64,000 nucleotides of DNA, taken from the NCBI GenBank assembly GCA_964016885.1, contig OZ024743.1, forward strand, positions 219,852,001 to 219,916,000. Direction: 5' to 3'. Below the pieces are notes generated by a model. It was not told where the DNA came from, made no database searches, and saw only the letters and a list, made by a program, of their open reading frames with translations. Positions 1-64,000 of the stretch are shown in pieces. Source of the DNA: Eledone cirrhosa (lineage: Eukaryota). Position 1 is the first letter of the stretch, and every line of letters begins with the position of its first letter. Both the position numbers and the translations under genes were made by a program.

Positions 1-3000
1 GGATAGAATGTTGTTAGAACGCCGAATAGAATGTTGTTAGAACGCCAGATAGAATGTTGTATGAACGCCAGTTAGAATGTTGTTAGAACGCCAGATAGAA
101 TGCTGTTAGAACGCCAGATAAAATGTTGTATGAACGCCAGATAGAATGTTATTAGAACGCCACATAGAATGTTGTTAGAACGCCTGATAGAATGTTGTAT
201 GAACGCCAGATAGAATGTTGTATGAACGCCAGATAGAATGTTTTATGAACGCCAGAGAGAATGTGGTATGAACGCCAGATAGAATGTTGTTAGAACACCA
301 GATAGAATGTCGTTAGAACGCCAGATAGAACGTCGTTAGAACACCAGATAGAATGTTGTTAGAACGCCAGATAGAATGTTGTATGAACGCCAGATAGAAT
401 GTTGTATGAACGCCAGTTAGAATGTTGTTAGAACGCCAGATAGAATGTTGTATGAACACCGGATATAATGTTGTTAGAACGCCGAATAGAATGTTGTTAG
501 AACGCCAGATAGAATGTTGTATGAACGCCAGATAGAATGTTGTTAAAACGCCAGATAGAATGTTGTTAAAACGCCAGATAGAATGTTGTTAGAACGCCAC
601 ATAGAATGTTGTTAGAACGCCAGATAGAATGATGTATGAACGCCAGATAGAATGTTGTATGAACACCAGATAGAACGTTGTTAGAACGCCGAATAGAATG
701 TTGTCAGAACGCCAGATAGAATGTTCTTAGAACGCCAGAGAGAATGTTGTATGAACACCAGATAGAATGTTGTATGAACGCCAGATTGAATGTTGTTAGA
801 ACGCCAGATAGAATTTTGTTAGAACGCCAGATAGAATGATGTATGAACGCCAGATAGAATGTTGTATGAACGCGAGATAGAACGTTGTTAGAACGCTAGA
901 TAGAATGTTGTATGAACACGGGATAGAACGTTGTTAGAACGCCGAATAGAATGTTGTTAGAACGACAGATAGAATATTGTACGAACGCCGGATAGAATGT
1001 TGTTAGAACGCCGAATAGAATGTTGTTAGAACGCCAGATAGAATATTGTATGAACGCCAGTTAGAATGTTGTTAGAACGCCAGATAGAATGCTGTTAGAA
1101 CGCCAGATAGAATGCTGTTAGAACGCCAGATAAAATGTTGTATGAACGCCAGATAGAATGTTGTTACAACGCCAGATAGAATGTTGTTAGAACGCCAGAT
1201 AGAACTTTGTTAGAACGCCAGATAGAATGATGTATGAACGCCAGATAAAATGTTGTATGAACGCCAGATAGAATGATCTGAAAACGCTAGATAGAATGTT
1301 GTTAGAACACCAGATAGAATGTTGTGTGAACGCCAGATAGAATGTTGTATGAACGTCAGATAGAATATTCTTAGAACGCCAAATAGAATGTTCTTAGAAC
1401 GCCAGATAGAATGTTGTATGAACGCCAGATAGAATGTTGTTAGAACGCCGAATAGAATGTTGTTATAACGCCAGATAGAATGTTGTATGAACGCCATATA
1501 GAATGTTGTATGAACGCCGGATGGAATGTTGTATGAACGCCAGATAGAATGTTGTTAGAACGCCAGATAGAATGTTGTATGAACGCCAGATAGAATGTTG
1601 TTAGAACGCCAGATAGAATTTTGTTAGGACGCCAGATAGAATGTTATTAGTACGCCAGATAGAATGTTGTATGAATGCCAGATAGAATGTTGTTAGAACA
1701 CCAGATAGAATGTTGTTAGAACGCCAGATAGAATGTTGTATGAACGCCAGACAGAATGTTGTTACAACACCAGATAGAATGTTGTTAGAACCCCAGACAG
1801 AATGTTGTATGAACGCCAGATAGAATATTGTATGAACGCCAGATAGAACGTTGTATGAACGCCAGATAGAATATTGTATGAACGCCAGATAGAATGTTGT
1901 TAGAACGCCGAATAGAATGTTGTTAGAACGCCAGATAGAATGTTGTATGAACGCCAGATAGAATGTTGTTAGAACGCCAGATAGAATGCTGTTAGAACGC
2001 CAGATAGAATGCTGTTAGAACGCCAGATAAAATGTTGTATGAACGCCAGATAAAATGTTGTATGAACGCCAGATAGAATGTTGTTAGAACGCCACATAGA
2101 ATGTTGTTAGAACGCCTGATAGAATGTTGTTAGAACGCCGAATAGAAAGGTTGTTAGAACGCCACATAGAATGTTGTTAGAACGCCGGATAGAATGTTGT
2201 TAGAACGCCGAATAGAAAGGTTGTTAGAACGCCAGATAGAATGTTGTATGAACGCCAGATAGAATGTTGTATGAACGCCAGATAGAATGTTTTATGAACG
2301 CCAGATAGAATGTTGTTAGAACGCCAGATAGAATGTTGTATGAACGCCAGATAGAATGTTGTTAGAACACCAGATAGAATGTTGTTAGAACGCCAGATAG
2401 AACTTCGTTAGAACACCAGATAGAATGTCGTTAGAACGCCAGATAGAATATCGTTAGAATGCCGGATAGAATGTTGTATGAACGCCAGATAAAATGTTGT
2501 TAGAACTCCGGATAGAACGTTGTTAGAACGCCAGATAGAATGTTCTTAGAACGCCAGATAGAATGTTGTATGAACGCCAGATAGAATGTTGTTAGAACGC
2601 CAGATAGAATGTTGTATGAACGCCAGATAGAATGTTGTTAGAACGCCAGATAGAATGCTGTTATAACGCCAGATAAAATGCTGTGCGAACGCCAGATAGA
2701 ATGTTGTATGAACGCCAGATAGAATGTTGTTAGAACGCCACATAGAATGTTGTATGAACACCAGATAGAATGTTGTATGAACGCCAGAGAGAATGTTCTT
2801 AGAACGCCAAATAGAATGTTCTTAGAACGCCAGATAGAATGTTGTATGAACGCCAGATAGAATGTTGTTAAAATGCCAGATAAAATGTTGTTATAACGCC
2901 AGATAAAATGTTGTGTGAACGCCAGATAGAATGTTGTATGAACGCCAGATAGAATGTTGTTAGAACGCCACATAGAATGTTGTTAGAACGCCAGATAGAA

Positions 3001-5745
3001 CGTTGTTAGAACGCCAGATAGAATGTTGTATGAACACCGGATAAAATGTTGTTAGAACGCCGAATAGAATATTGTTAGAACGCCAGATAGAATGTTGTAT
3101 GAACGCCAGATAGAATGTTGTATGAACGCCAGATAGAATTTTGTTAGAACGCCAGATAGAATGTTGTTAGAACGCCAGATAGAATGTTGTATGAACGCCA
3201 GATAGAATGTTGTATGAACGCCAGATAGAATGTTGTATGAACGCCAGATAGAATGTTGTTAGAACCCCAGATAGAATGTTGTTAGAACGCCAGATAGAAT
3301 GTTGTTAGAACGCCAGATAGAATGTTGTATGAACGCCAGGTAGAATGTTGTATGAACGCCAGATAGAATGTTGTTAGAACCCCAGATAGAATGTTGTTAG
3401 AACGCCAGATAGAATGTTGTTAGAACGCCAGATAGAATGTTGTATGAACGCCGGATATAATGTTGTATGAACGCCAGATAGAATTTTGTTAGAAAGCCGA
3501 ATAGAATGTTGTTAGAACGTCAGATAGAATGTTGTTAGAACGCCAGATAGAATGTTGTATGAACGCCAGATAGAATGTTGTATGAACGCCAGATAGAATG
3601 TTGTTAGAACGCCAGATAGAATGTTGTTAGAACGCCAGATAGAATGTTGTATGAACGCCGGATATAATGTTGTATGAACGCCAGATAGAATGTTGTTAGA
3701 ACGCCAGATAGAATGTTGTATGAACACCGGATAGAATGCTGTTAGAACGCCGAATAGAATGTTGTTAGAACGCCAGATAGAATGTTGTATGAACGCCAGT
3801 TAGAATGTTGTTAGACCGCCACATAGAATGTTGTATGAACGCCAGATAGAATGTTGTATGAACGCCAGATAAAATGTTGTTAGAACGCCGAATAGAATGT
3901 TGTGAGAACGACAGATAGAATATTGTACGAACGCCGGATAGAATGTTGTTAGAACGCCGAATAGAATGTTGTTAGAACGCCAGATAAAATGTTGTATGAA
4001 CGCCAGATAGAATGTTGTTAGAACGCCAGATAGAATGCTGTTAGAACGCCAGATAGAATGCTGTTAGAACGCCAGATAGAATGTTTTATGAACGCCAGAT
4101 AGAATGTTGTTAGAACGCCGAATAGAATGTTGTATGAACGCCAGATAAAATGTTGTATGAACGCCAGATAGAATGTTTTATGAACGCCAGATAGAATGTT
4201 TTATGAACGCCAGATAAAATGTTTTATGAACGCCAGATAGAATGTTTTATGAACGCCAGATAGAATGTTGTTAGAACGCCAGATAGAATGTTGTTAGAAC
4301 GCCAGATAGAACTTCGTTAGAACACCAGATAGAATGTTGTTAGAATGCCAGATAGAATGTCGTTAGAACGCCGGATAGAATGTTGTATGAACGCCAGATA
4401 AAATGTTGTTAGAACTCCGGATAGAACGTTGTTAGAACGCCAGATAGAATGTTCTTAGAACGCCAGATAGAATGTTGTATGAACGCCAGATAGAATGTTG
4501 TTAGAACGCCAGATAGAATGTTGTATGAACACCAGATAGAATGTTGTATGAATGCCAGATAGAATGTTGTTAGAACGCCAGATAGAATGTTGTATGAACA
4601 CCAGATAGAATGTTGTATGAACGCCACATAGAATGTTGTTAGAACGCCAGATAGAATGTTGTATGAACACCAGATAGAATGTTGTATGAATGCCAGATAG
4701 AATGTTGTATGAACGCCAGATAGAATGTTGTTAGAACACCAGATAGAATGTTGTTAGAACGCCAGATTTGAATGTTGTTAGAACGCCAGATAGAATGATG
4801 TTAGAACGCCAGATAGAATGTTGTTAGAACACCAGATAGAATGATGTATGAACGGCGGATAGAATGTTGTTAGAACACCAGATAGAATGTATTTAGAACG
4901 CCAGATAGAATGTTGTTAGAACACCAGATAGAATGTTGTTAGAACGCCAGATAGAATGTTGTATGAACACCAGATAGAATGTTGTATGAACGCCAGATAG
5001 AATGTTGTATGAACGCCAGATAGAATGTTGTTAGAACACCAGATAGAATTTTGTTAGAACGCCAGATAGAACGTTGTTAGAACGCCAGATAGAATGTTGT
5101 AAAAACGCCAGATAGAATTTTGTATGAACGCCAGATAGAATGTTGTATGAACGCCAGATAGAATGTTGTATGGACGCCAGATAGAATGTTGTTAGAACGC
5201 CATATAGAATGTTGTATGAACGCCAGATAGAATGTTGTTAGAACACCAGATAGAATGTTGTTAGAACGCCAGATAGAATGTTGTATGAACGCCAGATAGA
5301 ATGTTCTAAGAACGCCAGATAGAATGTTGTAAAAACGCCAGATAGAATTTTGTATGAACGCCAGATAGAATGTTGTATGAACGCCAGATAGAATGTTGTT
5401 AGAACGCCAGATAGAATGTTGTATGAACGCCAGATAGAATGTTATTAGTACGCCAGATGAATGTTGTATGAACACAAGATAGAATGTTGTTAGAACGCCA
5501 GATAGAACGTTGTTAGAACACCAGATAGAATGTTGTTAGAACGCCAGATTTGAATGTTGTCAGAACGCCAGATTGAATGATGTTAGAACGCCAGATAGAA
5601 TGTTGTTAGAACACCAGATAGAATGATGTATGAACGGCAGATAGAATGTTGTTAGAACGCCAGATAGAATGTCGTTAGAACACCAGATAGAAAGTTGTCA
5701 GAACACCAGATAGAATGTTGTTAGAACGCCAGATAGAATGTTGTA
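1..5745. repeat. 23-bp tandem satellite (about 250 copies, runs off the window's left edge)
   Basis: Monomer GAACGCCAGATAGAATGTTGT(TA/AT), with two interspersed variants. Translations repeat every 23 aa (3 x 23 bp). Confidence 0.98.
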
Positions 5746-5789
5746 AACTACACGAACACGAAATTTACAGTGGTTTAGACAATGATTTG

Positions 5790-5935
5790 TTCGATCAATG
5801 CAACAATCTGGTCGTGAAATTAACGTGTGAGTGGATGAGTATTACTCAGACATATTTACCCGTAATGCAATTGTCAGGAAGATGCAGCATGATGTGACAC
5901 TATGTGACAAGACCGACCCTTTTAATTACAGGTAG
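5790..5935 (+). repeat. Dispersed repeat fragment (family also at about 10095-10235 + and 58450-58600 -)
   Basis: Shared blocks TCGTGAAATTAACG ... GACAAGAC(C/T)GACCCTTT(T/G)AATTACAGGTA; a degenerate reverse-complement copy lies near 58450-58600. Confidence 0.7.
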
Positions 5936-5949
5936 CGTCCAGCCGACGA

Positions 5950-6090
5950 GGTTCTCAAAAGTTTCCGTCAAACAAATTTCATTCAAGTCAGTCTGAGGCT
6001 ATTGTAAAATGATCCTTGCCCAAGCTGCTACACAGTGGGATCGAACCCGAGATCTTATGATTGAGAATCAAACTTCTTAACGATTCAGCA
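5950..6090 (-). mobile_element. Degenerate tRNA-derived, CORE-like SINE fragment (relatives at about 22860-22990, 54190-54310, 58370-58440)
   Basis: Minus strand has B box GGTTCGATCCC followed by CTTGGGCAAG. Confidence 0.55.
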
Positions 6091-6119
6091 TATATATATA
6101 TATGTATTATGTACCATGG

Positions 6120-6487
6120 GTACATACATAATGGCTGCCTCCTCGTTATCGAGTATAGACATTGCACAATATAACATAATAATAATTATCAATTAATGCT
6201 ATCGTGCAATACCAGTGTGAAGATTTTTTTAAAAGTGAGATTTTTTCAAAAAGACTGTGCACAGAGCCAATCCCACTCTCTGAGCAACAGTAGCTATAAC
6301 CCGAAAAGAAGAAAAGATCAACATCATCGGTAACTACTGAACCGCAGGTTTTATGTCGGAGTTATCCCAGTTTCCTGAGTTTCCTTCTCCCAGAAGAATG
6401 CCCTGACAAAGGCTAGGGGTCCTTAACCCCCAGTGGTTTAATCGCGCAAGCGGGTATCCAGCCCGATTATTTCTATGTACCCGCGCA
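6120..6487 (-). mobile_element. Non-autonomous bipartite RTE derivative (5'UTR joined to 3' terminus)
   Basis: 6487-6190 matches the RTE 5'UTR at 32140-32425. 6170-6125 matches the RTE 3' end (TGCAATG..ATACTCGATAACGAG..GGCAGCCAT), followed by a TATG tail. No ORF. Confidence 0.85.
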
Positions 6488-6924
6488 TACATGCATACAT
6501 ACATACATACATACATACACACATACACACATACATACACACATACACACATACATACATACATACATACATGCATACATACATACATACATAATACATA
6601 CATACATGCATACATACATACATACATACATACACACATACATACATACATACATAATACATACATACATGCATACATACATACATACATACACACATAC
6701 ACACATACATACACACATACACACATACATACATACATACATACATACATACATGCATACATACATACATACATACATACATACATGCATACATACACAC
6801 ATACATACATACACACACACATACATACATACATACATACACACATACATACATACATACATACATACATGCATACATACATACATACATAATACATACA
6901 TACATGCATACATACATACATACA
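6488..6924. repeat. (CATA)n/(TATG)n microsatellite, tail of the RTE copy
   Basis: Direct inspection. Confidence 0.95.
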
Positions 6925-9366
<2,442 letters not shown>

Positions 9367-9455
9367 CAACATACATACATACATACATACATACATACAT
9401 ACATACATACATACATACATACATACATACATACATACATACATACATACATACA

Positions 9456-9720
9456 TTCTAATGGCTAGAATATATGAGGCTCACCACACCTGCATAAACA
9501 TCTACTCCATCGATGATGTTCAAGGAAAGAGGTCATCGATGATGACCAATGCATCTTGGCTTCATTGACGTCGCAACTCATTTCTACAACTGAGTAAACT
9601 GGAGCAACGGGAATTAAAGTGTCTTGCTCAAGGACTCAACGCATAACCGTTCCGAGAATCGAACTCACAACCTCATGGTTGTGAATCCAATGCTCTAACC
9701 ACTAAGCCATGCACCTTCAC
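9456..9720 (-). mobile_element. tRNA-derived SINE with GTGAAGG head and CORE-like body, (TATG)n tail at 9370-9455
   Basis: A box TGGCTTAGTGG, B box GAGTTCGATTC, body CCTTGAGCAAGACACTT..TTGCTCCAGTTTACTCAG. Relatives at 10240-10365 (-) and 44239-44510 (+). Confidence 0.75.
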
Positions 9721-10743
9721 TATATACATTCATGCATACACAACAAACAGGCAGACAGTCACCTAAATAGACAGAACGCCAAACAACGAAACAAAGAGCC
9801 TGACAGAAGGATATAAGAGAACAGAGATAGTGACTTGGAATAATGTAATCAATGCAGATCATGACTATTAATGTTAGAACGATTTTATGTTTCTTTTACA
9901 GTTCTCGGCAGCCTGTGACATCTTTGTCATATCAGGAAGCTGACATTAGCGGCCATTACAGCGAGTGGCTTTCAGAACGTCAGCGTTGTTGCCAATACTC
10001 TCAGGAAATTTTCTAATACACTGTCTCATTTAAATACATTTTGCTCTATAGAAGTGTGTTGGACTTCCATCGTTTGCGACGACGAGTGTTGCAATTGTTC
10101 GAACAACGGTCGGCTCGTGAAATTAACGTTGATGAGGTTGACCATTGCACAGACATGCGCACTTGTCATATAGTTCTACGGGAGATTCAGCGTGACATAT
10201 TGAGAGACAAGACTGACCCTTTGAATTACAGGTAAAATTCATTTTTTGGCCAGCTGAGTGAACTGGAGCAACATATAATAAAGCATCTTGCTCAAGGATA
10301 GACGCACAGGCGGGGATCGAACCCATGAACCGATCACCCTAACTATTAAGCTACACACCTTCACGCTATGGATATAATACGCAGTTATATTATGCCATCT
10401 CATTTAAATACCCTTTGCCGTGTATATAATACATAGTTCTATCAAACTGCCTCATTTGATTATCCTTTGTTGTGAATATAATACGTAGTTATAACAGACA
10501 GCTTCATTTAACGTTCATCAGTTAATTAACGGCTCATGCGACGATCATATGTTTAAATACATGACCTCGGCGTCGGGAACACCAATGGCTTAGCAGATGA
10601 TCGACTATTAATTCTACAATGGGTTGACACAATTGCACCAGTTAGCTGAGAAATCTATGAATATGCAGGTGTGGTGAGCTGCATATATTCTAGCCATTAG
10701 AAAAAGAAAAATGAATGCTTCACCTTCGATGGAAGGATGACTC

Positions 10744-10802
<59 letters not shown>

Positions 10803-10809
10803 TAATAAT

Positions 10810-11610
10810 AATAACGGTTTCTGATTTAGGCACAAGGCCAGTAATTTTGGGGGAGGGGAAAGTCGATTAAATTGATCCTAGTGTGTGACTGGTACTTTAT
10901 TTTATATACCCCGTAAGGATGAAAGGAAAAGTTAACCTCAACGGGATTTGAACTTAGAAAGCAAAGGGCCGTAAGTCTATGCCACAAAGTATGCTGTTCG
11001 AAGCTCTACCGATACTAATAATAATGGTTTCTTATATAGGCACACGGCCAACAATTTTGGAGGGAGGGGAAAGTCGATTAAATCTACCCAGTGCGTTACT
11101 GGTACTTTATTTTATCGACCCCGTAAGGATGAAAGGCAAAGTTAACCTCAGCGGAATTTGAACTCAGACCGTAAAGGGTCGTAACTCTATGCTGTAAAAT
11201 ATGGTGTCTATCCACCGCCCTACCGATACTACTACTAATAATAATGATTTCTAGTATAGGCACAAGGCCAGTAATTTGGGGGGAGGGGAAAGTCAATTAA
11301 ATCTACCCAGTACGTTACTTGTGCTTTATTTTATCGACCCCGTAAGGACGAAAGGTAAAGTTAACCTCGACGGGATTTGAACTCAAACTACTACTACTAA
11401 TAATAATTATTTCTACTTTTGGCACAAGGACAGCAATTATGCCAGTGTATTACTGGTACTTTATTTTATCGACCCCGTAAGGATGAAAGGCAAAGTTAAC
11501 CTCGGCGGGATTGCAACTCATACCATAAAGGCCCTAACCCTTTGCTGCAAAGCATGGCGTCCGACCCTCTACCGATATTGCCAATCCACTACTACTACTA
11601 ATAATGGTTT
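10810..11610 (-). mobile_element. Head-to-tail cluster of about 4 tRNA-derived SINEs (Deu/Nin-like core)
   Basis: Repeated reverse complement of GAGTTCAAATCCCGCCGAGGTTAACTTTGCCTTTCATCCTTACGGGGTCGATAAAATAAAGTACCAG, separated by (TAA)/(TAC) tracts. Confidence 0.9.
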
Positions 11611-11613
11611 CTT

Positions 11614-11684
<71 letters not shown>

Positions 11685-12127
11685 AAAGACGCTTCATTAA
11701 AACGAGGGCAGCGAATTGGTAAATTCGATAGGGTGTCGGATTAAAAATGCCTTGGTAATTGTTCTAGCACGTAGAGCTCTGAATTCAAATCCCACAGAGG
11801 TCAAATTCGTCTTTCATTGTTTCAAGGTCGATAAATAAAGTATCGTTGTGGTAAAACACTGCATTATCCTTTGTTCTGTATATAAAACATAGTTATAACA
11901 CCTTACATCATTTCAATATCCTATGCCGTGCCTGTATATCAAATACATAATAACGTCTCTTGTTGTACATTCATTGAGTGTAGTATATTGTAGACACATG
12001 ACTAAATTATATACAGCATACAGGCACAATCTATTAATACATATGTATATATTCGTGTCTATGGCTAACATATACACGGAGGTACATATTCAAATTTACA
12101 CGTAAATACTTGCAGTATATGTACCAA

Positions 12128-12552
12128 AGGGCGGTGTATTGGCAATATCGGTAGAGGGTCGGACACCATGCTTTGCAGCATAGAGTTACGGCCATTTACG
12201 GTCTGAGTTCAAATCGCGCCGAGGTTAAGTTTGCCTTTCATCCTTACGGGGTCGTTAAAATAAAGTACCAGTTACGCACTGGGGTCGATTTCATCGACTT
12301 TCCCATCACCCAAAATTATTTGCCTTGTGCCTATAGACGAAACCATTATATGTACCAAAGGGCTGTGCATTGGCAATATCGGTAGGGGGTCCTACACCAT
12401 GATTTGCAGCGTAGAATTACGGCCCTTTACAGTCTGAGTTCAAATCGCGCCGAGGTTAACTTTGCCTTTCATCCTTACGGGGTCGATAGAATAAAGTACC
12501 AGTAATGCACTGGGATAATTGCTGGCCTTGTGCCAAAAGTAGAAACAATTAT
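12128..12552 (+). mobile_element. Two tandem copies of the same SINE
   Basis: A box TGGCAATATCGG, B box GAGTTCAAATC, same core. ATATGTACCAA occurs at all three junctions. Confidence 0.9.
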
Positions 12553-13268
12553 ATGTACCAATAGAGTTCATGAAATCAAACTACCACCCGGTGCTTTGGG
12601 CACCTAGAGAAGTGCAAAACAGTGCCGCACACTATCTTGCTAAATTATAACTAAGATAAATTCCACAATCAGAACATACTCATATAGTGTAGTGGGGTGG
12701 CAATAATCGAACAAAGCGATTGGGGTTATCAACAAAATTAATAAAATTAATAGAAATAGGATTTAGCTTCAAGCATAACTGTATACAGATATGTATAACA
12801 ATTCCGTATTTCTAAAGCAACACGGAATGTTTACAGGGTAAAACAAAATTAATATCAAACAATCAATTAATAAAAAAATATCTAAAAAATGAATATATAA
12901 CTCAGTGGCGGTGCCCCAGCATGGCCTCAGCCTGCCGGCTGGACCAATAGAGTAACCCAAATAAATGCATATTCCAACAGTGAGTTGCAGAACAATCCTG
13001 GAGTTGTAAGCTTGTCAAGTAACTACATAAGACGTCCAGTGTGTCTGTTCTGGTACATCACAGACCAGTAAGTAGTTATGTTTATAAATGTCTGCCTTAA
13101 CGACTTAATTATCAAGATGTTGTATTTCCACTGTGTTGTCACATCTAGGTGTTTTGCCTGCATCTCCATCTCTTTTGTGAATCAGGTATATATACACATA
13201 TCTAATTTGGAGGCATATAAACATGTCAGAAAATACGAATTTCTTTGTAAATTGGAATAATGTTAAAC

Positions 13269-13313
13269 ATCTTTTATCGATTTCGGATCATATTGGACCC
13301 TCATCAGAAGATC
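13269..13313 (-). ncRNA. Minimal type I hammerhead ribozyme (Penelope-like)
   Basis: Minus strand GATCTT-CTGATGA-GGGTC caatat GATCC-GAAA-TCGA-TA-AAAGAT: intact core, 5-bp stem II, palindromic minimal stem III, short stem I with one extra A. Confidence 0.75.
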
Positions 13314-13520
13314 AACCACAAGAAAAAAATATTTGATGACTATATATGCCCATTCGCTCTTTGTATTATGTTTATACCTCCCCCCTCTCTCTTGGGTAAG
13401 ACACTTTATTTCACGCTGCTCCTTCTACCTGGATTTGCAACCGATAGAGATTATCAGCAATTAGAAAGATCAATGGAAACATTGTTTTCTCGGTCCTATT
13501 TGACGAAAGTCGATCGACTG

Positions 13521-13566
<46 letters not shown>

Positions 13567-13601
13567 GTGTGTGTGTGTGTGTGTATGTGTGTGTGTGTGT
13601 A

Positions 13602-13745
13602 TCCCGGGTTCAATCGGGGGTAACCTCAGTAAGAAAGGTACTCAATACATAGTAGAGTATATAATGTTTAATATAGAAATGGCTTTCCTGATGATTTCCT
13701 TCGAATGAAACAGTTCTAGTCCTGTACAAGCCATTTCTACATTAA

Positions 13746-13750
<5 letters not shown>
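13602..13750 (+). mobile_element. Fold-back element with hammerhead ribozyme, copy 1
   Basis: CTGATGA 13688-94, GAAA 13707-10, stem III CAG/CTG, GTA 13724-26. Inverted arms 13663-13685 and 13728-13750. Flanked by (TG)n and (TA)n. Confidence 0.8.
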
Positions 13751-13816
<66 letters not shown>

Positions 13817-15128
13817 AATATAAATTAGCGAGAATCGTTTTCAGCTCAGGAATTAACGAAAATCAACGTCCGATATGTGTGGCAAGCGCTCGATGAATCA
13901 TATGAATCAGAGCTACAACATACGTTAAGGGCCAAACACACTGAGATGATGGTTAAACATATCATCCGCACAGCCAAAACAAAACGACCAAGTAATTCGG
14001 GTCAAACAATAAAAATATATGTGTTGATACTTTCCCGGACCCTGGACTGATGGTAAAATCCAGTATTGGTTTCTGCGACTCCAAATCAGGTACTGTCCGC
14101 CTACATAAAGAATGTTGGGCTTCTGGTGAGATGATGAACAAGGAAGTCGTGTTATCAACGGGTTTTGCTCCAAGATGCTATAGATAGTGTGGCTATTACT
14201 GACCCCTCGTGGGATTCAGCAAGGGAGGTAACACCTCTATTAAGCGAATGATTCAGTTGTGTATTATTGCGAGAATGCAAAATATCACAAATCGAATAAA
14301 GCTCTCGACAGAATAGTTAAATATAACAGAGCTATTCAACAGTCAATATAAGTAACTGAAAAAATCAATAAAATTAACTGCTCAATAGCTAGACTCTATA
14401 TATATAAAACATGAGAAGAAAGAAGAATACTGCGTGGTTGCACATGGGTTAAATATGATAAAAATAGTCCTTCGTCAGTGATTTGCCAACCATCATTGAT
14501 ATTTCATCGCATTAAAAATCATATACCTCAGGTTGGTGCGAGCAATAGCTAAATAAAGCTATTGGGACAAGTAAATCGCGTAAAGCAGGTGAGACAAGTA
14601 AACAACATAGAAGGATGAAAGCAACGCAAAGATAGGAATAAACAAGCAACATGGTTATCCGGTCAGCATAAGCTGGGTGGATTTCATGAGCGATCGATAT
14701 ACAGACCGTCCGACGTGAGTGAGATGTGAGCAAGAAGAGAACCTACTACAAGCCAAACGGGAGGAAGTGAGAAGGGGAGAGTGAGTGAGTGGAAGTGCGA
14801 AGAAGAGGTCAGTCGAGAGAAAGTGTAACTGACAGAGGGGGCAAAACAAGACCACAAATTTCACAAGGAAGACATTATTAAAAGATTGTCAGCATATTTT
14901 AGTTTGATGTAAGGAATGTAGAGAATAATAATAATAATATTAATAATAATAATGTCCGTTTACAATTGTTTCGCTACTCCATATTATATTTCTGGATCAG
15001 ATGACTATATATCAGATGACTATAGACTATATGCCTTTACGCTTGGCTTCTAACTAATTCACCAATCTCTCCTCTCCTATCTCCTCTCCTATCTCCATCT
15101 CTCTCTTTAAGATTGGTTACTCTTGAAC

Positions 15129-15232
<104 letters not shown>

Positions 15233-15326
15233 TATGTATGTAAAAGGTAAACAGAAATAACAACACAATCGGTACAGTATATGGGAGGGATATATTAGGT
15301 TAACACTTGATATAGCAGGAAGAGGG

Positions 15327-15364
15327 TCTTAACGTTTCGGACGCTAGTCCTTCGTTAGAAGAAA
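15327..15364 (-). ncRNA. Degenerate minimal hammerhead ribozyme
   Basis: Minus strand TCTT-CTAACGA-A-GGAC tagc GTCC-GAAAC-GTT-AAGA; one core substitution (G>A). Lies about 90 bp from a long (TA)n tract. Confidence 0.55.
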
Positions 15365-15585
15365 GAATGAGAAATAAGATAGATTGAGGGGACAGACGGC
15401 ATGGAATTGGAAAAAATGTCTTTAGGTGATAACCAATTTAGACGCATAACATGATTTTACTCTACGTACGTCTCAATGTAGACCGGCCGGCAATACTTCA
15501 ATATATATTGGGCATTAGTCTGCTGGTCTACATATCTTCAGGAATATATATAATATCTATCTATCTATCTATCTATCTATTGATT

Positions 15586-15958
15586 CCCTTCTTTAAGTAT
15601 CACTTTAGAAGGAGAATCAGGGTGGAGAGAGAGGCACTGCACCCCAGTAAATTTACTGAAAGGTGGGTGAATGAAGCGAAAATGGCCCGAGTGATTGGAC
15701 CTTCTCTGTTTATAAGCCTGTAGGTTGAGGAAGAGAGCAAAAGGAAGAAAGGAGCACTTGCACAACACGCTCCTTGAGTTGAGGGTTGTTCTATCGACGG
15801 GGTATTAAACAACCCATTTGTGGCGCCTCCCCCCTATTGGGGATTTCGATTGTTGAAATTGTTTGTTTTTATATTTTTTACACGACTGTATGTAAAATCC
15901 CCGGCATGTCTTTGTATTGTCCCCTTTCTTGTTGCGCCCTTGTGGCTAATAAAGAAAT
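15586..15958 (+). mobile_element. Tx1/L1-clade 3' fragment within (CTAT)n
   Basis: Encodes FFKYHFRRRIRVERE..RWVNEAKMARVIGPSLFISL*, followed by 3'UTR and AATAAA. (CTAT)n on both sides. Confidence 0.92.
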
Positions 15959-16191
15959 CTATCTATCTATCTATCTATTTATCTATCTTTTTACCCCCAA
16001 CCTCTCTCTCTCTCTCTCTCTTTTTCTATCTCTCTCTCTCTTTCTCTCTCTCTCTAGCTATCTATTTATCTATTAGTCTTCTTTTCTCTATCTCTCTTTC
16101 TCTCACTAACTTCATAAAAATATATTTTCTCATATCACTCTTCTCTTTCTAAGCCACCAAACGTTTCACCAGCAGAAAACAAAGGCGGCAG

Positions 16192-16235
<44 letters not shown>

Positions 16236-16899
16236 CCTACTCACACACATACACACGCTCACTTCCTCGCCAACCCTCTTTCCATTTCCACTTCCCATGT
16301 GCCGTGGCTCATTTTTTCTCTTCGTTCTCTCTCTCTTTCTCTGTCTCCCCCTCTCTCCCCTCGTCACATTATACCTGTCTCGAGTCAATCAAATCAAAAT
16401 CTCACACTCACACACACACATACAGACACACAGACACACAGTCACACACATACACACGCACGCACACACACACACACATACACATACACATACACACACG
16501 CAAACGCTCACTTTTTCATTGCCCTTCTCTCTTCCCACTTCTCATGCTGTGTCGTGTCTCCTCTTTTCTATTCCTTCTCTTTCAATCTTCCCCCTCCACC
16601 CCCTGCTCCCCCCTTCTCTCTGTTATGTCTGTGTCACGTTATATCTGTCCATATATCGAGTCCATCAAAATCACTAACTGACTTCGGAAATCAATGTCGG
16701 TTTATAGCATCAGATTGCTATCCTATTCCAAAAGCTCTGTGCTACATCCATTGAAGCTTCATTAGTCTTGAGAACTACGTATGCAAATAGGCTCCTTTGA
16801 AATGGTATTCATTTCCGACAAACTCCCCACTCAGCTATGTAAAACAATTAAGAGGCAAATTGAGATTCCTTATTCTCTGTCTGTTTGACTGTCTGTCTC

Positions 16900-16967
16900 T
16901 CTGTCTCGGTCTTTCTGTCGCTCTCTCTCTCCCTCTCTCTCGATCTCTCTCTTTCTGTCTTTCTTTC

Positions 16968-17044
<77 letters not shown>

Positions 17045-17181
17045 CACTATATATATGTTTTATATATGTGTACATCCATATGTATGTATGATGTATGTAT
17101 GTATATGTATATATATATATATATATATATGTAACACTATATATATTATATATATATATATATATGTTATATATATGTATG

Positions 17182-17238
<57 letters not shown>

Positions 17239-17346
17239 GCATATATATATATATATATATAAATATATACACGCATATATATACATATATATATATATGT
17301 AACACATATACATGTATATGTACATGTATGCACACACACACACACA

Positions 17347-17389
<43 letters not shown>

Positions 17390-17402
17390 ACACACACACA
17401 CA

Positions 17403-17434
<32 letters not shown>

Positions 17435-17661
17435 TACAAAGTTTTATTTTATGGTTTTGTTTTTTGCTTGACTTCTATTCATGATGGTGGTGCTGGTGGT
17501 GAGTGTAATGGTGCAGGTAGTGGTGGTGGTGCTGGTGTTCCTGTTTGTAGTGGTGGTGGTGTCAGTGTTGGTGGTATTGGTTGTGAAGATGGCGGCTTTA
17601 TAATGTATCTCACTTTATTCTTCCTTTTCTTCTTTTAAAAGCAAACTGCAAACGCACACAC

Positions 17662-17692
<31 letters not shown>

Positions 17693-17886
17693 TGTATGTA
17701 TGTATGTATGTATGTATGTATGTATGTATGTATGTATGCACGCATGTATGTAATTATGTATGTATGCATATATGTATGAATATATATATATATATGTATG
17801 TATGTATGTATGCATGTATGCATGTAATTATGTATGCATGCATGTATGTATATATGTGTGCATATATGCATACACACAAACAGGCA

Positions 17887-17981
<95 letters not shown>

Positions 17982-18040
17982 ACACACACACACACACTCT
18001 CTCTCCCCATCTCTCTCTATCTCTTTCTCACACACATAGA
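16900..18040. repeat. Compound microsatellite field (CT, TG, TA, CA, TATG)
   Basis: Direct inspection. Confidence 0.95.
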
Positions 18041-18294
18041 TATACTCTTTTACTGTTTTACCGACTCCAGCCATCCGGCTGAGGCCATGTTGGGGCACAC
18101 CTTGAACAAATGTGCATCGAATTTACATACAAACTTACATACTTACATATATACATAACCATCAGTCTTGATTCGGCGGTAGCTATGGAAACCAATGACA
18201 AAATCAAAATGAAACCCATCCACATACTACAGAGCGATATAATATACGGTACATGAGTCTCATCCACATAAGTAACTTGAAGCAAGGGGAACAA

Positions 18295-20190
18295 CTGTAG
18301 TAACAGGGACTGTCGTAGTAGCAGTTGGAGTAACAGTAGCTGTAGTAACAGCGACATGACTAGCAACAGAAGGAGTAGCAGCAGTGGGGGGGGGGGGGAG
18401 GTAATAGTAGCTGTCGTAATAGCGACAGGGCTAGCAACAGAAGGAGTAACAGTGGGAGTAACAGTAGCTGTAGTAACAGCGGAAGTACTAGCAACAGAAG
18501 GAGCAGTAGCAGTGGGAGTAACAGTAGCGGTAGTAACAGCGGAAGTACTAGCAACAGAAGAGGTAGCAGTGGGAGTAACAGTAGTTATAGTAACAGCGAC
18601 ATGACCAGCAACAGAAGGAGTAGTAGCAGTGGGAGTAACAGTAGCTGTAGTAACAGAGGAAGTACTAGCAAGAGAAATAGTAGCAGTGGGAGTAACAGCA
18701 GCTGTCGTATCCACGGAAGTACTAGCAACAGAAGGAGTAGCTGTAGGAGTAACAGCAGCTGTAGTAACAGCAGAAGTACTAGCTACAGAAGGAGTAGTAG
18801 CAGTGGGAGTAACAGCGGAAGTACTAGCAACAGAAGGAGTAGTAGTGGGAGTAACGGCAGCTGTAGTAGCAGCGGAAAGACTAGGAACAGAAGGAGTAGC
18901 AGTGGGAGTAACAGTAGCTGTCGCAACAGCGGAAGTACTAATAACAGAAGGAGTAGCAGTGGGAGTAACAGAAGCTGTAGCAACAGCAGAAGGACTAGCA
19001 ACAGAAGGAGTAGTAACAGTGGGAGTAACAGTAGCTGCCGTAACAACGGAAGTCCTAGCAACAGGAGTAGTAGCAGCAGTGGGAGTAACAGTAGCTGTAG
19101 TAACAGCGAAAGGACTAGCAGCAGAAGGAGTAGCAGTGGGAGTAACAGTAGCTGTAGTAACAGCGGAAGTACTAGCAACAGAAGGAGTAGCAGTGGGAGT
19201 AACAGTAGCTGTAGTAACAGCGGAAGTACTAGCAACAGAAGGAGTAGATGTAGGAGTGACAGTAGCTGTAGTAACAGCGGAAGTACTAGCAACAGGAGTA
19301 GATGTAGGAGTGACAGTAGCTGTAGTAACAGCGGAAGTACTAGCGATAGAAAGAGCAATAGCAGTGGGAGTAACAGTAGCTGTAGTAACAGCGCAAGTAC
19401 TAGCATCAGAAGAAGTAGTAGTGGGAGTGACAGCGGAAGGACTAGCAGCAGAAGGAGTAGTAGCAGTGGGAGTAACAGCAGCAGGAGTAACAGTGGAAGT
19501 ACTAGCAACAGAGAGAGTAGAAGTGGGAGTAACAGTAGCTGTAGTAACAGCGGAAGTACTAGCAACAGAAGGAGGAGTAGTGGGAGTAACAGTAGATGTA
19601 GTAACAGCGGAAGTACTAGCAACAGAAGGAGTAGTACTGGGAGTAACAGCAGCTGTAGTAACAGCGGAAGGACTAGCAACAGAAGGAGTAGTAGTAGTGG
19701 GAGTAACAGCGGAAGTACTAGCAACAGAAGGAGTAGTAGTGGGAGTAACAACAGCTGTAGTAACAGCGGAAGTACTAGCAACAGAAGGAGCAGTAACAGT
19801 GGGAGTAACAGTATCTGTAGTAACAGCAGAAATACCAGCAACAGAAGCAGTAGCAGCAGCAGGAGTAACAGTAGATGTCGTCACAGTGGAAGTACTAGCA
19901 ACAGAGGGAGTATCAGCAGTAGGAGTAGCAATAGATGTAGTAACAGCGGAAGTACTAGCCACAGGAGTAGTAGTAGCAGTAGGGGTAATAGCAGCTGTCG
20001 TAACAGCGGAAGTACTAGCAACAGAAGGAGCAGTAGCAGTGGGAGTAACAGTAGCTGTAGCAAAGTGGAAGTACTAGCAACAGGAGTAGTTGTAGCAGTG
20101 GGAGAAACAGTAGCTGTAGTAACATCGGAAGTACTAGCAACAGGAGTAGTAGTAGCAGTGGGAGTAACAACAGCAGGAGTAAGTAGTAGG
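18295..20190. repeat. About 57-60 bp triplet-based minisatellite (mucin-like reading on the minus strand)
   Basis: Unit GTAACAGTAGCTGTAGTAACAGCGGAAGTACTAGCAACAGAAGGAGTAGCAGTGGGA. Long ORFs in four frames. Confidence 0.9.
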
Positions 20191-20564
20191 AAAAGAAAGA
20201 CCCAATCGTCAGTTCGGATCAAGGAAATGTTCCTATTTTTCTTTCTATCGGCTGAAGCTTTGCCACTTTTCCTGTGACTGGCGGCGGGATTTGAACTCAG
20301 AACACACAGAGCCGGAACAGCCGGAAATAAATCTTCATCCGATTCTTTAAGAATCCCGTCAATAACAGCCTCAGAAATGCTACTTTATCTATAGACCAGA
20401 AAAAGATGAATGACAATGTCGCGGGTCAGATCAGTCCAAGGAACCTATGTTTCCATTGGTCTTTTCATTGCTTATGCTTATCTGTCGGTTGTAACGCCTA
20501 GCAGAAGCATAACTGTTTTTCCAGTGACAGGGAGTGGAAGAAACATTTAATCCGATGCTATAAA

Positions 20565-20785
20565 GGTTTCTGATTTAGGCACAAGGCGAACAGGGGAAAG
20601 TCGATTAAATCGACCCCAGTGCGTTACTGGTACTTTATTGTACTGGGGTCGATTTAATCCGACACTATAATTGTTTCTACTTTTGGCACAAGACCAGCAA
20701 TTATCCCAGTGCATTACTGGTACTATATTTTATCGACCCCGTAAAGATGAAAGGCAAAGTTAACCTCGGCGGGAATCCGACGCTA
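20565..20785 (-). mobile_element. SINE fragments with internal fold-back
   Basis: Same SINE core. GATTAAATCGACCCCAGT ... ACTGGGGTCGATTTAATC is inverted at about 20603-20659. Confidence 0.8.
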
Positions 20786-21594
20786 TAATGATCATTTACT
20801 TGCATAGTTTAGGCAAAAGTCCTTTAACTCCTGATAGAGTTGTAGTGGTATTGTCCTGACACACGGTGTGTGTTGAGCATTTTAAACCTGGTGGAATCCA
20901 TTAATCTCCAGGTCAGAACATAGCCAATGTCTTCCAGAGAAAGAAAGAATCGACTCCCTGTATAAGACTGATACTTTATTTATCGATCTTGAAAAGATGA
21001 CAGCAAAGTTGACCCGATGAGATTTGAACTCAGAGAACAATGAGCAGGAACAAATACTGACGCACCAAATTTCCACCTTCTTACGTAGTATATACTAGTT
21101 ATTTTCTCTATAACTGCATATTTTATGTGCAAGTGTGTGTGAATCTTTGTTTGCTTTTACTATTTAGTTTCACCACATGTCTATGAATGTGAGAAGGGAG
21201 ATAATAGCGGTACTTCCGGCTATCCTTGTTGTTTTGTTGTGCGTGTGTGTATGTGTGTGTGTGTGTGTGGGGGGGGATTTGTTTATATTGAGTTGTTGAT
21301 AATTTTTGTGTTGTCTGTTTATATGTGTAGGAGGAGGTAGGGACACTATTATTGACGAGTGTTTTGTTGAAATTCAATGCTGAGCTCATATCATGCCTTG
21401 CCATGGTCAAAAGGCCATTATTATAAGATAAAGAAGTGATGTAGCAACAATAAAATCTCCAGCAGAGCTCATCAGAGTTACTCAACAACAACAACAACAT
21501 CTGTGAATACAGTGATGGTAAAATATACATATAGAACCTTTTACTTACAGAGTATGGGCATATATGTGAATGTTATAAGTACATGCAAACACAC

Positions 21595-22050
21595 TAGTGT
21601 ATGAGGGCGTCGTGTGCGTATGCATGCATGTGTGTGTGAGTATAAATATATATATATTTATAGATATGTGTGTGTCTATTGTATGTATATACAAGCGCGC
21701 ATGTGTACGTGGTGTGTACGGTTGTGTATGTCCATGTATGTGTGCATATGACTGTGCTTGTGTCTGGTTATATATGTCCGTGTATGTCTGCATGCATATC
21801 TGTGTGCCTGTGTGTGCCTATGTGTGCCTGTGTGTGCATGTGTATGTATGTGTGTATGTGTGCATATGTGTGTGCCTGTGTATGTCCGTCGATGTATGCG
21901 AGCCTCTGTGTGTGTGTACTTGTGTGTGTGTGTGTGTGTGTGTGTGTGCCTGTGTATGTCCGTGTATGTTTGCGAGCCTGTGCGTGTATGTGTGTGTGCC
22001 TATGTTTGACCATGTATGTGTGCGTGCATATGTGTCTGTGTGTCTGTATT
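21595..22050. repeat. Degenerate (TG)n tract
   Basis: Direct inspection. Confidence 0.9.
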
Positions 22051-22561
22051 GCTGCAAGAATTTATCTTTAAGTGAAAATAAATTATGTAACATGGCCAGC
22101 CATTGAGTGAAACGTCAGAGATCATATCATATTTTCTTCCATCGCTTCATGTCCAACCAATAACACAGTTGTAAATATGATTAGCTACTGCAGTGAATGA
22201 ATTAGCCATTATTGCCAGACATAAACAGCTTGAAAACAGCTTCAGTTTAAAATAAGTGATTGTTGGCTTAATCAGGATTACATTAGCGATAAGACGGCAG
22301 TAGTGAAACTGATCACCATAGATGTGTAGGAGAGACATATACGCTCTTGGAGGGCAGATTCAGAAAACATTATAACCCTGTTATTTGATCCTAGCCATTT
22401 TACTTCACATTCTTCGTTTTTAATGTTTCAGGCATTCGACTGCGGCCATGCTGGGGCACCTCTTTAAAGAGTGTATCAACCCCAGTACTTAATTTTATTT
22501 TTCAAGTCTGGTATATATTTTATCGATAATATTTTATCGAGCCGCTATGGTTGCGTGAGAT

Positions 22562-22701
<140 letters not shown>

Positions 22702-23032
22702 ACACACACACACACCCCACACACACACACAGATAGATATAGATAGATAGATAAATAGATAGATAGAGTGAGAAACACGCATACACAACCCCTCACGCAC
22801 ACACACCCACCCACATACAAACACACATGCACACACACACACACACATGCATGTACACAATGGGCTTCTGCAGTTTCTGTCTACTAAATTTCCCTCACAA
22901 GGCATAGGACAACTCGAGGTTATAGTAGAAGTCATTTACCAAGGATGCCACACGGTGGATGTGAACTCGAAAACCCGTGTTTGAAAATCACACGCTGAAG
23001 TGTGAACCACGTGCGCGCGCATACGTAAACGT

Positions 23033-23059
<27 letters not shown>

Positions 23060-23065
<6 letters not shown>

Positions 23066-23680
23066 GTATTCGTTCCGAATCTCCGGTTTCTGAGTTCAAA
23101 TCTCACCTTTCATCCATTTGAGGTCGATATAAAAAGTACCAGTCTAGTACTGAGGTCAATTCTTCCTCTATATTTCTTTCTCACTTCTATTCTCACACTC
23201 TCTCTATCCTTCTCTGGAAGAAGTCTGCTGTATTCAGGCCTGGAGAGGAGATGGGTTCTGCCAGGTTTTAAAATGCTTTAGAAACGTCGTATGTTAATAC
23301 AGCGTCCCCACGATTCCCTCAGGAGTTACGGGTTCATACGCACACACATGATTTGGCAGAGTCGTTAGATCGTCGGATAGAATGCTCTGCTTTATTTTTT
23401 TCGACTCTTTTCTTCCTGAGTTCAAATCTCACCAAGGTCAACTTTGCCTTTCATCCATTTAAGGCCGATAAAAAAATACCAGTCTAGTAATGGGTCGATT
23501 CTTTCTCTTTCTCACCTCTTTCCTCTCATTCTTTATCCTTCTCTGGAATAAATCTGTTGTATTCAGACCTGGAGAGGAGATAGGCTTCGCCAGGTTTAAA
23601 AATGCTATGGAAACACCGTTTGTCAATATGGTGCCCCCACGACTACCCTAGGAGTTATGAGTCCATACATACACATGATT
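23060..23680 (+). mobile_element. Two tandem SINE copies sharing an extended 3' segment of about 170 bp
   Basis: GAGTTCAAATCTCACC..TTTCATCCATTT..TACCAGTCTAGTA..TTCTCTGGAA..CCTGGAGAGGAGAT..CCCCACGA..CATAC occurs twice. Confidence 0.8.
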
Positions 23681-24310
23681 TGTATTACTGTTATAAAATT
23701 TAAAAACAGACCACGAAATAATAGATAGTATATCTAGATTTTGGTATAACTGTCTGTATCTATATTGTGAGACATATTTTAAACTGAATATCTTTCCATT
23801 TTTCTCTACACCAATCAGTTGTCATTCTTTCTGCTATTTAAACATTTTTATATATGATGACAGACGGAATTTCACGAGTGGCAACGGGAAACTCCGAGTA
23901 ACGATTTGTAATTTTTAGCTTCCAGAGAATTGTAACACTCTACCTTCACTATTCAGTAATCTCTTTTGATCGTGTCTTATCTATCTATCTATCTATCTCG
24001 AAGAAGATAGACGTGTTTTTGTTTCGCTCCTGCATTTTGTCGGAATTATTACGAGAAGCGGTAGGTTTGTTTAAGCTACTTGTTATTTGTTGTGTTTAAC
24101 CCTCGCCTGGGCCTGCAGACGTTGGGTAAAATAAATTTCGCCCCTTTTTGGGGCGAAATTTGATAGTTATAAGTTATCGATAAAAAGTCGTTTAGTGACA
24201 ATGGACGCCATTAACACGACGCATGCCCCCCCCCCCCTAAGGAAAGTGATAGAGAGAAGGTAGCAGCACAACGCTGAAAACCTTCCTTCCTCACTCCCGC
24301 AAAAGACACC

Positions 24311-25372
24311 ATGGAATCAAAAGAAAAAATTGTGGAAATGGGTGAAAACCCCAAAAGTAACAATTACACAAACAAGAACAACAATGACATTAACAACACA
24401 ATCAACAACAGCAACAATGACAATAACAACACAACCAACAACAGCAATAATGACAACACCAACAAAGGAAAAAAGCAAGCCAACACGAATAACAACAACA
24501 ACAATGATAACAACACGAAAGAAAACGGACCCACTGCTGCAGTCTCCTTCGCACAGGCAGTTCGAGAAACGCAGACATACAAGGCACTGGACATCTCGAA
24601 TGCCAAGAAATTGCTGAAAGAAGCAAGGAATTGTGTAAATTTCGGGGAAGGTGGGGAATTCACAATTACCTCCCCCGAAGAAATTAGAAGGGACACAGTC
24701 CTGAGGACTGTAATCTTTAGGACAGTTTCAAACGTGACTTGGAAACCGGCTCAATTGTCCCAAAGCGAAATTGAGCTGGTCCTAAGTAGTGCCTGGAAGC
24801 ATATCGCTTTTATACAGAAAGGGAAACTGTATGGAAGCATATCTGTTTTACTGCAAGATGAATTGGCGGCACGGAAATATTCTGTGTCGCCAATTGTATC
24901 CAAAGCATTCACCTTTCCCCCCACATATTTGGAGAAAAGAACTCAAAAGATAAGAATCTTTGGCATCAGGCCAAATGTGAGCATTTGGTGGGTGCTAGCG
25001 GGATTCTTAGTAGATGAGGATTCAATCCTTTCGATAGGTGAATCCACCGAGGGCGTATTCGGCGGCAATAGCCTTGAAGTTCTGGTCCAAATGAGACCAG
25101 AACGGATCGCAAGAATACCGCAGCGTGTGTCCCTGGATGGAGTCGCCTTCATAAACATTTCTGTTGAGGGCAGGCGGCCTTCATGCTACCACTGTTCAAG
25201 AAGTGGTCACCTGAGGGCTTCCTGTCCCCTTTTAAATGCCCCTACCCCCCAAAAAGACGCTTCTGCCCACCCCACACACAACAACACAATCACCACCACC
25301 ACCACAACAACCACAACAACACGAAAAAATAACAACACAAGACACTGTCCCACCCAACCCCTCCCCACCTAA
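24311..25372 (+). CDS. Tx1 family A ORF1 (gag-like, zinc knuckle), frameshifted downstream
   Basis: SFAQAV motif and VEGRRPSCYHCSRSGHLRASCP (CX2CX4HX4C); homologous to the ORF at 47898. Confidence 0.85.
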   Translation: MESKEKIVEMGENPKSNNYTNKNNNDINNTINNSNNDNNNTTNNSNNDNTNKGKKQANTNNNNNNDNNTKENGPTAAVSFAQAVRETQTYKALDISNAKKLLKEARNCVNFGEGGEFTITSPEEIRRDTVLRTVIFRTVSNVTWKPAQLSQSEIELVLSSAWKHIAFIQKGKLYGSISVLLQDELAARKYSVSPIVSKAFTFPPTYLEKRTQKIRIFGIRPNVSIWWVLAGFLVDEDSILSIGESTEGVFGGNSLEVLVQMRPERIARIPQRVSLDGVAFINISVEGRRPSCYHCSRSGHLRASCPLLNAPTPQKDASAHPTHNNTITTTTTTTTTTRKNNNTRHCPTQPLPT

Positions 25373-26067
25373 AACAAATCAAAAACAACCGCAACAAAAC
25401 CCCAAAATATACCCCTCCCCAACAACACGAACGAGGACCCCTTAGCAACGTCACCCAGTGACGACGAGGGAGAACCCTTTTAACCGGTAAAAAGAAAGAA
25501 AAGAAGGCACCACATCAACAAAAATACAACAAACACACAGCCACCAGCACAAACAGAACAAACATCACAAACAAAAAAACCCACCCCTACCGAAAACATA
25601 ACACATACTACAAAACGCAAACACACACAAGAACAACAAACAAAAACAAACAAAACACAACAAAAACAGTATACATACATCAACACAAACAACAAAACAC
25701 TTGTGCAAACAATAGACAAAGATCCTTCGGTGGAAACCGAAGGGAAAATGTTCACCAACGCGGCGACTAAACGCATTTAAAAATGATTAGGGTCCCAAGG
25801 GACACCTACGCAATGCTCAAACAGAATTTTCCCGAGGACGTGGGGAACCCCTGTACTAGACCTAACAACCGCGTCCTCTTGAAATCTTTTCCCACCACCA
25901 CCCCAGACACCCCGTCCCCACCAAACACCCCCACCCCACCACATCCCAAACCACCACCCCACCAAACAACCCCGCCGACACCTCCATGGAAATTGCGCAG
26001 CTTGGTCCCCAGGAGAAGGACTAGTAGGTATCTTCCTTTTCTCCACTCTAAACTCTTCACCACCAAC

Positions 26068-29000
26068 ATGGCTGTTATAAGAGTTGGATGTTTAAATGTG
26101 CGCGGCCTGGGGATGTCCTGGAAGCAGGGCAAACTCTTAAATGACCTCAGGTCGCACAGAATGGATGTGATAGCTATTTGCGAGTCCAGGATCAACAGCG
26201 AGCACCAACAGGCCCTCATTTTCGACGACTTTGAGATCTATGCATCTCTCTGTAGCCGGGGGTGGGGGTGGGGTGGTCGTTCTGCTGCGAAAACACCTGG
26301 GCCTCGCAACACGGAAGGTACACCTGGACCCGGAGGGCCAACTGGTGGTTCTAGACGTCGGCAGTAGTGAAGGTGGAGCCTTCAGGCTGGTGGCAGCGTA
26401 TGCCCCATCTGGGACACCGCGGCCGGACTTCTTCGAACGCCTAGAGACTTTTCTGGGAACGTCTCGCTCCTTGCTTTTAGTGGGGGACTGGAATGGTATC
26501 ATGGATGCACGTTGGGACTATGTAGGGGCATGTCCCGATAGAGGGGGTTGTAACAGCCTCAAACGGTTTATCGGCCGATTTGATCTGGCCGATAGATATC
26601 TACTAGATTTTCCGACTGTGCCACTGTGGACGTGGTCTAATCGCAGCGGAACATCTAGGTCGTACCTAGATAGGTTCCTAGTTAGAAATAAGGATAGGGA
26701 CATATTAAGCTGTCCGCGAATGTTCATGGTTGACTATTCGGATCACAAGTTGGTGACCGGAGTGGTCAACCTTGATAGAACCCATTGACAAGGACCCGGT
26801 TACTGGAAGCTAAACTTGTCCTTACCGACAAACAAAGCTTACAGTAAGCGGATTAGCACTCTAGTTAAGCAGCGGTTGACGGGGGCAATTGTCAACAGCA
26901 GGTTATGGGGCTCTCTCAAGAGACAAATTAGAATAGAATCGATAGTCAGGAATTAGCATCAGATAGGAATAGAACTGAAAGGGAATTGATAGATAGAGTA
27001 GAAGAGGTGATTAGGAGGGGCAATGTGGCAGGCGTGCTGGCATCAAGAACGGCCCTAGACCAGTTCTTTGACGCGAAGCACGAGGGCTGCGTTGTCAGGA
27101 GTAAAATACGTGCTCTGGGTAACGAGGGAGCCAAAGCTGTTAGCTGGGCCCGAGTGACAGAGGCAAAAAGTGGAAACAAGTCCACGATTCGGTCTTTGAA
27201 GGACCAGGATGGACGCGTGATCCTTGAACCTGAGCGGATGTGCGCGGCCTTTCAACGGCGCTTTGCACGACTTTTCGGGAGGGGCGGCGGGCCGGGTGAG
27301 GCCATGGATTTCGGTCCATACATTGATGGTATGCCGCGGCTCTTGGACGGGGAGGCGAAGTACTGCGAAAGGACGATTTCAGCCGCTGAGATAGGGGAAG
27401 CGCTGAGCCAATGCGGCAAACGCAAATCTCCCGGTCTCGATAGTCTACCATACGAACTTTATGTAGGGATGCCGGACTTGTTCTCCAATCTCCTCGAGGC
27501 GGTCTACTGCAACTGGCAACAGAACGGGAGAATTTCCAGTTCTGTGACCAAGGGCGTAGTCACGCTGGTGAGGAAGGACGAGAACAAGGGAGATGACATA
27601 GATAACTTCAGGCCCATAACTCTGCTAAACACAGTTAAAGATTTTGGCCAAAGTGTTAGCGAAGAGGTTGGCGCTTGTCGTCGGGAACCTGGTGGAAGAA
27701 GCGCAGACATGCGCAATCCCGTCCAGGTCCATACACGACAAACTCCATCTCATGCGATACTTCGTAGAGAGGGTAGGGAACGAACCCGGCTTTGGTGGGG
27801 ACCTGATCAACTTGGATCAATTTAAGGCGTTCGATAGGGTCGACCATCAGTACCTGGATGCGGTGCTCGCGGCGGCAGGGTTAGGACCCGTTTTCAGGGG
27901 CTGGATTGCTGCAATGCACAGCAGCAACACCTGCTCGAGAGTCAAGGTGAACGGCTACCTTTCGGAGCCGTTCCAAATCGCGCGATCCATCCGACATGGA
28001 TGCCCTCTCTCCTCCCTTCTGTATGTGCTGGCTCTCGAGCCACTACTACGGAAGTTGGAGCTGTTGCAGGGAATCTCCTTGGAACTGGGATTGCAGAAAG
28101 CGGTGTCGGCCTACGCCGATGATGTGACAGTAATGGTGTCGTGCACCTCGGAAATCGGGTAGATCGGCACCTTACTGGAGGAATATGAAAGGTTTACAGG
28201 AGCCAAGCTGAACCGGGACAAGTCCGCCGGTTTGCAACTCGGAACATGGAGAGGCAAACCGATGTCCTCCGACGGCTTCGTCGGACGCTGGACGGAGGGA
28301 CCGGTGAAGCTGCTCGGGGTCTGGTTTGGACCGGACCTCCAGGTGGAGAAAAACTGGGTCGAGGTTACGGGCAGGGTGTTTGCACTCGCCCAGAAGTGGG
28401 CCGAGTGTAAACTATCCCTGAAAGGTCGAGCGGAGGTGGCGAACGCTTATATAGCGTCCGTCATCTACTACCGCTTGAGCGTCGTGCCTTGCGCAGCGAA
28501 AACGCTCGCCAAAATGGAGCGCGCTCTTCCGATTCCTTTGGAAGAAGTGGGCCCCTTTGGTGAGAAGATCCATCTGCTGTCAATACTCTTCGAACGGAGG
28601 GCTGGGGATGCCGTAGACACGCATTAAGGCTATGGCACCTCCAGGTATTCCTCACCGGTCAGTCGGTGTGGGCCCCTTTTGTGAGGCGAGCCTGGGTCAA
28701 GCAAAGACCGAGAAAAATGGGCGATGGCACATTGAATGTGCCCAGGCGCTCACAGCCCTCTGGCAAGCGGATCCGGCAATCAGTGGAGACGCAACCTCAA
28801 CATTCTATAGAGGGTTGGTGCGCAGGAGTGTGACGACGTTCTCGGAGAGGCTCTGGGTATGGAGGAAGACAAGCTAGCCAGTCTGTTCGTTTGGCCCGGA
28901 AGCGATGAACAATTTCCAAAAGTCCCTGGCTTAGCAGTGCTACCGAGGAGCTCTACCCATTCGGGACAAGCTCTACAGACACGGGCGCCCGGGCAAGGAC

Positions 29001-29432
29001 CCCTCGAAGAAGATCTGTCCGAGATGCGTGCGTGACGAGGAAACCGTCGCGCACGCATTCGTACACTGCCCGGGCGTTGCTGACCTGTGGGGCTATGTGG
29101 AACGACTACTGTCGCGGGTGGGACCAATCCGGTTGACCACCGAGTACATTGTCACGATCAAACCGCCTCCCCCTTTCAAAAACGAAGGAGAGGCGGTTTT
29201 CCTCTGTGTGATAGCTATGGCGAAAGAGGTTGTATGGTGGACGAGGTTGAAAGGGCTGAGGTCAGACACTTTTCTCTCCGGCCAACAACTGGTCCTTTTT
29301 TTCAAGTACCATTTTAGAAGAAGGATTAGAATGGAGAGAGAGGTGCCCTACCCCAGCAAGTTTTATGAAAGGTGGGTGAAAGTGGCGAGAATGGCCCGAG
29401 TGAATGGGCCTTCTCTCTATATCAGCCTGTAG
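26068..29432 (+). pseudogene. Tx1 family A ORF2 (APE endonuclease + reverse transcriptase), multiple frameshifts and stops
   Basis: LNVRGL, GDWN, YLDRF, SDHK, KSPGLD, FRPITLLN, KAFDRVDH, HGCPLS, YADD, ETVAHAFVHC in successive frames. Confidence 0.93.
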
Positions 29433-29694
29433 GTGAGAGAGGAGAAGAAAGAGGAGAAGAAGGGAGCACCCGCTCTTTGTGCTCCTGAGGAGGAGGGTTA
29501 CACATTTTCTTCGGGTGTGTGTGCGACCCACGTCAACTCCCCCGCCCTATTGAGGACTTCGATTGTTAAATTTAATTTGTTATATGTTTTTACACGTCCT
29601 TTGAAATGTATGTAATCCCCCACTTGTATTTGTCCCAATCTTTGAAGCCCTGGTGGCAAATAAATAGAAAGTTATCTATCTATCTATCTATCCA

Positions 29695-30872
29695 TCTGCT
29701 GAGATCCATCTACTGTCAACACCCTTCTAACGGAGGGCTGGGTATGCCGTGGCTGATGATGCGTTAATACGCGCTGAGGCTACGCCATCTCCAGGTATTC
29801 CTGACCGGTGAACCGGTGTGGCTGCTGTTTGTGAGACAAGCTCTTCCACAACTCGTTTCGCTAACAGAGCTGCAGTCCTGGGTCAAGCGAAGGCCGAAAA
29901 TGGGTGCCTGGCACCTCGAGTGCCTACAGGCGCTCACAGCCCTCTACCAAGCGGAAACGGCAATCAGCGGAGACTCCACTTCGACATTCTATAGGGGATT
30001 AGTGGAGGATAAGTGCGACGACGTTCTCGGGGAAACTCTAGGCATCGAGGAGGACGAACTGATCAGTCTGTTCGGGAGGACTTTCCGTCCAGGGCCTATG
30101 GATAACTTCCAGAGGTCTCTGGACTGGCAGTGCTACCGAGGAGCTCTACCAGTTCGAGACAAAATCTACAGGCACGGACGCCCTGGCAGAGGTCCTGCCA
30201 AAAGGACCTGTCCAAGATGCGAGCAGGACATCGAAACCGTTCTGCATGCAATTGTTCAGTGCCCAGGGGTGACCGACCTGTGGAATTATGTCGAACATCT
30301 ACTGTCACATGTGGGACGCATACACTGGTCAGCCGAGTCCATCGTGAGGATCACCACGCCGCCTTCATTTAAGAATGAAGGAGAGGCGGTCTTCCTCTGT
30401 CTGGTGGCTATGGCGAAAGAGGTACTATGGTGGACGAGGTTGAAAGGACTGAGGGCAAACACCTTTCTCTCCGTTCAACAACTTAGCCCCTTCTTTAAGT
30501 ACCACTTCAGAAGGAAGGTGAGAGTGGAGAGAGAGGTGCTACACCCCAGTAAATTCGCTGAAAGGTGGGTAAATGTGGCGAAAATGGCCCGAGTGAATGG
30601 GCCTACTCTGTATATAAACCTGTAGGTTGAGGAAAATAAACAGAGAGAAGACGGGAACACCTACAAAACATATTCCTGGTGTTGAGGGTTGTTCTATCCA
30701 CGGGGTATAAAACTACCCCGCAGTAACGTTACCCCCGCCCAATGGGGATTTCAATTGTTTTATTTTTATATAGTTTATTGTTATTTATCATTGTTAAAGA
30801 TTTTATGTAAAACCCCGCCGCCACGTCTTGTAATGTCCCATTTTTGTACGCCCCTGTGGCAAATAAAGAAAG
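29695..30872 (+). mobile_element. 5'-truncated Tx1 family A-related copy in tandem
   Basis: ORF 29816-30625 is the ORF2 C-terminus (CPRC..ETVLHAIVQC). Starts in the (CTAT)n tail of the previous copy and ends AATAAAGAAAGTTATCTATCTAT. Confidence 0.92.
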
Positions 30873-30929
30873 TTATCTATCTATCTGTCTGTCCGTCTGT
30901 CTACCTACACACATACATACGCACATACA

Positions 30930-31031
<102 letters not shown>

Positions 31032-31047
31032 ACACACACACACACAT

Positions 31048-31100
<53 letters not shown>

Positions 31101-31679
31101 TGGATTTATAAACTGGAGAAAGATGACTCTACGGAAAACATTAAGTATGCATGTACGTAGGTATGTACGTATGCAAGCATGTGCATATGAACGTATGTGT
31201 GTATATATGTATGTATGTACGAATATATGTATGTATGTACGAACGTAAGCATGTATGTATGTAAGTATGTATATATGTATGTACGAACGTACACACGTAT
31301 GTACGTATGTACGTATGTATGTACGTATGTTCGAACGTAAGCATATATATATTTTTGTATGTATGTATATACGTGTGTATGTATGTATGTATGTATGTAT
31401 GTATGTATGTATGTATGTATGTATGTATTTATGTATGTTTGTTTGTGTGTTTTTTTGTTTTTTTAACGTTTGACGCCGCTGGTGTTGTTGTAAATGTTCA
31501 TTTCAATTCATTCTGAAGCTGTTGTTGCTGTAAACATTTAACAAATGGCCATTTAACAAATAACAAAACACACACACGCACACAACACAACAACATCAAC
31601 TGCCACCACCACCATCACCGCCGCCATCACCATCACCAGCGACCGAGCCTTAAGAAAACAACTTTAATAATAATAATTT

Positions 31680-31830
31680 TTCTGCTTTTGGCACGGATCA
31701 AGCGACTGGTCCAGCGCATTACTGGTACTCTCTTTTGTTGACTCCGTGGGGATGAAAGGCAAGGTTGACCTCGGCGGGATTTAAGCTCAGAGCGTGGAGA
31801 GCCATAACTCTATGCTGTAAAGCAATTATA
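31680..31830 (-). mobile_element. SINE copy (Deu/Nin-like core)
   Basis: GGATGAAAGGCAAGGTTGACCTCGGCGGGATTTAAGCTCAG on the plus strand. Confidence 0.8.
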
Positions 31831-31954
31831 ATAATACTGGACTGTAATACGAACGGCTTCAACTATACAAACTCTTGAAAGTCAACAGTTGACATAATCT
31901 TGTAATATTGTATCAGTAATGACGGTAATATATATATATATATATATATATACA

Positions 31955-31991
<37 letters not shown>

Positions 31992-32139
31992 GTGAGTAGC
32001 GTGTGTGTGTTTGTTTGTATGTATGAGTGTTGCTGTGTGTGCGCGCGTATGTATGCGTGTGTGTGCGCGCATATGTATGCGCGTGTGTGTATGTCGTACG
32101 TATAAGTGTCAATAAGTGAGTTTTTTTCGTTTTTTTTTG

Positions 32140-35100
32140 TGCGGGGACATAGAAATAATCGGGCTGGATGCCCGATCGCGCAGTTAAACCACTGGGAGTG
32201 ATGAACCCCTAGCCCTTGTCAGGGCATTCTTCTAGGAGAAGGCATCTCAGGAAACTGGGTTAACTCCGACATAAAACCTGCGGCTCAGTAGTTACCGATG
32301 ATGTTGGTCTCTTCTTTTCGGGTTATAGCTACTGTCGCTCAGAGAGTGGGATTGGCTCAGTGCACAGTCTTTCCTCACTTTAAAAATATTCGTCACGCAC
32401 AGGCATTGCACGAGTGCATTAATAATTATTAATAGTGTACTATTATTATTATTATTATTGTTACTATTATTATTACTTTTTTTTTTTTTTTTAAATTCAA
32501 TGATGTTCCAGAACAATATAAAAGAGATAATTGGCAATTTAGGTTCTGGAACAAAAAAGATAATTGGCAATAAGGGCAGGGGCCCCAGGATATCACAGCC
32601 TGGGCCCGCTCGTCCTCGTGCCATTGTAATAGAGCCAAACAAGGCATTTAGTCTTGGCTGCTGGAACGTACGGACGCTGATTGACAGGGATTCATTGGAG
32701 CGTCCTGAACGAAGGACCGCTCTTGTTGCAAAGGAGCTTCGACGTTACGATCTTGACATCGTGGCTTTATCTGAGACGAGGTTAGCTGGAGATGGTCATC
32801 TTACAGAATTTTGTGGAGAATATACATTCTTCTGGAAAGGAAGAGATGAAGGAACCAGAAGAGAGACTGGGGTAGGATTTGCTGTTAAGACTGTACTTGT
32901 GAATAAATTAGAAGAATTCCCAGTAGGGATTAGTGAGCGTCTTATGTCCATGAGAATTCCGCTGGACAAAGGAAGATATGCGACCCTGGTGAGTGTGTAT
33001 GCTCCAACTATGAATTCTGTCGATGAAGAAAAAGTGTCCTTTTACCATGCCTTGAAAGGTGTTTTAAGAAATATCCCTCAGGCAGACAAAGTCATCGTGC
33101 TTGGTGACTTTAATGCTAGAGTGGGTAGGGATTTTAACACATGGAATGTAATCGGAAGGCATGGGGTGGGAAAGTGTAACAACAATGGTATGCTCCTGCT
33201 GCAGATGTGTGAGGAGCTGGATCTGTGTGTTACCAACACCATGTTCCCACAAAAGAACAAATTCAAGACCACATGGATGCATCCTGCATCTAAAGAATGG
33301 CATCTTTTGGACTACGTCCTAGTCAGGATGCGTGACAGACAGGATGTGCAGTGTGTTCGTGCTCTTCGTGGAGCTGAGTGCTGGACGGATCATCGCCTGG
33401 TACGCGCAAAAGTGAAACTAATCACTAAACGTAAAATCCTGCCCAAAAGATTGAATGCTGCTCGTCTTAAGGATAAAAATGTGAAGAGGACATTGGAAGA
33501 ATAGATGCAGGCTGCAGATCTTGGTGAGGATTGGCCGACCCTTAAATAGTCGGTTTATGATGTAGGCAGGCGTGTTCTGGGATTGGTGCAGAGAAAACAT
33601 CAGGACTGGTTTAATGAGAATGATGTACATATAGAAGACTTGTTGGCTGATAAGAGGCGTGCTCTGTCACGCTACTTGACGGCAAAACCACAGGAGAGGA
33701 ATACGTTGCACGAGGAACTCAAGGATGTAAAATCACGTGTTAGGCGGAGTCTTTCTCAGATGAAGGATCAGGGGTGGAGTGAGAAGGCTGGTGAGATACA
33801 AACTGCGTCAGATTCCAATAACACAAAGCTGTTGTACAGTCTCTTGTGTGAGGTTTATGGACCGTCTTCTTCTCTGGTGACACCGCTTCGCAGCAAGGAT
33901 GGCAAAGAACTTCTTCGTGACTCACAAGGAATTCTACGAAGGTGGCGAGAGCACTTTGATGATCTTTTGAATCAGTCGTCTGTCGTCAGTGAAGATTTCC
34001 TCAATCTCATTCCAGAGAGTCCTGTGAAAGTAGCTCTCGCAGAACCTCCGACGCTCGTGGAGGTTGCAGTGGCTATTTCGAAGCTGAACAGTGGAAGATC
34101 TCCAGGTATGGATGGCATACATGCTGAGCTCCTACAATATGGTGGTGAGAGACTCCTGCAACGTCTTCACTCTTTGTTTGGCAGGATATGGGCTAATGAA
34201 TCCGTACCCGAGGACTGGAGAGATGCAGTAATGGTGGTCTTGTACAAGGGAAAGGGTAACAGGAATGATTGTGGGAACTACAGAGGTATATCATTGTTTC
34301 TGTCGTAGGGAAAGTTTTATGTAGGGTGCTTCTGGACCGTCTGCTGACACACATTGCAGATCGTGTTCTTCCTGAAAGTCAATCTGGTTTTCGTGCTGGA
34401 CGCGGCACTACTGATATGATCTTCTCAGCTAGACAGCTCCAGGAGAAGTGCATGGAACAAGGCTTGGATCTGTATCAGGTTTTTGTCGATCTGACAAAAG
34501 CTTTCGATACTGTTAACAGAGATGCATTATGGAAGGTTCTCCAGAAACTTGGTTGCCCTGATAAGTTCCTTGCTTTAGTTAGGTCTTTCCATGACGACAT
34601 GAAGGCTTGGGTTAATGTCGGAGGTAACATGTCGGAGCCTATCTCAGTAAAAAATGGAGTGAAACAGGGGGATATTCCAGCACCGACCCTGTTTGCCATA
34701 TACTTTGCAATGGTTTTCTGTATTGCGAGCATGGTGTTTACATCCGATATCGAACCTCAGGCAGCATATTTAACATCAAGCGCTTTGCTGCAAAGACAAA
34801 AGTATTTACATCAATCATAAGAGACCTCTTATATGCAGATGATTGCGATCTTGTAGCGCACACAGAGAGTGATATACAGCACATTTTGAATGCATTTTCT
34901 GACGCTTGCACTGCCCTAGGATTGACTGTCAGTCTCAAGAAAACCGTCGTCATGTACCAACCTGCCCCTGGTAAGCAGTACACTGAACCAAACATCTATG
35001 TTTATGGTAAACAACTTGGAGTGGTTGATCAGTTTGTCTACCTGGGAAGCACTGTCAATCGATACAGCAACCTTGACAGTGAAATCTCACTTAGGATTAG

Positions 35101-36188
35101 GAAAGCAAGTGTTGCTTTCAGAAAGCTAAAAAGGCGACTCTGGGGTCGGCGAGACATATGCAGGAGGACAAAGGTAAAGGTGTACAGGGCATGTGTGCTC
35201 TCTTGTCTTCTTTATGCCTGCGAGACCTGGGTCACATATCGACACCACCTTAAGCAATTGGAGCGTTTCCATCAGATGTGTCTCAGACGGATCCACGGCG
35301 TTCACTGGAGGGACCACATCAGTGATGTCGAGATTTTGGAAAGCTCTATGTGTGACAGTATAGAAGCTCTTGTGCTTAAGCAACGACTCCGTTGGAGTGG
35401 TCACCTTGCCAGGATGAAGGATTCTCGAATACCAAAACAATTCTTTTATGGAGAGTTGGTTAAAGGAAAACGACCGCCACATAAACCAAAAAAGAGGTAT
35501 AAGGATTCCTTGAAAGCCTCTCTGAAAGACGCTAACATCTCTGCTGATACATGCGAAAATATTGCTGCTGATCGTAATAAATGGAGAAAGACTGTATATG
35601 AGGGAAAAGTTGCCTTTGAGGCATCTCGAATCGCATACGAGAAAGTAAAGCGGGATGTGAGGAAGGGCATTGCTGTTGCACTTCCAGACGGCGAGGGTCC
35701 TCCTATGGTGCTGACATGCAACGTCTGTGCGAGACTCTGCTTAAGCAAAGCTGGACTCGAAAGTCATCTTCGCAGTCATAAAGTAAGACCAGTGGTTGAC
35801 TACCAGGCTGCTGTTGGAGATGCTACTCATCATGCTTGCCAAACATGTGGTAGAGAATGTAAATCAGCAGGAGGGCTCAAGCGACATGCAAAAGTACACG
35901 AACTCCAACCACAGCCGACTATTCCCAGTAAATGTTTTGGTTGCCGACTCTGTGCAAGACATTTTAGATCATTGGCTGGGCTAAAAAGCCACATTCGATC
36001 GCAGCGTTGTTAGTTGCTATCGTGTGTGTGTGTGTGTATAGATATGTTGATGTGTGTGCGTGTATGTGTATATATATATGTATATGTATATTATTATTGT
36101 TGTTGTCGTTATTATTATTGTTATTATTATTATTATTATTGTTATTAATATATGTGTGTGTGTGTATGTATGTGTGTGTATGTGTGTA

Positions 36189-36257
<69 letters not shown>

Positions 36258-36356
36258 CTTTTTTATTTTAATTTTATTTTTTATTTATTTATTAATTTTA
36301 TTTTTTTTCTCCTCGTGCAATGGCCATACTCGATAACGAGGGGGCAGCCATCATCA
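32140..36356 (+). mobile_element. RTE-clade LINE copy 2, full-length, disabled
   Basis: 5'UTR, single disrupted ORF, microsatellite-filled 3'UTR, terminal TACTCGATAACGAG motif, (TATG)n tail at 36357-36440. Confidence 0.95.
32500..36013 (+). pseudogene. RTE ORF: APE endonuclease, RT, three C2H2-type fingers; stops at 33502 and 33547, frameshifts near 34295 and 34725
   Basis: WNVRTL, LSETR, VYAPT, GDFNARVG, LLDYVL, TDHRLV, ESQSGFR, DLTKAFD, GVKQGD, YADD, LRWSGH. Confidence 0.95.
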
Positions 36357-36440
36357 TGTATGTATGTATGTATGTATGTATGTATGTATGTATGTATGTA
36401 TGTATGTATGTATGTATGTATGTATGTATGTATGAATGTA

Positions 36441-37075
36441 TGTCACCAGTTGGTGCTACTGGTAACATGTATCCCAGTACAACCTGTCTCATGGTCGGGT
36501 TGTTGGCGACTAAACTGGCAACTCCACTAAGGTTTCTTGGTGAGGAGGGGACTTTGGACATCTTGCAGGACTAAAAACAAAACCTGACAAAGACCAAAGG
36601 AGCTCTTAAGAGTCAATGGCCATCCAAAATCACCGGGAGAGATGACGCCTTAGCCTTTGTCAAGGCAGAATTCTTGGAGAAGGAAAACTCTGATATAACA
36701 CCTGCAACCCTGATGGTATCCAATGATGTTGACTTGTTCTTCTTTTTGGTAAATATCATCTTGGTTCAGAGAGTGGGACTGGCTTTGTGCAGTGCCTTTG
36801 CTCACTATAAAAGCTTCACGGCACAGACATTGCTTTATATATGGAGATCTCTGACTTGTCGTCACATGGTAGCATGGGCTAAGCACTATGTATCAATAAT
36901 TGTCACAGGTGTAGTGTTTGTACCAGAGTTTTCAAGTCACTGGCTGGACTAAAAAGTCACGCTCGTTCAGCGCATCGGTAGGGGTTCTCCTACATGGATA
37001 TAAAGTAGTGGCCGTACTCGAAAACGAGTTGGCAGCCACCATATATATATATGTATGTACGTATGTACGTATGTA
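36441..37075 (+). mobile_element. Second bipartite non-autonomous RTE-related element
   Basis: 36650-36833 is homologous to the RTE 5'UTR (TAGCC.TTGTCA..GGAGAAGG..AACTC.GA.ATAA.ACCTGC..TCAGAGAGTGGGA.TGGCT). Ends TACTCGAAAACGAGTTGGCAGCCA plus a TATG tail. Confidence 0.75.
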
Positions 37076-37642
37076 TGCATTACATTTTATTCTATCAGTG
37101 CATGTCAAGAGGTAGCTGGACTGAAATTTGAGAAAGGTGTTGTTGATAGTGGTTATTATATATGTAGTGGAGTGATGTGTTTTATAAGCCTCTATTTATG
37201 TATTTATATTTGTACATACTACGTTGTATGTCTGTGTAATTATGTATCTAAAAGTTCAAGATTCCTTCTTTTTTTATTTTTTTATAGCTATATAGCTATC
37301 GTTACACGGACAAGAATAAAGAATATAATAAAACACAAAAAGATACATAAAGGCAAAACAAAATCGAAGCCGATAATTAATAAATGGAAAAGACCTTTCA
37401 TTTCTTTTATTCATCATTGTTGTTATTATTTCTATTATTGTTATCATATTGTTATCAATGTTATTGTTATTGTTGCTCTTGTTATTGATATTGGTATTTT
37501 CTTATGTTTTTTTTGGCGGGGTTCGTTTTTATGGTTTACTTTTTAGTTCACGCTAGGTGTTTCCGGAAGTTAAAGAGCGGGTCTAGCAATTTCATTGTGC
37601 CTGAAAGATTTTTGTGAGTGTGATACTCTGGATCCGGGTTTT

Positions 37643-37701
<59 letters not shown>

Positions 37702-37718
37702 TATATATATATATACCC

Positions 37719-37794
<76 letters not shown>

Positions 37795-38039
37795 CGACCC
37801 CTTCCCTCTCCCATTACTTCCTTTAGTTTAATCAAGTTTGTCACAATCTCCAGCACGCCGTCTCTCTCTATTGATGCAGTCACGGCACGCTCACCGAACA
37901 GAAGCGCCATCTATTAATTAGGCCGCATGCGGACGTTCTGTGAGCCATCTTGAAACACACTCATTAAGACACCTCGGTAAAAGCGCGCAAAACGGCTTTA
38001 CATTATCGCTGCCATGTTGTCGGTGTCAAATAGAGACAT

Positions 38040-40200
38040 GTGCTGGCGGTGTTGGAGATGTTTATGATGGTGTTGGTGGTGTTGCAGGTGTTGGTGGTGT
38101 TGCTGGTGTTGCTGGTGGTGATGGTAGTGCTGATGGTGTTGGTGGTTTTGGTGGTGGTGATGGAGGTGTTGGAGATGTTTATGGTGGTGCTGGTAGTGCT
38201 GGCGGTGTTGGTGGTGGTGACGGTGGTTTTGGTAGTGTCAATGGTTGTGATGATTGTTGTTGTTATTGGTCGTGTTCGTTGTGATGGTTGTTGTTGCTTT
38301 TGTTGTTGTTGTTATTGGTTGTGTTTGTTGGGATGTTGTTGTTGTTGTTGTTGTTATTGGTGGTGTTTGCTGTGGTGGTTGTTGTTGCTGTTAATGTTGT
38401 TATTGGTCGTGTTTGTTGTGATGGTTGTTGTTGCTGTTGTTGTTGTTATTGGTTGTGTTTGCTGAGATGTTGTTGTTGTTGTTGTTGTTGTTATTGGTCG
38501 TGTTTGTTGAGATGTTATTGTTGTTGTTGTTGTTATTGGTCGTATTTGTTGTGATGGTTGTTGTTGCTGTTGTTGTTATTGATCGTGTTTGTTGTGATGG
38601 CTGTTGTTGTTGTTGTTGTTGTTATTGGTCGTGTTTGTTGTGATGGTTGTTGTTGACGTTGTTGTTGTTATTGGTCGTGTTTGTTGTGATGGTTGTTGTT
38701 GTTGTTGTTGTCATTGGTCCTGTTTGTTGTGATGGTTGTTGTTGTTGTTATTGGTCGTGTTTGTTGTGATGGTGGTTGTTGTTGTTGTTATTGGTCGTGT
38801 TTGTTGTGATGGTTGTTGTTGTTGTTGTTATTGGTTGTGTTTGTTGTGATGGTTGTTGTTGTTGCTGTTGTTGTTGTTATTGGTCGTGTTTGTTGTGGTG
38901 GTTGTTGTTGTTATTGGTCGTGCTTGTTGTGATGGTTGTTGTTGTTGTTGTTGTTGTTGGTCGTGTTTGTTGTGATGGTTGTTGTTGTTGTTGTTATTGG
39001 TCGTGCTTGTTGTGATGGTTGTTGTTGATGTTGTTGTTATTGGTTATGTTTGTTGTGATGGTTGTCGTTGTTGCTGTTGTTGTTGTTATTGGTCGTGTTT
39101 GTTGTTTTGCTGTTGTTGTTGTTATTGGTTGTGTTTGTTGTGATGGCTGTTGTTGTTGTTGCTGTTGTTGTTGTTGTTATTGGTTGTGTCTGTTGTAATG
39201 GCTGTTGTTGTTGCTGTTGTTGTTGTTATTGGTTGTGTTTGTTGTGATGGCTGTTGTTGTTGCTGTTGTTGTTATTGGTTGTGTTTGTTGTGATGGCTGT
39301 TGTTGTTGCTGTTGTTGTTGTTATTGGTGGTGTTTGTTGTGATGGTTGTTGTTGTTGTTATTGGTGGTGTTTGTTGTGATGGTTGTTGCTGTTGATGTTG
39401 TTGTTGTTATTGGTCGTGTTTGTTGTGATGGCTGTTGTTTTGCTGTTGTTGTTGTTATTGGTTGTGTTTGTTGTGATGGCTGTTGTTGTTGTTGCTGTTG
39501 TTGTTGTTGTTATTGGTTGTGTCTGTTGCGATGGCTGTTGTTGTTGCTGTTGTTGTTTTTATTGGTTGTGTTTGTTGTGATGGCTGTTGTTGTTGCTGTT
39601 GTTGTTATTGGTTGTGTTTGTTGTGATGGCTGTTGTTGTTGCTGTTGTTGTTGTTATTGGTGGTGTTTGTTGTGATGGTTGTTGTTGTTGTTATTGGTGG
39701 TGTTTGTTGTGATGGTTGTTGTTGTTGCTGTTGTTGTTGTTATTGGTCGTGTTTGTTGTGATGGCTGTTGTTTTGCTGTTGTTGTTGTTATTGGTTGTGT
39801 TTGTTGTGATGGCTGTTGTTGTTGTTGCTGTTGTTGTTGTTGTTATTGGTTGTGTCTGTTGTGATGGCTGTTGTTGTTGCTGTTGTTGTTGTTATTGGTT
39901 GTGTTTGTTGTGATGGCTGTTGTTGTTGCTGTTGTTGTTGTTATTGGTGGTGTTTGTTGTGATGGCTGTTGTTGGTGCTGTTGTTGTTGTTATTGGTTGT
40001 GTTTGTTGTGATGGCTGTTGTTGTTGTTGCTGTTGTTGTTGTTGTTATTGGTTGTGTCTGTTGTGATGGCTGTTGTTGTTGCTGTTGTTGTTGTTATTGG
40101 TTGTGTTTGTTGTGATGGCTGTTGTTGTTGCTGTTGTTGTTGTTATTGGTGGTGTTTGTTGTGATGGCTGTTGTTGGTGCTGTTGTTGTTGTTATTGGTG
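38040..40200. repeat. (GTT)n-based minisatellite, unit about 30-42 bp, preceded by (GGT)-rich tract
   Basis: Unit GTTATTGGT(C/T/G)GTGTTTGTTGTGATGG(C/T)TGTT(GTT)n. Confidence 0.95.
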
Positions 40201-40429
40201 GTGATAATCCAATTCGTGTCAGATTATATAATTGTCGTCGTAGTTGTTGTTGTTGCCGTTATCATTATTATTGTTGTTGTTGTTGTTGTTATCACTATCT
40301 TTTTAGTTGGTGATGTTGTTGTTATTCTTATCAGTCTAATTCTTGTTGTAGTTGCTATTGTTGTCAGTTTAGTTGTTGATGTTGTTGTTGTTGGTGGTAG
40401 TGGTTGAGGTGGTATTGTTAGTGTTGATG

Positions 40430-42000
40430 GCGGTGATGATGATGTTGGCAGTGTAGGTGATGGTGATGTTGGCAGTGTAAGTGGTGGTGATGTTGGCAGT
40501 GTAGGCGGCAGTGATGGTGGTGGCAGTGTAGGTGGTGGTGATGCTGGCAGTGTAGGTGGTGGTGATGTTGGCAGTGTAGGTGGCAGTGTAAGTGGTGGTG
40601 GTGATGTTGGCAGTGTAGGTGGTGGTGATGTTGGTAGTGTAGGTGGTGGTGGTGATGTTGGCAGTGTAGGTGCTGGTGATGTTGGTAGTGTAGTTGGTGG
40701 TGGGGATGTTGGCTGTGTAGGGGGCAGTGTCGGTGGTGGTGATGTTGGCAGTGTAGGTGGTGGTGATGTTGGTATTGTAAGTGGTGGTGATGTTGGTATT
40801 GTAAGTGGTGGTGATGTTGGCAGTGTAGGTGGTGGTGATGTTGGTAGTGTAGCTGGTGGTGATGTTGGCAGTGTAGGTGGTGGGGATGTTGGCTGTGTAG
40901 GGGGCAGTGTAGCTGGTGGTGATGTTGGCAGTGTAGGTGGTGGAGGTGTTGACAGTGTAGGTGGTGGTGATGTTGACAGTGTAGGTGGTGGTGATGTTGG
41001 CAGAGTAGGTGGTGGGGATGTTGGCTGTGTAGGGGGCAGTGTAGCTGGTGGTGATGTTGGCAGTGTAGGTGGTGGAGGTGTTGACAGTGTAGGTGGTGGT
41101 GATGTTGACAGTGTAGGTGGTGGTGATGTTGGCAGTGTAAGTGGTGGTGGTGTTGACAGTGTAGGTGGTGGTGATTTTGGCAGTGTAGGTGGTGGTGATG
41201 TTGGCTGTGTAGGGGGCAGTGTAGGTGGTGGTGATGTTGGCAGTGTAGGTGGTGGTGATGTTGGTATTGTAAGTGGTGGTGATGTTGGCAGTGTACGTGG
41301 TGGTGATGTTGGTAGTGTAGGTGGTGGTGGTGTTGGCAGTGTACGTGGTGGTGATGTTGGCAGTGTAGGTGGTGGTGATGTTGGCAGTGTAGGGGGCAGT
41401 GTAGGTGGTGGTGATGTTGGCAGTGTAGGTGGTGGTGATGTTGGCAGTGTAGGTGGTGGTGATGTTGGCTGTGTAGGGGGCAGTGTAGGTGGTGGTGATG
41501 TTGGCAGTGTAGGTGGTGGTGATTTTGGCAGTGTAGGTGGTGGTGATGTTGGCTGTGTAGGGGGCAGTGTAGGTGGTGGTGATGTTGGCAGTGTAGGTGG
41601 TGGTTATGTTGGCAGTGTAGGTGGTGGTGGTGTTGGCAGTGTAGGTGGTGGGGATGTTGACTGTGTAGGTGGTGGTGATGTTGGCTGTGTAGGGGGCAGT
41701 GTAGGTGGTGGTGATGTTGGCTGTGTAGGAGGCAGTGTAGGTGGTGGGGATGTTGGCAGTGTACGTGGTGGTGGTGTTGGCAGTGCAGGTGGTGGGGATG
41801 TTGACTGTGTAGGTGGTGGGGATGTTGACTGTGTAGGTGGTGGTGATGTTGGCTGTGTAGGGGGCAGTGTAGGTGGTGGGGATGTTGACTGTGTAGGTGG
41901 TGGTGATGTTGGCTGTGTAGGGGGCAGTGTAGGTGGTGGTGATATTGGTGGTGATGTTGACAGTGTAGGTGGCAGTGCAGATGGTGGTGATGTTGATGTT
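40430..42000. repeat. 21-bp minisatellite with 33-bp variant
   Basis: Unit GGTGGTGATGTTGGCAGTGTA. Confidence 0.95.
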
Positions 42001-42438
42001 AACGAAACTGTACTGTTGCTATAACTACAACGACTGACTTTATTATATGTAGTAATTAGTATTGTTGTTGTTGTTATCGTAGTTCTAGTTAATCCCAGGT
42101 TAGACTTCATCATAGATACTTATAATCAACAGCTCTCCATCCATGTCTATCCCGCCTTAGATATTACGTTAACAACCGCGACCTGCCTTATTCTAGTTGG
42201 AAGGGTGTAATTTATCGGAGATTTGATTGTTATTTTTAGCGTAGAGAACCCTCATTTACTCGTTACTCCTGTTGTTGTTGTTACTGCTACTGTTGTTGTT
42301 GTTGTTACTGCTCCTGTTGTTGTTGTTACTGCTCCTGTTGTTGTTGTTACTGCTACTGTTGTTGTTTAGCCTTAGATCAATCCTGATCACAGCAACATTA
42401 CTCCAGCTGGGACTAACCTGCGTTTTATCCCGCCATGC

Positions 42439-42494
<56 letters not shown>

Positions 42495-42501
<7 letters not shown>

Positions 42502-42631
42502 CAATATGTAAAGAAGATAACACACCAGAGAGAGAGAGAGAGATAGTGCGCTATCAGTCAAACAGGGAAAAACCACCAGTGTATGGAATCTCTCTCTCTG
42601 GTGTGTTATCTTCTCTACATATTGTATTATA
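42495..42631. repeat. Fold-back inverted repeat next to (TA)n
   Basis: TATAATACAATATGTA.AGAAGATAACACACCAGAGAGAGAGA and its reverse complement at 42588-42631. Confidence 0.85.
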
Positions 42632-42707
42632 AAGGGCTCGAGATTCCTTCTCCTTTGAACACATTAATGACAGGGAATGGCGAGAGTCTATGGCTCCGTT
42701 AATTTAT

Positions 42708-42790
<83 letters not shown>

Positions 42791-42794
<4 letters not shown>

Positions 42795-42919
42795 GGGTTC
42801 AATCGGGGGTAACCACAGTAAGTAAGGTACTCAATACATAGTAGAGTATACATTTTTAATATAGAAATGGCTTCCTGATGATTTCCTTCAAATGATACAG
42901 TTCTAGTCCTGTAGAAGCC

Positions 42920-42925
<6 letters not shown>
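42791..42925 (+). mobile_element. Fold-back hammerhead element, copy 2 (core GAAA>GATA)
   Basis: Near-identical to 13602-13738. Perfect 12-bp stem I AGAAATGGCTTC/GAAGCCATTTCT, CTGATGA 42875-81, GTA 42911-13. Confidence 0.8.
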
Positions 42926-43014
<89 letters not shown>

Positions 43015-43216
43015 TCCGTATGTACTTAATGCTAAATAGTGAGTCAGGGTCACCAAGCGAAACTCCAAAGTAACAAGACTCACTATTTAGCTTTAATAAA
43101 ATGAATACACACACACACACACACACGCACGCACACACACGCACACACACACACGCACACAGACACGCACACACACACACACACGCACACAGACACACAC
43201 ACAGACACACACACAG

Positions 43217-43248
<32 letters not shown>

Positions 43249-43317
43249 CACACACGCGCACACAGACACACACACACGCACACACACACACGCACACACA
43301 CACACGCACACGCGCAC

Positions 43318-43409
<92 letters not shown>

Positions 43410-43532
43410 TTCGTCTCCAGAGGTTTTTTGCCAGATTTATTCAGATACTTTTTATGGTTTGCAAATATTATGACAATTATCTACACTGTGGCGACTATAT
43501 AATATATATAGCCGCCACAATATATATATTTT

Positions 43533-43612
43533 TTATCTGACGAAAGCGTACTTAAATATTAGTATTTCGTATTTCAAGGGTACTAATATTTAAGTACGCT
43601 TTCGTCAGATAA
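43533..43612. repeat. Perfect 32-bp hairpin containing a partial hammerhead core
   Basis: Arms 43533-43564 and 43581-43612, 16-nt loop. Minus strand CTGACGA-AAGCGTACT..AGTACCCTT-GAAA. Confidence 0.8.
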
Positions 43613-43619
43613 TATATAA

Positions 43620-44030
43620 ATATATATATATATATACATATCGAAACCTGTCTCAGTTCATACCCGCTTGTTATAAAAAAGGGAAGGATATTCTGGATAG
43701 TGTAGTCATTTTATTAACAATAGGGCGGTGGATTGGCAGTATCGGTAGAGGGTCGGACGCCATGCTTTGACGCATTGAGTTACGGCCCTTGCCATTCTGA
43801 GTTCAAATCCCGCCGAGGTTAACTTTGCCTTTCATCCTTACGGGGTCGATAAAATAAAGTACCAGTAATACACTGGATAATTGCTGGCCTTGTGCCAATA
43901 GTAGAAACAATTATATATATATTGTGATTGTTAAAATGACTACACTCTACAGAATATCCTTCCCTTTATTTTTATAACAAGCGGGTATGAACTGAGACAG
44001 GTTTCGATATGTATATATATATATATATTT
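43620..44030. repeat. About 100-bp inverted repeat arms enclosing a SINE
   Basis: 43620-43721 is the reverse complement of about 43927-44030 (CATATCGAAACCTGTCTCAGTTCATACCCGCTTGTTATAAAAA..GGGAAGGATATTCTG). Confidence 0.9.
43722..43912 (+). mobile_element. Full-length tRNA-derived SINE (reference copy of the dominant family)
   Basis: GGCGGTGGATTGGCAGTATCGG (A box), GAGTTCAAATCCC (B box), core, and 3' GGCCTTGTGCC..TAGAAAC. Confidence 0.92.
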
Positions 44031-44238
44031 ATATATTGCTGCCATGTGATCCCCTCGTTGGATCGTTGATGTTTGTGTTATTACTGTTGCTGTTGATGTC
44101 GTTGTTAATGTTATTAAGCCCCAAAGTAAGTTCTGGTCGAGTAAACATATAATAATTAATAGAGTTCCAGTCATGACCATCGTTGCTGCAATATATTTGT
44201 GACTGACACGAAGTACGTTGTTATATTTGAAAGTAAAA

Positions 44239-44512
44239 GTGAAGGCCCGTACTCTAATGGTGTTGGAATTACGATCATAATGTAGTGGGTTCGATTCCTG
44301 GGCTGGGTTTTGTGTTGTGTTTTTGAACAAAACATTTTATTTTTCATTACTCCAGTATACTCAACTGAAAATGAGTGACAGCAGTAGCTGGGGGTTTAAA
44401 CCTGTGATGGATTGGTGTCCTGTCCAAGGAGGAGTCTTCTTCTCTCAGTCGCTTCACTCCACGGAAACTGATATAAGCACCGGCCTGATGAACCCTGGAC
44501 ACGAGACAGACT
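44239..44512 (+). mobile_element. tRNA-derived SINE, GTGAAGG-head family
   Basis: B box GGTTCGATTCC, CORE-like body, 3' GGATTGGTGTCCTGTCCA..CCGGCCTGATGA. Confidence 0.7.
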
Positions 44513-45206
44513 AATTTAAAAGCAAAGCTCAGGACTCATATCCATTTTTCAGGTCCTCTTTGTCTGGGAAATAAGAACAATTTGGTAAAAATTAGTATCT
44601 TTTTCTTAGGAATCGATCATTAAATCAAACCAAGGAAAATATGTTTCTTTTACTAGCAGAAGCGTCACTGCTTTTCCGGTGGCGGAAGACTTAAATTTGA
44701 ACTCGAAACGCACAGACCCATAACATATGCCATTAATAACCACCTCCCTTTGACTCTTTAAAAATTTTGCCGTTGGAGAAGTGTACTTTCTTTATCGACC
44801 TCAAAAGGATGAAAGGCAAAATTGACCTCGATGTGATATGCATTCGGAGTTAGAGAGCCGGAACAAATACCGAGACATTTTATTCAGATATTCTAAATAT
44901 TCTGTCGCATATGATAAAAATAGTGTTTAGATTGAAACGCCGTGATTGCTGAAGAAACATGCGAAGAGGCAGTTCTAGAAAGTTGGATGAGGCAGTACTG
45001 CTCTAGTATAGTTTAGAGGAGAGAAATATAGTAGTGACGTATGAAGGGAGGTGGAGTGTAGTAGGAGAGTAAATATTGGATAATGTTAGAATATCGTGAG
45101 AAAAAAGTTCTCTTCTCACGTCAAACGCAAATTACCAATCTCGAGAACTTTATTCAACTGATTGTATGTTGACACATGCCAGCAATAGTCTGCTCAGATT
45201 CTAGTG

Positions 45207-45552
45207 CAGAGGTTCTCAAACGTTTTGGGCCACCGCCCCACTCACAGCCATGTAATACCCTCAGCACCCCCAGCTCCTATTTCTAGAGAGACCTACATAC
45301 ACGCAAATTGTAAATAATATATAATAAATAAAATCAATTTAGATAGAAATAATATAATATATACTATGTATAAATAGATATTATATATTTTTATTTTACT
45401 CTATTTATATATATGTATCATTTGATATTTGATATACTATTATATCATCTCTAATGCCCCACCCTCCGCACCCTTAGACCCCAGCGGCCCCCTGGACCTT
45501 CTCACCCCCCCCCCCCCCCGGTGGGCGGTAGCGCCCACTTTGAGAACCTCTG
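45207..45552. mobile_element. hAT (Charlie-like) MITE
   Basis: Perfect 14-bp TIR CAGAGGTTCTCAAA/TTTGAGAACCTCTG; 8-bp TSD TTCTAGTG/TTTTAGTG. Confidence 0.9.
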
Positions 45553-45848
45553 TTTTAGTGTCTAATTCAGTAATGTCTTTCCTCCCTTCTTTCTCTTCGT
45601 TTCTCCTTCCATTCCTCTTTCACCACCTCCTCTCTCACAACATTCATTTATCTTATATTTTTATTCTATCGTTAGTTAAATATTTTAGTACCAAACTGTC
45701 TGAAACCGCCGTAGGTTTTATGACATTTACTCTTTACTCTAAAGTGTTTATGTTTATCTAAAAATATTCTATCATTTTTTTCAATGTAAGAATAGTGGCA
45801 AGTTAAGTTCCAAACACCAGTTTAATGACTGAGAAAGTCAGTTATATA

Positions 45849-46419
45849 CGAGCGTCGCCTGAAAAGTTCATAGTCTGACTATGAAGGAGTGATGCTAGCG
45901 CTGTGAAATCTTGCATGCATTAACTTCAACTCTTCTTATTAATAACTGCATTGTTTCTTTCTAGGGAATATGTTGAAAAATAAACCTCATTTGGTCATTC
46001 CATGAGCAGGGTTGGATTTAGACCTTAGGGGGCTTAGGAGACTTCTCATTTGGAGAGGCTAACTTTGATATGTAAAATTGGGGTGTGTGTGTGAGGGGGG
46101 GGGGCTGTGTATTCTAACTGTTTTTGTATGTGCCCCCCCCCCCCCATTTTACATATCAAAGTTACCTTGGCACAAGTAATTGGAATTGAAAAGTTATACA
46201 TACAGGTATTACATTCAACAATTCTAACCGTCCTAAAACTGAAAAGTCCATCTGAGGGCTCAAATAAATTGCTACGGCCATCGCTGTTGCCCCCACCCAC
46301 ACACTGAAGGGTCCCGGGGCAATTGCCCCCTTTGCCTCCCATTAAATCTGACCCTTTTCATAGAGAATCTTGGTCAGCCTATGAACTTTTCAGCCTTTGA
46401 ATTTTTCAGCTGATCCTTG
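45849..46419. mobile_element. Tc1/mariner-type MITE carrying a nested TIR element
   Basis: TA flanks; CTGAAAAGTTCATAG.CTGAC vs GTCAGCCTATGAACTTTTCAG. Confidence 0.7.
46007..46356. mobile_element. Nested hAT-like MITE
   Basis: TIR-like ends CAGGGTTGGATTTA / TAAATCTGACCCT. Internal segment 46204-46295 recurs at about 47015-47105. Confidence 0.6.
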
Positions 46420-46584
46420 TATTATTAAATGATTTCAAATGTTTGATTATTTAAAAAATTATTTCAATATCATAGACAATGTCTCATTAGATTGATATGT
46501 TCTGATGTTGGTTTTACTGTTTGTTGTTAAAAGTAGAGTTGAGGGTATATTATTGTTGTGGCTGTGTGTTGTGTGTGTGTGTGT

Positions 46585-46650
<66 letters not shown>

Positions 46651-46670
46651 GTGCATGTATGTGTGTATGT

Positions 46671-46716
<46 letters not shown>

Positions 46717-47519
46717 GTGCATGTATGTGTGTATGTGTGTGTGTATGTATGTGTATGTGTGTGTTTTTATGTGCCTGTATGTGTTTGTGTGTGTGTGCAT
46801 GTATTTGTATGTACGTGTGTGTATGCATGTGTGTGTATATATGTCTGTATGTGTGTATATATGCATGTGTTTCTGTTCCTGTACGTGTGTGTGTATGTGT
46901 GTATGTCTTATTATCTTGACAATCATTTTATGGCTGAGTACTTCTTTCTCGCTTGTAATACTTCTTTGAACAACAGTTTCTGTTGTTTTCTGTGTATTGA
47001 AAACTTATAGATACTGGTATTAAATTCAACAATTCTAACCATCCTAAAACTAAAAAACCCAACTGAGGACACAAATAAATTGCTACGGCCATCGCTGGTG
47101 CCCCTCCCCGCCTCCCACTTATTCTGTTATATTGTTTTCTTTCCTTTGTGAACGTGTGTAGGTTTTTATGTGTAGTTAACTCCGTTGTAATACTATTACT
47201 ACTTTGTGGTAGCTTATGTTTCGTCTGTAGTGTTTTCTGTTCTCTGTATACTCTTGCTATGAGTTACTCTGTTTCTATTTCTGGTATCTTTTAAATTACC
47301 ATGAAACTTCGTACATTCGCTAGTCTTTAGATTCAACATTTTTTAACATATTTTTTTTCTCTACATCACATAAGTTTCTTTTTGTGTGCTCATGTATACT
47401 GCGATATTGATATGTAATAAGAATGTAAAAGTTCAATGTATTGTTCGTAGGCCAAGCGTTCTCGTTTAAATTTGGAAATGGGGTGTTTTATTTGGAATTA
47501 ACTATTTGAGAGGACACGG

Positions 47520-47650
47520 TTACTGAATCCCGGTGCATTATTGGTGTTTTATTTTACCGACGCAGTAAGGATGAAAGGCAAAATTAACCTCGGCGGGATT
47601 TGAACTCTGAACGCAAAGGACCCTACCTCTATGCTGTAAAGCATGGCTGT
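47520..47650 (-). mobile_element. SINE copy
   Basis: Same core and B box as 43722. Confidence 0.8.
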
Positions 47651-47897
47651 AGTAGTGGTGGTATTATTATTATTATTATTATTGGCGACCTACGTAGTAA
47701 AACGTATCACCGTGAGCTCCGCAAAGGTTTGTTATTTTCAGTTGTTTAAAATTGCCATTCATGGAAAATTTTTATTGTTAACTGTATATAAGTGCACATA
47801 CATTGTTATCTGAAAAGGACACCCAAAAAGATTGGGGCCTTGAGCCCAAAATTTAAACTTTTATAATTATCAAACAAAAATTTTTCTTTGAAACATC

Positions 47898-49841
47898 ATG
47901 GCTGACTCAGAGTCACTCCTTTCTCACAAACTAACACCTCACACCGACACCACAATTGTAAATATTACTACGTTTGCCAACACTAAAAAAAATATAAGCA
48001 GTAGCAATATTTTAAATTTGTCTCAGGCAGACATTCATTTCCCGCCATTACCAATGACTGCAGGTGTTAAAGCCGCCACCACCGGGACAACCACCAACCT
48101 CACCACCACCGCGACAACAGAAACAAAAGAAAAAAATAAATTAACTCGTGATATCGAAATGAATTCAACCAAAATGAACTCTTCCACACCGAACACCACT
48201 GACGCCACCACCACCACAACTGAAACTAAAATTAATAATAACAAAAATAACGATAACAACAACAGCAACAATGACATTAAGAAAACCACCCTGAGTTTTG
48301 CCAGAGTAGCAAAACAGTGCGAAGCATTTCAGGTAACTCAGGAGGAATTAGAAGAAGTCAAACAAATGGTAAAGAAAGATGGGTACAGGGTCAGCCTCAC
48401 CCCCCCACCTAATAAAATGGAGCATCGGCGCCTATGCACCGTGTCTTATCGAACAATTAATATAAAATCGCCACGAGTGGAACGGGCATCCGAGTCCCAA
48501 ATCCAAAAAGCTTTGGGACATGTGTGGGCAAAAAAACCCCACATCAGACGTGGGCAGAAGTATGGAACCGTGGACGTGTTCTTTGAAACACCACAGGAGG
48601 CTAGAGAACACTCCATGGCCCTATTAAGAAGTGATGACTTCACACTCGTCTCAAGCTATTGTGGCCAGAGACTCGTAAAGATCAGGGTCACCCACGTTCC
48701 ACCGGCCATCGAAATTCCCTGGCTAATAGCTGCCGTCCTCGCCGGCATCGAAGCCAACACCAAGATAATCGAAATAGCGAAAGAAAAGCAGGAGAACTGG
48801 TCCGGATCTGGGATGGAGCTCCTGATCCAAGCGGACCAAAAAAGCATTGAGGAGATCCCAGAGGTAATAGACCTCACTGACGGCAGCCACCTCACCGTAA
48901 TTGTCGAGGGCAGAAGGCCTAGGTGTGTCGTTTGTGGTGAAGGAACCCACCTAAGGGCTTTCTGCCCTCAGGCTAAAAGGTTGAGACCACCTCTCCTACC
49001 CACCCCAGTGACTCAACCATCAACACCACCAGCAGCAGAGATGGCAGCAACAACTGTAGCAGCAACAACAGAAGCAACTGTAACAGCAACAACCCCAGCA
49101 ACAGTAGCAAAACCAACACCACCACCACCCAACGCGCCAGAACTAGCACCAGCGCCTACACCATCCACCACGCCACAACCAAAACTAACGCCTGTGGAGG
49201 ATTTTCCACTCCCCGGCCTATCACAACTGGAGACAGATTGTGACGACGAGGAGTGGGAAACGGTATCAGGAAAAAAGAAAAAAAGGAACCAAAAAAGAAA
49301 AAAATCTCTTCCTTCCCCCTCCAAAAACAAGATACAGAGGGAAACAAATAAACTATCAAACAAAAAAGTTAGGACAGATATGCCACCATCCACACCAGCA
49401 TCACCAACCCCATCACCCCAAACACCAACACCATCACCATCATTAACCCCAACACCACCATCACCTACACCACAAAAGTCACCAAAAAGCGAAACAGAAA
49501 CAAACCCACAACAAACGCAAACAAAACAAAACAACTAAAACGATACACACTACACAGCATTAAATTTGAACAACAACCAATTATTACACTACATCCAACA
49601 CAACACTAGCATCACAGAAAAAGACTACACAACAACCCAAAAGTTCACACCACTTCCACACATACAAATCACTCGCATCACACAGAAAACGTACATGACA
49701 CTAAAACAAAAATTCCCTAAAGACATCGGAGACTTCCGACAAGCACTCTCCAGGAGGATTTATAAGAACATCCTTCCTGAGGAGGCCACAAGCAGTGAAA
49801 AGGATGGAGAAACCGTCCTTCCTCTACGAGAAGTAAGGTAA
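47898..49841 (+). CDS. Tx1 family B ORF1 (one in-frame TAA at 49536)
   Basis: SFARVA; VEGRRPRCVVCGEGTHLRAFCP knuckle; Pro/Thr linker; basic cluster after EEWETV. ORF 49566-49841 is in the same frame. Confidence 0.85.
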
Positions 49842-49875
49842 GTGGTCTTTCCTATCTTTTCCACTCCATTTCAAT

Positions 49876-52800
49876 ATGACCTCACTCAGAATAGGCAGCA
49901 TAAATGCGCGTGGCTTGGGGTCGTCATGGAAGCAGAGCCACCTGCTCAACGACCTCAGGTTACTAAACATAGATGTAGTGGCCATCAGCGAGACCAGAAT
50001 CTCCGAAGCACGGGCCTTCGCACCGATCTTCGGCGGCTACGATGTGTACGCATCTCCCAGCCGTCCGGGATCGGGGGGAAGAGTTGCTGTGCTTTTTCGG
50101 AGAGGTTTGGATCTCGCCATATGGGCCATCTTCCTGGACCCAGAAGGTAAGTTGGTGGTGCTGGACGTGACCAGCGGAGACGGGTAAGCTTTCAGGCTAG
50201 TGGCCGTCTATGCCCCGACAGGAGCAGGGCGGCCTGATTTCTTCCGGCGTCTGGAGACCTTTCTTGGAACGTCCCGCTCTTTAGTGTTAGTGGGCGACTG
50301 GAACGGGATCTTAGATGTACGCTGGGACTGTGTGGGATTAGCGGATAGGGGAGGAGGGTGCAAGAGTCTCACCAACCTGCTCAGGCGTTTTGAACTGTCT
50401 GACAGGTACCGATTGGATTTCCCGAATGTGCCAATGTGGACTTGGACAAATCGCATAGGGTCATCCAGATCATATCTAGATAGAGTATTTTGTAGGGAAA
50501 TAGATAGGTCTAGCATAGGCTGTCCACAATTCAAGATTGTCAGCTACACTGACCACAAATTCGTGATCTGTGTGCTTGACTTAGATAGGCTTCATAGACG
50601 AGGACCCGGCTACTGGAAGCTAAACGCGTCCTTACCAGCGCGCAAGGCCTACAGAGACCGGATTAGCGAACTAGTTAAGCGGGCGTTGACGGGGGCCATC
50701 GTGAACAACAAGTGGTGGTTTTCTCTGAAAAGAGCGATTAGAATAGAATCCATTAGGTTTAGTAAGGCTTTAGCAATAGAGAAAAATAGAGCAGAGGGAG
50801 AATTAGTTAGAAAATTAGACGAGGCGCTTAGCAAAGGCATCGCGACCGAGTACTTGCGGCGAAATTGGCCCTTGACCAATTCTTCAATGCAAAGGACAAA
50901 GGCTGCGTTGTCAGAGCTAGGGTGCGTGCTCTCAGACACTAGGGGAAGAAAGCCGTTCAATGGGCCCGAGTGGCGGTGGCTCGTCGTGGCAACAAAGCCA
51001 CGATCCGGTCTTTGGTGGACCACGACGGGCGCATGCTACTCGATCCCGAGCAAATGTGTGAAGCTTTTCAGCGACACTTCGCACAGCTGTTCGGGGGCAG
51101 CGGCGGGCCGGATCGAGGGATGGACTTTAGTGTCTACCTCGACGGACTTCCGCGGCTCTCGGCCACTGAGGCGGAGTGTTGCGAATAGCCGATAACAGCC
51201 GCTGAAGTACGGGAGGCAATGACTGGCTGCACAAGGGGTAAATCGCCTGGTTTGGATAGTCTGCCCTATGAACTTTACGTACAGATGCCAGACTTGTTCG
51301 GAGGCCTCTTGGCGGACGTCTACTGCAACTGGCAACAGAACGGGATAATTCTCAGCTCTGTGAGCCGAGGAGCTGTGGCGCTGCTGAGAAAGGATCCGAA
51401 CAAGGGGGATAACATAGATAATTTCAGGCCCATAATTCTGCTAAACACAGAGTTCAAGATTTTGGCCAAGGTGCTAGCAAAGAGGTTGGTGCTTGTCGTT
51501 GGTGGTCTGGTGGGAGAGGCGCAGACGTGCGCCATTCCCGACAGATCCATCCACCTCATGCGATACATCGTAGAGAGGGTAGCTAGGGAACATGGCACGG
51601 GTGGGTCCTTGATCAATTTAGATCAGTCGAAAGCTTTCGATAGGGTCGAACATCGTTACCTAGCGGCAGTCCTGAGGGCGGCTGGCTTTGGGCCCGTCTT
51701 CAGAGGCTGGATCGCTGCCATGCACAGCGACATCTGCTCTGTGGTGAGAGTGAACGGTCACCTTTGGGAACCGTTCAACATCATGCGCTCGGTCCGCCAA
51801 GGATGTCCTCTATCGTCCCTCTTGTACGTATTGACTCTCGAGCCATTACTGCACAAACTGGAGACGTTGAAGGGGGTCCCGCGCGAACTAGGATGCGGAA
51901 GATCCGTGTCAGCATATGCGGACGATGTCACAGTAGTGGTGTCGAACGCCAAACACATGAGGCGATCGGCACTACACTAAGAGAATACGAAGCGGTGACA
52001 GGAGCAATGATCAACCAGGAAAAGTCAGTGGGCCTGTAGCTCGGCACCTGGAGAGGCAGGTCCATGCCGTCCAACAGCGTCGTCGGGCGCTGGACGGACC
52101 GGTTAAATTGCTAGGGGTCTGGTTCGGTCTGGACCTCCAGACGGACAAAAACTGGGACGAGGTGACGAGCGTGGCTTCTCTCACCCAGAAATGGGCGGAG
52201 AGGAAGCTATGCCTGAAAGGTCGAGCGGAGGTGGCTAACGCGTACATCGCGTCCGTCATCTACTACCGCCTGACCGTCGTACCTTGTCCTAAGCCCCTCC
52301 TGACTGCGCTGGAGCGTTTGCTCTTTCGCTTTTTGTGGAAGGGACGCGCTCCGATGGTCAGGCGGTCCATCTGCTGTCAACACCCGCTACGTGGAGGGCT
52401 GGGCATGCCGTGGCTGATGATGCACAGACACGCGCTCAGGCTACGATATCTCCACCTCTTCCTCGGCGGTGATCAGGTGTGGTCGCCGTTTGCTAGACAC
52501 GTTTTTCCCCAGCTCGTCTCCTTGACGGAGCTGCAGTCCTGGCTCAAGCGAAGACCGAGAGGGAGCGCTTGGAGACCGGAATGTCTTCAGGCGCTCACAG
52601 CCCTCGACCAATCGGGCAATGTGATCGGTGGAAACTCCACATTGGCGTTCTATAGAGGATTAGTGGAGGGGAAGAGCGACGACGTACTTGGAGAAACTCT
52701 AGGCGTCGACGAAAATCAACTAGCCAATCTCTTCGGAAGGACTTTTGGGTCGGGGCCTATGGACAACTTCCAGAAATCTCTAGCCTGGCAGTGCTACCGA

Positions 52801-53274
52801 GGAGCTTTGCCAGTTCGAAATAAACTCTACAGGTATGGAGGTGCCGTCAGCCGGGCATGTCCGAGATGCTCGCAGGGCGACGAAACCGTCCTGCACGCAC
52901 TCGTCCAGTGTCCGAGCATTGCTGACTTGTGGGTTTATGTCGAACACCTGCTGTCACGTGTAGGACGGATCCAACTATCAGCTGAGTCCATCGTGAGGAT
53001 TGCCCCGCCCTCTTCCTTTAGCCGGGAAGGGCAGGCAGTTTTTATCTGTCTGGTGGCCATGGCGAAAGAGATAGTATGGTGGACACGTTTGAAAGGGCTG
53101 AAGACGAGCACTTACCTCTTCTGTGATGCCCTGATTAACTTTTTCAAATTTCATTTGAAAAGGAAAATCAGGGTAGAGAGGGAAATGCTCTCTTCCCAGC
53201 ATTTTGTTGAAAGATGGGTGAGAGAGGCAAGTATGGCCCGAATGAATGGGCCTTCTCTGAGTATGTGTCTGTAA
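49876..53274 (+). pseudogene. Tx1 family B ORF2 (APE + RT + Cys-rich), disrupted
   Basis: INARGL, ISETR, VYAP, GDWN, YLDR, TDHK, GYWKLN, KAFDRV, RQGCPLS, YADD, CPRC..ETVLHALVQC. Confidence 0.93.
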
Positions 53275-53520
53275 ATTAAAGGTGGAAAACTGGGAGAGGG
53301 CACTTGCCCTGGTGGTCAGGGTCACTGTGGCCTTTTAATGGGCTTTCTCCGCAAATGTCCCTCGGAAGTCTCCCCCCTATTGGGGAATTTTTCATTGTTA
53401 TTTTTTATTACATCCTCTGTTTTTTTTACACGCAGAAATGCCCATTTGTACCGTCCTGTATTGTCCTGTACTGTCCTTAATGTCTACTTTATGTAAACCC
53501 TTGTGGTTAATAAAGAAAAC

Positions 53521-53863
53521 ATTATTAATAGTAGTAACAGTAGTTGTGGTAGTAGTAGTAAGTAGTAGTAGTGGTAGTAGTAGTATTAGTAGTAGTAGTA
53601 TTGGTAGTAACAGTAGTGGTGGTAGTCGTAGTAGTGGTAGTATAGTAGTGGTGGAAGTAGTAGTGGTGGTGGTAGTAGTAGTGGTGGTAGTAGTAGTGGT
53701 GGTAATAGTAGTGGTAGTAGTAATGGTAGTGGTATATTTTACTTCTCTCATCTTATTAACTATCATGACTCACCGTCTATATATCTCATGATCAATCAAT
53801 TAATTTTATTTGTGGGTGTTTACTACAACCACCACTACTGTTACTACTACTACCATCACAACC

Positions 53864-53894
<31 letters not shown>

Positions 53895-53955
53895 GTACTA
53901 CCACCACCAGCACCACCACCACCACCATAATCACTAACACTACTACTACAACAAT
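53521..53955. repeat. (AGT/GGT)n and inverse (ACT/ACC)n tracts
   Basis: Direct inspection. Confidence 0.9.
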
Positions 53956-53997
53956 GTTATGGTCATTGGGAGTGAATGCAATATATAATATAATATA

Positions 53998-54166
53998 ATT
54001 GTTTCTACGTTAGGCACAAGGCCAGCAAATACCCAGTACATTACTGGTACTTTATTTTATCGACCCCGTAAGGATGAAAGGCAAAGTTAACCTCGGCGGG
54101 ATTTGAACTCAGAATGTAAAGGGACGTAACTATGGTAGAAAGCATGGCGTCCAACCCTCTACCGAT
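53998..54166 (-). mobile_element. SINE copy
   Basis: Reverse complement of the 43722 family. Confidence 0.88.
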
Positions 54167-55009
54167 ATATATATATATATCTATATACACGATGGTCTGC
54201 AGTTTTTGTCTACCAAATTCCACTAACAGGGCATTGCTTAACTTGGAGCTATAGTAGATGATTGAACCCAGAACTATGTGACTGAGAAGTGAACTCCTGT
54301 ACCACATATCTATGTCACACACGCATACACACACATTTATATGTACTGTACCTTCGATTTAAACGTAAAGTGTTACTCATGTTGAATAAATAAAAAAATA
54401 TGATGTAATATAGTGGATTCCTTGTAGTGACAGCTATCTTAAAATATATCAGAGTTTCATATCTTATTCCTGCTAGTTTGGTGAAATTAAGTAATGTAGG
54501 ATAGGTCCTATTAATGAACCGATCAAATCACTAGTAGCGGCTTTGAACTAATTAACTTTAAGTTTGTAGTCCAATACATTTGCCATACAATCATTTAGCG
54601 CTTCTTTTAAGTATGGAACTTAAAATATTTTGCTGTTTTTATCAGAAGAAATAGGAAATTTGACATAAATGCATTTACTAAGGGAAATTAGTAGCGTTAT
54701 TGAAATTTCTTTGCATCATTACAACTATATGTTAGTGAAGGAGACTCTATAAGGTAGACTGACTTGCCAGAAATAGCAGCCAAATCTCTCCCAAATTTCA
54801 CATTATTGCCGTAAAATGGAAAGGCCACATAACACAATGTAGTTCCCAATATATAAACATGCCTGATAATAACGACCGAATGCCTTGAGCCATAGGTCTT
54901 CTCGATCTAAATAAGCGCTGGTCTGGGGCTAAACAGCGACAAAAAACAACTGTTTGTTGGACCACATTATGACAGCTACTTACAATTGGCCACGACCTAA
55001 GTGAAACGC

Positions 55010-55230
55010 CAGTGAGACTCCGACACTTTTAATGATGTTAGTGAGAGCAGTTGAACCTCCGATTATTTTAATGACTTCAACGAGAATAGTTGAACCTCCG
55101 ATTCTTTTAATGACTGTTTGGTGAAAGCAGTTGAACATCCGATTCTTTTAGAACAGTTGAATCTCCGATGTTTTTAATGACTGTTGAGTGAAAGCAGTTG
55201 AACCTCAGATTCTTTTAATCACTGTTCAGT
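55010..55230. repeat. About 36-38 bp minisatellite, about 6 copies
   Basis: GCAGTTGAACCTCCGATTCTTTTAATGACTGTT repeated. Confidence 0.85.
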
Positions 55231-55664
55231 AATCTACGATGACAGTCAGCTACAGCTCTTTAGTGATGTAAACAGACTGCAATAGCTACACCTGCAATTA
55301 GAAACCGAGCGGGGGGATACGATATACTGGCAGTTTCTCTTTTGGTCTGCAATATATTTGTTTCCGTTTAGTTAGGAACAGTGGAAGGTGCTAAGCAGTG
55401 GGATCGAATCCAGGACCTTATGATACTGAAGCGAACCTCTTAAACATTCGGTCAAGTTTTGTCTACATCCATCCTCTAATGCTTTATGAAAAACAAAAAA
55501 AAAGAAATATTACAGCGGAATCAATAACAATTTTTGAGTGTTTTCAACGCACTTTAATTATAATTTCAAACTCTTTTCTTTCAAAGTCTAGTAAATAAAA
55601 TTATATTCCATTTTTCACTTTATATATATCTATATATATATATCTATATATATATCTATATCTA

Positions 55665-55704
<40 letters not shown>

Positions 55705-56188
55705 TATATAGATATTTATATGTATTTATAATTAATTTTAAAATTAAAAAGCATCAAACAAACAAACAAACAAACAAAGAAAAAAAAAAGATTTTAGTTT
55801 GTCACGTGACACCAGTCCAACATTTTCAAATCAATTCCGTTTTTTTTTTGCAACAAATTCTTTTTGCTTAGGAATAATGTACTTTTTTTTTGTCTTTTGT
55901 TATTTTTTATTATAAAATTTCGTATCCATATGATTTTATATTTTTTGTTGTTTTCTCTAACTTTACAGTTTTTATTTGTCAGTCAGCTAATCATTCTTTC
56001 ATTGATATCTTCTCGTCTTTTGTTTTGTTGATTTTTAGAAAAAACATTTTAAAGCTTTAGGAGCTTTCAGCTGCCAATAATTACAAAGGTAGGCTTTTAT
56101 TGTTTATTATAGATATCCATTGCAATATCTTTTACACATTAAAAAAAAAACTGTTATCTTTGTATTACCTTCCTGATGTAACCTCCTC

Positions 56189-56239
<51 letters not shown>

Positions 56240-56244
56240 TATAT

Positions 56245-56325
<81 letters not shown>

Positions 56326-56444
56326 CATCATCGTCGTAGTCATCATCATCATTTAATGTCTATTTCCAGGCTTGCATGGATTAGACGGGTTGTCACGTTA
56401 TGAGATTAGATAAGTCCGGAGACCACGTCTTTCTCATACGGATC

Positions 56445-56507
56445 TGTACATACACACACACACACACAGACACACACATATATATATATATATATATATT
56501 TATATAC

Positions 56508-56558
<51 letters not shown>

Positions 56559-56565
56559 GTACATA

Positions 56566-56616
<51 letters not shown>

Positions 56617-56660
56617 TATATATATATTTATATATACATTATATATATATATATATACAT

Positions 56661-56692
<32 letters not shown>

Positions 56693-56695
56693 CAT

Positions 56696-56727
<32 letters not shown>

Positions 56728-56856
56728 CATTATATATATATATATTTATATATACATTATATATATTTATATATATTTATATATACATTATATATATATA
56801 TATATATATAAATATTTATATATACATTATATATATATATATATTTATATATACAT

Positions 56857-56887
<31 letters not shown>

Positions 56888-56896
56888 TATATATAC

Positions 56897-56929
<33 letters not shown>

Positions 56930-56939
56930 ATATATACAT

Positions 56940-56971
<32 letters not shown>

Positions 56972-56972
56972 C

Positions 56973-57016
<44 letters not shown>

Positions 57017-57019
57017 CAT

Positions 57020-57051
<32 letters not shown>

Positions 57052-57052
57052 C

Positions 57053-57134
<82 letters not shown>

Positions 57135-57135
57135 T

Positions 57136-57195
<60 letters not shown>

Positions 57196-57235
57196 GTACA
57201 TACACACATATATATATATATATATATACGTACAT

Positions 57236-57272
<37 letters not shown>
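56445..57272. repeat. Long (TA)n array punctuated by TACATTAT/TATTTATA
   Basis: Direct inspection. Confidence 0.95.
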
Positions 57273-57276
<4 letters not shown>

Positions 57277-57549
57277 AGATAGTATCCGCAATAGAAAAAC
57301 CAGTGGAAAAAATGTTTCTTTCTGACTATCGGTTCTTTTCCATTTTTTTCCATTCACCTTCACAAGTAGTTATAACATTTTATGTAATTGCATCTATAAA
57401 TGATATCTAATGTCATTCCTTTCAGTGGTTCAATAAAAGAAATGATTATTCTTATTATCATTAGTGTTGTTGTCATCAAGTGAAGTCACTGCATTACCGA
57501 ACACTGCTGTGTGTGCTAAGGGTATGTGGTGTTTTATGGCTTTAGTATT

Positions 57550-57641
<92 letters not shown>

Positions 57642-57709
57642 ATTTCAAGTGAAGTCATTCTTTTCCTTTTTCAAATACATTTAACTGTACCAAGGATTTT
57701 ACACATTTT

Positions 57710-57782
<73 letters not shown>

Positions 57783-59054
57783 ATGTGTGTGTGTGCGCGT
57801 GTGTGCATGTGAATGTGTAGACATTAAACTAAAGTTTTTTTTTGTAAATTTCAATAACTTTTGGCTTGTATTTGCTAGCGTTCTGCTAGAATGAGGTAAA
57901 CATATGTATCTGTCAGAATAAACCAATGTCAATGGTCTAACTACCAAAGAAGTAATACAAGATTATTTGGAATGTTTATATCTTCAGAAAATTTATATAT
58001 TTGATTGCTTAAAAGCAAACTTTGCTCAATTATATCAGAGATAACAAAGGAGATATGTATTTCTCTTGATCACCCTATCACACTTTAGATGAAGCATTTA
58101 TATCAGGTTCAGTGAAAAAAATATATACTGAAGTGAGTTTCTGCTCACTTCTTCGAATTTTAGGAGGAATTAAACTCACTACTGTCAGCTAACCAAACAC
58201 CGTGCTTTATTTGTTTATAAATATGACCCCATTTGTTTATACCATATGATCCCATTTTTAGCTAAGTAGACTGGCCAACTAGTTAAGTGGTTCATTTCGC
58301 AATTATTAGGTTCCGGAGGGTTTGATCCAACTGTATGGAAATTTGAGCCAGTTATATAATAAATGCTATTTATTATATCCTCGGGTAGACCCATGCATTG
58401 TGAGTGGAATTTGGTTGACAGAAACTGTGTGGAAGCCCCCGTCGGACGAATTGTATCTGTAATTCAAAGGGCTAGCTTTGTCACACACTGTGCCACGATA
58501 AATATTTTCCAAGAATTGCGTTAAGGGTACACGTGTTTGTGGAACGCTCAACTACTTTCCATTAATTTCACGAGCAGTCTGTTCTGTTGACCGAACAATT
58601 GGAATACTCATTGTCGAAACCGCCGTCGGTCAATCGATTTTCGATACGAGACTGGATGAGCGATAATAAAATGCCTTATTCATAGGACTGTCATTGTGCT
58701 GGTTGTAAGACATCTTCGAATCGGCAATGGACTGATATCTCATACATACCACAACAGACTAAACAAATATATTCATCTGTTGGTTGTTTTTAATATATTC
58801 TTATTAACATTAACATGGAAACTATCCCAGTTTATCTCTACTACTCCAAGGATAGGACACAAGGTGTAACGTAGATATTTTGTACTAGAGATCCTCCCCA
58901 AGGAATCTCTTCATAGCTATGTGAACTGTGACATTGAAAATGTAAGGTTCTTGCCAGTGATACGAATCAGTGCCTGTATGAAGTGCCAAACTTTTGAAGA
59001 ATAAGCCTGGTATTTTAAAAATTAAAAAGACATGGTTATTTACTGTTCCATATA

Positions 59055-59870
59055 AATAATTGCTTCTACTTTTGGCACAAGGCCAGTAATTTGTAGGGAA
59101 AGGGAAAGTCGATTAAATCGACCCCAGTGAGTTACTGTTACTTTATTTTACCGAGCCCGTAATGATCTAAGGCAAAGCTAACCTCGGCGGGATTTGAACT
59201 CAGGACGTAAAGAGAGTTTACGTTCTGAGATGCAGCATAGAGCACCTCTATGCTGCACCGCCCATTACAATAATAATTGTTTCTATTTTAAGCACAAGGC
59301 TAGCAATTTGAAGGGGAGGGGAAAGTCGATTAGATCGACCCTAGTGCGTGACTGGTACTTTATTTTATCAACCCCGTAAGGATGAAAGGCAAAGCGAGAT
59401 TTGAAGTCAGAACGTAAAGAGACGTAGCCGAATGCCGCAAAACATTAGTCCCATGCTCGAACGATTCTGCCAATCCACGGACTTTTTTATGACAATAATT
59501 TAATAATAATGGTTTCTAATCCATGCACAAGGTTAGCAATTTGAGGGGAAGGGAAGTTAACTATCATATATGAACCCCAGCGCATGACTGTTACTTTATT
59601 TTGTTGACCTCTGAAAGGTGGAATTTGATCTCACAACAATAAGAACTTGAAAAAATACCATAATGCATTCCCCCCGATGCTCTAACAATTTCGCTAATTC
59701 AGAAAAGGCCAACAATTTGATTATATAGATCAGATACTTGACTAGTACTTTATTTGATCGTCCTCGTTAGGATCAAATGCCGAGTTGACCTGAATCGGAT
59801 TTGAAATCATAACGTAGAGAGCCGCAAGTAAATGCAGCAAAGAATTTTTTCCGTTGCTCTACCGATTATG
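59055..59870 (-). mobile_element. Cluster of about 4 SINE copies of increasing divergence (another at about 60790-61000)
   Basis: Repeated GCACAAGG..GGGAAAGTCGATT..ACTTTATTT..GATTTGAA blocks. Confidence 0.8.
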
Positions 59871-59924
59871 ATGTTTGAATTGGGAACAAAATTCTAGGTA
59901 ATTAGTGTTAAATATGTGCAATAC

Positions 59925-60440
59925 CCGTAGCAGACCGGTGAAACACCTGTAAGAATCCGGTGTCACATCTGTGGCAGACTAGTGGAAAACCTAAGGGGAA
60001 CAGGGTCACACATGAAGGGATAGGTGCCACATCTATCGTATATCAGTGCTACAGCTGTATGAGATCAGTTACACAATGGTAGGGTATCGCTATCGTACCC
60101 GTGAGAGATCGGTGCAACATCTGTAGCGGAAGGATGCAACACCTGTGAGAGATCAATGAAACAGCTGAAGCTGACCAGTGTAACACCTGTGAAAAATCGA
60201 TGCTACAGCTGTAGTAGACCGGTAGAACATCTGTAGAAAATTGGTGATATATATGTAGACGATCGCTGCAACATTTCTAGCAATATCTGTTGGAGATCTG
60301 TCCCACATCTGGTATCTTATCTGTAGAGGATTGATGCGACACTAGCAGAGTGGTGCAACTTTTGTACCAGACTGGTACAACATCTGTAACAGAATGGTGC
60401 CATACCTGTAGGAGATCTGTCCCACATATCTTATATGTTC
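59925..60440. repeat. Old, degenerate minisatellite of about 21-22 bp
   Basis: Recurring (A/C)ACA(C/T)CTGT..AGA(C/T)CGGTG motifs. Confidence 0.6.
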
Positions 60441-61293
60441 TGCCAATGTGTCCCAGAACATTATGGGGTTTACCACAATTAAGCGCAAAACTACATATTT
60501 TCGTAGGTGAGGTGTGTAGGGTGGGACTGATATTGATAAAGTCACGGATTTTAATGTATTAGGCGGGAATGTAATTGCGCAATAGGCAAACATTTTGCGA
60601 CGTAAATGAAGTGTTTTTCTAATGATGAAAAGCATAAGTTTCCATGAAACAACACTTGGATGTAGAATTGCGAGTTATTGCCGTCTCAAGAGAATATAGT
60701 AGAGTTTGTGAAGCTGTTATTACTGGGAATTGAAATTAGCTCAAGAACTCGATTCAAAGAGAATATGACATCATACTAGTATGCACGGCGTCCAGCCAAT
60801 ATGGATTTCAAATTTAGGAAAAAATGGGGAGGAGGAGGGGATGGGGATCGGCCCGATTGTTATTTTATTTTATCGATCCTGGAAGGATAAAAGGTGGAGT
60901 TGAGCTCGACGAGATTTGAATTCAGAATAAAAAGAGCCGGATCAAATGGCGTGAGGAATTTTTCCCTACGCTCTAACGATTCTGCCAATCAACTGCCTTT
61001 ATAAAAAGAATAATGATAATTATAGACTCGTGACAAGGGCAAAAGAAAACAGTAAGGGGACTTATATTGACACCCGTGTATTACTGTTATATATTCTCCA
61101 AAGTCCTCGGATGAATAAAAGGCAACTTCACACTGGCAAGAGATTTCATCTTAATATCAATGACGCGTCACATTACGATAGAGTTTCATAAAACGTCACT
61201 TTTGGATCCTCAATATAGAAGTGATAAGGATAACTATATATATATATATATATATAGTTATCCTTATCACTTCACTGTGTGTGTGTGTGTATG

Positions 61294-61340
<47 letters not shown>

Positions 61341-61380
61341 GTGTGTGTATATATATATGTACATATATATATATATATAT

Positions 61381-61463
<83 letters not shown>

Positions 61464-61517
61464 GTGTGTGAGTGTGTGTGTTATATATATATATATATAT
61501 AACATACACACACACGC

Positions 61518-61584
<67 letters not shown>

Positions 61585-61611
61585 AGAGAGAGAGAGAGTG
61601 GGCGAGAGAGA

Positions 61612-61794
61612 GGAATGACATCTACAGGACTAGAACTGTTTCTTTCGAAAGAAATCACTAGGGCTTTACTGATGATTTCTTTCGAATGAAATAGTTCCAG
61701 TCCTGTAGATGCCATTTCTACATTAAACTTGTTTACTCTCTACTAATGTATTGAGTACCGTACATACTGTGGTTACCCTCGATTGAACCCGGGA
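61612..61794 (+). mobile_element. Fold-back hammerhead element, copy 3 (ribozyme itself inverted-duplicated)
   Basis: Sense core CTGATGA 61669-75, GAAA 61688-91, GTA 61705-07. Antisense copy at 61612-61660. The 3' arm ends GATTGAACCCGGGA. Confidence 0.8.
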
Positions 61795-62437
61795 CTCTCT
61801 CTCACACACACACACATTTGCACACACGTACATGCATATGCATACATATTGCCCCCGTCAGAAAGATCAACACACTATAGGATAGTAAGCAGTGTAAAAT
61901 TACGCACTTTTAAAACATATCTTAATAACACACGCGCACACACACACGCACATATTTGTGTGTGTGTGTGTGTGCATATATGTGTCTGTGTATGCCTGTT
62001 TAAGTATGTAGCTTTAATGGGTCTTTGGTCATCGACAAAAAACATTTATGATTATACAATGTGACGTGTGTAAGTCAGCCTTGTGAATCTTATTCCCCAC
62101 CAAACTAAGGAATTTAGTTAGAGCCAAAAAAAAAAAAAAAAAAAAAAATGAAGCTGCTCAAGCAAAATCAGAACCCGTGTATTCTCGCTCAATTCGCTGG
62201 GAGCTCACCATAGCATTCTACAATATATATATATATACACGTGCTTTTTTTGTTTCTATGGATGTAGGTAGACATGTGTATTATATAGTGTATATATATA
62301 TATATATATATGTAGATATCTATCTATATATATATATATATATGTATGTATATATATATATATATTATATATATCTGCTTTATAGTGCAGTTAATTGTCA
62401 CAAGAGACGAAGTTACTCGCCACTACATTCTATATTC

Positions 62438-63375
62438 TCACCACCAGCCTGACCTTGGTTGCATGAGTGGATGAGAATAACTGGGCAGTACACTCATGCC
62501 TACGTTAAGATTCACAGAGTTCATACTATAGGAACAGTTCATGTTCATCGAAGAAGACGCCAGCGTTGACGCCATGTTGGCCATGGAGTTCATCGGTGGC
62601 ATTGAGTTAATCTGGTTGTGAGCAGAAAGGCTACTGTTTATGCTAGAGTTTACTGAGGCGCCCAAGTTGTGTTGTAACGAGAGCTGATCCTGTGCCTTTA
62701 CAAGAGATCCGTTCACCGTTGACTGACACGGTTTTCCGTCTCGTACCAACACGGGAACAGCTACACGTCTTGGCGATGGTAGAGGATTCAGTTCTATGCC
62801 TTTCTCCTGACGGGCGCGTTTCAATTTGTAACGGTGATTTTGAAACCAGATTTTCACTTGAGTCGGCGTCAGACGAATTATGCTAGCGAGATGCTCACGT
62901 TCCGGGGCGGAGAGATAGCGTTGCTGGCGGAAGCGACGCTCCAGCTCATAAGTCTGGGCTTTAGAAAATAACACCCGACGTTTGCGCTTTTTCTGAGAAT
63001 CGCTACCGCCTCCACCACCACCTCCTCCACTGCTTCCGTTGCTTCCCCCCACTCCTGAGCCGACTCCGCCACCTCCTGCTTCTCCGGATGAATGAAGAAC
63101 AAAATTTTCGACCGTTTTGCCACAGTCCGGGTTTGTTATATCAAGTACGGACGATTCGTCGTCGCCTAAATTGGAACGGTTACCGAGAGGTATGCTGCTG
63201 TTATTGGAACAGCTGCTGTTGATGCTGCTGTTGCTGTTGCTGCTATGGTGTAGAGGATGTGTTCGCTGAAACAAGGGTTTTATATCACTTAGTGATACGA
63301 CTCCTTTTGGATCAGTCGGTCCTTTATCGCTGGATGAACTGCTAGCGTTGGTTGCATGCTTCAACTGATCCAAAC
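62438..63375 (-). CDS. NKX2-2: NK2.2/vnd-type homeobox transcription factor, last coding exon
   Basis: Homeodomain [58 protein letters not shown] (Tyr54); NK2-[22 protein letters not shown]; terminal Trp. Acceptor TTTATTTCTTTGCAG|GT at 63376/63375 (phase 1). Confidence 0.95.
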
Positions 63376-63439
63376 CTGCAAAGAAATAAATGGAGGTTAA
63401 TGAGTGATATACAATAATGTATTTGAGCTCGTTATAATA

Positions 63440-63657
63440 GTGATTTCTAGTATAGGCACAAGGCCAGTAATTTGGGGCGAAAGGGAAAGTCGATTAAATC
63501 GACCCCAGTGCATTACTGGTGCTTTATTTTATCGACCCCGTAAGGATGAAAGGCAAAGCTAACCTCAGCGGGATTTGAACTCAGAACTGAAAGGGCCGTA
63601 ACTCTATACAGCAAAGCATATTTACCGACGCTCTACCTATACTGCCAATCCACCGCT
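63440..63657 (-). mobile_element. Full-length SINE in the NK2.2 intron
   Basis: Reverse complement of the 43722 family with A and B boxes. Confidence 0.9.
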
Positions 63658-63658
63658 C

Positions 63659-63712
<54 letters not shown>

Positions 63713-63716
63713 TAAT

Positions 63717-64000
63717 AGGCCTGACCTGGTGGTTTTGGACAAGGAAAAAAAGATTGTGTCTGATTGTAGATGTAACCTGCCCATTTGACACGAGAGTGCA
63801 AGAAAAGGAGAGGGAGAAAATTAACCGATACCAGGATTTAAAGTGGGAGTTAAAAAGGATTTGGAACTGCCATGAAATCAAGGTCGTCCCGATTGTCATA
63901 GGCGCACCAGGTACTATCTCAAAGAGTTTCCAAGGATGGTTAAAGAAGATTAGTCCAGCCCCGCTTTTTGGAACACTTCAAAAGGCATGCTTGCTGGGAA
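63717..64000 (+). mobile_element. 5'-truncated R4/Dong-clade retrotransposon (restriction-like endonuclease domain) next to (TAA)n
   Basis: Reads RPDLVVLDKEKRLCLIVDVTCPFDTRVQEKEREKINRYQDLKWELKRIW..VVPIVIGAPGTI..LQKACLLG directly after (TAA)n at 63659-63716. Not listed in the ORF track. Confidence 0.88.

Follow-up and report, generated by a model that had tools for sequence, protein, structure and literature searches.

Hammerhead-bearing fold-back repeats in the octopus Eledone cirrhosa, probably truncated 3′ ends of a Penelope-like element

Insertions of Penelope-like elements (PLEs) have been described as 5′-truncated, with unequal ends, located in microsatellites and often accompanied by an adjacent inverted truncated copy (PMC8557442); such an adjacent inverted copy was also noted for Penelope-13_HM, a member of the Hydra clade (PMC8557442). 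Inverted ends in head-to-head arrangement have been reported for ordinary PLE insertions (PMC8557442, PMC3846280, PMC4209133), and palindromic head-to-head joints have been ascribed to self-priming (PMC3846280). Opposed hammerheads lie 100-700 bp apart in Schistosoma, and a truncated element in a bracovirus locus was described to have opposed motifs at its 5′ end (PMC4209133). In vitro, a PLE RT used two internal start sites and both target strands were extended; cleavage was unnecessary for insertion, and no RNA reads ended at the cut (PMC11167929). The function of PLE hammerheads has been called unclear (PMC8557442). Among cephalopods, Octopus has one Hydra family and three Naiad families with (TA)n preference (PMC8557442), the PLEs known from O. 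vulgaris are partly active, with 31 recently active families (PMC13282606), and hammerheads of the Rfam type have been counted in the giant squid (PMC6962438).

The window analyzed in this study is a 64-kb stretch of DNA from Eledone cirrhosa, and our analysis is based on the three copies of a short repeat that it contains, together with the literature. BLASTN within the window placed the copies at 13602-13750, 42791-42925 and 61611-61794, in agreement with a preliminary description that had listed them at 13602, 42791 and 61612. Overall the copies are 86-93% alike. Copies 1 and 2 share 93% identity across 137 nt, and the matches of copy 3 comprise the hammerhead in direct orientation (91%), the arm in inverted orientation (86%) and a further hammerhead piece, also inverted (87%). 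An arm profile built from the three copies detected no fourth copy anywhere in the window, the best remaining arm-family locus having an E value of 3.2. Similarly, a window-wide search with a covariance model of four hammerhead rows found no extra copy, the next match scoring 12.6 bits compared with 70-88 bits. The density of three per 64 kb (Poisson 95% interval, 0.6-8.8) is not a genome estimate because the window was chosen for the finding.

All three copies are head-to-head fold-backs and are very short, at 135-185 nt (Table 1). On the strand that carries the fixed terminus, each copy consists of an antisense hammerhead segment on the 5′ side, followed by a head-to-head sense segment that continues to the fixed end. 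This end is common to all three copies, lies 84-87 nt past the predicted cut and carries a GC hairpin; it corresponds to the end of the shared arm of about 85 nt that had been noted previously. The end on the opposite strand is shorter and variable, extending past the cut by about 24 nt in copy 1, 12 nt in copy 2 and 11-12 nt in copy 3, in which the tail of the inverted half enters (CT)n. The inverted segment of each copy merges into a microsatellite, with the first letters of the tract matching the element. The predicted cut is where the sense segment of copies 1 and 2 starts, and the initial 6-7 nt of this segment double as the 5′ strand of stem I of the hammerhead on the other strand. In copy 3 the sense segment starts 7-11 nt upstream of the core and includes the whole hammerhead. 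The direct arm past the cut in copy 3 had been recognized in the preliminary description, but the inverted half of this copy had been overlooked; copy 3 is itself a fold-back, and as a hairpin with its own antisense half the whole copy folds at −77.9 kcal/mol. Thus, 5′ truncation, an adjacent inverted truncated copy and unequal ends occur together in three of three copies.

Table 1. Coordinates of the segments that make up the three repeat copies
Feature	Positions	Strand	Remarks
Copy 1, 3′ arm, 86 nt, predicted cut to fixed end	13602..13687	-	First 7 nt overlap stem I 5′ strand of the other-strand hammerhead
Copy 1, core, stem II and stem III up to predicted cut after GUA	13688..13726	+	
Copy 1, tail past cut, about 24 nt, into (TA)n	13727..13750	+	
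Copy 2, 3′ arm, 84 nt	42791..42874	-	Starts exactly at base after predicted cut; first 6 nt are stem I 5′ strand
Copy 2, core, GATA for GAAA, broken stem II pair, perfect 6-bp natural stem I	42875..42913	+	
Copy 2, tail, 12 nt, into (CT)n	42914..42925	+	
Copy 3, inverted half of hammerhead, start of core changed or missing, without stem I 5′ strand	61611..61661	-	
Copy 3, stem I 5′ strand and hammerhead core	61662..61707	+	Pairs with inverted half, hairpin of about 105 nt
Copy 3, 3′ arm, 87 nt, direct orientation, same fixed end, then (CT)4(CA)n	61708..61794	+	

The hammerhead core words CUGANGA, GAAA and UH are present in type I order, as previously claimed, and are exact in copies 1 and 3. 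The motif combines a weak, A-U-rich stem II of 3 bp with U-U at its base, a 4-bp stem III (ACAG/CUGU) and an 8-nt loop III, and the predicted cut follows the A of GUA. Although the layout is common to the copies, the core is not intact throughout as had been thought. Copy 1 has a C-C mismatch at the closing pair of stem I, involving the C that follows the predicted cut, copy 2 has GATA in place of GAAA in the core, and copy 3 has TAG in place of CAG in stem III as well as a weak stem I. Most of the stem I seen in copies 1 and 2 (12-24 bp) was created by the inversion, the natural stem I being about 6 bp long; this natural stem is real, since copy 3 keeps its 5′ strand in a different upstream context. 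The hammerhead fold of copy 1 has an energy of −23.7 compared with an MFE of −24.3, although its closing pair is broken, whereas that of copy 3 is −2.7 compared with −11.1. Changes such as these are established to impair hammerhead cleavage. A disrupted 1.1-2.1 pair served as the negative control in PMC4209133. A CUAG palindrome is present in loop III. Pairing between two stem III strands has an energy of −12.8 kcal/mol, compared with −1.4 for the hairpin, which fits the dimer model for PLE hammerheads (PMC4209133). We regard this as a real hammerhead-type motif, every copy of which is damaged. The genomic stubs are predicted not to cleave, with no copy predicted to be competent, and the earlier suggestion of a self-cleaving family was not supported.

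The arrangement of the copies and the state of their hammerheads also bear on a proposal that the repeats are non-LTR retrozymes, the units of which would be transcribed, cut by the hammerhead and circularized. The repeats have the type I layout and a unit size close to the low end of 150-450 bp, and U-U at the base of helix II is also found in a weakly cleaving axolotl retrozyme hammerhead (PMC7229834). However, retrozyme families are defined by tandem units (PMC7229834, bioRxiv 10.64898/2026.07.22.740005), head-to-tail tandem units were found in none of the three copies within the window, and all three hammerheads are damaged. We consider a circle-forming retrozyme, as envisaged in the preliminary description, to be very improbable.

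A structural descriptor of the hammerhead had three matches in the window, copy 1 and two unrelated sites, compared with a mean of 0.09 in 100 shuffles, and a strict form of the descriptor had no match in any of the 100 shuffles. Copy 1 is the only one of the three copies that passes the descriptor, and its stem I is inflated by the inversion. Pairing was found in 89% of 45 cells compared with 24-49% when the structure, which was derived from the same rows, was slid. Two checks had been named for the motif, a match to an Rfam hammerhead and covariation in the stems. For copies 1 and 3, the lists of matches at E≤10 (12 and 36, respectively) contained no hammerhead family, and copy 2 was covered by the whole-window scan (150 of 183 matches); the Rfam matches were hairpin-type chance matches only, all below gathering scores. 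In the four close rows, none of 13 pairs was changed on both sides and one was changed on one side, leaving no compensatory pair. Both outcomes are consistent with a DNA-type fold-back (MITE or Helitron-derived) or a tRNA-derived SINE in which a hammerhead-like motif arose by chance, as are the GC hairpin at the fixed end, the other palindromes in the window and a word at the fixed end that we take to resemble a T-loop. Such an origin is hard to reconcile with the outer ends, which in each copy are unequal inverted repeats with one fixed and one variable end. In addition, no tRNA was called in the window, the descriptor is rare in shuffles, and the motif fits the published PLE hammerhead subtype in its core, both stems and position. 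We therefore regard a MITE or SINE origin as extremely improbable.

To place the motif among PLEs, we compared it with File S2 of PMC8557442, which contains 26 rows covering 25 Hydra-clade families and in which features were counted by eye. U-U at the base of stem II (a core of ...GAU, then UGAA) is present in 14 of the 25 families and the exact CUGAUGAU...UGAA pattern in 10, while stem III is ACAG/CUGU in four families and 3-4 bp long in all 25 (PMC8557442). By contrast, the consensus for metazoan PLEs in general contains G10.1-C11.1, and its helix III is minimal (PMC4209133). In 24 of the 25 families, one row with a 5′-located motif being omitted, the distance from the cut to the 3′ end is 30-355 nt with a median of 79 (PMC8557442). 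Both the hammerhead pattern and its position near the 3′ end fit the Hydra-clade rows, except for the longer loop III; the 8 nt of this loop, compared with 1-3 nt in 25 of 25 Hydra families, count against the assignment. We also considered an anole PLE in which the RT starts 111-118 nt into the ORF and the hammerhead cut is at 26 (PMC11167929). By subtraction, the RT start lies 85-92 nt past the cut, although this element is of another clade and the match in distance may be partly due to chance. The arm and the tail of the coral element Hydra-2_Amil (PMC8557442) share 13 of 15 letters and an upstream 6-mer, a likeness that was noticed post hoc and has a chance probability of 0.02-0.17 for the 15-mer alone and of about 1e-3 to 5e-5 with the 6-mer. 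The tail motif is complete in one of five Hydra 3′ ends viewed, two of which end too early for it. Four motifs from the window had no match in the available supplement text of PMC8557442, in which line breaks may hide matches.

These comparisons make it probable that the repeats are the 5′-truncated and now dead 3′ ends of an endonuclease-encoding PLE, probably of the Hydra clade. The PLE connection drawn in the preliminary description was thus supported, whereas its separate non-coding family was not supported in preference to truncated ends of a coding PLE, for which an inverted end is ordinary. File S2 holds Hydra and Chlamys motifs only, and comparison with other clades relied on a 56-motif alignment with poorly legible columns (PMC4209133). 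Because the specificity of the signature rests on this alignment, assignment to the Hydra clade is weaker than assignment to PLEs, although we still lean towards it. The best reading is that the parent would be an undescribed or unrecognized PLE family; it is taken to be distinct from Hydra-1_Obim because the hammerhead differs. The O. vulgaris repeat library of PMC13282606 may contain this family. Neither this octopus family nor PLE joints mapped to the cut site were found described in the literature at hand, which was largely without subscription papers and did not include Repbase and Dfam, and exact-pattern scans of viral and metagenome contigs found no relative.

We also looked for a linked PLE ORF; the single ORF of Hydra-clade PLEs encodes an RT with DKT and RWK motifs, followed by GIY-YIG at the C terminus. 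Pfam searches of 144 frames (at least 36 aa) from the three flanking regions gave no RT or GIY-YIG match, the only matches being a homeodomain and one sub-cutoff match in a low-complexity frame. Neither the stubs nor the flanks carry a PLE RT/GIY-YIG ORF, and an ORF of the parent is not linked to the copies within the window. A start of the ORF within the hammerhead was not supported, since the 41-codon frame of the copy 3 core has two stops and copies 1 and 2 differ in frame; as a weak test, this 41-codon frame had no homologue among longer proteins. One feature counts against random truncation of a PLE: all three copies stop at or within the hammerhead, which is more uniform than random truncation predicts.

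Several other features of the window lie near the copies. An NK2-type homeobox exon (62441-63493, minus strand; Pfam Homeodomain and Octopus Nkx2 matches) ends about 650 nt from copy 3, and the encoded protein shares 93% identity with proteins of O. sinensis and O. bimaculoides and 87% with that of O. vulgaris. A second, unrelated minimal-hammerhead candidate is located at 13307-13270 on the minus strand, about 300 nt from copy 1. This candidate, present once in the window, has the general PLE pattern, with a 5-bp stem II, a palindromic 2-bp stem III and a stem I with one extra A. Four other fold-backs occur in or around (TA)n, at 43520-43625, 43611-43713 with 43932-44037, 42495-42631 and 61218-61273. 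One pair of their arms encloses a SINE copy, and in two of the four a short stem comes after GAAA; these two may represent the termini of MITEs or of other PLE families. LINE-type remnants are present at 7148-9365 (minus strand) and 32329-36013 (plus strand), at 24278-30625 and 47892-53274, and at 63550-63999. Two copies that are 95-97% alike presumably resemble RTE, two more distant elements presumably resemble L1/Tx1, and a C-terminal fragment resembles what we take to be a restriction-like endonuclease. A tandem array of about 250 copies of a 23-bp unit, 85-90% alike, occupies 1-5800, and a SINE-like family of about 200 nt, which we assume to resemble known octopus SINEs, has 24 matches in the window (for example 43707-43925 and 12344-12557).

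The association of the copies with microsatellites was confirmed. A dinucleotide tract of at least five units is found no more than 10 nt from five of the six element ends and 13 nt from the sixth; by comparison, 3.3% of background positions and two of 48 SINE-match ends are within 10 nt of one. Direct contact with (TA)n was observed at only one of the six ends, the others touching (CA)n or (GA)n/(CT)n, and at four further ends (TA)n is found just outside the CA or GA tract. The (CA)n/(CT)n tracts between the ends and the outer (TA)n are located at 13563-13601, 42750-42790, 42926-42956, 61583-61610 and 61795-61816, and they prolong the last letters of the element on its sense strand. The window contains 71 TA tracts, 13 of which adjoin a CA or GA tract, and by eye four of these 13 are element flanks. 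The flanking CA/CT tracts were possibly added by slippage as reverse transcription started. Target-site duplications of PLEs vary and frequently cannot be discerned; the flanks of the three copies are all simple repeats.

The architecture of the repeats is known, being that of an ordinary PLE 3′ end with a hammerhead. What stands out is where the halves of copies 1 and 2 meet, namely within stem I and at the predicted cut. The 6-nt overlap of stem I is the longest inverted microhomology between the hammerhead and the arm, with five others of 5 nt. The joint of copy 3 lies upstream of the core rather than at the cut. The earlier claim that the inversion junction is set by the ribozyme stem is thus supported to the extent that joint and stem I coincide in copies 1 and 2, but not for copy 3. 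Copies 1 and 2 share not only this joint but also an arm variant at +14 (T), a position occupied by C in the tail of copy 1. These observations suggest that copies 1 and 2 descend from one event, a conclusion that depends on a single shared variant. The two halves of copy 3 share two variants that are absent from copies 1 and 2, and because these variants are private the copy 3 fold-back is considered to have arisen in its own lineage. A point against the reading as truncated PLE ends is that the halves of copy 3 differ at five of 46 positions, compared with three of 50 between copies 1 and 2.

Descent of copies 1 and 2 from one event raises the alternative of a non-autonomous PLE-derived mini-element, in which the fold-back formed once and the unit of ~150 nt was then amplified by PLE protein in trans. 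This alternative is near to the preliminary description but does not require cleavage. The 93% identity and common joint of copies 1 and 2, the arm variant that is missing from copy 1's own tail, and the shortness of all three copies are compatible with this alternative, and non-autonomous PLE derivatives have been described, namely MRC1 (PMC8557442) and pLTR-derived retrozymes (bioRxiv 10.64898/2026.07.22.740005). In contrast, the joint of copy 3 differs and both of its halves carry private variants, the shared-variant argument amounts to one C/T site, the short end is at about +24 in copy 1 and +12 in copy 2, and the fixed-terminus strand of copies 1 and 2 bears only an antisense hammerhead. 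On balance, we consider amplification of a mini-element to be unlikely and prefer truncated insertions of a PLE.

For truncated PLE insertions, the following series of steps would lead to the observed structures. A GIY-YIG/RT protein would nick the microsatellite, and reverse transcription would start inside the element RNA downstream of the hammerhead, with target-primed starts inferred at both the long and the short end. Copying would abort early, at the hammerhead, and a second, inverted copy would result from fold-back or from priming off the other target strand. The halves would be joined via the self-complementarity of stem I in copies 1 and 2, and by snap-back via a small hairpin just upstream of the core in copy 3. 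The hammerhead itself would have functioned in the parent RNA, possibly dimerizing through the CUAG palindrome of loop III. Three routes could generate the joint of copies 1 and 2: run-off from cleaved RNA, the product then annealing with another cDNA; a template switch at stem I in RNA that remained uncut; or a deletion that occurred later, between short direct repeats formed by stem I in a palindrome like that of copy 3. Stem microhomology alone accounts for this joint. That the joint is instead a fossil of cleavage in vivo, in which one cDNA ran off a self-cleaved PLE RNA at its cut 5′ end and, by stem I complementarity, paired with another cDNA that the opposite target strand had primed, seems to us quite doubtful.

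If that doubtful reading were true, the ribozyme would determine the points at which insertions end and the way in which they are closed, and its action could be counted across thousands of octopus copies; the ribozyme would then act in vivo while being dispensable in the only in vitro PLE system (PMC11167929). If the truncation and inversion points of a high-copy family cluster on the ribozyme, they would provide a purely genomic test of the role of the hammerhead. Otherwise, octopus repeat annotation gains one PLE family, probably of the Hydra type, in which loop III is a variant form.

Three described systems come closest to the repeats. Like metazoan non-LTR retrozymes (PMC7229834; bioRxiv 10.64898/2026.07.22.740005), they have a type I hammerhead, are non-coding and are of likely PLE origin. 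Unlike retrozymes, they are arranged head-to-head rather than in tandem, and their hammerheads are damaged. They share several features with PLE insertions that carry an inverted pLTR and tail (PMC3846280, PMC4209133, PMC11167929): inverted ends placed head-to-head, two termini of different length downstream of the hammerhead, opposite-strand hammerheads close together, mostly solo truncated motifs, and a long end of 84-87 nt compared with 85-92 nt in the anole element. They differ from those insertions in being only 135-185 nt long, in a difference between the ends of 60-75 nt instead of a 30-40 nt tail, and in having the joint inside stem I at the predicted cut in two of three copies. The third system is the Hydra-clade PLEs (PMC8557442; for example Penelope-n_HM, Penelope-1_NV, Penelope-1_SK, Hydra-2_Amil and Hydra-1_Obim). 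The repeats differ from these in their 8-nt loop III with the CUAG palindrome, their weak A-U-rich stem II, a sequence that does not resemble Hydra-1_Obim, the lack of an ORF, and in that most of their ends meet (CA)n or (CT)n ahead of (TA)n. The features in common are the CUGAUGAU...UGAA core, a short stem II, the ACAG/CUGU stem III, a cut after A, a motif no more than about 100 nt from the 3′ end, insertion into microsatellites, an inverted truncated copy on the 5′ side, occurrence of the clade in Octopus and a tail stretch shared with Hydra-2_Amil.
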